Positions 1-63,638 of a stretch of 63,638 nt of DNA are shown one piece after another (position 1 is the first letter of the stretch; each line of letters begins with the position of its first letter). The stretch is from Promethearchaeota archaeon (GTDB lineage Archaea > Asgardarchaeota > Lokiarchaeia > Sigyniarchaeales > SOKP01). The notes below the pieces were generated by a model. The model was given only the letters and a program-made list of their open reading frames with translations. It ran no database searches and was not told where the DNA came from. The position numbers were made by a program, and so were the translations under genes. The stretch spans positions 1-63,638 of the forward strand of contig JABXKD010000010.1 in assembly GCA_013375475.1 (NCBI GenBank), written 5' to 3'.

Positions 1-142
1 AATCTCTTAATTTTTCAATCATTTCGTTAACATCAAAATAAATGTTTCCAGTTTCCCTCCAACTCTCGTAAGTTACTTCCACTTTCTTTTTCAATTTCTC
101 TAAAACATCGTCAGATATACTAGCAGTTATAAAAGCTCTCAT
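1..142 (-). CDS. N-terminus of a probable D-isomer 2-hydroxyacid/phosphoglycerate dehydrogenase-family protein (runs off the window)
   Basis: ATG at 142 opens MRAFITASISDDVLEKLKKKVEVTYESWRETGNIYFDVNEMIEKLRD; resembles the substrate-binding N-terminus of this family; co-oriented with the upstream kinase operon. Confidence 0.5.
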   Translation of the reverse strand, partial: MRAFITASISDDVLEKLKKKVEVTYESWRETGNIYFDVNEMIEKLRD

Positions 143-234
143 TTTATATCACATCAATTAGAAAATAATTCGTTAATTTGGCTATAAAATAGTAAATACC
201 AAATAATAAAAATAAGAATAATAGTTATATTTTT

Positions 235-585
235 TTAAAACATTAGGCTTTTTAGTTTCATTAAGTTCCGAATTTGACCTTCTATTACCTTAATTTTTCC
301 AGCGGAATATGCTTTTACTGCACCAATTTTCTTATTGAATAAATCCACCATTACATTTTCAGAGGAAAATTCTATCTTTACCGGAGCGTTCTCATCGCTC
401 GAATTGTCTTTTATTTCAATGCCTTGATCTTTATTAACTAATAACATAACACTACGATTAGTATCTAAGAACGTAATTTGTATGGGATCTTCATAATTTG
501 CTAATTTCCTCCTTACTTTTTCGGTATCTTGATACCTCCTTTCGATTTCTTTTAAACACGATTCTATACTCTCAAACTCTGACAA
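235..585 (-). CDS. SCP2 sterol/lipid-binding domain protein
   Basis: 116 aa; C-terminal 'DLFNKKIGAVKAYSAGKIKVIEGQIRNLMKL' fits the SCP2 signature (A..sGkikv.G....mkl); TTG start behind a GGTGTG SD. Confidence 0.75.
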   Translation of the reverse strand: MSEFESIESCLKEIERRYQDTEKVRRKLANYEDPIQITFLDTNRSVMLLVNKDQGIEIKDNSSDENAPVKIEFSSENVMVDLFNKKIGAVKAYSAGKIKVIEGQIRNLMKLKSLMF

Positions 586-660
586 TTTTTCACACCCCTA
601 AAATACAACTAACTTCTGAATGATATAATTATCTTTCTCTTATAAAAATATTACAATCAT

Positions 661-2175
661 TTATAACTGATCCATTTTATTTTTGAGATTTTTCCAATCT
701 AAATAAATAGATTTGTATAATTCTGAAATTTTTGGATCACTCCTTAGATTCTCATATTTAATTAATTCTTTAATTATGGCTTTATAATCTGAATAAATAT
801 CTAAAGCTTTAAGCGAATTCATTGCTACACCTATAAAAGCTGAATCTCTCTCAAGTGGGATAGAAATATCAGCATTCAAAACATTTACTAACAATTTGTT
901 AAACTCTTCCGACTTAGCCATACCACCCGCACAGAATGTAGCTAATTCTATATTCACCAAGTTTTTTAAAGCCTGATAGTTTTCAAATATTCCAAAAGCA
1001 ATATTTTCAAGAACACTTCTAGCAAAATCTTCAATATTTGGGAGTTCTTCAGAAATCATTATAGGAGGTTGAAAAGTAAAAATACCTCTTTTTATGGAAG
1101 TTTGATTTTTAATGTTCATGTTTTCTGGTCCTAAGAACGCAAAAGTTGATAACGCTCCAGGTGGTGACGATTTTAAGTATTTGTCCATCATGAAATCTGG
1201 ATTATCCTTGGAATTGGATAAAAAACATTGCTTAAACCAATTATAAGAAGCACCTGTATTGCCTGCGTGGCCTTCTAACAACCATTTTCCCTTAACTACA
1301 TGACAAGATGTCCAATAGTTACGCGAAGGGTCAATAATTGGTTTATTTACCACGACATGAAGTGGAGTTGTTGTTCCCAAACTTATACCTAAATCTCCCT
1401 CATCAATAGCCCCCATTCCTAACAAAGTTGCTTGAGTATCACCCCCCGTTTTAATTATCGGAATATTTACATTTTTCATATTAAAATTATTTACTAATTC
1501 TGGCTTTAAATCACCAACAATAGTACCAGATTCTACTATATCAGGAAATATATCCGGATTAAAATCAAATGTTTCAATAATCTCTGAACTCCATTCCCTT
1601 TTTTTAATATCCAATAGCTGGGATTCCGCAGCAGATGAGTAATCAGTAACATATTTACCAGTAAGTTGGTGAATTACCCAATCATCTAACATTAATACTT
1701 TGTTTATTTTTGCATAATTCTTCTCTTCTTCTTCTCTAAACCATAATAACCTTGCTAATGTAAATAAAAAAGAAGGACTGTGGCCCGTTATCTCGAAAAG
1801 ATCTTTTTCTGAAAACTCATCTTCTATTAAATAAGCTGAATCTAATCCACGAATATCTATATTAGGTCCTCCATAAACAACATTTCCCTCTTGATCTAAA
1901 AATACGGATGCAATCCTTTGAGCACAAGACGAAATACCTATTACATTGAGATTTTGATTCCTTCCCTTGTGTAAAATATGATCTATTCCATTAACAATTT
2001 TATTCCAAAGAATATCCATATCAAGACTTTTAACAAAACCATCGATATCCTCATTGATAATATTTAATTTCTGCCTTTTGAAATCAACTACTTCTAAATC
2101 TTCTGAAACTAATCCGACTTTTACGGAATTAGATGAAATATCGATTACAAGAATCACATTTCCATAATTTTCCAT
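661..2175 (-). CDS. FGGY-family carbohydrate kinase
   Basis: VIDISSNSVK, TDYSSAAESQLLD, GGDTQ, LGTT and AGGMAKS motifs of FGGY kinases. Confidence 0.9.
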   Translation of the reverse strand: MENYGNVILVIDISSNSVKVGLVSEDLEVVDFKRQKLNIINEDIDGFVKSLDMDILWNKIVNGIDHILHKGRNQNLNVIGISSCAQRIASVFLDQEGNVVYGGPNIDIRGLDSAYLIEDEFSEKDLFEITGHSPSFLFTLARLLWFREEEEKNYAKINKVLMLDDWVIHQLTGKYVTDYSSAAESQLLDIKKREWSSEIIETFDFNPDIFPDIVESGTIVGDLKPELVNNFNMKNVNIPIIKTGGDTQATLLGMGAIDEGDLGISLGTTTPLHVVVNKPIIDPSRNYWTSCHVVKGKWLLEGHAGNTGASYNWFKQCFLSNSKDNPDFMMDKYLKSSPPGALSTFAFLGPENMNIKNQTSIKRGIFTFQPPIMISEELPNIEDFARSVLENIAFGIFENYQALKNLVNIELATFCAGGMAKSEEFNKLLVNVLNADISIPLERDSAFIGVAMNSLKALDIYSDYKAIIKELIKYENLRSDPKISELYKSIYLDWKNLKNKMDQL

Positions 2176-2200
2176 GATTTTTCCTTTTTACCCTAGTTAA

Positions 2201-2842
2201 TTAGGATTTAGTGAGATATTTCCGAACAATTTCTCCCCGTGGAACTTTTTCTTCAAATAAAATCGCTTGAAATGAATATATTTTGGTTCTTTTTATATCT
2301 CTCCAAGCATCAGAAGAGAGCCAGGCCTTACTACATGTATGCTCTAAAAAGGTTTTCACGTCCCAATTTCGATTGTGGTCAACAGGAACTTGTGGGAGTA
2401 ATAAACCCCTTCGCATACCTTTCTCTGCTATGAGTCCATCTCTTCCTATTACAATTTTTTCAAGATATTCCAACGGATCGTTTACTTCAATTAATTTCGG
2501 GGGCGTTAATATTGAAATCTCAATAACGATATTGTCCATTTCATCAAGAGTGACGGATGGAAAGCGTGGATCTTCCGTAGCAGAACTTACTGACACTCTA
2601 TGAACTACATCAAATAATGAGTAATTAGGTTCAATATATCCTATACAACCTCTTAAAGGATTGCCTTCAAAATTATGAACATTTAAAGTTACAAAAACAC
2701 CATATTTATCAGAAAATTTTTCCTTTAGACTATCTGAAACTATAATTCTTTTACTATTTTCAAGGTAATACTCAATATTTTCCCTCGCAAATTTAATTAG
2801 AGTTTTTCCTTCCTCCAATGTAAACAATTCTTTGTCTGTCAT
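2201..2842 (-). CDS. AMMECR1-domain protein (AmmeMemoRadiSam protein A)
   Basis: GVFVTL...LRGCIG, DPRF and GLLLPQV motifs. Confidence 0.95.
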   Translation of the reverse strand: MTDKELFTLEEGKTLIKFARENIEYYLENSKRIIVSDSLKEKFSDKYGVFVTLNVHNFEGNPLRGCIGYIEPNYSLFDVVHRVSVSSATEDPRFPSVTLDEMDNIVIEISILTPPKLIEVNDPLEYLEKIVIGRDGLIAEKGMRRGLLLPQVPVDHNRNWDVKTFLEHTCSKAWLSSDAWRDIKRTKIYSFQAILFEEKVPRGEIVRKYLTKS

Positions 2843-2903
2843 GATTTCACTCTTAGAACTTGCATTAAGTATATAATAGTGGACGGTTAATTATAATAAT
2901 AAC

Positions 2904-4298
2904 TTAAGTTAAATGTTTTAAAATATTACCATTAGGTTCAGCATTCTCATTATTTATTTCGATTCCGCCTAAAAAAACTTTCCATATAAGAACAGTAGAG
3001 ATATATTCTTCAAACGGAGAAAATTTTGCTTTTGTTTTGAACGCTTCTGGTTTAATAGGATATCCTGGAATCTTATCTATTACGATTAAATCAGCATCGT
3101 AACCTGCTTTAATTAATCCCTTATTCTTAATTTTAAATATCGTTGCGGGGTTTTCTGAAGTAACCTTAACAAAAGTTTCAAGAGAAAGTTCATTGTTATA
3201 AACTTTATCTAACAATGTTAATGGGTAGGTTTCAAATCCAGGAAATCCCGAAGGTGCTTCTACATAATCTCGAGCTTTTTCTTCTTGCGTATGAGGCGCG
3301 TGATCCGTACCTATAAGGCTTATGCTCCCTTCCTTAAGTGCTTTAAATAGAAAGATGGGGTGTTCTTCATTTCTTAAAGGAGGTAGAACTTTCCCATAGT
3401 TAGGATTACTTAGGTGTAATGTACTTGCTAATAAAAGGTGGTGTGGTGTTGTTTCGAAGGTAATTTTTAAGTTTGTTTTCATATTTAAAGCTTTTCGTAT
3501 TAATGAATAACTATCTTTACAACTAATATGGCAAAAATGTAATATTGGATAATTTTCCGCGCTCAGATTCATATCTATAATAACTTTATAATAATTGTCA
3601 AGAAGAAAGTTTACATATTTAGCTTCTTGAGAGATTGGGTGTAGCTTATTGTGCAATTCCAACACGGGCGTATTAATCAGAGTATTATTAGTATAAATTT
3701 CATTCTTTTCTTCAGGAGATAAAGGCCAATCTGGGTGTACGAATATAGGAATTTGCAGTTTGGACGAGATACTAAGAATTTTCTGAACATTCAAATGATC
3801 TGTCCAATCTACCTCATTTAAAGATCCTAATGGATAAATTTTAAAGCCAATAACGCCTAATTCAATAATTGAAGTAATTTCTTTGAAATTAATATCTTTA
3901 GGAACTCCCGCAATAAATCCCACGTTCACGTATATGTTGTTTTTCGCTTTTTGCATCCATTTTTTAATTTGAGTTGCGTTAATCGCGGGGGGGATCGTAT
4001 TAGGCATATTAAAAACTGTCGTAATCCCCGAGAAAGCAGCAGCTAAAGTCCCAGAAGAAAATGTTTCTTTTTCACTTTGTCCCATATCTCTTAAATGAGA
4101 ATGGATATCAATTATTCCTGGTAGGATTTTTCTCTTTTCGCAATCTATTTCTATCCCATCTTCATTTTTGCTTCGAATGGATTTTATGCTATCTGTAGAG
4201 TTATTATTGAGAATAGTTATAATTTTTCCATTAAGAATTAATAAAGCTCCATGATGGAGTGAACCATTATAATATATAAGCGCGTTTCTTAATATCAT
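2904..4298 (-). CDS. pyrC: Dihydroorotase (amidohydrolase family)
   Basis: PGIIDIHSHLRD, MPNTIP, HFCHIS, ETTPHHL, TDHAPH and GYDADL motifs. Confidence 0.9.
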   Translation of the reverse strand: MILRNALIYYNGSLHHGALLILNGKIITILNNNSTDSIKSIRSKNEDGIEIDCEKRKILPGIIDIHSHLRDMGQSEKETFSSGTLAAAFSGITTVFNMPNTIPPAINATQIKKWMQKAKNNIYVNVGFIAGVPKDINFKEITSIIELGVIGFKIYPLGSLNEVDWTDHLNVQKILSISSKLQIPIFVHPDWPLSPEEKNEIYTNNTLINTPVLELHNKLHPISQEAKYVNFLLDNYYKVIIDMNLSAENYPILHFCHISCKDSYSLIRKALNMKTNLKITFETTPHHLLLASTLHLSNPNYGKVLPPLRNEEHPIFLFKALKEGSISLIGTDHAPHTQEEKARDYVEAPSGFPGFETYPLTLLDKVYNNELSLETFVKVTSENPATIFKIKNKGLIKAGYDADLIVIDKIPGYPIKPEAFKTKAKFSPFEEYISTVLIWKVFLGGIEINNENAEPNGNILKHLT

Positions 4299-4960
4299 TA
4301 CTTTATTTCTGTATCAAAATTATTTTTTTGGTCAATTAGATAATTGATATATAAGATTTTATCTTCAATCCCTTTTATATGTGAAAGATTAGTAAATACT
4401 AAATTAAGTTTATCATCCATTATTCTCAAAAAATCAACTGTACCCTGTGAGTTTTGAGGAAAAGGCAAAACATAGCAATAATCACTAAGTTTATCTAAAT
4501 CCTCTAAGTAGATAATATTTCGATGTGTATTTTCTTTTTTAAATCCATTAATAACAATTATTTTATCATAATATAAATCATGGATATTTTCCAAAATTGA
4601 TTCACTATTCTGCAATCTTTTAACTAAAATCCCTGGAGTAGATATTTGCATTTTTTGCCCATTATTTTTTTCAAGCCCATTTATTTTATCCAATGCTCTT
4701 TTTAAGAGCAGAGCTTGAGATCTCTCGTCCGAACCCAAGTATCTTAAAGTACTGCCTTCAAACTTTATCAAAATCTTGGGAGAATCAACATAGAAATATA
4801 AATTATTGTTTTTTCTTATAGAATAAGAACAACAGAAAGCCTCTCGTATGATTGAGCACAACTTATAAATGTCAAGAGGAGTTTTTCCTTTATCGATTGT
4901 GTTCTTGGAAAATTTAGAGATTTTTTCAATTAGTATTAAAAAATTAACCAAAGTTATCAA
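4298..4960 (-). CDS. TrmY-like (tRNA pseudouridine-54 N1-methyltransferase, SPOUT/DUF358) protein, divergent
   Basis: 'AFCCSYSIRKN...LRYLGSDERS...STPGI' matches the TrmY N-terminal half; adjacent to srp54; C-terminal SAM-knot motif not evident. Confidence 0.65.
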   Translation of the reverse strand: MITLVNFLILIEKISKFSKNTIDKGKTPLDIYKLCSIIREAFCCSYSIRKNNNLYFYVDSPKILIKFEGSTLRYLGSDERSQALLLKRALDKINGLEKNNGQKMQISTPGILVKRLQNSESILENIHDLYYDKIIVINGFKKENTHRNIIYLEDLDKLSDYCYVLPFPQNSQGTVDFLRIMDDKLNLVFTNLSHIKGIEDKILYINYLIDQKNNFDTEIK

Positions 4961-4980
4961 TTCAAATATATATATTAAGC

Positions 4981-6351
4981 TTAAAAGTCCTTTCCTAATT
5001 TATCCATGAACTGAGCACCTGCTTTTCCCATTCCGGGAAGACCCGGTATTCCTTTTCCCTTTTTCTGCATTTGTAAAGCCTTCTTCATAAACTTTTTCAT
5101 TTGATTATATTGATCAAGCATTCTGTTTATTGTAGTATAATCTGTGCCGCTTCCAATGGCAATTCTTCTTTTTCTAGTTTTTTTAATAATTTTTGGATCA
5201 TCTTTTTCTTCTTGAGTTAGTGAATTCAAGACTACTTCCCATTTCTTTAGATTTTCTTCGGCATCTTCAGTTAAAGCCTCAGGAATATTGCCACCCCCCA
5301 TCATTGCAAGTATTTGTTTCATTTTTCCAACTTTTTTAATACTTTTCAACTGAATATAAAGATCATCCAGTGTAAATTTACCTTTCATCATTCGCTTAAC
5401 CATGTCTGGATCTACATCAATTTCAGCTTCTTGTACGCGTTTAACCAAGCCCTCTATATCTGGAACGCCCAATAATGTGCCTACAAATGCTGTGGGATTG
5501 AATTCCTCAAAATCCTCTAATTTTTCTCCAACACCTATAAATCTAATTGATTGATTAGTAGCGGCACAAGCAGAGAGTGCGCCACCTCCCTTAGCTGTTC
5601 CGTCTAGTTTAGTAACAATTATACTACCAATATTAGTAGCCTTAGCAAACTCTTCTGCTTGTGAATAAGCTTGTTGCCCTAAACTTCCATCGATTACTAA
5701 AATTACTTCATTAGGTTTTAGACTAGCTTCAATTTTTTCCATTTCTTTCATTAATTCTTTTTCTTCCTTATGTCGACCGGCTGTATCAACGATAATAATA
5801 TCGTGTTCGTCATTAATTGCTTTCTTCGTTTCTTTAACGGCAAGCTTAATGGCATTTTTTTCGTTAGGATTTCCATAACACTTTATCCCAATTTGACTCG
5901 TTAGCTGAACTAGTTGTTCATATGCTCCTGGTCGCCATGTATCTGTCGTGACTGCAGCCACCTTATATCCCTTGCTCTTATAAAATCGCGATAACTTCCC
6001 AACCGTCGTAGTTTTTCCTGAACCTTGAATTCCAACAAGCAATATAACATTACTTTTCCCCGGTTTTATCCTAATAGGTGCAGATTTCCCCCCTATGGTG
6101 TTGACCAACTCATCATGAACTAGTTTAATTATAAAATCTTTCCTTCTCGCTCTTTGTAAATTAGTGTTCATCGCGTCTTTCTTAATAGTTTCGGTCATCT
6201 GAAAAACTAATTCAACTTTTACATCAGCACTCAGTAAGGCTCTTTGTAAATCCTGGATAATTGCATTAATTACTTCCTTGTCAATTTTAGGTAATCCACG
6301 CAATTTTCGCATTATTGATTCTAAATCTTTTCCTAGTTTCTTAAATGCCAT
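4981..6351 (-). CDS. srp54: Signal recognition particle protein SRP54
   Basis: [26 protein letters not shown]; Met-rich M domain with RIAIGSG. Confidence 0.98.
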
Positions 6352-6777
6352 AATTCAAAGGTCTTTGTATTTGTTATTTAATAATTGAATAAACAAAGAC
6401 TAATATTTTTTTTTATATGATGATAATATTATATAAAAAAGAAATTTGAAAATAAAAACTTCTGGACTACTCAACTTTCACTACCTCTATGTGATTTGAA
6501 TAATATAATAAATTCCTCGAACTTTTGCTTTCTATTTTTATAGATGCTCCAATCATAAACATATGAGTTGACCTTCAGAACTATATTTAGTAGGTATTCT
6601 AACCACTTAGTCCTGACATAACAATATTTACAATTTAACAAATATAAAATGAAAAGCAAATTTTTTTTTCACTTTCATTATGTATGAGATAGAATTCAAT
6701 TCTATTCGAAAAAGCGAAATTTATTTTTCTGAACAAACATAGTATTATTATTAAATAAAAAGTAAAAAAGAAAAAAA

Positions 6778-7206
6778 ATGTCAATTCGTAGAACTGAAAT
6801 TCAAAAGTTAAAAACAGGCCAGTATATCATGGTCGAAGATGAACCGTGCATTATTAAAGCAACTGAACGATCTAAAAGTGGTAAACATGGGCATGCGAAA
6901 GTTCGAGTTGTATGTGTAGGGGTGTTCGACAATAACAAAAGATCTCTCACCATTCCCTCTGGACATATGTGTGAAATCCCCGAAATCATCAAGGGTACAG
7001 CTCAGATTAATTTTATTGAAGAAAATTCTATCAATATTATGGATTTAGAAACATACCAATCGGTGGATGTTAATTGGCCCGTAGAAGAAGACTTAAAGAC
7101 GAAATTAAAAGAATTACAAGCGAACCCCGGCAAGATGTCATTAGCGCAAGTGGATTATTGGCAGCTTGCAGGAAAAACACTGATAAACAGAGTTATTGTT
7201 AATTAA
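6778..7206 (+). CDS. eif5a: Translation factor aIF5A/eIF5A
   Basis: Hypusine loop SKSGKHGHAKV. Confidence 0.97.
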   Translation: MSIRRTEIQKLKTGQYIMVEDEPCIIKATERSKSGKHGHAKVRVVCVGVFDNNKRSLTIPSGHMCEIPEIIKGTAQINFIEENSINIMDLETYQSVDVNWPVEEDLKTKLKELQANPGKMSLAQVDYWQLAGKTLINRVIVN

Positions 7207-7314
7207 TAAGGTAATAGAACAGACTAAAAGAGCATTAGTATCAAATTCCCAAATTTTAATATTTCTTAATTTGTATTATTCTTGAGAAAAACCTAAAAAA
7301 GAAACCTGAGATTC

Positions 7315-8241
7315 ATGGATAAAAAACCCATTTCATTAGCTTGCAGAATGGACTCTGAGAGAGCGATTAAATTAACAAAGAAGATTTTTGAATTTCTCGT
7401 AAAAAAAGGCGAAGTTGTGCAAATGGAAACCAGAATCGCTCCAAAGATCTTTCCACATAGTGCTAAAGATTTAAAGGAAATGACTGCTGAAAACACTAAA
7501 TTTTTAATCTCTATTGGTGGAGATGGGACAATATTAAGAGTAGCAGGTAGTCTGCCCCAACGCGACGCACCACCTATTTTAGGAGTAAATATTGGATCAA
7601 TAGGTTTTTTAGACGAATCTAATGAGAGAACCGTTTTTAACGATATAATCCGCGTGTTGAAAGGAGACTTCTTAATCGAGAAGTGTTCTAAATTAACACC
7701 TTTCATAGTTAAAGGTTCAGAAGAAATTAGATTGAGTAACGCTTTAAACGAAATCTTGATTATTTCATCGAAGAGCTCAAAAGTCCTTTTAGCGTCCGTT
7801 AAAATAAATGGATGTTTTCTAAATCGTAGTTATTTGGATGGGATAATTATATCTACATCTGTAGGCTCTACAGCTTATAATTTAAGCGCGGGAGGTGCGA
7901 TTGTTAAATCTAATATGGATACTATGCAATTAACTCCATTAAACAGTTTTGCCCGATCAGGATTGAAACCAATAGTACTTCCAATTGATAGCGAGATTGA
8001 AGTACAACTTTTAAGACAACGTCTAAGCGCAAAAATTATTATTGATGGACAAAAAACCATAAAGGAAATCCAACCAAAGACAATTATTAAAATACGTAAA
8101 GCAAATTCAAATACAAGTTTTGTTCGTCTTTCCAAAAGTATAAGTGATAATTATATTAGGCGTTTAAGAAAAAAAATTATAGGAACTATAAAGGTGCCTT
8201 TAGACGACAGTCCAGAAGAAGAATTCAACTCTGGTTTTTGA
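7315..8241 (+). CDS. nadK: NAD(+) kinase
   Basis: GGDGT, GVNIGSIGFL, ALNE, DGIIISTSVGSTAYNLSAGG. Confidence 0.97.
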   Translation: MDKKPISLACRMDSERAIKLTKKIFEFLVKKGEVVQMETRIAPKIFPHSAKDLKEMTAENTKFLISIGGDGTILRVAGSLPQRDAPPILGVNIGSIGFLDESNERTVFNDIIRVLKGDFLIEKCSKLTPFIVKGSEEIRLSNALNEILIISSKSSKVLLASVKINGCFLNRSYLDGIIISTSVGSTAYNLSAGGAIVKSNMDTMQLTPLNSFARSGLKPIVLPIDSEIEVQLLRQRLSAKIIIDGQKTIKEIQPKTIIKIRKANSNTSFVRLSKSISDNYIRRLRKKIIGTIKVPLDDSPEEEFNSGF

Positions 8242-8758
8242 TACAAATATATTTTTAACTGGCATAGATTTTAATTATTTTAAAGAAACAATATTTTCTA
8301 CTCCAGCAATAATTAATGAGATTAAGGTTGAAAGGTATAAAGACCAGAATAGAAATATATTACAAAGAATAGAACTTGCTATAGAAATAGAAAAATTAGT
8401 CATAAAAGAACCTAATGAATATTTTATAAAACTTGTGGAAGAAAAATCTAAAGTAACTGGTGATATTAAAGCTTTATCAAAACCGGATTTAGATTTAGTT
8501 GCTTTAGCTTTAGATTTGATGAACACTACAAATAATGAGATAATACTATATACAAACGATTATTCCATGGAAAATTTATGCAGCGAATTAGCAATCAAGT
8601 TTAAAACATTATTTAAGAATGGGATTAAAAATAAGATTTATTTTGAAGTTTATTGTCCCTACTGTAAGACAACATACAAGTCTGAAGATTTGAATAAAAG
8701 TTGTGAAAGGTGTGGATTAAAACTCAAAAGACGTTTTTTAAAAAAAGAAAAATTATAG
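8204..8758 (+). CDS. nob1: NOB1-family PIN endonuclease with C-terminal Zn ribbon; true start lies upstream of the ORF-track call, probably ACG 8204 or CTG 8231
   Basis: Frame is open from 8204: TTVQKKNSTLVFDTNIFLTG...TPAIINEI...TGDIKALSKPDLDLVALA...TNDYSMEN...CPYC..CERCG; the catalytic VFDTN lies upstream of the first GTG (8435). Confidence 0.9.
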   Translation, partial: TTVQKKNSTLVFDTNIFLTGIDFNYFKETIFSTPAIINEIKVERYKDQNRNILQRIELAIEIEKLVIKEPNEYFIKLVEEKSKVTGDIKALSKPDLDLVALALDLMNTTNNEIILYTNDYSMENLCSELAIKFKTLFKNGIKNKIYFEVYCPYCKTTYKSEDLNKSCERCGLKLKRRFLKKEKL

Positions 8759-8818
8759 TGCAAAATATATAGATGAAAAACCAAATTAATATTGGATTAA
8801 AATATTAAAAGATAAACC

Positions 8819-9874
8819 ATGGGCACTAAAATTAACGAGCTAGTGAAAGAAGTAAGAAGGACTATAACATTTGAAAACCTTTTAAACAAACATATTGCCA
8901 TAGACGCTTTTAACACGATCTATCAATTTTTAGCCATAATTAGGCAAAAAGATGGCACTCCCTTAAAAGATTATAATGGAAATGTGACTTCTCATCTATC
9001 TGGATTGTTTTACAGAACGATTAACTTTTTAGAGCATAACATTAAACCTATTTATGTATTTGACGGAATTCCTTCTGAATTAAAACTAGAAACTATAAAA
9101 GAAAGAAAGAAGATCAAGGAAAAAGCCACACAAAAAATGATTACTGCACAAGAGAAAGAAGATTTTGGGGAAGCAAAAAAATTTGCTCAAATGACATCTA
9201 AATTAGATTCTGGCATGATTAACGAGAGCAAAAAGCTATTGAAATATCTTGGTATTCCAATTGTCGAAGCTAGTTCTGAGGGAGAAGCCCAATCTGCTTT
9301 TTTAGTTGAAAATGGTGATGCTTGGGCGTGTGCATCTCAGGACTATGACACATTGTTATTTGGGGGAGAAAGATTGATACGGAACTTTGCTGTCAGTAGG
9401 AGTAAAAAACTTAAAAATACTACGGTAACTCTCGATATAGAATATATTTCGCTATCAAAGTTTCTTGATAGTTTAAAAATTACTCGTGAACAATTAATTG
9501 AAATGGGGATTTTAATTGGAACAGATTTTTTTCCGGGAATTAAGGGAATTGGTCAACATAAAGCTCTCGATCTAATCAAAAAATATGGTTCGTTAGAAAA
9601 TTTAACAAAAAATAATGTAAAAGTTGGTAACATTGAAATTAAACTTGACAAAGATCTAATTAAACAGATAAAAGAGATCTTTTTATACCCAAATATTAAA
9701 AAAAATTATCCAAAGATAATCTGGGAAAAAATAAAATACGATGAAGTTGAGGAATTACTGATCGAACAACATAATTTTTCAAAACAGAGAGTCCAAAACG
9801 CCATCGAGCGTTTAAAAAAGCAAAACTCTTCAAAAACACAAGTGTCTTTAGATAGTTTCTTCAAAAAAAATTAA
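8819..9874 (+). CDS. fen: Flap endonuclease 1
   Basis: IDAFNTIYQFL, YVFDG, EGEAQ, SQDYD, GTDF; C-terminal PIP box QVSLDSFF. Confidence 0.98.
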   Translation: MGTKINELVKEVRRTITFENLLNKHIAIDAFNTIYQFLAIIRQKDGTPLKDYNGNVTSHLSGLFYRTINFLEHNIKPIYVFDGIPSELKLETIKERKKIKEKATQKMITAQEKEDFGEAKKFAQMTSKLDSGMINESKKLLKYLGIPIVEASSEGEAQSAFLVENGDAWACASQDYDTLLFGGERLIRNFAVSRSKKLKNTTVTLDIEYISLSKFLDSLKITREQLIEMGILIGTDFFPGIKGIGQHKALDLIKKYGSLENLTKNNVKVGNIEIKLDKDLIKQIKEIFLYPNIKKNYPKIIWEKIKYDEVEELLIEQHNFSKQRVQNAIERLKKQNSSKTQVSLDSFFKKN

Positions 9875-9958
9875 TTTTTATTGTTAAAAAAAGCAAAAAT
9901 TTTTACAAAATTAATATTTCATAATTATATATAATATATTTTATTTATTCGAACGAAA

Positions 9959-12184
9959 ATGTCATCTAAAGAAAACGAAGAAAGTGATTTTAGTAGCAAA
10001 ATTATTGCTTTACGGGTCCAGGAAGCAAAAAAAAGGGATATAGGGCGAAATATTGCTAGAATTGATCAAGACACTATGGAGGAGCTAGATATTAAAACTG
10101 GGGATGTCATAGCTCTTACTGGAAAGAAGGAGAGTGCAGGGATTGCTTGGCCAAGTTATCCTCAAGATAGTGGATTAGGAATAATTCGAATCGATTCTAG
10201 GTTGAAAAAAAATACAGGATCAAGTATTGACGAAACGATACAAATAAGGAAAGTAAATGCACAACCCGCTCAAACTATAGTTTTAGCACCGATAAGCGTA
10301 AAAATAAAATCAAATCCTCGATTTGAAACTTTCGTTAAGCGAAAGTTACACAACTATCCCGTGACAATTGACGATTTTATATATATATCTATTGGTATTA
10401 GTAGAGAGATCATGTTTAAGGTTATAAATATAAGACCTAACGGAGTGTGTATAATTAAACCGGAAACAGCCTTACATATCAGTGAAAATATTACTGAAGA
10501 TGAAGAAAAAGGGGCAGATTATGTTACATACGAGGATGTTGGTGGTTTAGATCGAGAAATACAAAGAGTTAGAGAAATGGTTGAACTTCCACTTAGACAT
10601 CCCTCTTTATTTAAACGATTAGGTATTGATCCTCCGAAGGGAGTATTATTAAGGGGCCCTCCAGGATGCGGAAAAACTCTTTTAGCTAAAGCTGTTGCTA
10701 ACGAAAGTGAAGCATATTTCATTTCAATAAATGGTCCAGAAATTATGAGCAAATTTTATGGCGAATCTGAGAAAAAACTTAGAAATATTTTCATAGAAGC
10801 TGAGGAAAAGAGCCCATCTATTATATTTATCGATGAAATCGATGCTATTGCCCCAAAAAGAGAGACTGTAACTGGAGAAGTGGAACGGAGAGTTGTTGCT
10901 CAACTTTTAGCTCTGATGGATGGATTGCATAGTAGAGGTAAAGTAATCGTTATAGGCGCTACAAATAGACCTAATAGCTTAGATCCGGCGTTAAGGCGTC
11001 CAGGTAGATTCGATCGCGAAATAGAGATAAAAGTACCTAACGAGAAAGGGAGAAGAGAAGTTTTTCAGATTCATACTAGGAACATGCCTCTCGACAAAAA
11101 AATATCGTTAAAAGAGTTTGCTAACATCACTCATGGGTTTGTAGGAGCAGATATTTCTGCAGTCTGTCGGGAAGCGGCAATGTCAGCGCTTAGAAGATAT
11201 CTCCCACAAATTGATCTAGAATCTGATATTATTGATCCCGAATTGTTAGAACAGATCGAAGTTACTCAAGCTGATTTTGAAGAGGCTTTAAAGGAAGTAA
11301 TGCCTTCAGGAATAAGAGAAGTGTTTGTAGAAATACCAAACGTTACCTGGGATCAGATAGGCGGATTGGAAGATTTGAAGCAAAAATTAATAGAATCTGT
11401 AGACTGGCCATTGTCACATCCAAACATTTTTAAGCGTATGGGGATAAGTCCTCCTAGAGGGATTTTACTATACGGTCCACCCGGATGTGGTAAAACACTC
11501 TTAGCTCGAGCAGTAGCTCATGAAAGCAAAGCTAATTTTATATCCATTAAAGGTCCCGAATTATTATCTAAATATGTTGGAGAAAGTGAAAAAGCAATTC
11601 GTGAAGTTTTTCGAAAAGCGAAAATGGCTGCACCTTGTATAATATTTTTTGATGAATTTGATTCTATAGCTCCAAGTAGAGGTAGACACACAACTGATTC
11701 AGGTGTTTCAGAAAAAGTTCTCTCACAATTCTTAACTGAACTGGATGGATTAGAAGTAAAGAAAGATATAATAGTGATTGCTGCTACTAATCGCCCTGAC
11801 ATTTTAGACCCCGCTTTAATAAGACCTGGAAGGATCGATAGAATTTTACTAGTTCCTGCTCCTGATGAAAAAGGAAGAGAAAAAATATTGAATATTTTTA
11901 CAAAAGACATGCCACTAACGAGCAACATAGATTTAAATAAATTAAACGAGAAGTTAGTGGGTTACTCTGGAGCAGATGTTGAAACTTTATGTCGTGAAGC
12001 AGGCATGATCGCGTTAAGAGAAAACATGAGGGCAAGAAAAATTTCGAAAATCCATTTTGAATTGGCAATAGAATCAACTAACCCAAGCATTACTCCAGAA
12101 ACGATTAAATTTTATGAAAGTTTTGGAAAAAGACTAAAAAGTCTAATCATGGAACAAACAAAGGAAGATCGAATGATTATCTAA
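9959..12184 (+). CDS. cdc48: CDC48/VCP AAA+ ATPase
   Basis: N-domain plus two AAA modules (GPPGCGKT x2, IDEID/FDEFD, RPGRFD/RPGRID). Confidence 0.98.
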
Positions 12185-12267
12185 TATTCACAAAGTTAAT
12201 TTGGGAGAATAAATTTCTATTTAATGAATTTAATTTTTAACTTTTTATAAATATAAGGTGAACAATT

Positions 12268-12540
12268 ATCGAATCACAAAGATGGAACCAAAAACCCGTA
12301 GTTAATTTATTAATCGACATACTAATTAAAAATAAGGGAGAAATATTAGATAAACGATTGGAAGAACTACTCAAGAAGGAATTCTCTTTTATTAATCCAA
12401 TAATGTTGGAAGAATTACTTATGAAGTTAGAAAGCCGAAGCATAATTAATGTTTTCCGAGTCTCAAAAACTAAGAAAATGATTGTCCTTAACAAAAGAAA
12501 TCAACATATTAAAAGCCAAATTATGGAAGAGTTAAACTGA
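12268..12540 (+). CDS. Small winged-helix-like protein; start likely ATT 12265 or ATC 12268, upstream of the ORF-track TTG
   Basis: Frame open from 12262: IIESQRWNQKPVVNLLIDILIKNKGEILDKRLEELLK...LEELLMKLESRSIINV; AGGTGA SD at 12256-12261. Confidence 0.6.
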   Translation: MESQRWNQKPVVNLLIDILIKNKGEILDKRLEELLKKEFSFINPIMLEELLMKLESRSIINVFRVSKTKKMIVLNKRNQHIKSQIMEELN

Positions 12541-14058
12541 TTGGAGCTTTTTCCAATTTACACATTCTTGCGATAAAGATATATTTTCAGATTGAGATTT
12601 AAATTTCCTTTCCCTTATATCTACAAAAATTGGGTAATTTACAGCATTTCCCATCAATAACATTTCTCCCACCCCTAAACTCGAGATCATATCGGCATAA
12701 TCCTTAGTGATTGTTTCTGAGCTATCCATTAAGTGCTTTAAATCATAGGGATTTTTAATGTTGAGAATTAACTTTGCGTTTGTTTGAGATAGTGCAGTAG
12801 TACTTAGCTTTTTAGGTCTTTGACTAATTAAACATAAACAAGCCATAAATTTTCTTCCCTCTCTAGCGATTGTTTCAATAATATATTTTGATAATGCTTT
12901 AGAATGAGCTGCTTCAGGACAAAACTGATGCGCTTCTTCTATAATTAATAAAAATGGGGGAATTTCGTTTTTTCTTCTCAAATAAAACAGCTGATTACAT
13001 ATATAGTCAACAATAATTTGTTTTTTACGAATTGATATTTCATTCTGAAGGTTAAAGATAGAAATTTCACCCTGATTTATGACATTTTTTATAACTGGAT
13101 TTTCTTGAGGCCCAAAAAGATTTAGTCGTTCTAGTTCAGACAACCATCCGATTAAAGCTTGTTTTGTGCTTTTCCCGCCCTCTGGTTCTTCTTCAATTAA
13201 GTCTATAATGCTATTTAGAGTATATTTATTTTTTGTTTCATCCTTATTTCTTAATTTTTTAATATATTTAGATAACTCTCTTATCTGAACATTAGAAATC
13301 TGTTCTTGATATTTTTTATACGCAAAAGCGTTCAATTTGGGAACTGAAATTTGAAAATATGTAGTATCAATAACTTTAACTTTATTTTTTAATTGAGGAG
13401 TATTATTTAGATATTGATATTCTCCGTGTACATCAATCAAAATAATAGCCGGAGTCCCAGAAGATTTTTCTCGCATAAGTAACTCTTCAATAATAATGGA
13501 TGTAAGATAACTTTTACCTCCTCCTGAAATTGAAAGAATTGCAAAATGTTTATTTAATAATCGATCCATACTAATATAAGCATCAATATTTGATACCTTT
13601 ATTTTACCCAAATTTAATCCTTGTATTTGATCAAGGCCTACAAATCCCTTGAGAATTTCTTCGTCAACCAAATATACTTCTTTACCTGGACTTGCAGGAT
13701 ACATCATCCTCTTAATAGATTTTATTTTAGTTTCACAAGATTCCTTGAAATCTATAATCCCTAAATTCCTTACGATAGCAACCGCATATTCAAAATCATC
13801 ACTCGGAAATAAACCCTTAAGAATATTTGGATTATTTTCGTTATTATAAGCTTTAATTGTTAAGGCATCCGAAAAATATTCGTTTAACAATACGATTTTC
13901 TCAACTATGCCAATTAAATATCCTTCATCTGATTTTGTTGACACAAATATACCCTTTTTAACAAAAATCCCGTCAGTTCGTTTATTTATTACAAACGGAT
14001 ATTTTGAAACATCAGGTAATTGAAGAAAATTAAAAACAATACCAAGCTTAATGGACAT
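12532..14058 (-). CDS. HerA/FtsK-like ATPase (DUF87)
   Basis: HAS-barrel-like N-terminus, HFAILSISGGGKS, IDVHGEY, IIEEAHQF, IAREGRKF, SQRP. Confidence 0.92.
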   Translation of the reverse strand: MSIKLGIVFNFLQLPDVSKYPFVINKRTDGIFVKKGIFVSTKSDEGYLIGIVEKIVLLNEYFSDALTIKAYNNENNPNILKGLFPSDDFEYAVAIVRNLGIIDFKESCETKIKSIKRMMYPASPGKEVYLVDEEILKGFVGLDQIQGLNLGKIKVSNIDAYISMDRLLNKHFAILSISGGGKSYLTSIIIEELLMREKSSGTPAIILIDVHGEYQYLNNTPQLKNKVKVIDTTYFQISVPKLNAFAYKKYQEQISNVQIRELSKYIKKLRNKDETKNKYTLNSIIDLIEEEPEGGKSTKQALIGWLSELERLNLFGPQENPVIKNVINQGEISIFNLQNEISIRKKQIIVDYICNQLFYLRRKNEIPPFLLIIEEAHQFCPEAAHSKALSKYIIETIAREGRKFMACLCLISQRPKKLSTTALSQTNAKLILNIKNPYDLKHLMDSSETITKDYADMISSLGVGEMLLMGNAVNYPIFVDIRERKFKSQSENISLSQECVNWKKLQSV

Positions 14059-14167
14059 TGATTTAGGTAAGAATAAAAATTATTAAAAAGAAGATAAGTG
14101 GGAGAATTTACTGATTTAAATAGGAGGTAATTTAGAAAAAAAATAAAGTTGGAAAAAAAATTATACT

Positions 14168-14776
14168 CTATTTTTCCAATTTTCCCATTACTCTTAAAAT
14201 TACATAGTATCCATTTTTCCAGAAGTAGATCATAAATAGAGTGATTGCTAAAATTGCAAACAAAGATATTCCTGTGAACAAAATCCAATTTCCAGTTGAA
14301 AAAGAGGCTAGAAGCTCAGAAAATGGTGTACTTTGGCTTTGACCAAGTAAAATTTCTTGGATTATAGAGATTACGATACCTATAATAATTGCCATTATAC
14401 TAATTAACAAGCCCCCAGCAGCGATTTTGACATCTATGCGATTTTTATATTTTTCCTCAATTTCTCTTACATTGAAAATGAAGTGTAAAACCCATTTCCT
14501 TCCTTTTTTGAACAATCCGAAGAAAAATATTAAGAGAAAAAACAACCCTGCTAAAATTCCAGCGATTATTGAGATTTGGTATCCCAAAGATAACCCTATG
14601 AAGGATTCTAACTTTCCCGTTGGCATTATAAAATCAAATATTGACCAGATACCTCCAGTAATGCAAATTAAGCAAGATATAACGATAATAATATAAAATA
14701 AATCTCCTACTACTCTTTGTTTTGATGGGTAAACTTCGTCAGAACTTGAATATGATTCTTCCATTTTTTTGACCAA
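14168..14776 (-). CDS. Hypothetical 4-TM membrane protein with internal two-fold repeat
   Basis: Two pairs of hydrophobic helices ending FKKGRKWVL and WKNGYYVIL. Confidence 0.75.
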   Translation of the reverse strand: MVKKMEESYSSSDEVYPSKQRVVGDLFYIIIVISCLICITGGIWSIFDFIMPTGKLESFIGLSLGYQISIIAGILAGLFFLLIFFFGLFKKGRKWVLHFIFNVREIEEKYKNRIDVKIAAGGLLISIMAIIIGIVISIIQEILLGQSQSTPFSELLASFSTGNWILFTGISLFAILAITLFMIYFWKNGYYVILRVMGKLEK

Positions 14777-14867
14777 TCTATTTTATTTAAAAAATCTATA
14801 ACATTCTAAATATATAAAATTGAGTATTATGGCTAAAATTAAAAAAAAACGTAAATAAATAAATGAT

Positions 14868-16406
14868 CTAATCAGATCTATTATTCTGCAGTGTATCGAT
14901 GTAATTTTTGTGAAAACTCTTTTCATTAAGGATTGAATATAACTCTTTCGATAAACTGTATATTTTCCTATAAGTTTTCTGCCGAGTTATATCAGGATTC
15001 CATTTTTTATCCACTTTACAAATATTCTCAGCAGCGCTAACTACATCTGAAAATAGCCCTGCACCCGTTGCTGCTAAAATTGCCGCTCCTAAAGATGTTG
15101 CTTCCTCAATTACATTTCTGACACAAGTCATTCCTAAAACATCAGAATAAATTTGATTCCAAAAATCTGAACGAGAACTTCCTCCAGTAAGATTTAATTC
15201 TTTTGGTTCTATTCCTAATTCGCTAAAAACTTCGATATTTTTTTTAACTTCAAAAGCTACTCCTTCTAGAATAGAACGGACGATGTCTCTTCTTTTATGA
15301 CCTAAAGATAAACCATAAATCAAACCTCTCGCGTACGGATTCCAATGCGGCGCCCCAGCGCCAACTAAATGTGGAATTACTAATAACTTGTTAGCACCGA
15401 TAGGTGATTTTTCAGCCTCTTCCGTCAAAATTTCGTAGGGATCTTGATTTTGCTTTTTCGCTATTCTGCATTCTTCTGTTCCTAACTCGTCCCTAAACCA
15501 TCTTAAAATTGCGCCAGTAGTGAAAATACTTGCTTCTTGAACCCACACGCCCGGGATTGCGTGACAACTACATAATACTCGCTTCTCTGGATCAAAATTA
15601 GGTTTTTCCAGATAAGCTAACAAAAAACTTCCAGTTCCCGTCGTTAATTTTACCTTACCTGGAGAAACAACTCCTACTCCCAACGCTGCTGATTGTTGGT
15701 CTCCTGCTCCTGAAACAACTAACGTTTTTTTATCAAATAAAATTTCTTCAGTATTAATTTCTCCTATCTCAACTCCACTCTCGACCGTCTCTGGCATCTT
15801 ATCCAAATCTATTTCTAATTCGGAGGCGATGTCTTCGGAGTACTTGAAATTGTTAATATCAAATAACATTGTTCTCGAAGCATTAGAATGATCCGTATAA
15901 AATTTCCCTGTCAGTTTATAAATTATATAATCCGAAACTAGCAGGAATTTGTGCGTTTTTTGATAAATCTCCGGTTTCTCATCTTTAAACCAAAGAATTT
16001 TGGTTGCTGAAAAATAAGGATCTATTGTTAATCCTGTAGTTCGATAAATTCTATCTATACCGATTTTACTTTTTATATAATCTACCTGGTTTGTGGTGCG
16101 TCTATCTTGCCAGACTAATGCGTTATGTAGTGGTTTGCCTGTTATGTCAACTGGTACAATAGTTTCTCGCTGATTTGTTACAGAAAGACTCACTATTTCC
16201 GATCTATCTATTCCACTCCTTTTTATAGCAATTTCAGTAGTTTTTTTAATAGAATCCCACCACAAATTTGCATCTTGTTCTACATATGATGGTTGGGGAT
16301 AAAAACTCTCCCACTCTTGATAAGCGCTTGATATAATTGATCCTGCTAAATCATAAATATATGTTCTACATCCTGTAGTTCCAAGGTCAAGTGCAGCAAC
16401 AAACAT
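14868..16406 (-). CDS. FGGY-family kinase (xylulokinase/glycerol kinase-like)
   Basis: LDLGTTGCR, TNQRET, WQDRR, TDHSNASRT, GAGDQQ, TGTG. Confidence 0.93.
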   Translation of the reverse strand: MFVAALDLGTTGCRTYIYDLAGSIISSAYQEWESFYPQPSYVEQDANLWWDSIKKTTEIAIKRSGIDRSEIVSLSVTNQRETIVPVDITGKPLHNALVWQDRRTTNQVDYIKSKIGIDRIYRTTGLTIDPYFSATKILWFKDEKPEIYQKTHKFLLVSDYIIYKLTGKFYTDHSNASRTMLFDINNFKYSEDIASELEIDLDKMPETVESGVEIGEINTEEILFDKKTLVVSGAGDQQSAALGVGVVSPGKVKLTTGTGSFLLAYLEKPNFDPEKRVLCSCHAIPGVWVQEASIFTTGAILRWFRDELGTEECRIAKKQNQDPYEILTEEAEKSPIGANKLLVIPHLVGAGAPHWNPYARGLIYGLSLGHKRRDIVRSILEGVAFEVKKNIEVFSELGIEPKELNLTGGSSRSDFWNQIYSDVLGMTCVRNVIEEATSLGAAILAATGAGLFSDVVSAAENICKVDKKWNPDITRQKTYRKIYSLSKELYSILNEKSFHKNYIDTLQNNRSD

Positions 16407-16504
16407 GATTGATAACTTTCTTCAACTTTTTATTTTAAGTGATAAGTTAAAGATGGGATCATAAAATAAAAAATATTATTAAACACTTTAATGAAAAAAT
16501 AGCC

Positions 16505-17182
16505 CTATTTAACTCTTTTAAACCCACATCTTTGACAGACTAGTCCAACTTCATGAGTATAAACTTCTTTTAGTGGACCATTACAGTTTGGACATTTAAC
16601 ATCAAATGTTGGAAACCACTGTCCCTTGATGTTAGGCATTTGCTTTAAAGTATTAACAAATTGCAAGCTTTCTAAATCCTTTTCGTTGATTTGTAACATC
16701 TGCTGTTCTTCGGCGATAGATTTTCCTTTTGGTGCTAAAACCATTAAAAAGTTCATTTTTTTTGGATCATTTAGCAGTGACAATGTTCGTAATATGGCTT
16801 CCTCTTTATATTGCTCAAATAGTTTAGCTAGTTCTGGAGGAGCTAATGCTACTAATATTGCTTGAGAATTTTTAATTTCTTTTTTAACCTTCTGAATGAG
16901 AAATTGGAAAATTCTTCCGTCACGGTCCATAGCCCATATAAAATTCCATGGTATTATGTCATAATCCTCCTTATCAGGACCAACTATTCTTTTAATGGAT
17001 TCAACCCATGAATAATGTTTGAACTTATATAAATTGGAAAGTAAATCATCAAAGAATCCCAGTTCAATTACGGGAAATGATTTAATAATATTTTTCAGTG
17101 ATAACAATTTAACTTCGGTTAAAATTTGGGAGTTAAGATTTTCCCACGGTGTATAAGTGAAAACTGAAAAGAAATTGCTCAT
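16505..17182 (-). CDS. Hypothetical protein with C-terminal Zn ribbon
   Basis: 225 aa; CPNC...CQRCG at the C-terminus. Confidence 0.75.
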   Translation of the reverse strand: MSNFFSVFTYTPWENLNSQILTEVKLLSLKNIIKSFPVIELGFFDDLLSNLYKFKHYSWVESIKRIVGPDKEDYDIIPWNFIWAMDRDGRIFQFLIQKVKKEIKNSQAILVALAPPELAKLFEQYKEEAILRTLSLLNDPKKMNFLMVLAPKGKSIAEEQQMLQINEKDLESLQFVNTLKQMPNIKGQWFPTFDVKCPNCNGPLKEVYTHEVGLVCQRCGFKRVK

Positions 17183-17313
17183 AGTCTTTTAAATCTAATA
17201 TAAAGTATCCTTTTAATTTTTCTATTTAAGATAAAATAATGGTTTAAATTATAAAAATAAGATTTAAGAAATATTGTGTTATACTTTTATTAAATAGTAA
17301 ACGAGATTATTAA

Positions 17314-18465
17314 ATGAATGGAATATGGGACATAAAAGCTGATGCAATAAAGAAAGGAGACAAACTTAGGGATGTTTCACATCTTTTGGATAAAACTCTA
17401 AAAGACGAAAAGGGTTATACTCATTACATCTTTAATAAAGCTAATTTTCATAATCCTTGGTACGATATACCAGAAAACGATTTCGAATTGTTTGAAAACT
17501 TTATTGAAGGAGGATCTAGAGCGTATCCTTCCGATGGTAGTATACCTTGTGATATAGTGGCGCGTGAAGCAAGAAAAGTTCTCAAGAAAATCGAACTGTG
17601 TTCCCAAGATCCTAATCACCATTATTGTGAAGATGCTCGTGAAGTATTAAAAAATGGGAAATTTTCATTAGTTAGAGGCACATTAAAACTCTATTTAGGA
17701 AAATATACAACCCGGGATTGGAGAAGGAAAAGATTTACAGACGATATCGATTTTTGGATGTTTCAAACTAACTTATTGGACTCTTCTTTGAAGGAGTGTA
17801 GTTTTGTAAAAGATAAAGAAACAGGAGAATGGGAAAAAACTGTAGAATGGAATAAATTTGAAACTAAAGAAAATAGACGCGAAACTCTTTTTGCTGCAAA
17901 TAACCTTAATCAGTTACTCGATTTTGGTGCTGGAAGCTATCTCACTGGTTCAAGTCTAAAAGAAATTTTTGATAAAAAAATTAAAAGAGGTCACGATGTA
18001 GATTTAAGCGATATAATTAATGTAGCAATGGTGAACAATGGTGTTGATGGTATACACAAGGATGAGTGGTTAGACGCATGGAACTCTTTTGAACAGGCGG
18101 CTAATACACGAAGCACTAGCACTACATCTAATTTAATAAGTATTTGCCGTTATTCTTTTGCTATTGCAGACCATCTTGAAAAAGTCGGCGAAGCTATTAG
18201 AAAGTATAAAGATCAAATTTTTGACAAATCTAAATACCCAGAAGAGAAAATAAAATCACTCTGTAGTGTCTCTACTCATTGGCAAAAATTTTATGATGCT
18301 AATGGAGCAGATGAAACTAGAAAGGTTATTCATGGTTTTTACGATGAACAAGCAGAAGAAAAACCATTGCATGCACAAAATCTAAAAACATTTGCACAAA
18401 ATATACTAAAATTACTTAATTCCAAATACGATTATCTTAAGGTTACATTCGAAATTGAGCTTTAA
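17314..18465 (+). CDS. Hypothetical protein, possible AbiEii/DUF2204-like nucleotidyltransferase
   Basis: 'LVRGTLKLYL...RFTDDIDF' and 'KKIKRGHDVDLSDI' resemble the G-x(n)-R-x-T-x-D-I-D and K...D..D motifs. Confidence 0.5.
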   Translation: MNGIWDIKADAIKKGDKLRDVSHLLDKTLKDEKGYTHYIFNKANFHNPWYDIPENDFELFENFIEGGSRAYPSDGSIPCDIVAREARKVLKKIELCSQDPNHHYCEDAREVLKNGKFSLVRGTLKLYLGKYTTRDWRRKRFTDDIDFWMFQTNLLDSSLKECSFVKDKETGEWEKTVEWNKFETKENRRETLFAANNLNQLLDFGAGSYLTGSSLKEIFDKKIKRGHDVDLSDIINVAMVNNGVDGIHKDEWLDAWNSFEQAANTRSTSTTSNLISICRYSFAIADHLEKVGEAIRKYKDQIFDKSKYPEEKIKSLCSVSTHWQKFYDANGADETRKVIHGFYDEQAEEKPLHAQNLKTFAQNILKLLNSKYDYLKVTFEIEL

Positions 18466-18517
18466 TTTTCAAATTATAAAATAAAAATTTAATAATTTGC
18501 GTTTTAATTTTTCAATC

Positions 18518-18814
18518 ATGACTCAATTTAAGATTGTAATTAAAAAAAGTTGCTTTTTCTGTGAAATGTTATTGACTTGGCTCAAGGATAAAAATATTGA
18601 TTATAAAGTTTTAGACTACCAAGATCCTAAAGATTTTGACGATCCTTTAATGAAAAATCCAACATTTAATAGTCTATATTGCGACATGAGTGCTTGTGTT
18701 GAAAGTTTACCACTAATAGTAAAGAATGATGAAGAGTTCTTCTACAGCGAAATTTGGGACCTAGTTAACAACACGATAGTAGAAGAAAAAGCTAAAAAGG
18801 TTTTTGAAATTTAA
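18518..18814 (+). CDS. Glutaredoxin-like protein
   Basis: CFFC motif near the N-terminus, 'SLPLI' cis-Pro-like motif; ATG 18518 preferred over TTG 18497. Confidence 0.75.
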   Translation: MTQFKIVIKKSCFFCEMLLTWLKDKNIDYKVLDYQDPKDFDDPLMKNPTFNSLYCDMSACVESLPLIVKNDEEFFYSEIWDLVNNTIVEEKAKKVFEI

Positions 18815-18960
18815 TAGGATTTATTTATTCTAAGAGTTCGTGAAACTGAACTTTTACGATCTTTAATAGATCCCTTGATATTATTTCGGTATAATTCTTT
18901 GTATTACCAGAACAACTTTAAAAAAGGGGTAAAAAGAAATCACAATTAGTTGAAAGTAAA

Positions 18961-20229
18961 TTATTCACTTTCTTCTTTCAATTCTATACCTATTTCTTCA
19001 GCTGAAATATTAGTTTTCTTAGCAAGCCGTTCTTTTGTAACCTGATGTAGTAACCAAAATCCAATTATAGCAATTAGGCTTAAAATTCCCGCAAAATACC
19101 ATACCCACTTCGGTTCAATATAAAAATAGACAAAACTAGCAGCTGAAACTCCAAATAATGTTGGTATTGACCAATGGAAGCCATATACTGCCATATATCG
19201 CCCTCGTTTATCTTCAGTGGCAAAAATTGCAACGGTAGCTTGTGATACAGGTATTACAATCATTTCCCCCGCTGTCAGAATAGCCATAGCTACGAAAAAC
19301 AAGTATGGTTCGGAGATAAAACCATACATCCCAAACCCAATCATATAAAGAAGTGTACCAAAAGCCATCATTTTCATGGGTGCAAACTTTGAAGTCAATC
19401 TAGTTATCGGGAACTGAAAAATTACTACCATCAAAGCATTCATGGCTAACAACACGCCAAACCACTCTAATGGAAACTCGTAAACTTCCCATAAAAATAC
19501 CGATAACGTACTATTCAATTGCATGTAAACTAACACCGTTAAAGCAGACACAGCAAGAAAAATTATATAAACTGAATCTTTTAATACTTCTTTATATCCA
19601 ATGAGTGTAGTGATGATCGACTCTTCTGGTTTGCCATCTTGTTTTTCCGGGTTTGTTTCTGGAATGACAAGAAATACAATTAAAGCGGTAATTAAGCTAC
19701 TCACTGCATCTGCTATAAATACGAACAAAAAAGAACGGGTTACTAACCATCCCCCAAGAATCGGACCTATTGTTGCTGCAAGATTTACAGCTACTCGCAA
19801 TATTCCAAATCCATCAGCTCTTGTATCTTCTGGAAGCAAATCTACCACCATTGCTTGCCGTGCTGGGCCTCCTAAATCGCCTAATACGCCTAAAACTGCT
19901 GCTATTAGAAAAAAAAGATATAGATCGTCAACTATTCCCATTAAGATACTTCCAATTCCACTTGAAATTTAACCAAAAAGTAGCATTGACCGACGACCAT
20001 ATTTATCAGTTAACGCACCTCCTATCGTACTACCAATTATGCTTCCACCAGCAAATATCGCAAATAAAAAACCTACCTCAACTATTGTCACATTAAAATG
20101 ATCGATAAGATACACTGAAAAAAAGGGAAATAATAAGAAACCTCCTACTCTATCAATGAAAGTGGCTAGAACCAACACTTTAAATGGATTTGGGTACTTT
20201 TTCTTCCCCTTTTTACCTTCTGTAACCAT
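18961..20229 (-). pseudogene. MFS transporter (MdtH/YajR-like) interrupted by a single in-frame TAA
   Basis: ORFs 19969-20229 and 18961-19941 are in the same frame, joined by LFG*ISSGIGSILMG; motif A GGALTDKYGRR and RGRYMAVY present. Confidence 0.85.
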
Positions 20230-20396
20230 ATTATTAAACCGTTAAGTTGTTAAACAATATCGTTTGAGGATTTCTGGTTTTTAAAAATACCAAATTCCCT
20301 ATATGTTAATGATAGTTTCAATAATTGTAAACTAATAAATTTTAATCTATCTATTATTTTTATTGAGCATTAAAAAATATTAAGAGAGAATCAAAA

Positions 20397-21641
20397 ATGT
20401 TTGATTATTTAATAAGTGAAAATGCCAAAAAAATTAAAGAAGAGGTACGCTCATTTGTAAGAGACGATGTTCCTCACTCTTTAATTAAAAAAATGGATAA
20501 AGAAGAGATAAATTATCCCGTTGAGTTCTTACAGAAACTTGGTAAAAAAAATCTTATAGGATTGAGGTTTCCTAAAGAATTTGGTGGTCGAGGTTTAAAT
20601 TGGGAGTGTGAAGTCGTTGCTCTTGAAGAAGTAGGTGTATTAGGGAGCTCTTTACCGTGTTTATATTCTCTACCAATAATTACTGGAGAAGCCATGAATT
20701 TATTTGGTTCTGAGGATCAAAAATTAAATTACTTGAAACCAATGTGCGAAGGTAAAAAGTATACCGCAGAAGCGTTAACAGAACCAAGAGGCGGTTCTGA
20801 TTTTTTTGGCGCAACTTGCACAGCTGTTAAAGATGGCGATTATTATATACTGAATGGGGAGAAGCGTTTTGTTGTAGGGGCTGAGGGAGCAGATTTTTTT
20901 CTAGTTTATGCTAAAACCAATTTAGATCCTAAGTCTGATCCTCGGTCATCGTTGAGTTTATTTATCGTAGATCGTAGTAAGGGTGTCGAAACGGAATATA
21001 TATACGGCCTTCTAGGAACTAGAGGTGGTGGTGCTGGAAGACTCAAATTTGAAGATGTTCAAGTTCCTAAAGAAAATGTCATTATGGGGGAAGGGAAAGG
21101 AGGTGTAATCTTTTATCAAATGATGGTTCCTGAACGCCTCACAACCGCGTCAGGCTCGTTAGGATCAGCTAGAACTTGTCTTCATATTGCTACTAAATAC
21201 TCAACTAAAAGGAAAGCTTTTGGGCAGACAATAAAAGACTTTCAAGCCGTGAATTTTAAAATAGCTGATAGTATTACGCTTTTAGACGCTGCGAGATCAA
21301 TCGTTTTTAATACCGCTAAAACCATTGACGCAGGGGCACCTTCCGCTTTACAAAGAAGATTAGTTTCTGAATCTAAAAAATTCTCTACTAAATCCTGTTG
21401 GAAGGTTATTAATAACGCTATGCAAATAATGGGGGGAATTGGATATACTACGGTTTACCCCATTGAAAGAATACTTCGTGATTCAAGACTTGGAGAAATT
21501 TGGACTGGAACTTCGGAAATTATGAATTTAATTATACAACATGAATATTATAAAGAGATACTAAGTGAAAAATGGCTCGATCGAGATGTAGAAAAAGACG
21601 CTATTGATGCTGATCACGAGGAAGAAAAACACTACGGTTAA
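20397..21641 (+). CDS. Acyl-CoA dehydrogenase
   Basis: [39 protein letters not shown]. Confidence 0.96.
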
Positions 21642-21667
21642 TAAAAAAGATTTAATTTATTTTTTAC

Positions 21668-22816
21668 TTATTTCTGCTTAGATAAATATCTTATTTTAAC
21701 CAATAAATCTCTTAATTCCATTTTATCATTTTCAGCAGTAATATATTTCTTTTTTACTCCTTCTGATAATGGCATTGTTTTTATTTTATTGCCTTGTAAA
21801 GAAACCATGTTTCCAAATTTGCCTTCAAGGACTAATTTCATCGCAGCTAATCCAAATCTTAAACCAAGAATTCGATCGAATGAATTTGGTGTGCCTGCCC
21901 GCATAGTATGGCCTAATACAACGCTTCTACATTCAAAATCGATACCATTCTTCTGAAATTCTGATTTAAGATCCTTTCTTAAGGTTAGTTCATCAACAAT
22001 TATCTTCGATATATTTAATTTCGCAAGGAGAGGATTACCATAAGTGTCTTTAGGTAATTTATCAATAGTATCTTTCGAAATAGTTTTAAAATCTCTTAAT
22101 AATGATTCATTCCTAGGATACGCGCCTTCAGAAGTCGCTATTATATGGTACTTGTATCCCGCATTTACTCTATTTCTAAGGACTTCAACTATATCCTTTT
22201 CAAAATCAAAAGGTGTTTCAGGAATTAGTATTATGTCAGCACCAGCAGAAAGTCCACTATACATAGTAAGAAATCCTGCATCTCTGCCCATAATCTCTAC
22301 AACAAAGACTCTTTGATGGGATCTTGCTGTAGTAGTTAAATTATCCATTGCGTTAGAAGCGAGTTGCACTGCGCTCCAGAACCCAAACGTGTAATGAGTT
22401 CCCGCCAGATCATTATCAATCGTTTTGGGACATCCGATTACATTAGCTCTTGCATACTTATGCATAGCATCGGCAACGCTTAAAGTGTCGTCCCCTCCGA
22501 TCGCGATTAATGCATCAATTTCTAATTCTTCTAATTTATCTACCAATATGTGAGCAACATGTTCCTTAGATATAGCCCCTTTAAATGGATTAGTTCTGCT
22601 TGTGTATAATATAGTCCCTCCAATAGTATGTAAGTCATCGTGCTCTGCAATATTGAGCGGTATTGTTAAATTTTCCATGAAACCCTTCCAACCTTTGAGA
22701 ATTCCTACACATTCTATATCGGCATCATAAGCTTTTAACATTATTCCGTATATTACTGAGTTTAAACCAGGACAATCGCCGCCACCTGTGAGTATTCCAA
22801 TTTTTTTAATTGTCAA
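21668..22816 (-). CDS. 6-phosphofructokinase, PfkA family, PPi-type signature
   Basis: TGGGDCPGLN, GGDDT, PKTIDND, MGR, LGHTMR. Confidence 0.93.
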   Translation of the reverse strand: MTIKKIGILTGGGDCPGLNSVIYGIMLKAYDADIECVGILKGWKGFMENLTIPLNIAEHDDLHTIGGTILYTSRTNPFKGAISKEHVAHILVDKLEELEIDALIAIGGDDTLSVADAMHKYARANVIGCPKTIDNDLAGTHYTFGFWSAVQLASNAMDNLTTTARSHQRVFVVEIMGRDAGFLTMYSGLSAGADIILIPETPFDFEKDIVEVLRNRVNAGYKYHIIATSEGAYPRNESLLRDFKTISKDTIDKLPKDTYGNPLLAKLNISKIIVDELTLRKDLKSEFQKNGIDFECRSVVLGHTMRAGTPNSFDRILGLRFGLAAMKLVLEGKFGNMVSLQGNKIKTMPLSEGVKKKYITAENDKMELRDLLVKIRYLSKQK

Positions 22817-22893
22817 TAGATTTCACACTTTTTTTATATCAATTTCAAATATAAATATCTAATTAGAATTAATGATAAATTCACTTATTACTT

Positions 22894-23469
22894 TTAATTT
22901 AGTTCATTATTTTCCAATTTTTCAAATGAGTATTTTGATTCATCCTCTGGAATAATATAACTTCCGCCACCCCTGTCAGTTATTATTAGAGTGAATTTAA
23001 AATCTCCTTTTAATGCTTCATTTAGATTTTGTAAAACTTCATCAATTTCTTCTATTTGAACATCATCATCTTCGAGATTTTTGCGATAAATTGAAACTGC
23101 ATTTTCAAATCTAAATAAAATGCCTTCTACATTGGTATAGTAAAAGTCTGCGCGTGGACCGGGTTCTACAAATAATTCCAACTCTGGAATTTCTAATCTT
23201 CCTACTGGAGAACGGTAGATTTTTGATTTTAAATCACTTTCATTAGTAACTCTCAGAGTTATTATTCCTGGAGTATTGTTAGCGGTTAATGGAATTACGT
23301 CATTATTAGAAAATTCGCAAATATCACATTCAAACTTAATTATTAGCATTTTATCTCCATCAGGTACGTCATATGTAGTTTTAGAAATTTTTATTTTACC
23401 TTTATCGCATAAAGGACACTTGAACGAAAAGTCTAATTCTTCACTATTTCGTTTTTCTGACACCATCAC
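22894..23469 (-). CDS. ZPR1-type zinc finger protein
   Basis: CPLC...CDIC, IPELELFVEPG, TNVEGIL, D..GGS. Confidence 0.92.
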   Translation of the reverse strand: MMVSEKRNSEELDFSFKCPLCDKGKIKISKTTYDVPDGDKMLIIKFECDICEFSNNDVIPLTANNTPGIITLRVTNESDLKSKIYRSPVGRLEIPELELFVEPGPRADFYYTNVEGILFRFENAVSIYRKNLEDDDVQIEEIDEVLQNLNEALKGDFKFTLIITDRGGGSYIIPEDESKYSFEKLENNELN

Positions 23470-23699
23470 TCACTACATTTAGAATGTAAAGTTATAGTTA
23501 ATATGAATATTCATTAATTTCTGTGGCTTACTTATAAAATTTATCCAGAAATTTTTAATTTATTGCTAGTTACTTTACCTTAGTAGTTCTATTTACGATA
23601 ATTTTATAAGTTTTCCAAAAAAAAAATACTATATTATCGTTTTACAGTTATTATTATTATCAAAATTATAAGATCGAATAAGTAAAAGGATGGAAAAAA

Positions 23700-24284
23700 T
23701 TGACGGATAATGGAATAATAGAAATCACTTTTCATGGTCGAGGAGGTCAAACAGCTATCACTGCTAGTCAACTACTAGCGCAATTGGCTTATGAGGAAAG
23801 TTTTATAGATGCCATTGCAATACCTATTATTGGAGCTGAGAGGAGAGGGGCCCCTATTCAAGCATTTACTAAGCTATCAAGGAACAAAAAGATAAAGACT
23901 TACGACAGTGTAACTGATCCAGATTATATGTTAATTTTTGATCCCTCTTTATTAGATATTCCTAGGGTGTTAGCAACGATAAAGAGCGGAGTCACATTAT
24001 TAATCAATACTAAAAATCCGATCGATACTTGTGAATTTCCTGAGGGCATTAAAATTTTTATTGTTGATGCTACAGGAATCTGTATAAAATTAGGATTCAT
24101 GCATTCGAGCGGACCGATATTAAACATTCCAATGCTTGGGGCATTTGGACAGTTATCCGGATTTTATAACCTAGACACGATGAAAAAAGTGATCTATAGT
24201 GAATTTGGAGAGCCTAGGGGTAAGAAGAATCTAGAAGTAGCTATCGAAGCATATAATAATGTTAAAGAGGTTGAATTTGAATGA
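23700..24284 (+). CDS. Pyruvate/2-oxoacid:ferredoxin oxidoreductase gamma subunit
   Basis: HGRGGQ, GAERRGAP, VDAT, NIPMLGA. Confidence 0.95.
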   Translation: MTDNGIIEITFHGRGGQTAITASQLLAQLAYEESFIDAIAIPIIGAERRGAPIQAFTKLSRNKKIKTYDSVTDPDYMLIFDPSLLDIPRVLATIKSGVTLLINTKNPIDTCEFPEGIKIFIVDATGICIKLGFMHSSGPILNIPMLGAFGQLSGFYNLDTMKKVIYSEFGEPRGKKNLEVAIEAYNNVKEVEFE

Positions 24285-24619
24285 ATAAAGTGAAATGGAA
24301 GAACATATGTGAAGACAGAGATAAAAGACCCGAAGTTCAAGAATATAAAAACTGGAAAGAACTACCTCCAATACCAATATCATTCCCTATAAAGGGAAGT
24401 ATTGGCACTACGGGAGATTGGAGAACGTTTAAACCTGTTTTAGATCGAGATACTTGTACTAAGTGTGGTATATGTTGGATGTATTGCCCCGAAGGTACAA
24501 TCATCAGAAATGAAGAAGGAGAATTTGAGGTAGATTATGTTTATTGTAAAGGTTGTGGTATTTGCGCTAAAGAATGCCCCACAAAAAGTATAGAGATGAT
24601 TAGAGAGAGTGAAGTTTAA
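24281..24619 (+). CDS. porD: Pyruvate/2-oxoacid:ferredoxin oxidoreductase delta subunit
   Basis: TGDWRTFKP; CTKCGICWMYCP and CKGCGICAKECP. Confidence 0.95.
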   Translation: MNKVKWKNICEDRDKRPEVQEYKNWKELPPIPISFPIKGSIGTTGDWRTFKPVLDRDTCTKCGICWMYCPEGTIIRNEEGEFEVDYVYCKGCGICAKECPTKSIEMIRESEV

Positions 24620-24620
24620 T

Positions 24621-25877
24621 ATGGTTGAAGCACAAGAAGATTTTATTCAGGAAAGAGAAACAAAAATAATTAAAGGAAATGTGGCTGCAGCTTACGCTGC
24701 GAAATCTGCAAGAGTCCAAGTAATAAGCGCATATCCTATTACTCCTCAAACTACTGTAGTAGAAAAATTATCAGAGTTTGCAGATAATGGTGAGATGCCA
24801 GGAACTCAATATATTAAAGTAGAATCCGAACATTCGGTTATGGCTTCAATAATAGGCGCAAGCACTGCAGGGACTCGCACCTTCACTGCTACTTCGGGAC
24901 AAGGATTATTTTACATGTATGAGATGGTTCATTGGGCAGCAGGTGCGCGATTGCCAATAGTAACTACCATTGCTTCGAGAGGTCCTGCTCCTCCATGGAA
25001 CATTTGGGCAGACTTTACTGATATAATAAGTTGTAGAGATACTGGTTGGATGATTTCATTTGCTTCAAGTCATCAAGAGATCTATGACGATATATTAATG
25101 TCATATAAAATTTGTGAAGATCACGATATTTTATTGCCTAAATTCGTTGCTTATGGCGGATTTACTCTTTCTCATACATCAAAACCTGTAACCATCGAGG
25201 AACAAGACGAAGTTGATGATTTTTTACCGCCACTTCCAGATGAAAAAGGATGGCCTCATATTTTTCTCGATCCTGAAAGACCAATGATGCACGGGAATTT
25301 AATTATGCCATCAGGTTTTTATTACGAATTTAGGTTAAGAATTCATTATACTCATATTATTGCAAAGCAAAAAATCAAGGATGTTGCAGCAGAATTTGAG
25401 AAAAAATTTGGTAGATCATATGGAAATGGATTAATCGAAGAATATAAAATGAAAGATGCGGAAGTTGCTATAATTAATTATGGTGAACTCGCTATGCAGA
25501 TGGAAGACGCGGTTGATGATCTTAGAAATGAAGGATATAAGGTGGGATGTGTTAAATTAAGATATTTACGACCATTTCCTGTAGAAGACATCATACAAAT
25601 TGCTAATAAAGTTAAGGTTCTTGGTGTAGCTGACAGAGCTACTGCGTTTGGATCACCAACTGGAGGGCCTGTAAGTAGTGAAGTGCTGGCAGCTCTATAT
25701 GGTTCGGGAGTAACCACAAAAATTTTACCAATCGTAATGGGTTTAGGTGGTAGAGAAGTAGGATTAGAACAACAGAAGAATCAATTAAAAATATTGAATA
25801 AATTAAATGAAACTGGAGAACTCCCAAAAGATATGATTGAAGGGACTCTCTGGGATGGACTATTGGAGGTTGATTAA
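24621..25877 (+). CDS. porA: Pyruvate/2-oxoacid:ferredoxin oxidoreductase alpha subunit
   Basis: AYPITPQT, ESEHS, TATSGQG, RPFP, GLGGR; ATG 24621 follows the delta-subunit stop. Confidence 0.96.
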   Translation: MVEAQEDFIQERETKIIKGNVAAAYAAKSARVQVISAYPITPQTTVVEKLSEFADNGEMPGTQYIKVESEHSVMASIIGASTAGTRTFTATSGQGLFYMYEMVHWAAGARLPIVTTIASRGPAPPWNIWADFTDIISCRDTGWMISFASSHQEIYDDILMSYKICEDHDILLPKFVAYGGFTLSHTSKPVTIEEQDEVDDFLPPLPDEKGWPHIFLDPERPMMHGNLIMPSGFYYEFRLRIHYTHIIAKQKIKDVAAEFEKKFGRSYGNGLIEEYKMKDAEVAIINYGELAMQMEDAVDDLRNEGYKVGCVKLRYLRPFPVEDIIQIANKVKVLGVADRATAFGSPTGGPVSSEVLAALYGSGVTTKILPIVMGLGGREVGLEQQKNQLKILNKLNETGELPKDMIEGTLWDGLLEVD

Positions 25878-25879
25878 AC

Positions 25880-26818
25880 ATGGTATCTATTAAAGAAGCA
25901 TTAGAAATAGGACAGGAAGAATTTTTTTTAGCTGGAAATTCTACATGTGCTGGATGTGGTCTTGAAATCGCTTTAAGGTGGGCTATGAAAGCACTTGGAC
26001 CTAATACTTCGTTAGTTACACCTGCAAGTTGTTTAAATGTTGTTGTAGGATTATGGCCAAAGACAGCACCAAACTTTCCATTCATGAATATGGCGTTTGC
26101 CGCTGCTGCCGCTGCTGCTACAGGTATCTCAGCAGCCTTTAAAGTAAAAGCTCATAGATTTCCGGGCAAGGTTTGGGAAAAAATGACAACATTAGTTTTT
26201 GCTGGTGATGGGGGAACTACAGATATTGGAATTCAAGGTTTAAGTGGTGCTGCTGAAAGGAACTCTAATATCATATATTGTTGTTACGATAATGAAGCAT
26301 ATATGAACACTGGAATTCAACGATCCTCTAGTACTCCACATGGGGCAATTACAACAACTACCACATTAGGAAAAGAACGATACAAAAAAAATCTACCGAG
26401 AATAATGGCAGCACACGAAATCCCTTATGTTGCTACTTGTTCAGCAAGTGAACCTCTCGATATCTACGAGAAATTTAAAAAAGCAAAAACAATTGATGGC
26501 TGCAAATATATCCACATTTTAGCTTCCTGTCCTCCTGGATGGGGTATTGCATCTGAAGATTCTGTCGAAATCCCTAGATTAGCAGTTAAAACAGGTTCAT
26601 GGATATTATATGAAATCGAAAATGGCGTTTTAACTTTATCAAAAAAGAGTAAATCATTATTAGATCCTACAAAAAGAGCTCCACTAATTGATTACTTATC
26701 TAGACAGAAACGATTTTCAAAGTTATCAGAAAAAGAATTAATTGAACTTCAAGAGAGACTCGATCTTCAATGGTCTAAAATCGCTGATGAAATATCCTGC
26801 CAAGAAAATCATCAGTGA
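25880..26818 (+). CDS. porB: Pyruvate/2-oxoacid:ferredoxin oxidoreductase beta subunit
   Basis: CAGCG, GDGGTTDIG...DNEAYMNTGIQRS TPP-binding motif, CPPGW. Confidence 0.96.
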   Translation: MVSIKEALEIGQEEFFLAGNSTCAGCGLEIALRWAMKALGPNTSLVTPASCLNVVVGLWPKTAPNFPFMNMAFAAAAAAATGISAAFKVKAHRFPGKVWEKMTTLVFAGDGGTTDIGIQGLSGAAERNSNIIYCCYDNEAYMNTGIQRSSSTPHGAITTTTTLGKERYKKNLPRIMAAHEIPYVATCSASEPLDIYEKFKKAKTIDGCKYIHILASCPPGWGIASEDSVEIPRLAVKTGSWILYEIENGVLTLSKKSKSLLDPTKRAPLIDYLSRQKRFSKLSEKELIELQERLDLQWSKIADEISCQENHQ

Positions 26819-26863
26819 AGCCTTTTTTATTACGAAATTAACTTATAATCCAGAGGAATCCAG

Positions 26864-26953
26864 ATGGGTTTTTTAATAAGACTTAAAGGAAAAGAAATTC
26901 AAGATTTAGAATTTTTTCTCGAAATTGCAGTGGAGAATATTATTGAATTTTGA
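26864..26953 (+). pseudogene. sua5: Stranded 5' fragment (29 codons) of a sua5/tsaC gene
   Basis: MGFLIRLKGKEIQDLEFFLEIAVENIIEF* aligns without gaps to residues 1-28 of the Sua5 at 37917 (MGLLLKIAGKKLEDIDVFLEKTVEIINN), 12/28 identical; GAGG SD upstream; directly follows porB. Confidence 0.8.
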
Positions 26954-26969
26954 GGTTTATTTTTGGGGT

Positions 26970-26985
26970 TCATACTTTCGTATAA
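26970..26985 (+). repeat. Left terminal direct repeat TCATACTTTCGTATAA
   Basis: 15/16 identical to 37823-37838. Confidence 0.7.
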
Positions 26986-27009
26986 TATATCAAGATACAT
27001 AGCGGGAAG

Positions 27010-27046
27010 ATTTCGTGGCACATTATTAGGGGTATCGTGGCACGAT
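27010..27046. promoter_or_regulatory. Two TCGTGGCAC motifs, including the palindrome ATCGTG-G-CACGAT; candidate operator
   Basis: ATTTCGTGGCAC at 27010-27021 recurs at 29607-29618; palindrome at 27034-27046. Confidence 0.5.
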
Positions 27047-27181
27047 TGGGAAAAAGCGTGATACGAAACGATTAAATTTTTTTTAATTTTTCGGAATTGT
27101 GCGATTTAAATTCCGATTTTTTTTGAAATAATAATTAACTTTCTATAAGAAAGAGTGAGGAAATAAATAAAAATAATTATT

Positions 27182-29239
27182 TTAAAAAACCTTTTTTTTC
27201 CACTTTGAGTTGAGAACCAAGACAACTGAAACCAAGGAAATTATGCTAATAATTAAAATTATATTATATCCGGAAATTGCTTCTTCAGGTGGAGCAGGTA
27301 TATATTGCCTATATTCATTTTTGATATCATCATAAACCATTTCTCCAGTTTCAAGGTTGATGTTATGAAATGCAACGAAGAAATTGTAGCTAATTACAGC
27401 TCCAGCCGAAATTGAGGCTTCCTCTACAGTAAAGTCAATGTAACCTCTAATTGGACTAATTGAACTTAATCTATAAAGTGGAATTATTTGGTTTGCATCA
27501 GTAGAGCCGTCTAAATATCCAACAGTAACTGCATCTCCAGTTGAATCATCGTATATTGTATAAAAAGGTTTGCTCGCTGAAGCGGCATAATCGTTCCAAC
27601 CAGTCGTGCCCTTAAATGGGACTTCGCCCTGGCCATAAATGAACAATCGATCATTTCTTATTGAATCAGGAAAAAAACCAGCTCCTAGTAATCCTCTGAA
27701 ACTATTTAGGACATTTATTCCATCGTGAATGTGTGAAGGTATCTCATCAATAATAATTTGATTGTTGTCAATGTTCTTAATGTCGGTATGAATCAAAAAG
27801 TAGGATTCATAGCCAGGAGGCAAAACAATTGATGTGTTCCACTGAACTTGATTGCTTGCTGTTTCTCTTAATGTAGAGATACGATAGGAACTCGCAGTAC
27901 CATAGTCTAGGTCGGTCGAGATACTGATATCATATGCATCGTAGCTTTCTGTTCTATCTTGACCGCCACTACTCGCAAAGAAATCACCTTCATCATCTAG
28001 ATCTGGTTCTAATGTAATGGGGGTATCGAATAGATATTGATTAATGGTAGTTACTCGAGAAAAAAGTGCACCTGTAGGAGATTCTAAAATTGAGCTATTC
28101 ATGGAGATCATTATTTCATTATTTGAAAGGACTAAATTATCTGAAAAAATTGGTTTGAAATCAATATCGTCTTCAAAATAATAAGGTATGTCACCGATTC
28201 CATCAAGATTATTATCTACACCTTCGTAATCGTACCAATAATTACCTGTGATTGAATTATTCCAATCATTATTTCCATTGGATAGATGGGCGTTTATCTC
28301 ATTGTTTAAGAAGTAATTTCTATACATTAAATTATTTTGAGTTGCAGCAAATGATGGAGAAAAAATTCCATATTCGTTATCATATAGCTTATTCCCGGTG
28401 AAGTTATTATTATTAGCATTACTTTCTAAGTAGATACCATTTCCACATCTCTCAATAACATTATTAATAATATTATGACCTCTATAAAGACCTGAACTTG
28501 AATTATAAGTTGTAAATATTTGAATTCCATCTTCAGAATTACTAATATAATTATTTGAACAGGTAAGATTAGAAACATAACCTGCCAAATCAATTCCTTC
28601 TCTAGTATTATTTACGATCAAGTTATTTGTAATTATGCTATTTACTATATGTTGGTCACAGTGAATACCACCCCAAATACAATTTTTTATTATATTATTT
28701 GCAACTTTGGAGTTATCACCTGAAAAATAAATACCAACATAACTTTTAAAAATTCTATTTTCTGATATTAAGCAGTTTTCCAACCAAAGAGTATTAATTC
28801 CTACCCATTCGTTATTATACGAAGTATTGTTCGTTATGATTCCATTCTTTATATTAGTTAGTTTAAACGCACCATCTGGACCCCATACCCCTGCAGAATT
28901 ATACACTGTACAGTTTCGGACTATAAAATATTTGGAGCTATCGATAATTTTGATACCATAATCTCCATCTAAGGCATCAATTCTAACATTTTCTATTACA
29001 TAAGGATCCATTTCTGTTCCTGAGCCTGTACACCAATCATAATTAGACTCGTGATATGCCCAATTCCTCGAGCCATCATTATCATCTATAAATATTGGAC
29101 TTCCTGTGAGATCCCAAAAGTCATTACTTTTAAGACCTTCCTCTTCAGAATTAATTTGCACCTTAAATAATGACGAATTAATTGATATCGTGAAAATAAA
29201 AATCATTAGGAGAGATATTAAAGTTTTCTCATATTTCAT
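27182..29239 (-). CDS. Cell-surface NosD/right-handed beta-helix protein with Loki-CTERM-type anchor
   Basis: Signal peptide; GSGTEMDPYVIEN; N-rich beta-helix repeats; GNYWYDYEGVDNNLDGIGDIPY; C-terminal ISGYN + TM helix + KKK. Confidence 0.88.
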   Translation of the reverse strand: MKYEKTLISLLMIFIFTISINSSLFKVQINSEEEGLKSNDFWDLTGSPIFIDDNDGSRNWAYHESNYDWCTGSGTEMDPYVIENVRIDALDGDYGIKIIDSSKYFIVRNCTVYNSAGVWGPDGAFKLTNIKNGIITNNTSYNNEWVGINTLWLENCLISENRIFKSYVGIYFSGDNSKVANNIIKNCIWGGIHCDQHIVNSIITNNLIVNNTREGIDLAGYVSNLTCSNNYISNSEDGIQIFTTYNSSSGLYRGHNIINNVIERCGNGIYLESNANNNNFTGNKLYDNEYGIFSPSFAATQNNLMYRNYFLNNEINAHLSNGNNDWNNSITGNYWYDYEGVDNNLDGIGDIPYYFEDDIDFKPIFSDNLVLSNNEIMISMNSSILESPTGALFSRVTTINQYLFDTPITLEPDLDDEGDFFASSGGQDRTESYDAYDISISTDLDYGTASSYRISTLRETASNQVQWNTSIVLPPGYESYFLIHTDIKNIDNNQIIIDEIPSHIHDGINVLNSFRGLLGAGFFPDSIRNDRLFIYGQGEVPFKGTTGWNDYAASASKPFYTIYDDSTGDAVTVGYLDGSTDANQIIPLYRLSSISPIRGYIDFTVEEASISAGAVISYNFFVAFHNINLETGEMVYDDIKNEYRQYIPAPPEEAISGYNIILIISIISLVSVVLVLNSKWKKKVF

Positions 29240-29605
29240 AGGATCACTTTTTTTCTAAACTAATTGGATTAAAGAGCTATTATTTACTACTAATAAAGAT
29301 CTACTTTTAAATCTTATTGCTTTTACTTTCTTAATCTATTAATTGTTCAGCAAATAAATGTTGGTTTAGAAACTAATACTCATTAAAATCGAGAGAAGAT
29401 GCTACTAGTCACTTTTGAAGCGATCAGAGTTAGGCTATATAAGAATTGGTATTATTAGGAGAAATACATGAGAAATAACGAGAAGCCCTGTTGTATAGAA
29501 TAAGGGTTGGGATTCACAAACACACGACGAATTTAATTACTGGTTAATACTGAAATAGTTTGCGGGCTAATATTGCTATAAGGTATTAAATAATACTACA
29601 AGAAG

Positions 29606-29624
29606 AATTTCGTGGCACGGAATT
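29606..29624. promoter_or_regulatory. Near-perfect palindrome AATTTCGTG-G-CACGGAATT upstream of the RHH gene
   Basis: Same core as the 27010/27034 motifs; ~70 bp before the RHH start. Confidence 0.5.
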
Positions 29625-29695
29625 AAGGTTGGGCATTAAATAGTTGCGTTTAAATAGGTATTTATGGGTAATCGATGGTATGTTAGGAGTGGGCT

Positions 29696-30013
29696 GTGGG
29701 GAGACGGAAGAAATTTGGGGAGGAATCGGGGTTCGTAAACGTTCGGGTGCCGAAAAGTAAGGTTTCGGAGTACCGCGACGCAATTAAGAAGTTAGTTGAC
29801 GAAAAATTTACCCGCGACACAGATAAATTACGCGAAAAAGAGGGGGATAAGGGGAATCTGGGAAAAGAGAGGGTTGTATTTCGCGATTTTCGGGAGTTCG
29901 GGAAAAAAGTAGAAGATAAGGGCGATAATAACACAGACGACGAGGACGATTTCATTGCAGAGATATTTAAAGAAGTAGATAAACACGTGAAGGGCAGAAA
30001 GGACAACGAATAA
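29696..30013 (+). CDS. CopG/ribbon-helix-helix-like DNA-binding protein with acidic tail
   Basis: MGRRKKFGEESGFVNVRVPKSKVSEYRDAIKKLV (beta strand then helix); GTG start with an AGGAG SD. Confidence 0.7.
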   Translation: MGRRKKFGEESGFVNVRVPKSKVSEYRDAIKKLVDEKFTRDTDKLREKEGDKGNLGKERVVFRDFREFGKKVEDKGDNNTDDEDDFIAEIFKEVDKHVKGRKDNE

Positions 30014-30059
30014 TCAGCGCATTTCATGATTTAGGGTTTGGTTTTCATTTTACCGTTAA

Positions 30060-30785
30060 ATGTCAACATTTTTATTTAAGCGAATTTTCTTAGTTCGTAA
30101 AAAAATAAAAGATGTGGCAAAAATGCCTAATTATTGTCGTAATTGTGGCGTCCAACTTAAGAAAAAGAAAGGAAATTGCTCCCATTGTGGAACGCCGTTC
30201 GTTCAAGATCGAAAATTACAAATTCCAAAAAGATATCAACTATCAGAATATTTTTACAAAAAAAGATTTGGTGAACTTCCAGCTAGGGAAAAAGTGTCTA
30301 TAAGAGCATTAAGTAAAAATGAAGATCCATGTTTTCACCTTTTTGAAGCTATGGATTTAATGGATGAAGCCTCAGATTTCCTAATGGATGCCAGAGATCT
30401 CCTAGAAAAAAAGGTTGTATACCTATGGAGAAAAGAAATTGACTTAAAATACGGACTAAACAGCGATAAATTACCTAATTATTGTTCTAATTGTGGATAT
30501 AAAATTACAAACGATTTGATATCGTGTCCTAAATGTGAAGAAGTGTTGGTTTACGAAAAGCTTGAGTACGAAAAAGCAATTGGATACATTCAAAAAGCGA
30601 TTGATATAGATCCTACTAATGGAGACATAAAACTCATTTTAGAATGTGCTCAAAGAGTACTAGAAGAGCAAAATGATCCGAAGAACGCTCGAGATCATTT
30701 AAATATGACTTATAAGCCTTACCGTTCCTTGCTAAATCGTTACATCTCAAGATATGAAGAAATTCGAGCTTATCTTGGAATATAA
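30060..30785 (+). CDS. Double zinc-ribbon protein with TPR-like C-terminus (start may be ATG 30123)
   Basis: PNYCRNCG..CSHCG and PNYCSNCG..CPKC; YEKAIGYIQKAIDIDP TPR-like helix. Confidence 0.75.
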   Translation: MSTFLFKRIFLVRKKIKDVAKMPNYCRNCGVQLKKKKGNCSHCGTPFVQDRKLQIPKRYQLSEYFYKKRFGELPAREKVSIRALSKNEDPCFHLFEAMDLMDEASDFLMDARDLLEKKVVYLWRKEIDLKYGLNSDKLPNYCSNCGYKITNDLISCPKCEEVLVYEKLEYEKAIGYIQKAIDIDPTNGDIKLILECAQRVLEEQNDPKNARDHLNMTYKPYRSLLNRYISRYEEIRAYLGI

Positions 30786-30805
30786 ACCTCAATAAATATG
30801 GTATT

Positions 30806-30833
30806 GCAAGGAAACCCCTTCGGTTTCCTTCGC
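30806..30833. terminator. GC-rich hairpin between convergent genes
   Basis: AAGGAAACC-CCTTC-GGTTTCCTT, 9-bp perfect stem. Confidence 0.55.
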
Positions 30834-30992
30834 GAACCATCCCGCTCATTTTCAAAGGGTGCTCGGTTGTATCGCTCCTAAAGCTCGCTTCACAACTGTC
30901 GCTCCTTTTAAAATTCGGCAAACAATCTAATAATTGCACGGTAGGCGTCCAGTACTCGTTTTTTAGTATTCCGAACCAATTTTTTTTGGTCG

Positions 30993-31526
30993 TCATCCAT
31001 ATGTTTTCGAATAAGATTCTATCAAAATTTCTGTAAGGACTGTGAAAGTCTTCTCTACATTTTGCCCAGTTTTAGACGACAGTTCGGTATATGCAGAGAG
31101 ATTATACTTTTTCGCTATTGCAATTCCTTCTTCTTTTGAAACCTCTCGAGATTTTTCTAAATCTAGTTTATTGCCTATTAAAATAATGGGAATTTCTCCT
31201 GACTGTTCTCGAATAATTTGAGTCCAATCTGGCAAATGGTCTAACGATTGACGATTAGTTATATCGTACATAATAATAGCTCCATTTTTCCCTTTACAAT
31301 ATTGATGTAAGAGGAATCTGAATCGTTCTTCCCCTCCAAAGACCCAAAATTGCAATTTAACCTTCTTTCCTATACATTCTTGAGTTTTGGTATAAAAATC
31401 CACCCCAATTGTCAATTTAGATTCGTCTAGAAAGAACGGAGAGATATAGCGATGGACAAATTCCTCTTTTCCACTCGATGGGTCCCCTAACAATAGAACT
31501 GTAAAAGTAAAATCATAACTCGCCAT
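30993..31526 (-). CDS. Rab-like small GTPase with degenerate G1/G3 motifs
   Basis: TIGVDF, KLQFW, ERFR, YDITN, GNKLDL, SSKTGQNV; G1 reads GDPSSGKE, G3 reads WVFGG. Confidence 0.92.
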   Translation of the reverse strand: MASYDFTFTVLLLGDPSSGKEEFVHRYISPFFLDESKLTIGVDFYTKTQECIGKKVKLQFWVFGGEERFRFLLHQYCKGKNGAIIMYDITNRQSLDHLPDWTQIIREQSGEIPIILIGNKLDLEKSREVSKEEGIAIAKKYNLSAYTELSSKTGQNVEKTFTVLTEILIESYSKTYG

Positions 31527-31776
31527 TTTTTTAGGTAAAAAAATCTAATTAGTATTAACAAAAAAGTCTAAGTATAAAAATATGATAGTGTTCCAAATAA
31601 TCTATCTATTCCTATTCGTACTTTTTAATCGTTCGCATTCCCCGCTTACGTCTTAGTAGACAATATATCATTACGATATGAAAATGTTATCGGAGTGGAG
31701 AGGACTGGAATTTCTGCTTAAAAGGGTTATACTTAAGAAGAATATGGGCTTAGGTAGAAAAACAGTAATCGGTATT

Positions 31777-31846
31777 GACGCTTCGCTTAGAGCGTGGCTT
31801 GGCGTCCTACTGCCCCTTCGGAGCGGACGCACCCGAGTCGCCACGG
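31777..31846. other. GC-rich nested stem-loop (candidate single-strand origin or structured RNA)
   Basis: CGTGGC(31793)/GCCACG(31840) and GCGTCC/GGACGC stems enclosing CTTCGG; contains GCTTCGCTTA. Confidence 0.5.
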
Positions 31847-31903
31847 TGGGAGTGCATTTTTCCGAGAGTACATCTACGGATAATTGAATTATAATTTTAA
31901 ATA

Positions 31904-33127
31904 TTAAAATGTAAGAATTCCTATTTGATTTTCAATGATATAAGTTACTTGCTCCTTTGTCAATTCTCCATTCCATATCTTTAAAAGAGCATTATACAAT
32001 TCCAGAGTTGATAATAAGCCCCACTCTTGAGATTCGGATTTCTTTATGACTGTTTTATCAAAAAAACTCCCTCTCTCTTCTGGTTTTTTGTTTCTATATG
32101 CATTACAAATGAAGATTTGCTTAATCCTTTTCATACTTTCTTCTTCTTTTTCTTTTTCTAACTCCTCAGCATGCCATTTATACATTTGGCTTATGTTTTT
32201 TTCATGAGCAATCTTCTCTAACCCTTTGATTTCTGCTAGTATTTTAGTATTTTCTGTTTCGCAGAATAAATCTGTACGATCTACTGTTCGCCTTATGTTT
32301 TGGAAGCCTAAAAAAGAGAAAATTTTAGAAATAGTTTTTTCCAATGGTTTATCGTATCCATATAACAAGATTTCATACGATTCTATTCTTTTTATCTTCT
32401 CATTAATTTCTAGGGATTCCTCAACCAAACTTTTTTTATCAAAACGATCATAATCCTTTAACCACTTAGGTTTTTTAATTGCTAAATCAAAACCTCGTTT
32501 GTACAACTCGAGCTCAAATTTATCAATATTTGCTAAGCATGTTTCTATAAAATCTCGTTTTAAAGTAGGTTGCGGTAAGAAAATTAAAAAATTCTTTTCT
32601 AATCTAACAATTAATGATATTATATTTCCTTTTTTGTTTTTAGCTAATACATAGGAATCGCTTGGTAAATCCTTTGGTTGAATAGCCCACTTCCAATGAT
32701 ACGGTTGATTTTTTTCGTTAAAAAGTAACTTAGAGAGGTTATATTTGGGATTAGTCATAACAATTTTATTTCCTTTTGTAATTATTGAAGGAGGTATACC
32801 GCTCCATAAACTAGATATTATATCAGAAGTCTCTTCTTTTCTTTGATGTGCTTGTGTTATCACAGAATCAATTTTTGAAGCAAAAATGAATTTTATTTGC
32901 GCTAATTCTCCAGAAATCAATTTTCGTAAAGCATTTGTCTGATCGTAATCAAATCTATGGTAGTCCTCGAAATCAATAAAGAATACATCGTAATCTTCAA
33001 AGTTATAAGTTTGAAATCTATTCCAATTTGTTATATCAATTCTAGTTTCCTTAGGAGTTTTTATTGGATTTTCTTTTTTTTTATCATTTATATTGTCATC
33101 TATAATTAAACAATTTGTCTTATTCAT
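31904..33127 (-). CDS. Hypothetical protein with C-terminal PD-(D/E)xK restriction-endonuclease-like domain
   Basis: LEKTISKIFSFLGF...TDLF...LAEIKG...ISQ pattern typical of Mrr/REase folds. Confidence 0.65.
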   Translation of the reverse strand: MNKTNCLIIDDNINDKKKENPIKTPKETRIDITNWNRFQTYNFEDYDVFFIDFEDYHRFDYDQTNALRKLISGELAQIKFIFASKIDSVITQAHQRKEETSDIISSLWSGIPPSIITKGNKIVMTNPKYNLSKLLFNEKNQPYHWKWAIQPKDLPSDSYVLAKNKKGNIISLIVRLEKNFLIFLPQPTLKRDFIETCLANIDKFELELYKRGFDLAIKKPKWLKDYDRFDKKSLVEESLEINEKIKRIESYEILLYGYDKPLEKTISKIFSFLGFQNIRRTVDRTDLFCETENTKILAEIKGLEKIAHEKNISQMYKWHAEELEKEKEEESMKRIKQIFICNAYRNKKPEERGSFFDKTVIKKSESQEWGLLSTLELYNALLKIWNGELTKEQVTYIIENQIGILTF

Positions 33128-33239
33128 GTTTATCTTAATCCTGAATGGTTAATTTCCATAATAATAATTTTTCTTTCTTTCAATTTTATCATTGACTTAT
33201 AATAATTGCGATTTTCCTTTTATAGACTTTGGAATGTTT

Positions 33240-34073
33240 TTAAGGGTATATTAATTTAAATTTTTTTGTTAGATTATCATTTTCCATAAATGGTATTAGC
33301 TTAAAAATATTATAAACAAAATTCTTTATCACAGAATTATCATCAGTATCTTTTATAACATCAAAATTATTTAAAAGAGTCTTAATTTCCAGTAAATTTT
33401 TTTCGTTCAGATAATCAATCAGCCCAAGATTTTTATTATTATTACTTTTTCTAAGAATTACATTTTCTAAATTAGTTAATGCCTCCTCAATATTAATTTG
33501 TAATTGTCCTTTTTCTTCGTTTTTCAAAATATAACGACAACTAATATAGAATTTTAAAAATCCTCCGAGAAGTTCATAAAATTCATGATTTGTATCTATA
33601 CCTTTCATTCCGTTCATAATTTCTTTTATGTAATCAACATATGATACATAAATCTCTGTAAAATTTGAAAGGTTATAGTCAACAAAACAATCTATTAAGT
33701 GATTTGAATAATAGAACACTTTTTCTATTTGGTCACTAATAGAAGCTTCAGGTTGTTGTGCAAAATGAATATAATCTGTTTTTTTATAGATAAAAATGTG
33801 CCCTAATTCGTGAATTAATTCATAAATAGGGTGATAATGATTATACTCAATTTTCCAATGATTATTTTCCTTTAAAGTTGCACTTGAATTATTGTGAATC
33901 ACTTCTAATCTTATATCTTTATCAGATAGTAATAAAAGCCTCTGAAATGAATCCATTTTGCGTTCCAGATTTGAAATGCAATTATTACATATTTCTCCGT
34001 GATTAAAATATTGATCAATTGAAAGTTGATTATTGCAATAATTACACCTATAAATTCTTCCAAAAATCGGCAT
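33240..34073 (-). CDS. Zn-finger plus HExxH zincin metallopeptidase-like protein (ImmA/IrrE-like)
   Basis: CNYC..CNNC N-terminus; LIHELGHI; downstream N.LIDCFVD. Confidence 0.6.
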   Translation of the reverse strand: MPIFGRIYRCNYCNNQLSIDQYFNHGEICNNCISNLERKMDSFQRLLLLSDKDIRLEVIHNNSSATLKENNHWKIEYNHYHPIYELIHELGHIFIYKKTDYIHFAQQPEASISDQIEKVFYYSNHLIDCFVDYNLSNFTEIYVSYVDYIKEIMNGMKGIDTNHEFYELLGGFLKFYISCRYILKNEEKGQLQINIEEALTNLENVILRKSNNNKNLGLIDYLNEKNLLEIKTLLNNFDVIKDTDDNSVIKNFVYNIFKLIPFMENDNLTKKFKLIYP

Positions 34074-34328
34074 TTTTCCAGTTTTTAACTAATAATATTT
34101 TTGCCTTTATCTATAATAAATGCAATTTATATATATCTTTTTCCTCTATTCATTACAATAATCATTATCTCCCTCACCCGTGGTACCCTCTTCTAAAAAA
34201 GTAAGTTAGAATAAATCCTTCCCTTGCTTACGGCACTACTCGATTTTGTGATTTTCATCACAGTCAATATTGTTTCCGTGAGGATTTGTCTTTTCAATTC
34301 ATCCATTACATCTAGAAAAATTAGTATT

Positions 34329-34400
34329 TAGCTTCGCTTACGCTTCGCTATCGCGACCTTGCTCCGCTTCGCTTCGCAACCATCAAGGGCTAACGGGTCG
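34329..34400. repeat. GCTTC(GC) tandem-repeat/hairpin cluster upstream of rep; candidate origin
   Basis: GCTTCGCTTACGCTTCGCTA...GCTCCGCTTCGCTTCGCAA; CGACC/GGTCG stem. Confidence 0.55.
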
Positions 34401-34747
34401 TTCCAAGTCTGTTGATCTTTTTTTGAGAGCATTAAATCATCTTACCATTATTTTATTCCTGAGTTAAAGAAAAAATTTGAATTTCGTAGTCTTTTTTGGG
34501 ATCGATTTTTTTGGAGCGAATGAACTCGATTGGGATACTAAAGTAGTATTGGTCTCCTTTCTTGGTTGGGCGCTTAATGATGGTCGTTATTTTTTTGTTC
34601 TCCATGATAGTAATAGAAACAATTATAGTATATATATCTTTTTCTGTTATACGAAAAATTATAGGTCTCTTAGGATATATAACTAGGATTATCTGTTATA
34701 TTAACTATAATACTTTTAATAACAGATATCGAGATGATGAAAAAAAA

Positions 34748-35914
34748 ATGTCAATTAAGTTTGGAAGAGCGCACGGGAACGGGTATCACGACAGCGTGGT
34801 GCGGAAGATAACCGTGAAACTCCCTAAAGCGTCTTACGATCGCATAGAGTACGAAATAAGTCAGATAGAGCAAAACGGGGATGTAATTCACGAACGAGAG
34901 TATCACCAATCGTTCATTAAAAGAATCTGCATTAGGTGTCCAATTAGTTATAAGGACGGAAAGCGGGAATACATGGAGAAGCGGGGAGATTTGTTCGTGT
35001 GTTCTCATTGCGGACTAATTAAAGTACCCAAGGGTATAGAATACGATGCTAACGAAGATACTTGTTTTATTCAGGGTTCTTCGACTCGAGCGAGAGATTT
35101 AAACGATCGATTGAATAAATTCAAAGAAAAAGCGCTGAAAGAAGGCGTCAAAGTAGGTAAAATTAAGCACATCGCTTTTAGTCCAACTAAAGCTCTAATA
35201 GAAGAAATTTTAACCAACTACAATTCTTATCTCAAGTTTAGAAAGGAAATCGTGATTAGCACTATTTTAGAAGAATCTGGGTTGTTTGCAGGAGTTTTAA
35301 TTTTCGATTTATGGTCAAAACAATGTAAAATTTGCGGGAAAAAAGAACACGAATGTTCGTGCAATGAAAAGGATTTAGAACGGGTGATCAGTCCTCACTT
35401 TCATTACATTGGATACGGCTACATTCTCCACACCAACGACTTTCGCGAAAAGTTTAAAGATTGGGTATACGTGAATTTCGGTAGCAGAGACGACGCGTAC
35501 CACACGATTTTCTACGCTCTAACGCACTGCGCGATGTGGAGAAAAGAAAACGGAAAGCTAAAACCCGCCTACGAGTTCGCGGGATTCTTACGACCTAAGC
35601 ACTTAGAACCGATACACGCGGTAACGAAATATATCCCGCACACCTGTAAAGTTTGTAAACAACCGACCAGAAGAATTATGAGCGGGCTCACAAGAGTAGG
35701 GAAATTTCCTCATGCGATTCAAGTTCACATTTCAGAGGGCGAATTAAAGCTCGGGAGCGAGATACGATATAAAGCGCTCGTTAGAAGTTATCGAATTTGT
35801 CATATTGAACTATTAAGGGATGTTGTTGAGATTAATAAGATTCGCTACGAAAAATACAAGCGAAAAAGGAAGAAAAATGAAGTAATCGAAAAAAAGGGAA
35901 GCGGATATGGTTAA
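34748..35914 (+). CDS. Rolling-circle replication initiator, HUH endonuclease (archaeal SNJ1-RepA-like/IS91-related type) with Zn-binding motifs
   Basis: Motif I HIAFSP, motif II SPHFHYIG, motif III YALTH; CxxC pairs; ATG 34748 preferred over TTG 34562 (upstream is AT-rich and noncoding-like). Confidence 0.82.
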   Translation: MSIKFGRAHGNGYHDSVVRKITVKLPKASYDRIEYEISQIEQNGDVIHEREYHQSFIKRICIRCPISYKDGKREYMEKRGDLFVCSHCGLIKVPKGIEYDANEDTCFIQGSSTRARDLNDRLNKFKEKALKEGVKVGKIKHIAFSPTKALIEEILTNYNSYLKFRKEIVISTILEESGLFAGVLIFDLWSKQCKICGKKEHECSCNEKDLERVISPHFHYIGYGYILHTNDFREKFKDWVYVNFGSRDDAYHTIFYALTHCAMWRKENGKLKPAYEFAGFLRPKHLEPIHAVTKYIPHTCKVCKQPTRRIMSGLTRVGKFPHAIQVHISEGELKLGSEIRYKALVRSYRICHIELLRDVVEINKIRYEKYKRKRKKNEVIEKKGSGYG

Positions 35915-36119
35915 AATGAATATTTATATATTATTTCTAATAAAAAAGTAAACTTTCACTTTAAGCAAGATAAATCGGTGAACTGCAATTTTAGAGAAAA
36001 TCCTTTCTCTCTCATCGGTTAAAATAAATTAATGATTTGATAATTAAATTAATTAATCTTAATTTTGAGTAATCTAGTTAATAAGAATTTTATAATGTGA
36101 AGATTAAATTTTACTAATT

Positions 36120-36944
36120 ATGGATACTGCTAACATTCGTTCTTACAATACGACTCTAAAGAAAATGATTAGTTTAGCCAAAAACCTTGCGAAAAACGAA
36201 ATTCCTATAATTTACGAGTTAGGTCACTACCTTGCTGATAATGTAATATCTAAAGTATGTATGGTTGTGCTTGCACGAAACAATCGACCTGATTTAATAT
36301 TTGAAAATGAAAAAGATGGTCGAACTTATGACTTTCCAATATTGTATAAAAATATGCGACGAGAATTCTTTCCGAATTTAGAAAAGTATGAGAAGATCGT
36401 TAAGGATTTTCATATTGAAAGGGGTATTTACCAACATAGATTTGAATCGTTAAAACAAACCTTCAGGCAATCAGAAGCAGAAAAATATGTTGATTTCGTA
36501 ATAAATACTATGAGAAAGACTGGAATTTTAGGTACAAAAGAACTAATACCATATGTAAGTTTATTGAGTGAACCTACAACCGTTAAGAATTATGAAATCA
36601 GAATCAAACAAGATGCATATCAAGAATTATATAATTTATTGATTGATCCTGAAAAAAAGAATATAATAATTGCCTTAAAGAACAAATTAGATTTCAGGTT
36701 AAAGCGTTATTTAAAAGAAGATCTAATAATGGAAGAACATAGTTCCTATGGTTATACGACTATCCATAACTCTGAATGGTCGATAGATGGATTTTCTCAA
36801 AGATTTTCAATTGTAGATAAAACAAATAATGAAACTTTTTCTTACAATCAACCGACTACAAATAAACATGTCTTAGAAGAATTTCTAAAATATTTCAAAG
36901 GTTGTTTGAAAGAGCAAGGAATAAACATAAAAGATTTTAACTAA
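36120..36944 (+). CDS. Hypothetical protein with N-terminal HEPN-like domain
   Basis: Helical domain with an Rx4H motif (FHIE-RGIYQH). Confidence 0.5.
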   Translation: MDTANIRSYNTTLKKMISLAKNLAKNEIPIIYELGHYLADNVISKVCMVVLARNNRPDLIFENEKDGRTYDFPILYKNMRREFFPNLEKYEKIVKDFHIERGIYQHRFESLKQTFRQSEAEKYVDFVINTMRKTGILGTKELIPYVSLLSEPTTVKNYEIRIKQDAYQELYNLLIDPEKKNIIIALKNKLDFRLKRYLKEDLIMEEHSSYGYTTIHNSEWSIDGFSQRFSIVDKTNNETFSYNQPTTNKHVLEEFLKYFKGCLKEQGINIKDFN

Positions 36945-37603
36945 ATATCTACATCATTAAGAAGATCCGAATTTACATCATCAAAATACCCGTTTTCAGC
37001 AATAATTTTTACTGTGGATTCAATATCAATAAATTTATAATACTCTGCAATTTTTTTGAAAGTAAAAACAATATATTTTCCAACAGTGTCGTTTGATTTC
37101 TTTATGTACTCTAGGTTATGGTCAATATCTATCCCGATCACCTTATCTATTAAAGCCATATCGGGATGTTTATTACATTCTATATAAGCTTCATCTATTT
37201 TACCCATATTATGAGCGATAACATTCCTTCTACAAATACATTCTCTTAATTCTTCCCATATTTTAAATTCGTTCTCAAAATTGATTTGAAAATTAGCATC
37301 GAAGAATTTCAATATTTTTAAAGGGGTTGTCTTAAAATTTTTCCTTATTAAGTTCTTTTCCTCATTTAATTCATTAAAAAATTCTCGATTGAAAGTTTCA
37401 AATATAGTTATACTATAAATGTGAACTATTTTCAAAAAGAGAGAGTTTTGACCTGGAATAAAAGAATTCATGACCTCTTTCCAGACTCCTTCTACGCTCT
37501 GATCTTCAATTAGACTTATCATTTGATCAATAAAAAATTCTAAATCTATTGTTTGCTTAATAAATTCTAAAAAGATTACAGAAAGCTTTTCTTCAAATTC
37601 CAT
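36941..37603 (-). CDS. HEPN-domain putative RNase
   Basis: ICRRNVIAHNMGKID: canonical RNx3H HEPN motif; upstream SITIFE helix. Confidence 0.75.
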   Translation of the reverse strand: MEFEEKLSVIFLEFIKQTIDLEFFIDQMISLIEDQSVEGVWKEVMNSFIPGQNSLFLKIVHIYSITIFETFNREFFNELNEEKNLIRKNFKTTPLKILKFFDANFQINFENEFKIWEELRECICRRNVIAHNMGKIDEAYIECNKHPDMALIDKVIGIDIDHNLEYIKKSNDTVGKYIVFTFKKIAEYYKFIDIESTVKIIAENGYFDDVNSDLLNDVDI

Positions 37604-37822
37604 AAAGAAACAATTATAAATTAAGTCTATTTAGAGGAAAATAGGAAACAAAGATATAAAAATAAAACACATGAATATTTATATTTAATAATTTATATTT
37701 AAAGAAAAAATGATCTAAAACGATTTATTACTGTATCTAAACTCACTATAAAAAAAAATATAGTGTTTAAATTATCTGTTCTTTATTGATAGATAAAACA
37801 GCAAAAGGAAAAAGAGTAAGTC

Positions 37823-37838
37823 TCACACTTTCGTATAA
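37823..37838 (+). repeat. Right terminal direct repeat TCACACTTTCGTATAA
   Basis: 15/16 identical to 26970-26985. Confidence 0.7.
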
Positions 37839-37916
37839 AACCACACAGATTTTTCCAACGAATAGAAAAAAAATTTAGAGGAATTTTTTTATCTTAATCA
37901 GTATTTTCTAGATTAT

Positions 37917-38585
37917 ATGGGATTACTACTGAAAATTGCGGGCAAGAAATTGGAAGACATCGATGTGTTTCTCGAAAAAACGGTCGAAATTATAAACAAC
38001 GGAGGTCTGATAGCTTTTCCGACTAATTCAGTTTACGGTCTAGGAGGAAATCCACTCAATCTTGAAGTAGTAAATAGAATTTACGATATCAAGTATCGAG
38101 ATCGATCAAAAGGACTATTGCTATTAGTCGCCGATACTGAAGAAGCAGAAAAGATTGCGGAATTTAACAAAATAAGTTATAAGCTAGCTGAACGCTTCTG
38201 GCCAGGTCAATTGACTTTAATATTAGCAAGAAAAGAACCCAACATAATTCCTCCGGAAGTTACGGCTTTTAAAAATACGATTGGTATCCGCGTACCGGAA
38301 AACGAGATCATCCTAACGATTTTAAAAAAATTAAAAGCAAAAGGATATTTTGGTGGAATTATTGGAACATCAGCTAACTATTCTGGGGAACCTCCATCGA
38401 TAAGTGGGGACGAAGTAGCGAAAAAATTTTTAACGCCGATCGATTTAATACTTGATGGGGGAAAAACTAAAACAAAAGTTCCCACAACAATCCTTGATTG
38501 TACCTCAAAAGAATTAAGGTTTTTGCGGATTGGGATCGTAAAAGAAGAGGATATCGAAAATTTAATTGAATCAATTAAAGAATAA
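37917..38585 (+). CDS. sua5: Threonylcarbamoyl-AMP synthase Sua5/TsaC (YrdC domain only)
   Basis: AFPTNSVYGLG, KYR...K, FWPGQLT, GIRVP, TSANYSG. Confidence 0.96.
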   Translation: MGLLLKIAGKKLEDIDVFLEKTVEIINNGGLIAFPTNSVYGLGGNPLNLEVVNRIYDIKYRDRSKGLLLLVADTEEAEKIAEFNKISYKLAERFWPGQLTLILARKEPNIIPPEVTAFKNTIGIRVPENEIILTILKKLKAKGYFGGIIGTSANYSGEPPSISGDEVAKKFLTPIDLILDGGKTKTKVPTTILDCTSKELRFLRIGIVKEEDIENLIESIKE

Positions 38586-38601
38586 ACATTTGGAGTAAAT
38601 T

Positions 38602-39138
38602 TTGAATAAATTTAATTTATTAATCTCAACTTCGAGATTTAACGAAGTGAATGCAAAAGCAGAACTTTGGTTTACGCTGTTAATGTGTGGCGATAAGTAC
38701 CCCATTATATCGGGAACCAAATATCCCGGATTAATAACTGCTGCAACCAATATTGAGAATAAAGAAGTTGTATTAAAGATCAAAAAAATCCTTGAAAAAG
38801 ATCCAGATTTCTTTCAATTTATACTTAAAATTGTCCCTATTGATTACGTGTGTGAAACTAAGCTTAATATATTAAAAGAGATTGTAGAAAAATATCATTC
38901 TCTTTATTTAAACAAAAATAATTCTTTTAAGATCGAATTAAATCGCAGAAAAAGTACAATTATAGATCGAGATATCTTAATTGAAACGATAGCAAAAATA
39001 TTTAATAATAAAGTCGATTTGGATAATCCAGATAGAATTTTAAGAATAGAAATACTAGGAAATGTTAGTGGAATATCGTTTTTAAATCCCGATGATATCC
39101 TTATCATCAATAATAAGTATAACCTTCGATTAGACTAA
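38602..39138 (+). CDS. THUMP-domain RNA-binding protein
   Basis: SFKIELNRR...KVDLDNPDRILRIEI. Confidence 0.9.
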   Translation: MNKFNLLISTSRFNEVNAKAELWFTLLMCGDKYPIISGTKYPGLITAATNIENKEVVLKIKKILEKDPDFFQFILKIVPIDYVCETKLNILKEIVEKYHSLYLNKNNSFKIELNRRKSTIIDRDILIETIAKIFNNKVDLDNPDRILRIEILGNVSGISFLNPDDILIINNKYNLRLD

Positions 39139-39782
39139 CTTTTCTCTAAACTTAATAAAGCCATTTTTTCACATATTAAATCGTTTAAAGCCTCATATAA
39201 ACGCTCTAATTTAAATGATTTTATCTCTTTTTTATCGTTTTTATATCCGTAAGAATGTAAAACGGTTATAATCTGGTTGTCAGAAAATTCAAAATAGTTT
39301 TTAATGCGTTCAAACTTATCAAAAGATAAATATCCTAAATCTAAACTAATATCTTTAGAATCTAAGTATTCGTTTATTTCTCTATTTACCTGCTTAAGAT
39401 TATCCTCAGAAGAAATTATGCAAAAATTTATTTTTTTATTGGTTAAATTATAATCCTTTACACCAAAACCTTCAAGGCTTAGCTTAATTTGTCTATTGGC
39501 AGCTAAATATAGAAGGAATTCAAGATTCTTCTTTTTTGAAATATTATTGCTTGCATAAAAAGCTTTTTGAACGAAATAACAAGCATATAATATGTGTTCT
39601 GGATTCAAAACATATTTATCGTTGAAGAATTGTAAGAAAGTATCTTTATGATGACTATGAACAATCTCATTTAATTCCACTAATTCGTTTATCTGAACCT
39701 TTTTAGGATCAATTTCAATCTGGTTAATTCCAACATAATAGTTGGATAATCCATTTGAATCCTTTATAAAATAGATATTCAT
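39135..39782 (-). CDS. cgi121: KEOPS complex subunit Cgi121 (start approximate)
   Basis: HILYA...AF...NISKKKNLEFLLYLAANRQIKLSLEGFG; C-terminal EKMALL. Confidence 0.9.
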   Translation of the reverse strand: MNIYFIKDSNGLSNYYVGINQIEIDPKKVQINELVELNEIVHSHHKDTFLQFFNDKYVLNPEHILYACYFVQKAFYASNNISKKKNLEFLLYLAANRQIKLSLEGFGVKDYNLTNKKINFCIISSEDNLKQVNREINEYLDSKDISLDLGYLSFDKFERIKNYFEFSDNQIITVLHSYGYKNDKKEIKSFKLERLYEALNDLICEKMALLSLEKS

Positions 39783-40555
39783 AGTGGCAGACTCCATCTA
39801 AGCCATAATGGCAATGACAAAAAGCTAATTCTAATGTATATTAAAAAAGCCAGTAAAAGAATCAAATAAAGCGAAAATATCCAATCTTTTAAAGAATATC
39901 TAATCGTATAATAAAATGTCCGATCTTTTTTATTTCCAAAAGATCTTGATTCTAAAGCTTCAGCAACGTTAAATGCTCTTTTTATAGAACTTACAATAAG
40001 AGGAACTAAGAGAGGAAATAGATTTTTTATTTGATTAATAATCCCTTTTTTTTGCATTTCATAACCTCGACTCTGTTGAGCATCGATGATATTTTGTGTT
40101 TCTATGGCGATAGTAGGGACAAACCTAAATGCTAACGAGAAAGAAAAAGCATACTCGTATGGGATTTTCATAGTAATTAGAGATAGAGCCAAATCATTTG
40201 GATCTACAGTTAAAAAAAACAATGAGAATGCTGATATCATTATAGAGATTCTTAGGATCATAGCTATGGAGAAAGATAATCCGTTTTCGTCAATAAAAAG
40301 CGTATTAAGAACAAGGATAAAAATGTAGAGGAACGACATTCCTTTAACGCTTTTCACCCATTTTTTAAACAGTCTTCCTAAGATTATTATTGGGAGTAGG
40401 GTTATTAAAATTAGTAATAAGGGCATTATTTCCTGAAATAAAAGAGCGCTAACAGTGTATGTTATCGCCAGTAATAATTTAGTTCTTGGATCTAAGCGGT
40501 GTAAAAAAGTCTCTTTTTTCAAGAATTTGAACGCACTTAGAAATTCTAAAGACAT
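39779..40555 (-). CDS. ecfT: ECF transporter transmembrane T component
   Basis: LDPRTKL, AFRFVP, AQQSRG, ALESRSF. Confidence 0.93.
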   Translation of the reverse strand: MSLEFLSAFKFLKKETFLHRLDPRTKLLLAITYTVSALLFQEIMPLLLILITLLPIIILGRLFKKWVKSVKGMSFLYIFILVLNTLFIDENGLSFSIAMILRISIMISAFSLFFLTVDPNDLALSLITMKIPYEYAFSFSLAFRFVPTIAIETQNIIDAQQSRGYEMQKKGIINQIKNLFPLLVPLIVSSIKRAFNVAEALESRSFGNKKDRTFYYTIRYSLKDWIFSLYLILLLAFLIYIRISFLSLPLWLRWSLPL

Positions 40556-41431
40556 CTATTGATTTTCCTCTTTTAATTTTGGATTTTTACTTGCTAAATA
40601 ATTGTCTAAAAAAGTAACTATTTCATTTTCTCTTATGACTTCTTTAGGGACGGACACTCCTATTTTCTGAAGTTCTTGTTTGAATAGATATATTTGTGGC
40701 ATAATTAATGAGGATTTTGAAATTAAAAACTCATTAGTAAAAATATTCTGTGTTGGACCATCCGCAATAATATGTCCTCCGCTCATCAAGATTGTTCTTG
40801 GAACATGTTCTGCTGTAAACTCTATATTATGCGTTACCATTATTATTGTTTTTCCCCTTTTTAACTCGCCCTTTATTAATCCTAGTAAGAAATTTATTTC
40901 TTTTGCATCTTGACCTAAGGTCGGTTCATCAAAAACTAGAATATCAGGGTCACGACAAAGAACTGAAGCTATAGCTAATTTTTTTGATTCACCTCCCGAT
41001 AAGTTTAATGGGGATCTTTTACGATATTTTTCGAGGTCAAATTCTTCTAATACCTGATCAATTTTTATTTGAATTTCTTCTTTATTTAAATTTAGATTTT
41101 TCAAGGAAAATTTAATTTCATCCTCTAATGTATTAGAAAATAGTTGATGCATAGGATTTTGGAAGATAACTCCAACTTTTTTAGATATTGTAGCTATAGA
41201 TTTTGAATCGATATTTTCTCCATCTACATAAACGCTTCCTTTTGTAGGTCGGATTAAACCATTAAAAGTTCTAATTAAAGTCGTTTTTCCGGCGCCGTTC
41301 TGACCCATAATTGCTAAAAATTCACCGTGATTAATATTTAAAGAAATCTGATTTAAGGCTACAGTTCCATTTGAATACACATAATCAACATCGTTTACTA
41401 TTATTAAAGGGAACGAATTTTTATCCTTCAT
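40556..41431 (-). CDS. ecfA: ECF transporter ATPase
   Basis: GQNGAGKT, FQNP, LSGGE, FDEPT. Confidence 0.93.
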   Translation of the reverse strand: MKDKNSFPLIIVNDVDYVYSNGTVALNQISLNINHGEFLAIMGQNGAGKTTLIRTFNGLIRPTKGSVYVDGENIDSKSIATISKKVGVIFQNPMHQLFSNTLEDEIKFSLKNLNLNKEEIQIKIDQVLEEFDLEKYRKRSPLNLSGGESKKLAIASVLCRDPDILVFDEPTLGQDAKEINFLLGLIKGELKRGKTIIMVTHNIEFTAEHVPRTILMSGGHIIADGPTQNIFTNEFLISKSSLIMPQIYLFKQELQKIGVSVPKEVIRENEIVTFLDNYLASKNPKLKEENQ

Positions 41432-41443
41432 GACTATTTTGGG

Positions 41444-42283
41444 TTATTTAATCGTTTTTAATATACTTATGGCTTCTTGAATTGAAGCAGGAATATCATA
41501 TTGAAATCGATCTCTATTTTTTAATTCATTGAAGATTGAATATATTTTTGGTTTATTAATATTCAAATTCTCAAATGTGTTAGAATTTATAACCTTCTCC
41601 TTAGCACCATGAGATATAATCTCACTTTCCTTCATTAAAATTATTTCATCTACTAATGGAAGAATTAAATCCATTCGGTGTTCGCTAATTATGATTGTTA
41701 TTTTTTTTTGTACTTGAATTTTTTTTAATAGGTTTAAAATCTTCTTTGCAAATAATGGGTCCAAGTTTGCTGTTGGTTCGTCCAATACAATTACTTTAGG
41801 TTCTAGCACTAAAATTGAAGCAATAGCAACACGTTGTTGCTCACCACCACTTATCTCAAAAGGGGCTTTATCTAAAATACTTTCAATTTCAGTTATTTCT
41901 ACAACTTCTTTAATTTTTTCTTTTATCCTTTCCCTTGGAGTTCCTAAATTCTCCAAACCAAAAGCTATCTCATGTTCTACATTCATTGCAATCAATTGGT
42001 TCTCAGGATTTTGAAATACAATACCAACGTCATTAGATAATTGGGATATTGTTGTTTCAATAGTGTTCTTTCCTGAAATCTCTACATTTCCTTTATAAAA
42101 ACCAGCATAAAATTGGGGTATTAATCCGTTCATACATCTAATTAATGTAGTTTTCCCAGAACCCGTCTCCCCAGCTAATAAAATAAATCTATTGGAATCT
42201 AGTTCCAAATTAATATTTTTGAGCGCGTACTCGTCGTTTCCTTTATAGCGAAAATAAAAATTATTAAATTTAATTAAGCTCAT
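41444..42283 (-). CDS. ecfA: ECF transporter ATPase
   Basis: GETGSGKT, FQNPENQ, ISGGEQQR, LDEPT. Confidence 0.93.
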   Translation of the reverse strand: MSLIKFNNFYFRYKGNDEYALKNINLELDSNRFILLAGETGSGKTTLIRCMNGLIPQFYAGFYKGNVEISGKNTIETTISQLSNDVGIVFQNPENQLIAMNVEHEIAFGLENLGTPRERIKEKIKEVVEITEIESILDKAPFEISGGEQQRVAIASILVLEPKVIVLDEPTANLDPLFAKKILNLLKKIQVQKKITIIISEHRMDLILPLVDEIILMKESEIISHGAKEKVINSNTFENLNINKPKIYSIFNELKNRDRFQYDIPASIQEAISILKTIK

Positions 42284-42324
42284 GAAATTGGATATCTATA
42301 GTTCTTTTTAGTTTATAAGGATAG

Positions 42325-43320
42325 TTAATTAATTAAAGTTTCTTTTATTTTATCGATTAATTGATTCAGAGTTTCCTCTACATTATTCTTACCATTCAAG
42401 GTGGCAGCACCATCATGTCCACCACCATTCACATTATTTATTTCTCTGATAATTTTCCCGAGATGCAAACCCGTTTTTAAACAGACTTGTTTTTTTGCAC
42501 GAGTGGTGATTCTAAAATCGGATTTATCTTCAGATACTACAATTCCAATGTCAAAACCTACTTTTATTAAAGTTGAAGCAGCAGAGGCGCTAAAACTACT
42601 AAGATGTGATATTCCAATTAACCAATTGTTAATTCGAATCAATTTAACTCTTTGAAGCGTCTTAATTCTGGCAATTTTCTCTGAGATATCTCTTTCTCTT
42701 TCTAATAAGGGAATGATATCTTGAATTTCTACTTGACCTTGTAGGATCGTATTTAAATTATTTATAGTTCTAGTATTTCCATACTTGAGAAATCCAGAGT
42801 CAGCTAAAATTGCTGACACTAGAAGAAATTTGTATGGTAACGGAAGTTTTACATTGTAATCGTTAAAAAAATCTAGTACTATCTCTGATGTAGAAGAATA
42901 GTTATCAAAAATTAAATTTAGAGACGAAATATTGTATGGATAATTTATTTGTAAATTTAAATGATGATCTATAAAAATAAAAGGAGTATTCAAATCTATA
43001 TTATTAAAAAGCTTTATTTGATCTAGATTGTTTGAGTCAGCTATTATGATAACATCAGCATTTAAGAACTCTTTATCTACATGAAAGGAAAGATTAAAGT
43101 CAGGAAATTTCTGGATAAAATTATCTAAAAAACTTTTAGTATGTTTAGATAGTCCTGAAAATATCAAATCCACATTTTGATTTGAAAAAATATTTTCAAA
43201 AAAGAATTTTAAACACAGACCAGAGATAAACCCGTCAAGATCAACTAAGTCATGTGATGTAATTAAAAGATTTTTTCCCTTTAGATATGTTATAAAATCA
43301 TCTTTTTTAGATGTGCACAT
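42325..43320 (-). CDS. DHH/DHHA1 phosphoesterase
   Basis: H..VDLDG, IDHH, DSG, GGGHDGAA; ATG 43320 avoids overlap with pfdB. Confidence 0.92.
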   Translation of the reverse strand: MCTSKKDDFITYLKGKNLLITSHDLVDLDGFISGLCLKFFFENIFSNQNVDLIFSGLSKHTKSFLDNFIQKFPDFNLSFHVDKEFLNADVIIIADSNNLDQIKLFNNIDLNTPFIFIDHHLNLQINYPYNISSLNLIFDNYSSTSEIVLDFFNDYNVKLPLPYKFLLVSAILADSGFLKYGNTRTINNLNTILQGQVEIQDIIPLLERERDISEKIARIKTLQRVKLIRINNWLIGISHLSSFSASAASTLIKVGFDIGIVVSEDKSDFRITTRAKKQVCLKTGLHLGKIIREINNVNGGGHDGAATLNGKNNVEETLNQLIDKIKETLIN

Positions 43321-43336
43321 AAAACTTTCAAATAAA

Positions 43337-43693
43337 TTATTGATTTTGAAGATCTGCTTGAAGAGATTTTTGCATATTTTCAAACGTACTCTTAGTTCTT
43401 TCTATTTTTTGAGCAAGTGTGTTAGATCTCATATTTAGAGTTTCTTTATCTGATTTTTTCTCGTCTAAAAGTTTGTTTCTTTCGCTTTTAACCAAAATTC
43501 CGCCAATCTGTTTATATACTACTGTATCAGGATTAGCTTTCTCTAATTCTTCTAACGCTATTTCTGTTTCTCTTATAGTACTATCAATTTGTAGTTTCTG
43601 TTGGGTAAGAAGTTCTAAAGATTGTCCTAACTGAGTTAAATTTTGAAATTTCTTTTTTGTTTCTTCATCTAATTGATCCAAATTAATTGTCAA
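43337..43693 (-). CDS. pfdB: Prefoldin beta subunit
   Basis: Coiled coil with the VYKQIGGILV beta hairpin. Confidence 0.95.
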   Translation of the reverse strand: MTINLDQLDEETKKKFQNLTQLGQSLELLTQQKLQIDSTIRETEIALEELEKANPDTVVYKQIGGILVKSERNKLLDEKKSDKETLNMRSNTLAQKIERTKSTFENMQKSLQADLQNQ

Positions 43694-43784
43694 CGAAAAT
43701 CACACAATAAGTTTTATGATGTAAAATGTAATTTGAAATATGAAATTTACGAATAATATAGTCCATGTAATAGTAAATGCAATT

Positions 43785-44054
43785 TTATGATTTCTCAACA
43801 ATTTGTAAGACACCATCAATAATCCTTCCAAAGCTTATAATTTCATTGATAGTTGCTCTGAATGCAGTGATATCATTACTCTCAATCCGAAAAATTAAAG
43901 ATTTTTCTTCTTTGAGTAAAGAAATTGTAGATCTTTTTGACTTTTGAATATTGAATTCTGGTAAAAAGGATTTATAGGAAATATCACATAAATTAGAATT
44001 TTCGAATTGAAGCTCAAGAGTAGATTTAATCTTGTAAACGTTATTAGAGTTCAT
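43785..44054 (-). CDS. pcc1: KEOPS complex subunit Pcc1
   Basis: SFLPE...RS...IESNDITAFRATIN; superoperon position. Confidence 0.9.
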   Translation of the reverse strand: MNSNNVYKIKSTLELQFENSNLCDISYKSFLPEFNIQKSKRSTISLLKEEKSLIFRIESNDITAFRATINEIISFGRIIDGVLQIVEKS

Positions 44055-44353
44055 TATTCTTCAATAGTTTCAAGTTCGCGCTGTTTTCGCTTCGCGATCC
44101 TAAAGGATTCCGCACCACGAGGCGTTTGAGTATTGTAAGCACCTCCAGTAAACTTGGCATTACATTTCTTACAATGCCATATACCCGTGGAGACTCTATT
44201 AATAGATCCTATTGTTTCGCATCTTGGACATTTTAACTTCCCGCTTTTCTGGTTTTCCATTATAAGTCGCCATTTCTTCCTTACGTTGGCGCCGTATCGA
44301 GGTCCAAAAGTCGCAGAAATCCCAGTTTTTTTTGTTTTTCCCATAAAGATCAC
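44054..44353 (-). CDS. rpl37ae: Ribosomal protein eL43 (L37Ae); likely starts at the internal MGKTKK
   Basis: FGPRYG, CPRC, STGIWHCKKC, FTGGAY. Confidence 0.97.
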   Translation of the reverse strand: MIFMGKTKKTGISATFGPRYGANVRKKWRLIMENQKSGKLKCPRCETIGSINRVSTGIWHCKKCNAKFTGGAYNTQTPRGAESFRIAKRKQRELETIEE

Positions 44354-44449
44354 TTGGTTCTTTTAATGTACTGTGTTTAAATAAAAATCAGTATAAACTT
44401 TAAATTTTTCCAAAAAAGAAAAATAGAATATTCTAACTCTAATTGCTAT

Positions 44450-44468
44450 TTAGGGATATTATCCCTAA
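44450..44468. promoter_or_regulatory. Inverted repeat between rrp42 and rpl37ae
   Basis: TTAGGGAT-ATT-ATCCCTAA, 8-bp perfect stem. Confidence 0.4.
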
Positions 44469-44544
44469 GCTATTAAAAATCAAATTAAATTTAAAAGATA
44501 ATCAAATAAAAATAAAATTTAAAAAATATAAATTAATAAAAGAA

Positions 44545-45369
44545 TTAGTTGTCGCGTTTATATTGCCATAGGTTTAATTCTTTTCTTGCTTTGTTGCCTA
44601 TTTCAACAGATTTTTTGCTCAGCATTTCTATTTGTTCTAAAGAAAAAGTAGCATAACCGCTTTTTTGAATGGATGTTATTTTATCTTCAGTTACTGAAAT
44701 CGAGATTTTCCCATCACAAACTAATTCTTCTGGTAGACTTGGATCCAAGAAGATGATATCTCCAATTTTTCCGTAGGTAATCACCATGGGAAGTTCATTT
44801 ACAATAGTTTTTCCAGTCAAATATTTGCCTGTCCATTCTAAGTTTCCATCATTCCATTTTCCTTCTGGAATGCGGCTTGAAATTAATGTAGTTAAAGCAC
44901 TTACGCCTCCAGCATCAATTAAATTTCCAGAATAATTAATCACATAAATATCTACAAATAGAATATACACTGCTTCTTTTTCCTTTATGCATAATTTCTT
45001 GGTTTGGACACAATCTGCATGTCGAATTCCTCGATCAACTACACGTGCTAGTTCTATTGATTGTTCGTCTGGAGGACCTCTTTCAAATAGAGGAGATGCT
45101 AAAGGTAATAACTCTGCCATAAATGTACAAACGCCTTCATTTGGCAGATCGGGAAATGGTGCGCCCACTTCGTACTTCAATCCGGTAATTACTTTTGTCT
45201 CTCCCAAAGTTACTTCAGCAGAACCTTCTGCTGAGGCAATAACATCGCTTTTAACAGTCCAATCTCTGTATTCCCAAAGATCTCTTCCATCAATTCTTTC
45301 TCCTTTTTTCAAATTAGAAAGAATATAATTCTTTTCAATTGTAGAAATTACTCTTTTTATATCCATCAT
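44545..45369 (-). CDS. rrp42: Exosome subunit Rrp42
   Basis: RIDGR, AEGSA, ELARVVDRGIR, GNLIDA. Confidence 0.96.
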   Translation of the reverse strand: MMDIKRVISTIEKNYILSNLKKGERIDGRDLWEYRDWTVKSDVIASAEGSAEVTLGETKVITGLKYEVGAPFPDLPNEGVCTFMAELLPLASPLFERGPPDEQSIELARVVDRGIRHADCVQTKKLCIKEKEAVYILFVDIYVINYSGNLIDAGGVSALTTLISSRIPEGKWNDGNLEWTGKYLTGKTIVNELPMVITYGKIGDIIFLDPSLPEELVCDGKISISVTEDKITSIQKSGYATFSLEQIEMLSKKSVEIGNKARKELNLWQYKRDN

Positions 45370-46133
45370 TATTCGTTCTCTCCTCCTTTATTATCTTCTT
45401 GAATTTCAATATATTTCTTTTTTAGCGTGTCGAGTTGAATTTCATGAATTTTAGTTAGAGCATCTTTAGCTAAAGATAGACATTTGCTAAACTCTTCTAA
45501 ATCCATTTTCCCATCAAATTGAAGTAACGACAATTCTTCGTTAAACCATGTCATAGCACAAGGTAAATCAGCTTCGCCAGCTTTATCTTCTATTCCTGAA
45601 AGATCAGTAATCAATTCTCCATCAATTTTTCCCATTGCAACGGCTGTTACTAAGCTCCTCATTGGAACACCTGCATCTGCAAGTGCTAAAGCTGCTACTG
45701 TAGTACAAGCACATCGTGTTCCACCATCAGCATCCATCACATTAATGAATACTTCAAAGGAAGTTCCGGGATAAAGTTCTAGAAATAGAACTGGTTCTAA
45801 GCAATCAGTTATAACCATAGATATTTCTTTTTCCCTACGTCCGGGTGCAGGGCGTTTTCTATCGAATACAGAAAAAGTCGCCATTCTATAAAAAACCCTT
45901 AGAATACCTCTATCGGGCTTTGCTAAATGGTGAGGATGGACTTCTCTAGGGCCATAAACAGCAGCGTAAATCTTGTTGTTACCCCACTCTAAATACGCTG
46001 AACCATCGGCATTTTCTAAAACTCCTACTTCCATTTTTATTGGTCTTAATTCGTGTTTATCTCGGCCATCAAGTCTCTTACCGTCTTCACGGAATAACTT
46101 TTCTGGGTACTCGTCTTTAATAATTAATGGCAT
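45369..46133 (-). CDS. rrp41: Exosome subunit Rrp41
   Basis: RLDGR, ADGSAY, YGPRE, RREKEIS, ADGGTR. Confidence 0.97.
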   Translation of the reverse strand: MPLIIKDEYPEKLFREDGKRLDGRDKHELRPIKMEVGVLENADGSAYLEWGNNKIYAAVYGPREVHPHHLAKPDRGILRVFYRMATFSVFDRKRPAPGRREKEISMVITDCLEPVLFLELYPGTSFEVFINVMDADGGTRCACTTVAALALADAGVPMRSLVTAVAMGKIDGELITDLSGIEDKAGEADLPCAMTWFNEELSLLQFDGKMDLEEFSKCLSLAKDALTKIHEIQLDTLKKKYIEIQEDNKGGENE

Positions 46134-46943
46134 TTAATTTATACCTCTTTTCATTTTTTCATTTTCAATATATTTAGACATTCTGTCTGTTAACCCTACT
46201 GTGTGGGCTTCTTTTTCAATTTTTCTTATCGCATCAATTAATAATCTTTCATGGGTAATATTTTCACCTTTTAACCATATACGACCATTCTGTGTTACAA
46301 AGATATTACAATTCGTCAAATTTTTTAACATCTTAATCATAGAACCACTACGTCCAATCACTCGAGGTATTTTCGGAGGGTCAATTGAGATAACCAAACC
46401 ATCTCGTCTTTTACCTAAATATTTACCCACTGTTGTTAATTCTGGTGAATTTAGTCTATCTGCTGAAAGTACTTTTACAATCAGTATATCTCCAATCTCA
46501 TACTTCTCAGTTGAATTGTCATCATTACTTGGAGCTCCACCCCTAAATCCTCTTGGTTTTCCTCGTGTTACAGTGTTCTTCGGTTTTAAAATTCCTTCTT
46601 CTTTCGAGTTAATATCGCATCTATATTTCACAGGATTTTTGTCAGTAACTAATGCGATGACTTTATCTCCTGGTCTAGGCGTATAGAATCCTCTAAGTGG
46701 AATGACATTAATATAATTTCTTTGAATCTGTTTCAGACCAATATTTAAAGATATTATCTTTGTTCTATCCTTATTGAAAATTGTCCCTCTTCCAGGAAGA
46801 AAATTTTTCGTATCTTCTGATAATATTTCACCAGGGACTACAACATCGCGAGAAGTTTCATCATCTTCAAATTCATCGATATCTTCAGTCTCATTATTTT
46901 CTGTGTTAGATTCTTCATTAGATTCATCTTGTTCATGTTCCAT
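46134..46943 (-). CDS. rrp4: Exosome RNA-binding subunit Rrp4
   Basis: VVPGE, S1 domain, KH motif PRVIGRSGSM, NGRIW, AHTVGLTD; acidic N-terminus. Confidence 0.96.
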   Translation of the reverse strand: MEHEQDESNEESNTENNETEDIDEFEDDETSRDVVVPGEILSEDTKNFLPGRGTIFNKDRTKIISLNIGLKQIQRNYINVIPLRGFYTPRPGDKVIALVTDKNPVKYRCDINSKEEGILKPKNTVTRGKPRGFRGGAPSNDDNSTEKYEIGDILIVKVLSADRLNSPELTTVGKYLGKRRDGLVISIDPPKIPRVIGRSGSMIKMLKNLTNCNIFVTQNGRIWLKGENITHERLLIDAIRKIEKEAHTVGLTDRMSKYIENEKMKRGIN

Positions 46944-47034
46944 TTATTTTCACTCTCATCTTATAATTTAATGTTTTCTTAACCATAGCTGTACAAAAAT
47001 AAATACTAATAAAAATTAGCTAATTAATTTCTGG

Positions 47035-47826
47035 TTAGGCTTTCATAAGTTTTGTTTGAACTCTTCCATGAGTTAACTTATTCAATTTATCTACTAATTC
47101 CATTTGCAAACCCGCTGGTAAACTTACTACTGATACCCACGATCCATCCGATTGCCACTCCTCTTTCTTAATCCGAGCTAATTGTGCTACGATATTATAG
47201 CCCTTTGCTGTAAAGTCTGATGGAATTTTTAGAGCTAACTCTACTTGTTCCATCCTAATAGGGATAATTACGCGTATTTGTTTAAGAACATCTTCAACTT
47301 GTTCTTCCGCGTTTCTCATTAAGTCAACTTTAACTTTAGCTTCTTCTATAGCTTTTTCTATTCTCTGATAAGGGTGTGGTTTTTTATTCTGCGGATTTAT
47401 CGCATTTTTAGTTATGATAGTTATAATCTGTTTTAATTTTTTCTCTCTTTCTTCATCTCTTTGCGTTTGAGTCCATTGAATATCTCCATCTAATAAAATA
47501 TAACACGCAATGATTCTACCTTCACTAGTATCAAAAACAGCTTCCATATCACCATCGGTAGCTTTTTTTCCTCTTCTCAAATCCTCAAACACAATAAAGC
47601 TTTCGAAAATTAACTCCATAGAGATTTTAGGATTTTTTAAAAGTTCTTCAACCGAAACGCGAGATTTTTCTTTTCCTTCAACAAGACGCTTATTGATTTC
47701 TTCTCGTATTATTTTCTTTGCTTCCCAAGCTTTATCTGGCGCTAACAGCATCTCAAATGTTCGACCTTCTTTTACAATGCGTCCAATGATGAATCCGCTC
47801 AAATCTATCCTAGCTCTGTCTATCAT
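47035..47826 (-). CDS. sdo1: Ribosome maturation protein SBDS/Sdo1
   Basis: GRTFE, NAINPQNKKPHP..RIE, EEWQSDGSW; ~25-aa insertion in the N-domain. Confidence 0.95.
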   Translation of the reverse strand: MIDRARIDLSGFIIGRIVKEGRTFEMLLAPDKAWEAKKIIREEINKRLVEGKEKSRVSVEELLKNPKISMELIFESFIVFEDLRRGKKATDGDMEAVFDTSEGRIIACYILLDGDIQWTQTQRDEEREKKLKQIITIITKNAINPQNKKPHPYQRIEKAIEEAKVKVDLMRNAEEQVEDVLKQIRVIIPIRMEQVELALKIPSDFTAKGYNIVAQLARIKKEEWQSDGSWVSVVSLPAGLQMELVDKLNKLTHGRVQTKLMKA

Positions 47827-47942
47827 AGAAATTTAACTCTAATCAGTGTATAAAATTATCTCGCTTGTTTACGCATTTTGCCTTCTATTATTAGATAAAT
47901 GTTGATGAGGTTTAACCTTGAATTATAAATATTTTTAAAAGA

Positions 47943-48659
47943 TTATATTTTGCTCAATAAATCTTCCTTTTCTTGATTACTTAATAATTTAAATTTTGCA
48001 TCGTCTTTCATAATGAAAGCTACATCACATGTATCCTTACTTAAATTATCACCCATTAATTCTTTCAAAGTTCTTAATGGCAATAACTTTAACTCCTCAT
48101 CACTAATATCTTCTTTATAATTTTCCTCAAGGTAAGCCCTTGCTTCAGTCGCTCCTGACCCAATCGCAAAAGCTTTATAACCCCACATAGCTCCGCTTGG
48201 ATCCGTTAGATACAAGGAAGCATCTCCATTGGTATCAACTCCAGCTATGAGGAAGCTCACCCCAAAAGGGCGTACCCCAGCATTCTGAGTGAAAAGTTGA
48301 AGGTATTCGCAAATATTAAGGGTACTATCTTTAACAGAAATTCTTTCATCATAGTTTAAAATATTAACTTGAGCTTGGACGCGAGCTTTATCAACTAAGA
48401 CTCTTGCGTCTGCGGTTAAACCTGCAATGGCTACACCAATATGATCGTCTACTTTAAAAATTTTCTCAGAACCAATAACTTCTTGAAGTTCTGAACTTTT
48501 TTTCTCAACAGTAAACACAACAGAGTTACTATTTCTACAAACAATAGCCGTTGTTCCTCTTCTCACGGCTTCTATGGCGTATTCAACCTGAAAAAGACGA
48601 CCCTCAGGTGAAAACTGAGTTATAGCCATATCGTAGCCCCTTCCTGCTTGCTGGAACAT
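47943..48659 (-). CDS. psmA: Proteasome alpha subunit
   Basis: GYDMAITQFSPEGRLFQVEYA, GLTADAR, RPFGVS, TDPSG. Confidence 0.98.
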   Translation of the reverse strand: MFQQAGRGYDMAITQFSPEGRLFQVEYAIEAVRRGTTAIVCRNSNSVVFTVEKKSSELQEVIGSEKIFKVDDHIGVAIAGLTADARVLVDKARVQAQVNILNYDERISVKDSTLNICEYLQLFTQNAGVRPFGVSFLIAGVDTNGDASLYLTDPSGAMWGYKAFAIGSGATEARAYLEENYKEDISDEELKLLPLRTLKELMGDNLSKDTCDVAFIMKDDAKFKLLSNQEKEDLLSKI

Positions 48660-48899
48660 AATTTTCTCCTAATAGAATTTTTAATTAATTTTTATTATGT
48701 ATTATTTTTTTGCTATTTTAATAATCAAATTATCAATAAAATTTATAATTTGTCTAAATAAACTATAACCTTTCTTGTAATTTGTATCTGAAAATACAAA
48801 TGAAAATCCTATAAAAAAACAAGAAAAAATATGAGTGATATGAACTATCAATCCTTACGCTAGTTATTCTTATTCTTTTAACTGATGGATTTTAGTTAG

Positions 48900-50093
48900 T
48901 TATGTCCTTAATTCATTTTTGTCCAAAATCCCTAAATTTTTCAGTAAAGTTTGTATCTCACTTACATTTGGTTCTGAAACGGGGGGTAACCCTAATTCTT
49001 GACGCCTACGTTCGATAGCTGGCTGAGATGGTATAGCTTTCGCGTGGTTAAAAACGGTTTTGACTTGTTCAAATATATAGTCTGGGCCTTTACCTTGAGC
49101 AATACTCTGGTTCTTCAAAAATGCGAATAAACCTGTTAATTCGATATTTTGTGGACATACTTCATCACACGTGTGACAATCTGTACAACCCCAGATTACT
49201 AAATCGTCCCCCTTTAGAAGTAAATCTTTATAGAGTAAAAGAATGGCTAACACATTCCTTCTTGGGTTATAATTTCCCATTGTAACCTTGGAAACAGGAC
49301 ATTCAGATGTGCAAATTCCACATTGCAAACATGGATAAAGCGAAGGGGTTTGCTTTAATAATTTTAATGCCCACTTTCTACTCTTTTCTGAAACACCGTC
49401 CTTGCTTACATCGTCCCAAGAACTTTTACGATACACATAAGGGTCCTTTATTGCTCGAAACCTACGAATTAGCTTGTGAAAAATCCATCCAACAAATGCA
49501 ATACTAAAGAAAAAGGAGTATATACCCACCATGAACAACGAAGTCGCTGATGTATTCGATAATATTGTATGGAAAAGAATAAGAGCCAATCCTACAATAG
49601 GAACGTTGTGGAGGATTTTATTGATATTATATCTATATCTCCGCTTAAATGCTGACGCTCTCAGTTTTTTGATTATGTTTGCCCTCACTAGGCTATTGGA
49701 CATGAAGATTAATGCCAATGCCATCACAATAACGAGAGAAGCCCATCCAAAAGTTCCTGAACGTATTTGAATATTTTCAAATTCTACTCCGATACGCACT
49801 AATGGATAATGGAGAGAACCGAGTATTAATGCAATAGCGGCCATCCATGTGTGGAAATGAAGTAACCAATCCAATTTAAAATTGGTTTCTATAACTTTAT
49901 GTTTTGCCATGATAATGACATTAAAACACATCCAAACAAAAGAAAAAATGCCAAATATACTTCCAATTTTGTGAATAATGTCAATAGATCCTAGATAACT
50001 GTATGGCTCTTCAATCCAGTAGACTATTGATGCAATTGTAGGGAAAATTGCATAAAATAGTAGCAAGTAAACCTTATTTAGTTGAGTTTTCAT
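48900..50093 (-). CDS. Ferric-reductase-like cytochrome b membrane domain fused to an HdrC-like 2x[4Fe-4S] domain
   Basis: About six TM helices with His pairs (HFHTW..LH; ILH..FH); CLQCGICTSECP and CTDCHTCDEVCPQ; HdrC-type tail RRRQELGLP. Confidence 0.8.
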   Translation of the reverse strand: MKTQLNKVYLLLFYAIFPTIASIVYWIEEPYSYLGSIDIIHKIGSIFGIFSFVWMCFNVIIMAKHKVIETNFKLDWLLHFHTWMAAIALILGSLHYPLVRIGVEFENIQIRSGTFGWASLVIVMALALIFMSNSLVRANIIKKLRASAFKRRYRYNINKILHNVPIVGLALILFHTILSNTSATSLFMVGIYSFFFSIAFVGWIFHKLIRRFRAIKDPYVYRKSSWDDVSKDGVSEKSRKWALKLLKQTPSLYPCLQCGICTSECPVSKVTMGNYNPRRNVLAILLLYKDLLLKGDDLVIWGCTDCHTCDEVCPQNIELTGLFAFLKNQSIAQGKGPDYIFEQVKTVFNHAKAIPSQPAIERRRQELGLPPVSEPNVSEIQTLLKNLGILDKNELRT

Positions 50094-50359
50094 CTTTAAT
50101 AGACCTTTAAATAATAAATTTGATGCTTTTTCAAAAACTATACTGAATTACATTCATAAGTTCCGAAATTGTATAAATAATTATACTTGTACGTTTAAAA
50201 GGATTCTTTTTATAAAATGAAAAATGCTGTATAAATTTCTTCACTATTTTTTAAACTCAAATTGCATTTTACTCTTTCTGAAACAAAAAATAATGAGTAA
50301 ATAAGGATCAGTTAACTCCTCTTATTAAAAATGAGAGAAAGTAAAAATTTTTGTTTAGA

Positions 50360-50731
50360 TTATGACCAGGCGACCTTATTGACAAAAATCGACCATTCAA
50401 GCACGATTAAGCCCTCATCTCGCGTATGGGCTAGAAGATAATCTCCCTCTTTTGTAATCGAACCAACTATGTTACCCTTTCCGCCAACAATATTTTTGGC
50501 AGCTAACTGTATTTCATCGTTTTTCAATATCGCAAATCTCGAGCTTTGAAACATTAAAGCTGATTCTTTTTCCTTCCATGCTTTTAGAATTTCTTTAGCT
50601 TCTTCCTCTGTTAATTGAAAATCTTCAGATTTAAAAAGAACGTTTCCGTTCGAATTTAATACGAAAATTTCTTCCATACCGTCAAATTCGTGTAATTCAT
50701 TTACTAGATAATCAAAACGCTGTTGTTCCAT
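50360..50731 (-). CDS. Profilin-like protein (eukaryotic signature protein)
   Basis: 123 aa; helix, IFVLNSNGNVLFKSEDF, FQSSRFAIL, AAKNIVGGKGNIV, C-terminal helix; layout of Asgard profilins. Confidence 0.7.
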   Translation of the reverse strand: MEQQRFDYLVNELHEFDGMEEIFVLNSNGNVLFKSEDFQLTEEEAKEILKAWKEKESALMFQSSRFAILKNDEIQLAAKNIVGGKGNIVGSITKEGDYLLAHTRDEGLIVLEWSIFVNKVAWS

Positions 50732-50908
50732 GGTTTACATCATAAAAATCGTATAGTTTTATTGAATGGATCATAAAACCACACCAATTTAAATTTAATT
50801 AGAACGAAATAAGTGAAATTAGAAGAATAATTTGGATATAACGAGAAATTTTAGATTAGATAAATCATTATAAAAGTTATCAAATAACTCTTATAATTTT
50901 GAATTAAA

Positions 50909-51694
50909 ATGGTAAAAAGCCTTGTTCTTTACGATAAAATTTATAATGTACATAAAGAAAAAGATAAAAAGGAACTTTCAATTAGATACAGTAAATACCT
51001 AAACGAATTGACTCAAAGTTTTTCTAATACTAAAATCAGAATAAAAAAATTAAGGCAATTTGATAACAGGTTTGAAGTTTTGATCTCTGGTCCGGAAGAA
51101 GTCTTTATTTTAAATATGCTAAAAAAAAAAGTTGGAACTATTGTCGAATTTGATAAAGTTGAGATTGGTGATGTATATAAAGGAGTTTTGGTAGATGTGG
51201 GCAAAGTAGGATTTGGTATTTTTGTAGATTGTGCAATCTTAAATCCTAATGTTGATGTATTACTAAATCTTTACGATTTGAGAACCCAATTGTGTAAAGG
51301 TAGAAATGTGCCAATGACAGAAATAATTAGTGCCTACGATTTTATCGATCGATTTCCAGTTCATATAAAAATTACTTCTATTGATAAAGAAAAAGAGCAA
51401 ATTCAAGGACTTCTTGATAAGCAAACCTTAGAATTATATGAAAAATTAGTTAAGGAGAATCTTGAAGCAGTCTTTATGAGCGGCGAAACAAAGGGCCAAT
51501 TGAAAAAAGCTCTTGTAAAAACAGGTCATTTTAGAGATATCGCTTCAATAGTAAGATATGGATTTTTGGAGAACATTGTAATTTTGAGAGAGAATACCAC
51601 CGCTCCAGGAATAATTGCAGATATAGGGAGACACCTCAAAAATTGTAAATTAAACGCGATTAGACCTGAAAGAATTAAGAAATTATTTTATTAA
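50909..51694 (+). CDS. DUF2110-family protein
   Basis: GVLVDVGKVGFGIFVD, KTGHFRDI, TTAPGIIADIG. Confidence 0.8.
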   Translation: MVKSLVLYDKIYNVHKEKDKKELSIRYSKYLNELTQSFSNTKIRIKKLRQFDNRFEVLISGPEEVFILNMLKKKVGTIVEFDKVEIGDVYKGVLVDVGKVGFGIFVDCAILNPNVDVLLNLYDLRTQLCKGRNVPMTEIISAYDFIDRFPVHIKITSIDKEKEQIQGLLDKQTLELYEKLVKENLEAVFMSGETKGQLKKALVKTGHFRDIASIVRYGFLENIVILRENTTAPGIIADIGRHLKNCKLNAIRPERIKKLFY

Positions 51695-51704
51695 TAAAAG
51701 AGAA

Positions 51705-51780
51705 TGGTGGGCCCAGGGAGGATTGAACTCCCGACCTTCTCGGTGTAAGCGAGACGTCATAACCACTAAACCATGGGCCC
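51705..51780 (-). tRNA. tRNA-Val(TAC), CCA encoded
   Basis: GGGCCCA acceptor stem, TCTCG-CTTACAC-CGAGA anticodon arm, GTTCAAT T-loop, ACCA end. Confidence 0.97.
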
Positions 51781-51803
51781 TTGTTTTTTGAAGGTTATAA
51801 GAA

Positions 51804-51905
51804 CGCAATCGGAGGGATTCGAACCCTCGAGTCCGTTGGACACCGGATTAGCAATCCGGCGCTTTTGGCATGCTTCTGCACTCTACCAAGCTAAGCGACG
51901 ATTGC
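51804..51905 (-). tRNA. tRNA-Ser(GCT) with ~19-nt D-loop intron (51864-51882)
   Basis: GCAATCG/CGATTGC acceptor, CCGGA-TTGCTAA-TCCGG anticodon arm, long variable arm; insert forms a relaxed BHB. Confidence 0.92.
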
Positions 51906-52047
51906 TTAATGTTGAAATAATCTTCAAGTGGTATATTTTGTATATAAAAATTTAAAATTTTAATACTTTTTCATTGAGATGAGTAGCTTAAATTAAAGAT
52001 AAATAAAGGAATAAAAAAAATAAAATAGATATCGCGTTTTAAATTTG

Positions 52048-53229
52048 TTATGCATCTTTTCTGGGTCTATTTTTTTTATGATTTAAATAATAATCTCTTA
52101 ACTTAAAATCAATGTAATACCAGAAAACTCCACAAGGAATACATATCGCCCAGTTAATGATTAAATTTAAATAAATGGTTAAATTATATGACCAATTAAT
52201 TCCAAAAATACTTGCTCCGTAGTGATCCCCATAAACGGAATAAACGACTGCAAAATATAGTATCTGGGTTAGTAGGATGTGATATGTAGATTTTCCTATT
52301 GTAGAAACAGCTTTAGTAAACCAATTGTCCCATTTTTTCGGTAAGAGCTTGATTACCAATAAAACTAAAAACGCTGAGTACGGAAAGACAAATAAATTAT
52401 AATCACCTCTAATAAAATCAAAGCGAAAATCAAAGAATTGGTATTGAATTAAGTAATAAAGGCTTAATGGGAAGAGAATCCACACGAAGAGGTTCTGTTT
52501 AGCAAAGAGATTCGGTCTTTTTGAAAACCACATTCCTAACCCAATCGCAGAAAGCATAAAAAGCGGAGCTGTTACGATAAATAAATACCAATACATAAAA
52601 TCGTAATACGCTTGCCAAGTTGGAAATGGAGTTGGAAAGATAATGAAGATTGCCAACTGAATGTATATTTCTATAACAAAACATAAAACAAGCGTGAGAA
52701 TTCTCCATATCAATTTACCCGAAAACCCTTTATATAGCAATGGTAAGATTAATATCGCCCTGAATATTACCGGTAAAAACCAATTCCCTGGCCCCCAAAA
52801 AGGCAAAATTCCAATAAATAAATGATTAAATTCCCAATTTGCTTCTTCGTATTGGTTTAACGCGTTCCATTCGAATCCGTTAATTGCTAAGCCAATTAAA
52901 GAAGAAACTATCCATAATACGATAAATGGATAGATATAGCGCCAAAATTTTCTTTTGATGTATCTCCAAGAATACAAATTTCTTAGCCTTTTATCTTCCA
53001 ATTTACTAAAAGATAATCCCATATTAAAGCCCATAATCACTAAGAATACGGGAATTGAAATTCTTTCCCAGAGTGTAACGCCAATTTCTCTTTTAATTAC
53101 CCATGGAATAGTGTGGTCGTAAATGACTAAGAATATCATAACTGCTTTGATAAAATCAACTTGAAAAAAGTGTTTATCCTTAATCTCAATTTCATCTGGT
53201 TTGATTAAAATTTGGTTGTCGGCTTCCAT
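52048..53229 (-). CDS. Acyltransferase family 3 (OafA-like) membrane protein
   Basis: VDFIKAVMIFLVIYDH, IPVFLVIMGF, GPGNWF, IGKSTYHILLTQ. Confidence 0.88.
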   Translation of the reverse strand: MEADNQILIKPDEIEIKDKHFFQVDFIKAVMIFLVIYDHTIPWVIKREIGVTLWERISIPVFLVIMGFNMGLSFSKLEDKRLRNLYSWRYIKRKFWRYIYPFIVLWIVSSLIGLAINGFEWNALNQYEEANWEFNHLFIGILPFWGPGNWFLPVIFRAILILPLLYKGFSGKLIWRILTLVLCFVIEIYIQLAIFIIFPTPFPTWQAYYDFMYWYLFIVTAPLFMLSAIGLGMWFSKRPNLFAKQNLFVWILFPLSLYYLIQYQFFDFRFDFIRGDYNLFVFPYSAFLVLLVIKLLPKKWDNWFTKAVSTIGKSTYHILLTQILYFAVVYSVYGDHYGASIFGINWSYNLTIYLNLIINWAICIPCGVFWYYIDFKLRDYYLNHKKNRPRKDA

Positions 53230-53375
53230 AAATTCATCCCTTAATTCCTTTTTGAAAAAAAATAATAATCAGAGGGTTTTATATTGTTCAGAGCAAGTAT
53301 CTATATAAGCTTTACTTAACTCTAAAAATTAAAAGGAAAAGAGAAAAAAGAAATTCTAATTAAGTTAACTCAGAA

Positions 53376-53858
53376 TCATTCTTGGATTATCTCAAAGACC
53401 ATCTTTTCAATCAGCGGTTTCTTTGTATACCGTTTGTCGTAATACCAGCCTACTAAATGACCCGCTAAATCCTTTTCTGGAATTTCAGGAATAATAATTA
53501 TCATTACACCATTTGAGAGATATTTTAATATTCTTTTGTCAATTTGATGCAATTTGTCATTCCCTGAAGGATGCGTATGTGCTTGCCAGACTATGTCTAC
53601 ATTAAGTTCCTGCTTAAACTTACGCATATTATAAATCTTCGATTTTTTATAGCGCATCCAACTCCTTGGTTTGACATGAGTTTTAGATTTTCTTAAATCG
53701 GGGTTAACAATAAATTTATTAACGATTCCGAAGTTTTCTTTACGATCTGCAAAAATCCAGTAGTGTTCTATATTTGGATAAACCTCTGCAGCTTTTTGAG
53801 TCAGTTCTTTAAATAATCGATCTGGTATTAAATACCTAAAATTTTTTGCTGCACTCAT
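53376..53858 (-). CDS. JAB/MPN (JAMM) domain protein
   Basis: YPNIEH...AHTHPSGNDKLHQID. Confidence 0.8.
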   Translation of the reverse strand: MSAAKNFRYLIPDRLFKELTQKAAEVYPNIEHYWIFADRKENFGIVNKFIVNPDLRKSKTHVKPRSWMRYKKSKIYNMRKFKQELNVDIVWQAHTHPSGNDKLHQIDKRILKYLSNGVMIIIIPEIPEKDLAGHLVGWYYDKRYTKKPLIEKMVFEIIQE

Positions 53859-54107
53859 TTTTACATCAGCTTAAATATGGGGCAATGTAGCATAAAATTT
53901 ATATTTTTCTTTAATTTGTCGACCTAAGTTATGAAATATACGAAAAAAATATAAAAAAATTTATTTTATTAAAAATAATCTATTCTAATACTTATATTAC
54001 AATTTAAAAAATTAAAATCAAGAAAATATATAGAAAATCTCTTAAATACGGACTATTCTGTGATATGCGGTAATAACCGTATTATGTAGAAAATCTGTAA
54101 ATCCAGA

Positions 54108-54208
54108 GCACCTGTAGCCTAGTGGTAAGACGCTGGCCTTGAGTATTTAATACAATCAAGTAAGCCAGTGCGCGAAAGCGCTCGGGGGTTCAAATCCCTC
54201 CAGGTGCG
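54108..54208 (+). tRNA. tRNA-Ser(TGA) with 19-nt canonical 37/38 intron (54144-54162)
   Basis: GCACCTG/CAGGTGC acceptor; BHB with central CTTG/CAAG helix; long variable arm. Confidence 0.95.
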
Positions 54209-54233
54209 TTTTAAATTGTGTATATTGTATCAT

Positions 54234-54337
54234 GGGCTATTAGCGCAGTCAGGTAGCGCATCCGGCTCTTAACCGGCAGGTCGGGGGTTCGATACACTTA
54301 ATCGGAAACGATGAGTGCGAAATTCCCTCATAGCCCG
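54234..54337 (+). tRNA. tRNA-Lys(CTT) with 30-nt T-loop (59/60) intron (54294-54323)
   Basis: GGGCTAT/ATAGCCC acceptor; CCGG-CTCTTAA-CCGG anticodon arm; BHB with TTCG/CGAA central helix and ATA/ATT bulges. Confidence 0.94.
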
Positions 54338-54372
54338 CTACTTCTTTATGATTTAGGTGAATTTAAATCTTC

Positions 54373-55314
54373 CTATAAATATTGAAATATAACTTCAAAA
54401 TCAGAGAAATCGAATGGTTTTAAGATGTATCCATCAGCTTGACTTTCAACTAAGTTTTTTTCTACTTCAGAGCCTGGGATAGCTGTTAACAAATAAACTG
54501 CAATATTTCGAAGGTCTTTATTTGATTTAATTTGTTTACAGATGTTGTATCCACTATAATCAGGTAAAATAATATCTAATAAAACCAATTTTGGAGGATT
54601 ATTAGCTAATTCTTCTAAACCCTTTGTACCACTTACGACACCTTTACAGGTGTAACCTTTACTTTCAAAATAACTCGTCAATAATCGAATTGTTGCCAAA
54701 TCATCTTCAATTAATAATATATCGTATTGAGTAGTTTCGGTTTTAATATTATCTAAAATATTGATGATCTTTTTCTCTAAGAGTAAGGACTGGTTAAAAA
54801 TGTTCTGAACTGTATTAAAAACCTCTTGATCCATTTCATCTTTGTAATTCTCGATTAATAGTTGGGAGAATCCTTTTATCGATGTTAACGGTTCCTTCAA
54901 AGCATGAGATATGTTAGTGAGGGTTTGATTATCTGGTATATTCAAATCATCGTTTGCTAAACTAGCTTTTTGCTGAATGAAGTAACTTACACTTTCTCTT
55001 ATGAGTTTTGAGATGGTGTTATATTTATCTTTATGACTCTGGATGAATTCGTTCCAGTCTTCTTTAGTTTTATCTGAAACATATAATGAGATACGTTCTT
55101 TCTCTCGATCGTATATTTTTTCTCCTTTTAACCATTTCATAAAACCTTCCGTTATATTTCCGCGCCAATTCGCATATTTATCTGTGGTTTCCTCATATTC
55201 TATCATTAATTTTTTTGCTTTTTCACTCGTCAAATCAAGATTTTTGATTTCTCCATCAGATAATTTTGGACTCGAATCATCGTTTTTTCCTTTTGAATTA
55301 GTAATTTTTAACAC
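54373..55314 (-). CDS. Response regulator: N-terminal motif + RHH-like + HisKA + receiver
   Basis: SHALKEPLTSIKG; IEDD, LLDIILPD, LTA, KPF; no HATPase domain. Confidence 0.88.
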   Translation of the reverse strand: MLKITNSKGKNDDSSPKLSDGEIKNLDLTSEKAKKLMIEYEETTDKYANWRGNITEGFMKWLKGEKIYDREKERISLYVSDKTKEDWNEFIQSHKDKYNTISKLIRESVSYFIQQKASLANDDLNIPDNQTLTNISHALKEPLTSIKGFSQLLIENYKDEMDQEVFNTVQNIFNQSLLLEKKIINILDNIKTETTQYDILLIEDDLATIRLLTSYFESKGYTCKGVVSGTKGLEELANNPPKLVLLDIILPDYSGYNICKQIKSNKDLRNIAVYLLTAIPGSEVEKNLVESQADGYILKPFDFSDFEVIFQYL

Positions 55315-55449
55315 CCTTTAACATTTTTACTACAATTTTGAATAAAGCTGTAAATAACTTCTCTCTATTATAGTAATTTTACACAAAAAATAAACTTTAT
55401 TCATTTATTTAATTGGAAAGATCATAAAATTTTAAAATTTTGAATTCAA

Positions 55450-56451
55450 TTAATTTGCTTTTTCATTTAAAATTTCAAAAATCACATCAAAATCAGAGAA
55501 ATTAAAAGGTTTAAGAATATAACCATCTGCTCCATATTTTTGAAAATTTTTTTTTACTTCAGATTCTGAAATTGCAGTAAGAAAGTACACGGGTATTTTC
55601 TTAAAAATATTGTCAGTTTTAATCGTCTGACAAATATCGTATCCACTTATGTCTGGTAAGATTATATCTAATAGAATTACTTTTGGAATAGTTCGCTTCA
55701 ATTCTTCTAATCCTTTTGTTCCGCTCACTAATCCTTTACAAATATATTCTTTGTTTTCAAAATAATTTGTTATTAATCTAATTGTTGGTAAATCATCTTC
55801 AATTAATAGAATATCGTAGGGAGTACTTTCAGGTTTAATATTATCTAAGAAATTCTTAATAATGTTTTCAAGGATATTACTCTGAGCGAAGATATTTTTG
55901 ATAGTTTCTTCGATGTGATTGCTCAGTTTACCCCTATACTCTTCACTTTCGAGCAATAATTGGGAGTAGCCCTTAATAGATGTTAGTGGTTCTTTTAACG
56001 CGTGAGAAATATTGGATATTGTAGTGGGATTTAATTTTGATAAATCATTTGAAACTCTGCTGGAATCCTCGATGAACGAATTGACGCTCTGCCTTATTAA
56101 TTCGGAAAAAGTTGGAAAATCATCATTAACATTTATGAAATCTTGCCAATCATTTTTTACTTTATCCTCTACATATAATGAAATTCTCTCCTTTGCCCTA
56201 GTATAGATTTTTTCTCCTTTTAACCACTTTTTAAAGCCCTCTGTTACTGCCCCTCTCCAAATGGCATATTTATCAGTCTCTTCTTGGTAAATCCTCATAT
56301 AGCGTTTGATTTTTTCATCAGATAAGGATAGATTCCTAATTTCCTCTTCACTCAACTTAGGAATTTCTTCATTTTTCTCTTTTTTTGAAATTGGGGTATC
56401 GTCCTCATAACTAGTACCCTTTTTATCTGATTCAGTCCGATCTTGCGTGAT
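55450..56451 (-). CDS. Paralogous response regulator (RHH-like + HisKA + receiver); start TTG 56355 or ATC 56451
   Basis: Same architecture as its neighbour; frame open to 56463 with an AAGGTGA SD 7 nt before ATC 56451. Confidence 0.85.
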   Translation of the reverse strand: MTQDRTESDKKGTSYEDDTPISKKEKNEEIPKLSEEEIRNLSLSDEKIKRYMRIYQEETDKYAIWRGAVTEGFKKWLKGEKIYTRAKERISLYVEDKVKNDWQDFINVNDDFPTFSELIRQSVNSFIEDSSRVSNDLSKLNPTTISNISHALKEPLTSIKGYSQLLLESEEYRGKLSNHIEETIKNIFAQSNILENIIKNFLDNIKPESTPYDILLIEDDLPTIRLITNYFENKEYICKGLVSGTKGLEELKRTIPKVILLDIILPDISGYDICQTIKTDNIFKKIPVYFLTAISESEVKKNFQKYGADGYILKPFNFSDFDVIFEILNEKAN

Positions 56452-57035
56452 GAAATTTTCACCTTAAGAGAAGATTTACAACGGTATTATTCTACGAAAA
56501 AGTAGTGAAAAAAGTATTATTTAAGATTATCTAAAAAGAAAATTGTCTAAATAACTCACTTCTGATTTCAAGGCAAGTTTAAAAAAAGTCGAAGATTCCA
56601 AGCAAGAAAAAAAGGTATTTAAGATTTCAAAAATTGGAATATATGAAAATTCTTAACCAAGTATTTTGATCTGGCAAGAAAATCTCTCTAAATATATATC
56701 CAGATAATACATCAATCAATTTTTTTATCGATATATATATACATGATACTTCTATTTTTAATTCTTTAATGCAAATTTTATTTAGTTTGGGATCAAATTT
56801 CCTATTATTCGTGTGAAAAAAAAAACTAAAAAAAAGTTGTATTGATAGTAAAAACGATCTAAATGATCGTAATGTTTATATATGTGTGTGCAAATATAAT
56901 ATTTATCAAGGTTGTGTGTTCAAAAAAAAACTTTTGTTAGTAAAAAGTCATAATTTTCCCATGATGAAAGGGAAAATATGAATAAAAACTTACGACAAAA
57001 AAAATAATAATTTGTAAGGGAAGTGGTATGGTAAA

Positions 57036-57923
57036 ATGGTTGTTGAAATAGATGCGATATCAAACTTATGTCCTGAATGTGGTGGAAGCACTGTGATTAT
57101 CCAGGAAAGAGGAGAAACAGTTTGTCAACAGTGTGGGTTGGTCGTAGGGGAGAGAGGTTTAGATGTTACTCATAGTGGAATTAGAGCATATTCAAAGCAC
57201 GAAAAAGATAGAAAGGAGCGGACAGGGTCTCCTATGTCTATTCTGATGCCAGATATAGGTTTAAGCACTGTTATAGATAGGACAAAAATCAAAAATCCCG
57301 ACTTGAGGCGTGCTGCTAAGTGGAATACTCACTTATCCTGGGAAAAAAGAAATATGTTAATGGCTATAACCGAATTAAAAAGAATCGGTGGTAATTTAAA
57401 CTTCCCTGAGCGAGTGAAAAAATCAGCAGTACGATTATATAAAGAAGTATTTAAAAGACAACTTTTACGAGGTAGATCCATTAATGGTATGGTTGCTGCT
57501 TGTGCGTACTACGCATGTAAAGACGAAAAAGTTCCTATTACACTTCAAGAAATCTTAGAAGAGGCTTCTATTAACGATAATATTGTAAAAAAATGCTATA
57601 AAATATTAGTTCGGGAGCTAAATTTAAAAATCTCACATATCGATCCGGTTACCCTTATTCCACGATATTGTGCGGATTTAAACCTAGGGATTGAAGTAGA
57701 AAAGGAAGCAATGAGAGTGCTTCACAATTTCATTGTAAGAACTTCCATATCTGGTAAAGATCCTAAAGGATTATGTGCGGGTGCAATATATCTCGTATCT
57801 AAACTGAGAAATGTGAAGGTATCACAGAAAGACATCTCTCACATAATTGGAGTCACGGAAGTCACATTACGCTCCAGATATAAAGAACTTCTTAAAAGTA
57901 TAAGTTTAAATTTTAATACCTAA
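57036..57923 (+). CDS. tfb: Transcription initiation factor IIB (TFB)
   Basis: CPECG..CQQCG Zn ribbon, RTGSP, LRGRS, GKDPKG, VTEVTLR. Confidence 0.97.
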   Translation: MVVEIDAISNLCPECGGSTVIIQERGETVCQQCGLVVGERGLDVTHSGIRAYSKHEKDRKERTGSPMSILMPDIGLSTVIDRTKIKNPDLRRAAKWNTHLSWEKRNMLMAITELKRIGGNLNFPERVKKSAVRLYKEVFKRQLLRGRSINGMVAACAYYACKDEKVPITLQEILEEASINDNIVKKCYKILVRELNLKISHIDPVTLIPRYCADLNLGIEVEKEAMRVLHNFIVRTSISGKDPKGLCAGAIYLVSKLRNVKVSQKDISHIIGVTEVTLRSRYKELLKSISLNFNT

Positions 57924-58035
57924 ATTTCGTTTTTGTAGACTTTATTATTTTATTTCATTTTTTTAAAGAAATTGTATCCTTCCTATCTATTTTTGTAAAA
58001 AAATAACTAAGTTATTTGATCGGAAATGTTTGAAT

Positions 58036-58728
58036 CTAAAGAACTCGAGCACTAGTTAGAAGAACTATAATATAATCAGCAACTCCTTCAATAGAATCAG
58101 AGATAGCCTCCAGGATGTCAAATACATTTCCAACAGTAAATATTGTAAAGAAATTAACATCGTATTTTGTTTCTTGAAGACTTTCCCTTAACTTTATGTT
58201 AAGAAGGTCAACATCATGTTCAAGCTGATTTACAATACCAGCGTACTCCTTCACATTTTTTCGTTCTCCAACTAAATCAATCACAAGCTTATCTAAATAC
58301 TCAACTGCCTTTACAGTCGTCTCTATTATTTCTAAGATTAATCCTATAGATTCTTCACTACTTTGATCCCAAAACTTTGGTGGGATCGTAGATATCCTAC
58401 GAGCTACTCCAGTACTACAATTTGCTACATCATCCAATCTTTTTATTAAATGTGATAAATTTAATCTTATACTCGGATTTAGTTCTCCCTTAGAAACGTC
58501 TTTAAGGACTTCTCGTCTTACTTTATCGGCTTCATCTTCTAAAAGATCAACTTTAAGGAAGTTTTTGCGGGCTTTTTCGAGGTTTTCCTCCTTTAATAAT
58601 ACTTTAAGTCCTGCTTCTAATTCTTTAACACAATCCTGGACGATCTGAGCATGTTTGATTGTTTTTTCTAAAACATTTAAAGCTGTTTCACGTTTTAAAA
58701 ATTCTATTAATGAACCCATTTTAATCAC
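58036..58728 (-). CDS. DUF47/PhoU-like phosphate transport regulator
   Basis: LEDEADKVRRE, LDDVA, LEHDVD, ISDSIE; adjacent to PiT. Confidence 0.9.
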   Translation of the reverse strand: MIKMGSLIEFLKRETALNVLEKTIKHAQIVQDCVKELEAGLKVLLKEENLEKARKNFLKVDLLEDEADKVRREVLKDVSKGELNPSIRLNLSHLIKRLDDVANCSTGVARRISTIPPKFWDQSSEESIGLILEIIETTVKAVEYLDKLVIDLVGERKNVKEYAGIVNQLEHDVDLLNIKLRESLQETKYDVNFFTIFTVGNVFDILEAISDSIEGVADYIIVLLTSARVL

Positions 58729-58782
58729 TCAATTTCCTTTCCTTACTATTACTATATATTACTATTTAATTTTTATACTTTA

Positions 58783-59814
58783 TTAGGTCAATCCAAATAA
58801 ATTAAACCCGAAATAAATAAACCCTGCAAGTATTGCAGCAACTGGAAATGTAAGAACCCAGTATACAGCCATTTTCCCTAAACCTTTGTAATCTACTTCT
58901 TTTCCTTGAGCCAAACTCATCCCTATAATACAGAAGACAATAACGTGACTATGAGATATTGGTAAACTTAGCAATGTTGCTATCATTAGAATTATGGCGG
59001 AACTTATTTGGGTAATAAGGCTTTCGCTTGGGCGAGAATCAATCATCTGAGAAGCTAGATTTCTTACAACATACCGTGCAGCAATATAAATTCCTAGACA
59101 AGAAGCGATTCCACAAAGAAGAGCAAAAAATACATATGACCCTAGATTCAAGGAACCCTTATCGAATAATCCATAGAGAATTCCTAGTGCTTCACCTGAA
59201 TTTGCTCCTACCCATATCTCAGCAAATATTACCCCAAATAGCAACATCCATTTAAAAGATTTTTCAGATTTCTCGATCTGATTCAAGCCCTTTAATCGAG
59301 ATAAATAGGTTTTAGCGAGAATCTTAAAAAGCACGAAAGTGATAATCAAACCAAATGTAGGTGATAGAAACCAACCTAAAATGACATTATTCAATTTTGC
59401 CCAATTAAACGCTGTTTCAGGATTTATGTCTCCTTGTGTTAAAGCGTACACAAACACGACTCCCACTATACTACCTACAAGCGAGTGAGTGCTACTTAAA
59501 GGGATTCCTGCGAAACTGCCAATTATTAACCAAAAAATACTACTTACTAAAACAGTCAACAACATAAAATCAGTATAATTTAAAGTCTCACCTAATAAAT
59601 CAGCGCCTACAGTTTTTGCTACAAAGGCAAAGGCAAAGGCAAACATCCCTGCCCCCACTGCTATACCACCAATTAGTAAAGCTAATTTAAATTTGATAAC
59701 TCCTGCTCCAACCAAAGTAGATAAAGTTTCATCATTTGCACCTATTGCAAATGCAAGAGCTATTGCCAAGACAATTAAAACGACCACTAAAATTGTACTT
59801 ATGTCAACTGCCAT
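58783..59814 (-). CDS. PiT-family inorganic phosphate transporter
   Basis: GANDE and GANS motifs, PLSSTHSLVG, PISHSH. Confidence 0.93.
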   Translation of the reverse strand: MAVDISTILVVVLIVLAIALAFAIGANDETLSTLVGAGVIKFKLALLIGGIAVGAGMFAFAFAFVAKTVGADLLGETLNYTDFMLLTVLVSSIFWLIIGSFAGIPLSSTHSLVGSIVGVVFVYALTQGDINPETAFNWAKLNNVILGWFLSPTFGLIITFVLFKILAKTYLSRLKGLNQIEKSEKSFKWMLLFGVIFAEIWVGANSGEALGILYGLFDKGSLNLGSYVFFALLCGIASCLGIYIAARYVVRNLASQMIDSRPSESLITQISSAIILMIATLLSLPISHSHVIVFCIIGMSLAQGKEVDYKGLGKMAVYWVLTFPVAAILAGFIYFGFNLFGLT

Positions 59815-59833
59815 TTCAAATCGAATCTGATTT

Positions 59834-60496
59834 TTAATCGAAGATTAAATATTTAGTTGCTAAAAATTGAATATACTCCGAAAAGCTCTTGATATGGTCA
59901 GCCAACATCATGATATTTTCTATTAATTCTTTCAAATATAAGAAAGTTCTTGATAGGTAATCCATATCATAATTGTACAATCGATCGAGTAAATTCCACT
60001 CCTCTTGTCTCATTTTCCTTCTTTCGTCTTTTACCGTTTCGCAGATATCTTGGGCTTTACTCAAATCTGTACCGATATTTTTTACTGCTTCCGTTAAATC
60101 ATTAGATATTATTCTTAATGATTTTAAAATAGTCATGAGTTGGAGTTTAAATTCTTTATCAGGAAATACAACCTTATAGAGAAGCATTTTATTGGCAAAA
60201 AATTCCCCAATATTTTTAATATCGTTAATTTTATTAAATAATTTTAATCTGTCTGCTTTTGAAAACATTAATTTCGATTTGAAAATTTTAGTTTCAAATG
60301 CTTTCTTAATTCTTACTTCAGTATTTGTTTCTATCACATAATTTAGATTCTTAGTGAATTTTTCGAATTTCTCATCAACAAGAAATTCAATTCCTTCAAT
60401 TAGCTTCAAGTTCTGTGCATTTATGTTATCTACAAATAAGTGCGTTAATTCATTAATATTTAACTTCTTTAACTCTTTATCACTTATTTCTTCCAT
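59834..60496 (-). CDS. Divergent DUF47-like protein
   Basis: Helical bundle, FSKADRL..., LADHI; operon context. Confidence 0.65.
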   Translation of the reverse strand: MEEISDKELKKLNINELTHLFVDNINAQNLKLIEGIEFLVDEKFEKFTKNLNYVIETNTEVRIKKAFETKIFKSKLMFSKADRLKLFNKINDIKNIGEFFANKMLLYKVVFPDKEFKLQLMTILKSLRIISNDLTEAVKNIGTDLSKAQDICETVKDERRKMRQEEWNLLDRLYNYDMDYLSRTFLYLKELIENIMMLADHIKSFSEYIQFLATKYLIFD

Positions 60497-60685
60497 TGTA
60501 AGTCTAACCTTTAGAATTTTTAAGTTATTTAAAAAATTTAGTCTATATTCTATATAGAAATAATAATGTCTTTTGCAAATTTAACTTTTCCTTTGGTTTA
60601 TTAACCTTAAAATATAAATTTCATTGGTTAGAAAACTTTTAGACTTATTGGAATTATAAATCTCTCCATTTTATATTACCATACG

Positions 60686-60916
60686 ATGCCCAACGTCCAA
60701 AAATTCTACTTTTTTCGTTGTTATCATTGTGGTGAATGGAGTTACAGTAATAAAATAATTAAAACTAAGAAATGCTGGAAATGTCATCGGTCTTTCCAAT
60801 TCAAAAACTCTACTAAATTTTCTAGAACGGTAACTCTTCATAGAGCTATTAAAATTATAAAGGATTTGAAAATGAAAGGGGAAAAAGAATCACTTTTTAA
60901 ATTTCTGAATATGTAG
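60686..60916 (+). CDS. Small Zn-ribbon protein (DUF1922-like)
   Basis: FRCYHCG...KTKKCWKC. Confidence 0.7.
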   Translation: MPNVQKFYFFRCYHCGEWSYSNKIIKTKKCWKCHRSFQFKNSTKFSRTVTLHRAIKIIKDLKMKGEKESLFKFLNM

Positions 60917-61021
60917 AATGAGTGGAACAACTTATAAGTTCAAAAAATAAAATTATTTAACTCTCTCTTCTTCAATCTTCTAAAGCTCTCAATTTTTTCT
61001 GAATTATCTATTTATTGTGGT

Positions 61022-62485
61022 TTGAAGAATTTTATGGAGATCAGCGATGATTTAAAGTTATTTGATAGTACCTTTATTAATAAGCTCCATCGAGAAGCTG
61101 AAAATAAAATTGAATATTGGGATATCAGAGCAACGTATACCGAAGGAACAAATTTAGATTTTACCGATCAAAAGAGCACAGAAATATCATCCTATGATAT
61201 TACTAATTGTGGAATAAGAACTTTTATTAACGGAGGGTGGGGATTCTATGTTCTTAAGAATATTAACAAGGAAAATATAATATCGAGTTTCTTAAAATCA
61301 ATAAAATTGGCAAATTTGACGGAATCGCTATCAAAAAACAAGTTTAAGATAAAAGAAAGAGATCCCTTCAGTGAGAACTTTAAGATTGATAGCAAGTTAA
61401 AGCTTTCTGATGTGGACATCGAAGATAAAATTCAATTGGTAAAAAACCACGAAAAAATAGCCTCTGATTATTCTAAAATGGTTAAAAATACACGAACAAT
61501 TTACATGGATGGAATGAATAATTATTTATTTATAAACTCATTTGGAAGTCAAGTTAAACAAAATCTTTCGTATTTACGACTTTTGAACATAGTATATTCC
61601 CAAAAAGCGGGTGTTATCCAGAGATCAATTAACTCGGTAGGAGGATTAGGCGGATTTGAGATATCGTCAACAGAAAAAGCACAAAATTTAAGTCAAAAAA
61701 CTGCTGAAGAATCGATAAAACTGTTAGATGCTAAATCTCCTATAGGTGGTAAATTTTCAATTATTGCCGATTCAAAACTTGCAGGAACCCTAATCCATGA
61801 AGCTCTTGGACACGCTTGCGAAGCAGATTTGGTCTTGAGCAAAGAGAGTGTTCTGAAGGGGAAAATCGGTCAAAAAGTGGCTTTAAATGACATTAATGTA
61901 GTAGATAATCCATCTATGGGACAAGGAAGACCATTTGGGCTGCCCTACGAGTTATTTGGTTGTTATTTTATTGACGATGAGGGGATCCCTTCCCAAAAAA
62001 CAATTATTATTGAAAACGGAGTTTTAAAAAATTACTTGCATAATTTAGAGACTTCTTCAAGAATGAATGTTCCTCCCAATGGTCACGGGAGAGCATCATC
62101 TAGTTCTTCGAAACCTCAAGTACGAATGGGTTTTACTTATATTGAGCCGAAGGACTGGGAAATCGATGAATTAATAGCGGATACGAAGAACGGCATTCTT
62201 TGTGAAGATTTTCTGTATGGCTATACAAACCCAACTACTGGAAACTTCCAATTCAAATGTAAATTTTCATATAAAATCGAAAATGGAGAAAAGAAAGAAT
62301 TGATGCGAGATGTTGCGTTATCTGGAATGATTTTAGAAGTTCTAAATAGAGTATCTGCTATAGGAAATAAAAATACATTCAACTACAGCGACGGGATTTG
62401 TGGAAAGGGTGGCCAGAGCGTTAGAGTTTGTGATGGTGGCCCGTATTTAAGAGTCGAAGATATAACTGTGGGGGGATTAAATTAA
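61022..62485 (+). CDS. tldD: TldD metalloprotease
   Basis: HEALGHACEAD, DDEG, NGHGRA, CGKGGQSVRVCDGGP. Confidence 0.95.
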   Translation: MKNFMEISDDLKLFDSTFINKLHREAENKIEYWDIRATYTEGTNLDFTDQKSTEISSYDITNCGIRTFINGGWGFYVLKNINKENIISSFLKSIKLANLTESLSKNKFKIKERDPFSENFKIDSKLKLSDVDIEDKIQLVKNHEKIASDYSKMVKNTRTIYMDGMNNYLFINSFGSQVKQNLSYLRLLNIVYSQKAGVIQRSINSVGGLGGFEISSTEKAQNLSQKTAEESIKLLDAKSPIGGKFSIIADSKLAGTLIHEALGHACEADLVLSKESVLKGKIGQKVALNDINVVDNPSMGQGRPFGLPYELFGCYFIDDEGIPSQKTIIIENGVLKNYLHNLETSSRMNVPPNGHGRASSSSSKPQVRMGFTYIEPKDWEIDELIADTKNGILCEDFLYGYTNPTTGNFQFKCKFSYKIENGEKKELMRDVALSGMILEVLNRVSAIGNKNTFNYSDGICGKGGQSVRVCDGGPYLRVEDITVGGLN

Positions 62486-63638
62486 ATGGACAATGAGATA
62501 GATATTTTTGAACTAGCTAGTTACGGAATTGGATTCGCAGAGAAAAAATGCCCTTCTTACAAATGTGCTGAAATTTTTATAGGAAAAAGCCAATATACTA
62601 ATATTGAACTCGAAGAAAATTCGATAAAATACAGCGAATTAGGGAGCGACAACGGAGTTTCTATTCGAATATATAATAATCAAGGTTCTATAGGGTTTGC
62701 TTTTACAAATAAACTGAACAAGACAGTTATCGAAAAAATAGTTACTAATGCTATTAAAATGATGAACGCAGGCACTCCAGATCCTGATTTTAAAAATTTA
62801 CCTGAAAAATATGAAAGTTATCCCAATGTTGATTATTTATTCGACAAAAGTATAAATTCCTTAACAATAGAGGATTCGATCGAGCTAATCAAAGATTTGA
62901 TTACCGTGTGCAACGAAGATGACCTTGCAATTTCTCAATCTGGCGATTTTACCGCAAATTACAACATGTCCTATGTTTTTAACTCGAATGGAGTTGAAGC
63001 ATACGGAGAAGAAACATTGTTCTCAATTTCATCTAATATGATTGTAAAGGACAAGGTGACCGGAGAAACATCAAATGGGTATGAATCCCAAATGAAAAGA
63101 AAGTTAAAAGAAATTGATGGAACGACTACAGCAGTTGAAGCTTTAAATAATGCAAAAAAGAACCTTAACCGGACAAAAATAAAGACCAAAAAGATGCCGA
63201 TTGTATTAACTCCTAAAGGAACAATAAACTTGATTTTAAATCCAATTGCGTCTGCAATAAACGCAGAACTGTTCCAGTATAAACGTAGTTTTTTAGTTGA
63301 TAAAAGAGAAAAAAAAATTGGTTCTAAACATTTAACTCTTGAAGACAACGCCTTAATTAATGGTGCAGTAGGATCAAGTATATTTGATGGGGAAGGTGTT
63401 CCGTGTAAAAATAAAAAAATTATAGAAAATGTAAAAGTATTTTTAAAAGGCATGAGGGGGTTGATGCCTTATGTTCAAGGTAAATTCAAACTCTTAATTG
63501 AAACTACAGGCACTGCATCTTTTACACTAAACGAAGATAATATTATTGGTGGAATTAAATTAGAGAGTGAACGTAAGAATGAAAAGTATAATAGGGTTTT
63601 AGTTAATTATATTAATCCTGATAAGAACTATCAAGTAG
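62486..63638 (+). CDS. pmbA: PmbA/TldE protein, open to the window end; sequence after ~63430 is not PmbA-like
   Basis: MDNEIDIFELA...GVSIRI...GFAFTN...FDGEGVP; absent from the ORF track because it has no stop codon in the window. Confidence 0.88.
   Translation, partial: MDNEIDIFELASYGIGFAEKKCPSYKCAEIFIGKSQYTNIELEENSIKYSELGSDNGVSIRIYNNQGSIGFAFTNKLNKTVIEKIVTNAIKMMNAGTPDPDFKNLPEKYESYPNVDYLFDKSINSLTIEDSIELIKDLITVCNEDDLAISQSGDFTANYNMSYVFNSNGVEAYGEETLFSISSNMIVKDKVTGETSNGYESQMKRKLKEIDGTTTAVEALNNAKKNLNRTKIKTKKMPIVLTPKGTINLILNPIASAINAELFQYKRSFLVDKREKKIGSKHLTLEDNALINGAVGSSIFDGEGVPCKNKKIIENVKVFLKGMRGLMPYVQGKFKLLIETTGTASFTLNEDNIIGGIKLESERKNEKYNRVLVNYINPDKNYQV

Follow-up and report, generated by a model that had tools for sequence, protein, structure and literature searches.

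The window, a stretch of 63,638 nucleotides from a Lokiarchaeon-like Asgard archaeon, carries ~11 kb of foreign DNA within the start of the essential gene sua5. The locus is flanked by porB (Pfam TPP_enzyme_C) on one side and by sua5 (Pfam Sua5_yciO_yrdC, E = 3.8e-51) on the other. Comparison by blastn with the closest relative, G014 (98% nucleotide identity), delimited the insert to positions 26947–38013, that is, 11,067 nt in place of 14 nt, and the empty joint (26946>38014), with the identical 14 letters, is present in contigs of four metagenome runs from two studies. The insertion is genuine and polymorphic within the population. In X1, the likely source run, the depth was 17.3 for the island contigs, 33.4 for the empty joint and 37–51 for the flanks. 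Empty sites, which a preliminary description of this DNA had proposed to look for, were thereby found. The two flanking genes lie 44–158 nt apart (by match coordinates) in 30 of the 41 genomes of the genus, 8 of the 41 could not be judged, and insertions separate the genes in three: the window, G008 (8.4 kb) and G034 (1.6 kb). The insertion in G034, with an amidase, and a further one of 3.3 kb in G148 are unrelated and lack the repeat described below. The G+C content of the insert is similar to that of the remainder of the window.

At its left end, the insert encodes a 685-aa surface protein (27182–29239, minus strand; Pfam NosD, 1.6e-21; Beta_helix, 5.5e-19) with a right-handed beta-helix and a C-terminal membrane anchor. 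A conserved non-coding module (29473–29642), 85–95% identical in G008:C4, G014:C188 and contig C25 of the same genome, lies upstream of gene B (29696–30013, plus strand), whose 105-aa product is ribbon-helix-helix-like by eye and has no family hits; B is common to four islands, with homologues (as DNA or ORF) in G008:C4, C25 and G014:C188. Gene C (30060–30785, plus strand; 241 aa) specifies two zinc ribbons and a TPR-like end (Pfam DZR, 2.2e-7, and further zinc-ribbon families). The GC-rich module that follows (30804–30917), 83–93% identical in three other islands, contains a hairpin at 30810–30828 and had no match in an Rfam search. Gene D (30993–31526, minus strand) encodes a Ras/Rab-like small GTPase (Pfam Ras, E = 2.6e-42) of a large host family, with paralogues of 66–81% nucleotide identity in most genomes of the genus, including one of 81% on C244 of its own genome. 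A second conserved GC-rich module (31771–31861) adjoins the 30804–30917 module in G020.

Gene E (31904–33127, minus strand; 407 aa) combines a flavodoxin/GATase1-like N-terminal domain with a PD-(D/E)xK nuclease domain, whose FokI-like fold is confirmed at the level of the AF2 model (pLDDT 85; Foldseek matches to FokI, E = 6.5e-5, and Nt.BspD6I, 2.2e-4); 21 unannotated homologues were found. The 277-aa product of gene F (33240–34073, minus strand) begins with a zinc ribbon and is recognized as an HExxH protein by motif only, with no significant family in Pfam, PHROGs, NCBIfam or PADLOC and no usable Atlas match. Another conserved non-coding module (34306–34420; 91–93% identical in G008:C4, G016:C65 and G020:C14) lies beside gene G (34453–34605, minus strand), which is found in five islands and encodes a 50-aa protein that is AbrB/SpoVT-like by eye, has no Pfam match and is 66–88% identical to 50-aa ORFs in L037, L008, L036 and L017. 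Beyond the Rep gene discussed below, gene I (36120–36944, plus strand; 274 aa) carries an Rx4H motif and is HEPN-like by motif only, with no family hits; it is 67% identical to L008_7558_8376, has a further paralogue at 34% and accompanies Rep in G016. The 220-aa product of gene J (36941–37603, minus strand) is HEPN-like, with weak PADLOC matches to RTasHEPN (5e-4) and the Csx1/Csm6 HEPN (5e-3). Of the features listed in the preliminary description, the surface protein, the Rab-like gene, the PD-(D/E)xK protein and one GC-rich hairpin were recovered; of its two Rx4H proteins one gained weak HEPN matches and the other rests on the motif. Likewise, in agreement with that description, none of the 10 main ORFs matched a recombinase, transposase or capsid protein in Pfam, PHROGs, NCBIfam or PADLOC. 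The cargo appears to be accessory and mostly defence-like (the FokI-like nuclease and the HEPN proteins, beside the surface protein and the Ras-like GTPase).

A direct repeat, matching at 15 of 16 positions, lies at 26970–26985 and 37823–37838 (both plus strand), with an exact 12-nt core at 26974–26985 and 37827–37838. Taken alone, this repeat, already noticed in the preliminary description, is unremarkable and fell outside the top 20 of a repeat search; we judge it to be real because it is conserved across islands. The exact core bounds the island in the window, in G008:C4 and in G016:C65 (15.5 kb apart in the latter), and the core with one mismatch bounds G020:C14 (28.5 kb apart) and G014:C188 (2.9 kb apart). 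The left copy opens an invariant 25-mer (26974–26998, plus strand), of which 8 of 42 genomes of the genus hold 11 copies, none with a mismatch (0 hits for the reversed control pattern), whereas the flanking genes are 5–33% divergent. Next to it, three iteron-like repeats (27010–27070, plus strand; two ..TCGTGGCAC and one ..GCGTGATAC) form an origin-like array, and an extra copy occurs at 29609, inside the module upstream of gene B. A second iteron type occupies the equivalent position in the G016 and G020 islands, so that two alternative iteron sets follow the 25-mer. At both ends, no significant hairpin was detected (z = −0.2 to −1.7). In every island that has Rep, the repeats share its orientation. 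Furthermore, we inspected the neighbourhoods of Rep homologues, as the preliminary description had recommended. Of 18 metagenomic Rep loci, 11 carry the core, with at most one mismatch, on the same strand as Rep and at distances of 10 nt to 2.9 kb downstream of it; these 12 hits compare with an average of 2.99 and a maximum of 9 in 200 shuffles. Thus, the repeat represents a conserved cis element whose position and strand are tied to those of Rep.

The Rep ORF of 388 aa (34748–35914) is a fusion. Its residues 104–388 (35057–35914, plus strand) make up the HUH core and are 86% identical to residues 84–368 of the relative P0002, the only part of that protein found in the window by tblastn. The preceding part (34748–35056, plus strand; 67% identical to L036_7038_7367 across 101 aa) is a homologue of a stand-alone 109-aa zinc-ribbon protein and lacks homology to canonical Rep N-termini; it takes the place of the N-terminal Cys/His zinc domain, a feature of the family consensus that can be aligned with SNJ1. 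Hence, the preliminary description was right about the HUH core and mistaken in taking the ORF as a whole for Rep. Because the window Rep lacks the zinc domain and is fused to a small unrelated protein, its autonomy is doubtful, and this copy is probably non-autonomous.

We collected 613 relatives of Rep (E ≤ 1e-3). An alignment of 118 relatives shows no variation at H217, H219 or Y256, and P-H217-F-H219 is likewise constant in a set of 13 sequences; the three motifs of the preliminary description coincide with columns that are invariant or nearly so (H141, H217/H219 and Y256/H260). In the predicted model, PHFH, the HUH metal-binding motif, lies on a strand (E210–224) and Y256, the predicted catalytic tyrosine, on the following helix (H251–260). 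As the preliminary description had proposed, the family was compared with SNJ1 RepA by hhalign (probability 99.0, E = 4.4e-18, 193 columns, taking in the zinc cluster, HxxxSPP, PH(F/V)H and YxLSH); by profile comparison, Rep is an HUH-type rolling-circle initiator homologous to SNJ1 RepA, whose gene the SNJ1 record annotates as a rolling-circle initiator. A passage of PMC6563490 cites SNJ1 RepA as IS91-related. Six of the 118 relatives have weak Zn_Tnp_IS91 matches, no match to Pfam Y2_Tnp (PF04986) was found in the window Rep or the 118, and the family has one invariant tyrosine, not the two of IS91-type Y2 transposases. Taken alone, the evidence from the model for the RRM/ferredoxin-like Rep fold is weak. 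The model has a pLDDT of 58 overall (70–86 in the core); Foldseek returned nothing at E ≤ 0.001, and in a VIA search Rep, NS1 and Helitron nuclease domains made up 13 of the 30 best rows (Z 4.0–5.2), the best row being a Thg1-like protein (Z 5.5). Structure leads from the Atlas were Rep_1, the IS91 Y2_Tnp and microvirus and P2 Reps.

Rep was found in 4 of 36 other genomes sampled in the genus and in 0 of 24 from other genera of the order and class. Among the 11 islands with the invariant left end, Rep is present in just 3, and these left ends are confined to four chromosomal loci among the 42 genomes; the scarcity of Rep and of loci fits site-restricted islands better than a freely jumping transposon. 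The islands are mosaics, in which the intergenic modules are conserved and the genes between them differ. A second hotspot, between genes for an AAA ATPase and an M20 peptidase, spans from 131 nt to 28.6 kb. An island of 2.9 kb has a precise repeat pair and clean empty sites in seven genomes. No tyrosine recombinase (PF00589) was detected in the islands of the window (G000:C11), G008:C4, G016:C65 or G020:C14 by a search whose control was positive in 14 of 14 genomes. The genome of the window has a single, distant match, Xer-like, on C55; G020 and G014, both incomplete genomes, have none throughout. Two hallmarks of an integrase-type integrative element are missing: an element-encoded integrase, from the four islands, and a single att core, from the empty sites. 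The circular junction at the repeat anticipated in the preliminary description was not seen: terminal overlaps occurred in 0 of 18 metagenome contigs, and no back-joint was found in the contigs of the metagenome runs, which drop rare forms.

The right border revealed foreign sequence beyond the repeat. Positions 26864–26946 (plus strand) are identical, in register, to nt 1–83 of sua5 in G014; G014 homology stops at 26946, and the 83-nt fragment then runs out of register. Accordingly, the insertion between porB and sua5 suggested by the preliminary description is real, but position 26864 is the orphaned native start of sua5 rather than the start of the element, and sua5 is not wholly outside, since its first 97 nt lie in the insert. 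The functional gene (37917–38585, plus strand) is a chimera, native from 38014 onward; the insert supplies its leader of 78 nt and the initial 97 nt of coding sequence (37839–38013, plus strand). The imported start matches the orphaned fragment at 50 of 83 nt and is closest to sua5 of G148, which belongs to another genus (g18; 69 of 97 nt, with a similar leader). In both G016 and L051, ~57 nt from a CxxCxxCC gene lie just beyond the right repeat, fused to a DUF6786 gene where the host sequence resembles the repeat; the L054 and L057 insertions lie 5–6 nt ahead of that same host site. Thus, foreign gene pieces have been carried over beyond the right repeat, and the islands seem to bring along pieces of neighbouring host genes on moving. 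The earlier idea that host-type genes move with the element is in line with this, as both host genes and host gene fragments travel with the islands. More simply, homologous recombination in sua5 would account for the in-frame, position-true swap of its start.

We lean towards regarding the window island as a member of a small family of repeat-bounded islands in its Lokiarchaeial genus and, with about the same modest preference, that family as Rep-dependent elements, IS91/Helitron-like or integrative-plasmid-like, of which this copy is probably crippled. The mobility and replication module would consist of the SNJ1-RepA-like, IS91-related HUH endonuclease and its cognate 12-nt repeat. Rep would bind the iterons and nick at the left-end repeat; synthesis would proceed along the direction of the rep gene and be resolved at the right repeat, releasing or transferring the unit. 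The island may have moved by rolling-circle transposition. If synthesis failed to stop at the right repeat, host DNA beyond it would be carried off, as in IS91/ISCR elements and Helitrons; such read-through DNA would be represented here by the leader and 97 nt of sua5 from another genus and in G016 by the ~57-nt gene piece. The imported start would have kept the essential sua5 intact, and the in-frame fusion would have cost the window Rep its zinc domain. We entertain only tentatively a broader version, namely an Asgard integrase-less rolling-circle family in which the SNJ1-RepA/IS91-type endonuclease both replicates the element and inserts it at its own 12-nt site, with read-through past the right end moving host DNA across loci and even genera, a Helitron-like gene capture that would include Ras-like GTPases and rebuild the starts of essential genes hit. 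Neither the empty sua5 allele nor seven empty CxxCxxCC-gene sites contain a copy of the core; the origin of two full repeats is therefore unexplained, which counts against the reading preferred here.

That absence also weighs on a rather unlikely alternative, an integrative plasmid-like element moved by a recombinase in trans (a host Xer-like or unrecognised enzyme), with the 12-nt repeat as att core and Rep only replicating the excised circle. The genome does encode one Xer-like enzyme, and an integrated RCRE-bearing element is known in Thaumarchaeota (PMC6563490). Short direct repeats that are the same at the two ends of an element are a classic hallmark of att sites, and only four loci are used, repeatedly, in 42 genomes. 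The replacement sua5 start is, moreover, typical of integrase-type elements at protein genes. Such elements restore gene ends, for example phage 21 and e14 at icd. However, an integrase is missing from 4 of 4 islands, G020 and G014 lack a PF00589 match even genome-wide (incomplete as these are), and the core is more readily understood as a Rep site than as an Xer site, given its tie to Rep in position and strand at 11 of the 18 metagenomic loci.

To a similarly low degree we credit, in place of a discrete mobile element, a variable defence-island hotspot, assembled piecemeal from strains and genera by homologous and homology-facilitated illegitimate recombination, in which Rep would be an old plasmid wreck and the repeat and 25-mer regulatory or promoter-like. 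The fused Rep, the mosaic islands with their conserved intergenic modules, the matching G+C content, the second variable site and the unrelated, repeat-less insertions in G034 and G148 all suit such a hotspot, and the sua5 swap with its 14-nt loss is compatible with one-sided homologous anchoring. Against it stand a 25-mer that stays invariant in 11 copies beside diverging genes, repeat pairs that delimit islands exactly, including the 2.9-kb one, and a repeat that trails Rep in metagenomic loci of unrelated context. An assembly artefact, in which a contig from a plasmid or another strain had been wrongly joined to the chromosome, is highly improbable. The genome was assembled from a metagenome in many pieces (288 contigs, 6.4% contamination), the unitigs are interrupted at the left junction, and none of the listed contig pieces bridges 26932–26969, where the independent G008 assembly is the only support. 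Yet both junctions are identical in that genome, at odds with the assembly joins that the preliminary description had considered, a 6.8-kb X1 contig crosses 38013/38014 from the island side, and the depths of island and empty joint sum to that of the flanks (17.3 + 33.4 versus 51).

Should Rep do the joining, this would be a new mode of building genomic islands in archaea, one by which host genes, such as those for defence and for eukaryote-signature GTPases, are shuffled both inside a Lokiarchaeial genus and from one genus to another; should Rep be merely a relic, what is left is a defence-island hotspot that has been mapped well. The idea is directly testable in vitro, as both the cis site (12-nt core, 25-mer and iterons) and the protein are defined, and the Rep/origin pair could seed a vector for these genetically recalcitrant organisms. 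The non-viral mobile DNA of Asgard archaea is little known: in the literature searched, the elements described are integrase-bearing islands, aloposons, viruses and one plasmid, with no rolling-circle element among them, in keeping with the preliminary description's suggestion of a possibly undescribed element.

Among known systems, the haloarchaeal virus SNJ1 (Simuloviridae) shares the homologous RepA and MazE/AbrB-type small genes near rep. However, SNJ1, at 16.5 kb, is a virus that encodes capsid proteins and is maintained as a plasmid, whereas the island is chromosomal and repeat-bounded, lacks capsid genes and, in this copy, the N-terminal zinc domain. A virus or provirus was rejected, there being no capsid or packaging match among the 10 main ORFs (PHROGs, Pfam) and no Rep relatives in IMG/VR. 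IS91 elements encode only a transposase, have unlike ori and ter ends, insert at a tetranucleotide target, transport flanking host DNA and use targets that resemble their end. The islands resemble IS91/ISCR in the related HUH enzyme with its family zinc domain (Atlas TM 0.53), unlike ends, the missing integrase, host DNA carried past one end and insertion beside a short end-like host sequence, seen at one host target; they differ from these compact elements in their 3–28 kb, many cargo genes, few loci and 12-nt direct repeats at both ends, and the missing Y2_Tnp and single invariant tyrosine rule out an IS91 insertion sequence proper. Helitrons are similar in their unlike initiation and termination ends, in capturing flanks downstream of the 3' end and in the VIA match of Rep to the Helitron transposase nuclease domain (Z 4.9). 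No helicase domain was found by Pfam in the 388-aa protein, and the absence of a fused Pif1-like helicase rules out a Helitron; the prokaryotic host and the missing 3' hairpin are further differences.

As chromosomal, population-polymorphic cargo islands, those described here also resemble aloposons, cited in PMC11529989 as transposons with cargo genes, and the Atabeyarchaeia elements of that paper, some of which have integration machinery, including tyrosine-like integrases; its main text contains 0 occurrences of 'rolling' or 'HUH'. NitAQ6f-E2 of Thaumarchaeota, in the account given in PMC6563490, is a cryptic integrated element encoding an SNJ1-type rolling-circle initiator, as does the window island. 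The third search strategy of that study used the genome context around tyrosine integrase genes; none was detected in four of the islands described here. Distant relatives of Rep occur in Nitrosopumilaceae contigs.

The genome carrying the window, G000, comprises 3.92 Mb in 288 contigs, and the window is one entire contig. A block of about 11 kb of non-housekeeping genes had been described between a four-gene pyruvate:ferredoxin oxidoreductase cluster (Pfam POR_N, PFOR_II and TPP_enzyme_C; porB ends at 26818) and sua5 (37917-38585; Pfam Sua5_yciO_yrdC, E 3.8e-51). This block is real, and its borders could be corrected by alignment with the closest relative, G014, and by contigs carrying an empty allele. 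The G014 sequence aligns at 98% to positions 25782-26946 and then to 38014-38434, with 14 nt in place of the 11,067 nt (26947-38013) present in the window. Four public runs, belonging to two studies, yielded contigs with the same empty joint, from 26946 to 38014 with the identical 14 letters. Empty sites in relatives and shifts in coverage, both proposed as checks in the preliminary description, were indeed observed: porB and sua5 lie 44-158 nt apart, judging from match coordinates, in 30 of the 41 genomes of the genus, and in X1, which may be the source metagenome run, the depths were 17.3 for the island contigs, 33.4 for the empty joint and 37-51 for the flanking contigs. Thus, island-carrying and island-free chromosomes occur together in the population. 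The empty allele is not an excision product, because it retains the native sua5 start that is displaced in the island allele. A chimeric join made by the assembly is very improbable; positions 26932-26969 are bridged by no listed contig piece of the metagenome runs, and support for the left junction comes from the related genome G008, assembled independently and with the same architecture. A joint between 27068 and 29621/2, considered as a deletion variant, was rejected and belongs to a paralogous element on contig C25 of the same genome.

Insertions between porB and sua5 were found in three genomes of the genus, an 8.4-kb one in G008, a 1.6-kb one in G034 and that of the window, and eight of the 41 genomes could not be judged owing to contig ends or missing genes. 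The G034 insertion (L016; G034:C10:60600-62950) consists of a lone gene for a 483-aa amidase (Pfam Amidase, 2.8e-111) at a site equivalent to window position 26906, with a 43-nt duplicate of the sua5 start on its left, and the 12-nt repeat core that bounds the island in the window is absent from it. G148, from another genus, also has a 3.3-kb insertion between the two genes. The porB-sua5 site is an insertion hotspot in its own right.

The element does not start at 26864, as had been proposed: positions 26864-26946 are the first 83 nt of the native sua5, now orphaned. The working sua5 begins at 37917, and its first 97 nt differ from the native gene (in comparison with the native fragment, 50 of 83 nt are identical, as are 12 of 27 residues), the sequence being native again at 38014. 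The new start is preceded by a 78-nt leader, and both are also present in the related G008 island. Outside the genus, the start is closest to sua5 of G148 (69 of 97 nt, with a recognisably similar leader), which belongs to another genus of the same family; two further genomes of that genus have the ordinary sua5 type. Attached to its right end, the insert thus brought in about 175 nt from a foreign sua5 locus.

Eleven substantial open reading frames lie between porB and sua5, in a region whose G+C content (0.24-0.38) is the same as that of the remainder of the window. Their products include a surface protein of the NosD/beta-helix type, a GTPase of the Ras family (E 2.6e-42), a protein with a double zinc ribbon, the putative Rep and two Rx4H proteins, I and J, with weak HEPN matches for J. 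Among the products are also B (small, RHH-like), F (277 aa) and G (50 aa, AbrB-like; 34453-34605, minus strand). No family in Pfam, PHROGs, PADLOC or NCBIfam was found for Rep, B, F, G or I. The 407-aa protein E (31904-33127, minus strand) has 21 homologues, all unannotated and without a Pfam family. Its structural model (pLDDT 85) combines a flavodoxin/GATase1-like N domain with a C domain that resembles FokI (E 6.5e-5) and Nt.BspD6I in their cleavage domains, which rules out a recombinase and makes E a candidate new defence or restriction protein. Sister islands contain HNH, PD-(D/E)xK-like and several Rx4H proteins, and the cargo content is of the defence-island type. Paralogues of the Ras-like GTPase are present in most genomes of the genus (66-81% nucleotide identity; 81% to contig C244 of the same genome), and the two GC-rich modules on either side of it in the window adjoin each other in G020; the gene thus looks like a host gene slotted into the island.

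GC-rich non-coding modules at 29473-29642, 30804-30917, 31771-31861 and 34306-34420 lie at the joints between the cargo genes and share 83-96% identity across islands from different species. Covariation analysis of two of them, on 5 and 4 near-invariant sequences, yielded 0 and 3 compensatory pairs, respectively, and no Rfam match was obtained in the island at E<=1. Gene G, together with the region upstream to 34746, recurs in five islands (82-83% nucleotide identity in G016 and G020), where it adjoins varying downstream genes and resembles a portable regulatory cassette.

The Rep is single-copy in its genome and has 12 close relatives in a set of 5.8 billion proteins, and a profile search retrieved 613 relatives at E<=1e-3. 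Distant relatives are encoded on contigs assigned to Methanoperedens, Methanolliviera, Bathyarchaeia and Nitrosopumilaceae. Of the 613 relatives, 118 were aligned; C88, H217, H219 and Y256 are invariant and H141, S145 and H260 nearly so; the three HUH motifs pointed out earlier are exactly these columns. The proposed comparison with RepA of the haloarchaeal virus SNJ1, annotated as a rolling-circle initiator, gave a profile match with a probability of 99.0 (E 4.4e-18, 193 columns), and SNJ1 RepA is cited as homologous to IS91 transposases in PMC6563490. Weaker leads pointed the same way: weak Zn_Tnp_IS91 matches were obtained for 6 of the 118 relatives (best E 1.2e-4), and the nearest named Atlas clusters were Rep_1, Zn_Tnp_IS91 and REP_ORF2-G2P. 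Judging from sequence profiles, the Rep is a member of the known SNJ1 RepA-like family of HUH initiators, related to IS91. Its structural model is of mediocre quality, with a pLDDT of 58 overall and of 70-86 for the core, and Foldseek returned nothing for it at E<=0.001. Structural Atlas rows, all below the naming bar, included an IS91 transposase cluster (TM 0.53) and microvirus/P2 Reps; in VIA, a Thg1-like protein came first (Z 5.5), and nuclease domains of the Rep, NS1 or Helitron kind made up 13 of the top 30 rows (Z 4.0-5.2). Sequence searches of the PDB gave no credible relative of Rep, a chance match (E 1) and weak matches to coronavirus papain-like protease zinc fingers (E 0.006) being judged spurious. 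With tblastn, the canonical relative P0009 matched nothing in phage (E 10) or plasmid (E 1) collections, and a scan of IMG/VR gave 99 pattern stretches and 0 Rep relatives. A search of the genome with PF04986 gave no match and was uninformative, as the control matched 0 of 14 genomes. Rep-Arvir, with a TBP-like, Rep_trans-related fold that is not HUH according to PMC13107129, was rejected as a counterpart.

The reading frame of the window (34748-35914, plus strand) had been taken as a Rep throughout, and this holds for residues 104-388 (35057-35914), the only part matched by canonical relatives; here the HUH core is intact, with 86% identity to a canonical metagenomic protein. The part before it (34748-35056) instead belongs to an unrelated zinc-ribbon protein, residues 1-101 being 67% identical to a stand-alone 109-aa protein encoded in G034:C69 as the divergent neighbour of a G copy; the G008 island retains just the first 23 residues of this protein. 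The canonical N-terminus, an IS91-like zinc domain, left no trace in any frame of the window. The window element is probably non-autonomous, and the fusion may alternatively represent a functional domain swap.

The 15/16 direct repeat (26970-26985 and 37823-37838, with a 12-nt exact core) was omitted from the automated repeat ranking of the window and is weak evidence if taken alone, its core occurring 5 times in the genome where base composition predicts about 2. Identically oriented copies of the core lie at both edges of the G008:C4 island and also bound islands in G016:C65 (copies 15.5 kb apart) and G020:C14 (28.5 kb apart, one mismatch), as well as a 2.9-kb element in G014:C188 (one mismatch) with an orthologous copy on contig C25 of G000. 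The left-end copies of the core open a 25-mer (26974-26998 in the window), of which 8 of 42 genomes of the genus hold 11 copies in total, all without a mismatch; the reversed pattern gave 0 matches. Three iterons of one of two types follow (27010-27070 in the window), an arrangement like that of a replication origin. Among 18 Rep-encoding metagenome contigs, 11 have a copy of the core (<=1 mismatch) that lies downstream of rep, at a distance of 10 nt to 2.9 kb and on the same strand. Such copies number 12 altogether, whereas 200 shuffles gave 2.99 on average and at most 9. The bounding of islands, the invariant 25-mer and the Rep-linked position thus make the repeat a real cis element. Near distant Rep relatives (nine loci of Methanoperedens, Bathyarchaeia and Nitrosopumilaceae), only scattered matches with 1-2 mismatches were found, and none of six folds of the ends gave a significant hairpin. 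On the bottom strand, 26988-26998 contains a 7-nt match to the nick-site consensus of the pC194/phiX group; it was given no weight, as replication would then be directed away from rep and chance alone would be expected to produce a 7-mer.

At right ends, there is nothing but the core, and host genes adjoin it, with the host ATG 4 nt away in G016 and 1 nt away in G020. In G016 and at L051, a metagenome locus, some 57 nt after the core resemble the C-terminal part of T, a CxxCxxCC gene, and are joined in frame to a DUF6786 gene at a core-like host sequence; at loci L054 and L057, the core precedes the same DUF6786 site by 5-6 nt. DNA formerly to the right of a right end thus travels with the island in a repeated pattern, which unites the T piece at DUF6786 and the foreign sua5 start. 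Terminator read-through during rolling-circle replication occurs in IS91/ISCR elements and Helitrons. By analogy, such read-through would carry right-hand DNA along and would directly explain the flank carry-over. Homologous recombination anchored on one side explains the sua5 swap at least as well, because the swap is in frame and position-true, with a loss of 14 nt, but is a poorer explanation of the T-to-DUF6786 fusion. In G014 (L035, 6989-9881) and G000 (C25:1-1251), the 2.9-kb Rep-less element splits T itself; this element carries an intact, diverged T copy and has clean empty sites in 7 genomes.

The reading we favour, with slightly more confidence than doubt, is a Rep-linked family of rolling-circle islands of which the window copy is likely crippled. 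Of the rolling-circle element originally proposed, the Rep homology, the repeat and the lack of an integrase hold up; against it stand the fused Rep, the restriction to four loci and the fact that no circle was seen. A freely jumping transposon is disfavoured, because the 11 left ends lie at only four loci (sua5, T, the AAA ATPase-M20 peptidase gap and DUF6786), Rep is encoded in only three of the 11 islands, no circle was seen and the core is absent from the empty sites at sua5 and T; the empty site of the G020 island in G000 is too diverged to align. A mosaic accumulated at hotspots, in place of a discrete element, is regarded as unlikely given the conserved, Rep-linked repeat. Integration and excision by an integrase supplied in trans is similarly unlikely. 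The genome has a single PF00589 match, on C55, and none was found in the islands of G000:C11, G008:C4, G016:C65 and G020:C14, with a control that matched 14 of 14 genomes, in agreement with the earlier statement that the element has no recognisable tyrosine recombinase. No circular junction was present among the contig joints of the four runs, and 0 of the 18 metagenome contigs had terminal overlaps; as all four runs were available as contigs, which drop rare forms, the missing junction is no evidence of absence.

Unlike IS91, the island has no Y2_Tnp match, a single invariant tyrosine and a large cargo, which rules out that identity; a Helitron is ruled out by the lack of a helicase, a provirus by the lack of capsid genes and an integrase-type island by the PF00589 results in the four islands. 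In the literature searched, as far as the texts were accessible, no description of a rolling-circle element of Asgard archaea was found. In the main text of PMC11529989, "rolling" and "HUH" occur 0 times, and aloposons are given as the sole non-viral integrated Asgard elements reported before that study.

The AAA ATPase-M20 peptidase gap is a second island hotspot; in 24 genomes of the genus, its length varies between 131 nt and 28.6 kb (G020:C14:2754-31352; G000 C214:29068-29225), and the invariant left end lies in it in four genomes. Elsewhere in the window, Rfam matched tRNAs only, including two absent from the ARAGORN output, at 54108-54208 (plus strand, 46.9 bits; 101 nt, possibly intron-bearing) and 54240-54300 (plus strand, 31.8 bits). 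Finally, two neighbouring paralogous ABC ATPase genes at 40556-42283 (minus strand, 35% identity), beside a membrane component, look like an ordinary ECF/CbiO-type transporter.

Follow-up and report, generated by a model that had tools for sequence, protein, structure and literature searches.

A Lokiarchaeial island that splits sua5/tsaC and provides the gene with a replacement 5′ end

A number of mobile elements are known that enter the start of an essential gene. Streptococcal integrative conjugative elements (ICEs) insert into the conserved 5′ end of ftsK, rbgA and ebfC, with Tn5253 residing in rbgA. They encode tyrosine integrases, and direct repeats of 12–84 bp, which include the crossover core, lie on either side; according to these reports, the N-terminus of the target protein is not modified (PMC4701971, PMC8571831). 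Rolling-circle transposons missing their terminator are described as taking up flanking host DNA (PMC5714925). From Asgard archaea, the described elements include the aloposons and HeimV1 (PMC8813620), the elements of Atabeyarchaeia (PMC11529989) and the Fylgjavirus provirus of Ca. L. ossiferum B36 (bioRxiv 10.64898/2026.02.13.705702). According to these reports, they resemble the island described below in being integrated, in their presence or absence within a population and in carrying defence-like cargo. Unlike this island, they have tyrosine recombinases and occupy tRNA genes, short motifs or intergenic sites, and none of them is reported to split and mend a protein-coding gene.

The window is the whole 63,638-nt stretch of contig JABXKD010000010.1, from the 3.9-Mb metagenome assembly of a Promethearchaeota archaeon (288 contigs). 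Coordinates refer to this window, and features lie on the plus strand unless the minus strand is given. Inserted DNA occupies 26947–38013 (11,067 nt). As the earlier note had proposed, the insertion split the t6A gene sua5/tsaC and gave it a replacement 5′ end; the gene is single-copy, and a promoter came with the new 5′ end. The split is borne out by synteny, by identity to the relative G014 and by contigs of the empty site.

The 29-codon ORF at 26864–26953, which reads MGFLIRLKGKEIQDLEFFLEIAVENIIEF*, is the native 5′ end of sua5/tsaC; its position, its identity and the empty allele confirm this claim of the earlier note. The ORF starts 45 nt past the stop at 26818 of porB (25880–26818), the gene for the 2-oxoacid:ferredoxin oxidoreductase beta subunit, which is the host gene directly upstream of sua5 in relatives. 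Host DNA makes up 26864–26946, i.e., codons 1–27 and 2 nt of codon 28, and the TGA closing the ORF (26951–26953) sits in the left spacer of the insert. In a gap-free alignment with residues 1–29 of the protein encoded from 37917, the fragment has 12 identities over 28–29 residues and a BLOSUM62 score of 61, a value that none of 20,000 shuffled controls reached (maximum 38, z 6.0). When residues 1–35 of Sua5 were searched with tblastn against the 3.9-Mb genome, the fragment was the top non-self match (E 0.001) among the best 12 matches listed, every one of them on contig C11. In 14 of the 15 same-genus genomes having a sua5 match, porB lies immediately 5′ of sua5, and the fragment occupies exactly that place. 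PorB is 77–98% identical at the amino acid level in same-genus genomes, and the porB stop lies 44–70 nt before sua5, with a gap of 158 nt in G003. The exception among the 15 is G008, where 8.4 kb separate porB from sua5. It has a stranded fragment of its own, and its sua5 is R-type, i.e., it has the N-terminus described below; the native start is referred to as L-type.

Alignment of the fragment to the native N-termini of relatives gave 53.6–100% identity in 13 of the 14 genomes with the native arrangement, and 42.9% in G007. All 28 of 28 aa are identical in G014, a near-identical relative without the island, and 12 further native N-termini show 53.6–89% identity. P0003 also matches at 28 of 28 aa and pairs an L-type start with a remainder that is 100% identical to the intact Sua5. 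In annotation, the 29-codon ORF should carry the label 'gene remnant'.

On the other side of the island, the region 37917–39138 had been taken for one gene. It holds two ORFs instead, Sua5/TsaC (37917–38585) and a THUMP-domain ORF (38602–39138). The former encodes 222 aa, matches PF01300 (E 3.8e-51, residues 24–206) and scores 166.1 bits against the TIGR00057 equivalog, for which the cut-off is 123.2. It is the short single-domain (TsaC-like) form, and sua5 has one match in the whole genome. The gene, which specifies threonylcarbamoyl-AMP synthase, is presumably essential. Its present form is a composite. The promoter and leader (37839–37916) are not in the empty allele and came with the island, as did codons 1–32 (37917–38013), which encode the R-type N-terminus MGLLLKIAGKKLEDIDVFLEKTVEIINNGGLI and are fused in frame to the host-derived body from codon 33 to the stop (38014–38585). 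Since the island carries a promoter and the first ~32 codons, sua5 stays whole, and because these codons are in frame with the host remainder, the enzyme would still be produced at full length, though divergent at its N-terminus, presumably from the new promoter.

The replacement piece was probably captured from an earlier host, as suggested by its resemblance to a sister-genus sua5 start. Positions 37874–38001 share 77% of their nucleotides with the stretch in the sister-genus genome G082 that leads into and begins its native sua5, and the R-type DNA is identical to the G082 native start at 69 of 97 nt, compared to 55 of 97 nt for the native L-type 5′ end. R-type N-termini were found in 19 of 117 classifiable homologues. 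It would be wrong to read the two N-terminal forms of Lokiarchaeial TsaC as ordinary allelic divergence.

The earlier note had left a choice between a replacement 5′ end and a whole replacement allele. As 38014–38585 is host DNA, the first reading holds and the second falls. The latter would have the whole intact sua5 as a foreign allele carried by the element, with the host gene reduced to a 29-codon stub. In its favor, the islands at ykgJ-type loci do bring the split gene along in a second, complete copy, and sua5 is indeed rich in CpG for the window (32 CpG in 669 nt, o/e 1.50), a count reached in just 2.9% of 669-nt windows. However, this richness, numerically as claimed, does not mark the gene as foreign, because the host-derived body is equally rich (o/e 1.46); the contrast is limited to the two 5′ ends, with 6 CpG in the 97 replacement nt vs. 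1 in the stranded fragment. Moreover, the body is near-identical to G014 from ATG+98 on, P0003 has the same body behind a native start, and empty-allele contigs show 0 differences to the gene over 38014–38552 in sediment run X3 and over 38014–38895 in run X4. These three lines refute a foreign allele, to which we assign a practically negligible probability.

The limits of the insert are exact. The host sequence equals that of G014 until ATG+83 and again from ATG+98, the 11,067 nt having replaced 14 nt (ATG+84 to +97). These 14 nt of the empty allele, GGGTAAATTAATTT, are absent from both junctions. In each of the four sediment runs, contigs pass from 26946 to 38014 through GGGTAAATTAATTT, and they have 0 differences up to 26946 and from 38014 on. 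The depths of the empty allele and the island are 33.4 and 17.3 in run X1 (flank 49–51), 15.6 and about 5–6 in X2, 13.5 and about 1–7 in X3, and 7.9 and about 0 in X4. The empty site is thus found in the same samples as the island, besides in G014 and P0003. The island is a presence/absence polymorphism, carried by part of the natural population.

A reading without any mobile element, in which the locus is a chimera of the assembly or the start of sua5 was locally duplicated or rearranged, would suit a metagenome assembly in 288 contigs and the fact that 26946/26947 is unbridged by the listed contigs of X1–X4, which break at branch points. However, porB, the stranded fragment and the left-end motif also occur together in the independent genome G008 and in 7 metagenome contigs, and L066 has both junctions on one 3.3-kb contig. 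In X1, contigs over 26970–29650 and 31215–38043 have a uniform depth of 17.3, and the depths of empty allele and island sum to that of the flank. A recent duplication is excluded by the mere 55 of 97 identical nt of the two 5′ ends. We therefore regard this alternative as very improbable.

The insert starts with a left spacer (26947–26973) of two 13-nt units, TTTTGAGGTTTAT and TTTTGGGGTTCAT, that is not in the empty allele. The same spacer, with a length of 8, 13 or about 27 nt, stands behind the host fragment at other sua5-type loci, and it recurs at ykgJ-type loci. Next comes the left copy (26974–26985) of a 12-bp terminal direct repeat, ACTTTCGTATAA, which opens a conserved 25-nt left-end motif (26974–26998). 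The bottom strand of this motif is TCTTGATAT, which may resemble the origins of pC194 and phiX174; the papers searched gave no confirmation of this, and the putative nick site CTTGATA matched a primer sequence in one of them. The conserved left-end block (26986–27084) contains two CGTGGCAC near-palindromes and is a putative origin/operator region. Its conservation extends to G008 (86% over the alignment 25002–27084) and to contig C25 of the same genome (83% over 26956–27068). The right copy of ACTTTCGTATAA lies at 37827–37838, and conservation with G008 and L066 starts here (37824). The whole 3.9-Mb genome contains 5 copies of the 12-mer. At the sua5 locus, its copies lie 27 nt and 175 nt inside the host/insert boundaries and not at them.

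Between these ends, the island carries cargo and two genes that may belong to its own machinery. A NosD/beta-helix surface protein with a C-terminal membrane anchor is encoded at 27182–29239 on the minus strand (PF05048, E 1.6e-21; PF13229, E 5.5e-19). The C25 copy is without this gene, and its left end adjoins the gene for the small basic protein. In the island, the small conserved basic protein (MGRRKKFGEE..VRVPKSKV..) is encoded at 29696–30013; it is ribbon-helix-helix-like by eye and a putative element regulator. No family match was obtained for it in Pfam, PHROG, NCBIfam or PADLOC, and its homologues lie about 200 nt past the left-end motif in most related loci. Further cargo comprises a Ras-family small GTPase (30993–31526, minus strand; PF00071, E 2.6e-42) and a pair at 36120–37603, consisting of u274 (36120–36944, plus strand) and u220 (36941–37603, minus strand). 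The u220 protein has a HEPN-like R-x4-H motif and weak matches to HEPN models (E 5e-4 to 5e-3), and the u274 family is found again in L061, L069, L089 and L092. The Rep-like gene (34748–35914) is discussed below. Pfam assigned families to the NosD-like, zinc-ribbon/TPR and Ras proteins and none to the other five island proteins scanned; PHROGs gave unknown-function families only, PADLOC weak matches only and NCBIfam nothing. The GC content is unremarkable, at 0.24–0.38 per 1-kb window. A search for tRNA and tmRNA genes over 20000–45000 found none, hence the site is not a tRNA-type attachment site. Likewise, Rfam had no match at E ≤ 1 over 26000–39500, which means that no known RNA accounts for the short patches shared with G008. 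When the end regions were folded, the hairpins obtained were all weak (z −1.9 to −2.9).

The sua5 island is one member of a Lokiarchaeial element family that combines a plasmid-like backbone with variable cargo. The backbone consists of the conserved left end, the operator-like repeats and the gene of the small basic regulator; the family additionally has a zinc-finger HUH nuclease and the 12-bp end repeats. The left-end 25-mer was found exactly at 37 other loci, 8 in GTDB genomes and 29 in metagenomes. Their targets are sua5 (8), a ykgJ-like gene (12), the region downstream of CDC48 (7), an epimerase-like gene (4) and others (6). The exact 12-mer is present at both ends in all five islands for which two ends are known. 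It was considered as an attB core; the empty CDC48–M20 and epimerase-like sites of G000 are without the 12-mer, which leaves such a simple model unsupported. No target-site duplication and no inverted terminal repeats were seen, and beyond the common 12-mer the ends differ. A common tetranucleotide at the junctions was not recognised by reading. Viral contigs searched for the left-end 25-mer and for an attP-like gapped pattern yielded 0 matches and no episome. In the literature searched, no description was found of the left-end motif or of the nuclease family.

The candidate enzyme of this family is the Rep-like nuclease. In an alignment of 12 family sequences, H141, PHFH at 216–219 and Y251/Y256 are invariant, and the N-terminus of the island copy cannot be aligned. 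Among 62 members of the wider superfamily, H197 and H199, on the strand 190–204, and Y236, in the helix 231–239, are invariant. A His-hydrophobic-His motif on a beta strand and a Tyr on the next helix are what defines an HUH nuclease. A first structure model from 12 sequences had a pLDDT of 53 and retrieved generic ferredoxin-like folds only in Foldseek; the later one has a pLDDT of 90.4. With this model, 15 of the best 50 VIA-align rows are HUH nucleases, all with Z below 6, led by SIRV1 ORF119 (Z 5.4, rmsd 4.1, 105 aligned) and including RepB of pMV158 (Z 4.8). Foldseek gave nothing at E ≤ 0.001, RepB ranking fifth with E 0.09. Among the named Atlas clusters, Rep_1 and Zn_Tnp_IS91 come closest by language-model feature similarity (0.95–0.96). 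The corresponding profiles (PF01446 and PF14319) were not matched: the 12 family members had no Pfam match at E ≤ 5 and 10 distant relatives had none at E ≤ 0.01, the PHROG Rep families were unmatched as well, and the nuclease profile, run against the sequences of solved structures, had 0 matches at E ≤ 1. The superfamily comprises 613 cluster representatives; no Pfam model (22 members scanned) or PHROG model (10 members scanned) was matched. It is a sizeable unannotated HUH-like superfamily, now with a confident structural model. Rep-Arvir was considered as a member of the same family and rejected, since it is described as Rep_trans-like (PMC13107129). In the island, the first ~103 residues are replaced and the conserved N-terminal Zn-finger domain is missing, so that this copy is probably defective. 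The Rep gene is altered or truncated in all three of the sua5-type islands seen (G000, G008 and L066).

How the island came to lie in sua5 can be approached from the junctions and from the distribution of the two N-terminal types. In the explanation that we consider rather probable, a rolling-circle-type insertion without an integrase founded the allele, which then spread by homologous recombination while Rep decayed. Ancestrally, porB is followed by sua5/tsaC within about 45 nt. A rolling-circle-type element without an integrase, carrying a captured piece of a sua5 5′ end along, would have undergone a rare, non-conservative insertion into sua5, leaving the native promoter and the first 27 codons stranded. 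The occupied allele would persist as a presence/absence polymorphism and shift between lineages largely via homologous recombination in the flanks, and the Rep gene would decay meanwhile. The data show that the fragment is native, where the insert begins and ends, that the 5′ end was replaced, that the population is polymorphic and that the family shares its ends; we infer the origin of the captured piece in a sister genus, the HUH-driven founding event, the spread by recombination and expression from the new promoter. On the other side, no circular or excised form was seen, the 12-mers lie away from the sua5 boundaries, HMMER matches no Rep family and every structural Z score is below 6. Several features of the junctions bear on the first step. 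As 14 host nt are missing and the two host/insert boundaries have no common core sequence, the junctions are not the product of a conservative single crossover. A Campbell-type single crossover through the carried sua5 piece was rejected as well: it would leave bases +84 to +97 of the host in the left copy, and they are missing there.

The main alternative is active site-specific integration, repeated and independent, at sua5 codon 28–32, by a dedicated recombinase (of the element, supplied in trans or hijacked from the host) that brings in a replacement 5′ end each time. The distribution of the types speaks for it. R-type starts occur in many host lineages beside L-type alleles with a near-identical rest, and on a tree of residues 34–222 the R-type labels are scattered, with 17 changes, of which at least 7 are forced by well-supported branches, no better than shuffled labels. 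The association of N-terminal type with sequence is 1.0 at residue 30, has dropped to 0.15 by residue 32 and is at background thereafter; this loss of linkage within two codons also fits repeated precise integration. By reading, the host part stops at ATG+83/84 in all 9 sua5-type left junctions. L066 and L085 have one lineage of host fragment (96% alike) with different left ends (70%), and at least four kinds of target are each cut at a fixed position. Against it, the loss amounts to 14 host nt, or 4 in the G008 type, and the boundaries lack a common core. Furthermore, no integrase was found by Pfam among 10 island ORFs, nor among the 25 families listed of the 58 in 91 ORFs of related loci. 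The sole tyrosine recombinase gene of the genome (PF00589) is elsewhere, on contig C55, and the Rep-like gene is degraded in all three of the sua5-type islands seen. Circle-type joints (38013 to 26947, or 12-mer to 12-mer) were absent among the listed contigs of X1–X4; as these are part of the pieces and break at branch points, the absence carries no weight. Lastly, G000 and G008 differ to the same degree in the R segment and in the flanks (87.6% vs. 86.8%), which fits co-descent rather than recent spread. Taken together, we hold repeated site-specific integration to be unlikely.

Homologous recombination is the favoured explanation for much of the island allele's present distribution. One hint of recombination-driven spread comes from a single short tract in one genome pair: the R-type coding segments of G008 and L066 are identical at 95 of 97 nt, compared to about 80% upstream and 84% in the gene bodies. 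The contrast in L066 and L085 between host fragment and left end can be read in the same way. The 'integration strategy' proposed in the earlier note thus survives in part. The replacement 5′ end stands, whereas the dedicated site-specific integrase that the term implies is unsupported, given that none was found, that 14 nt are missing and that Rep is degraded.

More tentatively, and more likely wrong than right, it could be proposed that these islands form a new integrase-less rolling-circle (IS91/Helitron-like) family in Lokiarchaeia that inserts in protein-coding genes and has the zinc-finger HUH nuclease as its enzyme. Captured gene pieces, i.e., the sua5 promoter and 5′ end or the whole ykgJ-like copy, might keep such insertions tolerable and, when the element reaches another host, might direct it to that gene or make its insertion there more stable. 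The family might also carry Ras-family GTPases and defence genes from one Asgard lineage to another. If true, the islands would be a route for GTPase and defence genes between Lokiarchaeial lineages. Regardless of the mechanism, the locus is a coordinate-exact case in which a mobile island breaks a translation-fidelity gene that is normally essential and repairs it with sequence of foreign origin, with occupied and empty alleles side by side in the same sediment populations. It also defines an Asgard element family with recognisable ends, a candidate replication/insertion enzyme, several target genes and no recognisable integrase found.

Compared to known systems, the island combines features of several. 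Like the Rep_1 plasmids (pC194/pUB110-type), IS91/ISCR and the Helitrons, the family has a zinc finger plus HUH/Tyr nuclease and, in the sequences searched, no integrase. As in rolling-circle elements, no inverted terminal repeats or target-site duplications were seen, and host DNA, here the sua5 start, has been picked up. On the other hand, HMMER does not place the nuclease in Rep_1 or IS91, one invariant Tyr is seen across the superfamily, and a helicase domain is lacking. The family further differs from rolling-circle elements in ending with direct repeats of 12 bp and in having no recognised tetranucleotide target, and nicking by its nuclease is putative. With the tycheposons of Prochlorococcus and the growth of tRNA-proximal islands, the locus shares a fixed site that gathers variable cargo and remnants, and past events marked by partial copies of the target gene. 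The tycheposons differ in having site-specific tyrosine integrases and tRNA targets, and their flanking partial tRNAs are true att repeats (bioRxiv 10.1101/2020.12.28.424599). From the ICEs, the sua5 island is set apart by the lack of an integrase found and of a boundary core, by the loss of 14 host nt, by its Asgard host and by an N-terminus with just 12 of 28 residues identical to the native one. Like the ICEs, it occupies the 5′ end of an essential single-copy target whose coding sequence is restored by the element, empty and occupied sites exist, and the target promoter is replaced, as it is by some ICEs. The strategy itself is thus already known from ICEs in the 5′ ends of essential genes, and the sua5 island is a variant of it.

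The 29-codon open reading frame (ORF) stranded beside porB (26864-26953; product MGFLIRLKGKEIQDLEFFLEIAVENIIEF), whose first base lies 45 nt past the porB stop, is the native start of sua5, as judged by sequence comparison. In an ungapped alignment with the N-terminus of the intact Sua5/TsaC, 12/29 residues are identical and the BLOSUM62 score is 61, a value reached in none of 20,000 shuffles (maximum 38, z 6.0); the fragment is nearer to the Sua5 N-terminus than shuffled controls, a comparison that the earlier note had set as a test. The intact protein is a single-domain Sua5 of 222 aa (37917-38585; PF01300, E 3.8e-51; TIGR00057, 166 bits against a cut-off of 123) and gives the only sua5 match across the 3.9-Mb genome. 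The range 37917-39138, previously treated as one gene, had to be divided, since sua5 stops at 38585 and is followed by a distinct THUMP-domain ORF (38602-39138).

Of 15 genomes from the same genus in which sua5 was matched, 14 have porB immediately upstream of it, with 44-70 nt between the matched ends (158 nt in G003). The fragment is 53.6-100% identical to the native N-termini in 13 of these 14 genomes (42.9% in G007), which agrees with its earlier assignment as the native 5′ end. The closest case is G014, a genome of the same genus without the island: its N-terminus matches the fragment at 28/28 positions and its PorB is 98% identical to that of the window. The window DNA equals that of G014 from porB to ATG+83, and the sua5 sequence downstream of the island equals it from ATG+98 on, bar a few single differences. 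Moreover, a metagenome protein (P0003) combines a fragment-type start with a remainder that is 100% identical to the window Sua5. The finding of a stranded fragment is real, and the first interpretation of it was essentially right.

The region is also present in four marine-sediment metagenome runs from two studies. Each of the four has contigs that pass from 26946 to 38014 via 14 other letters (GGGTAAATTAATTT), which corresponds to the empty allele of the G014 type. In run X1, the empty allele has a depth of 33.4 and the island one of 17.3, uniform over 27368-37641, and both together sum to the depth of the flanks (49-51). The respective depths of empty allele and island are 15.6 and about 5-6 in X2, 13.5 and about 1-7 in X3, and 7.9 and close to 0 in X4. 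The flanks are the same for both alleles, as illustrated by X3 contigs covering 26230-26946 and 38014-38552 with 0 differences. The occupied allele therefore differs from the empty one by the exchange of 14 nt for 11,067 nt (26947-38013). Because these 14 nt are absent from both junctions, a simple deletion in the occupied allele cannot give rise to the empty one.

The right end of the insert consists, in order, of a 12-mer terminal repeat (37827-37838), 78 nt of upstream sequence and codons 1-32 of a replacement (R-type) start, in frame with the host sua5 body. It had been suggested that the element supplied either a replacement 5′ end or a whole allele; the former stands, with codons 1-32 on the insert, and the latter falls, as the body is that of G014 from ATG+98. 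The R-type DNA is identical at 69/97 positions to the start that sua5 natively has in G082, which belongs to a sister genus, compared to 55/97 for the native start, and the promoter-proximal region common to G082 and the window is 77% identical over 37874-38001. Neither the stranded fragment nor the 12-mer is present in G082. R-like starts are native in the most distant homologues among those listed, whose remaining sequence is ~70% identical. Given this distribution and the likeness to G082, we infer from sequence that the replacement piece was captured from a lineage with a native R-like start. CpG content was rejected as a mark of a foreign gene, since the host-derived body itself has an observed/expected ratio of 1.46 (R-type 97 nt, 1.79; stranded fragment, 1.04).

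The island belongs to an undescribed element family of Lokiarchaeia: no account of an element in sua5/tsaC, of the left-end motif or of the nuclease family was found in the full texts searched. An island of the same architecture, with an insert of 8.4 kb, occurs in the related genome G008; it has in common with the window island only sequence up to 27084 at the left end, from 37824 at the right end, and in a few short patches. After a spacer of 8-27 nt, the left end starts with a 25-mer, ACTTTCGTATAATATATCAAGATAC, with exact copies at 8 loci in GTDB genomes and at 29 in metagenomes, and with none in the viral contigs. All 5 islands with both ends available (those of the window, G008 and locus L066, and two in G147) have the 12-mer ACTTTCGTATAA as a direct repeat at their two ends; the entire window genome contains 5 copies. 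By reading the sequence upstream of the left-end motif, loci were assigned to a sua5 fragment after porB (8 loci, 7 by tblastn plus L063, where only the last ~27 nt are present), a ykgJ-like CxxCxxCC gene cut directly past an Arg-Pro codon pair (12), a position downstream of a CDC48-like gene (7), the inside of an epimerase-like gene (4) or other targets (6). The ykgJ-type host gene is broken into one part with residues 1-96 and another running from about residue 98 to the C-terminus, and a complete, diverged copy lies within the island. The 15.5-kb island L094 (G147:C65, reverse strand 2384-17861) has both 12-mers and an intact nuclease gene. It interrupts an epimerase-like gene, which lacks about 117 codons compared to the intact gene on contig C225 of the window genome; no spare copy was seen at this locus, and the target is left unmended. 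Target mending is thus frequent, but not universal.

A second, tiny relative lies outside the window on contig C25 (1-1600) of the same genome. Here, a ykgJ-like gene cut after Arg-Pro is followed by the left-end motif, at 83% identity to 26956-27068, then by what is left of the small basic protein gene, stopped after 10 codons, and finally by another ykgJ-like copy that is truncated by the end of the contig.

Recognizable families among the island ORFs are a NosD/beta-helix protein, a zinc-ribbon/TPR protein and a Ras-family GTPase. A small basic protein, for which a search gave no family match, is kept beside the left end in most loci. Genes for Ras-family GTPases are found in or beside such islands at 8 loci, including L054, L055, L059, L065, L068, L084 and L085, and the copy in the window (30993-31526) is 81% identical to a paralogue on contig C244; islands may carry GTPase genes between Lokiarchaeial lineages. 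The ORF u220 (36941-37603, minus strand) has an R-x4-H motif and weak HEPN-model matches, and its neighbor u274 (36120-36944, plus strand) was found again in four other islands; together they may form a toxin/antitoxin-like or defense pair. By eye, u277 (33240-34073, minus strand) has a metalloprotease-like HELGH (HExxH) motif and the C-terminal half of u407 (31904-33127, minus strand), which has a 34% identical relative in a G147 island, is PD-(D/E)xK nuclease-like; neither matched a family model. Patches common to the G008 island lie at 29473-29642 (85%), 30804-30917 (93%) and 31782-31861 (96%), the latter two conserved above the flanking core genes (83-86%); none holds a tRNA or Rfam match. 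The repeats TTTCGTGGCAC / ATCGTGGCACGAT at the left end (27010-27050) recur upstream of the small basic protein gene (29607-29628) and may be an operator; TCGTGGCAC has 7 genome copies in all, 3 of them at these two places. Lastly, a contig variant in all four runs leads from 27270 back to 27171 with 10 other letters (TCCATCTAAT) between, in the membrane-anchor part of the NosD-like gene.

The 388-aa product of 34748-35914 is read as a predicted zinc-finger HUH nuclease from an unannotated family. This family has 13 members in an index of 5.8 billion proteins, and with its profile a superfamily of no fewer than 613 cluster representatives, including proteins P0130-P0280, is retrieved at E<=0.001; none of the 10 members scanned matched a Pfam or PHROG family, and HMMER gave no Rep family. 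The alignment of 62 superfamily members, in which both His of an H-u-H motif, a single Tyr and several Cys are invariant, provides a structure model for the superfamily (pLDDT 90.4), with the His in a strand and the Tyr in the helix that follows. Among the best 50 structure matches, 15 are HUH nucleases, all with Z below 6. SIRV1 ORF119, which we take to be Rep (entry title: hypothetical), is at the top (Z 5.4, rmsd 4.1, 105 aligned), with pMV158 RepB (Z 4.8), Helitron, parvovirus, CRESS-virus and AAV nucleases and the MobM relaxase as further matches. In language-model features, the nearest clusters carry Rep_1 and Zn_Tnp_IS91. The nuclease gene is decayed in 3/3 sua5-type islands compared: the first ~103 residues are swapped for unrelated sequence in the window, a 119-aa stub is left in G008 and only a C-terminal piece in L066. 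Intact copies of 369 aa are present in G147 and G148.

No integrase family was seen among the island ORFs, nor among the 25 families listed of the 58 found in 91 ORFs of related loci. The sole tyrosine-recombinase (PF00589) match in the 3.9-Mb, 100%-complete assembly, at C55:13096-13614, is possibly a XerA-type chromosome resolvase, and the one candidate for a trans-acting recombinase. By reading, host sequence ends at +83/84 in 9/9 sua5-type left junctions and starts again at +98 in the window and at about +92 in G008 and L066. Since host bases are skipped and the boundaries share no core sequence, both a conservative single crossover and one of Campbell type via the sua5 piece on the insert were rejected.

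Two readings of the present R-type distribution were weighed. One, the less likely, is repeated precise insertion at sua5: on a quick tree of residues 34-222, R-type starts are scattered, with 17 changes, at least 7 of them forced, the same as for shuffled labels, and the association of type with residues is 1.0 at residue 30, 0.15 at 32 and at background beyond (91 of the 103 R-type or native-type rows, those of exactly 222 aa). We favor, from the sequences compared, one or a few founding insertions, after which the occupied allele would have spread by homologous exchange. The window and G008 are equally diverged in the R segment (87.6%) and the gene body (86.8%), G008 and L066 share 95/97 positions over codons 1-32 compared to about 80% upstream and 84% downstream, and L066 and L085 pair near-identical host fragments with differing left ends; the decay of the nuclease gene belongs to the same evidence. 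The founding insertion would have used the element's own rolling-circle-type machinery. The bottom strand of the left end, TCTTGATAT, presumably resembles the nick sites of pC194/phiX174, a likeness for which the papers searched gave no support. Such machinery would also explain the capture of adjoining host DNA, which a review describes for IS91-type elements (PMC5714925).

Streptococcal ICEs are described that insert into the conserved 5′ end of an essential gene and restore its reading frame; this was reported for 7/73 tyrosine-integrase elements, with ftsK, rbgA and ebfC as targets (PMC4701971), and Tn5253 in rbgA is a further case (PMC8571831). While these ICEs have a tyrosine integrase and, according to the first study, a target N-terminus that is not modified (PMC4701971), no integrase was found for the Lokiarchaeial island and the N-terminus it supplies is divergent (12/29). 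It also differs from the Asgard elements known to date, which rely on tyrosine recombinases and insert at tRNA or short-motif sites (PMC8813620; PMC11529989; Fylgjavirus preprint), whereas this island lies within sua5. The sua5 island is a variation on the known strategy of 5′-end integration with gene restoration.
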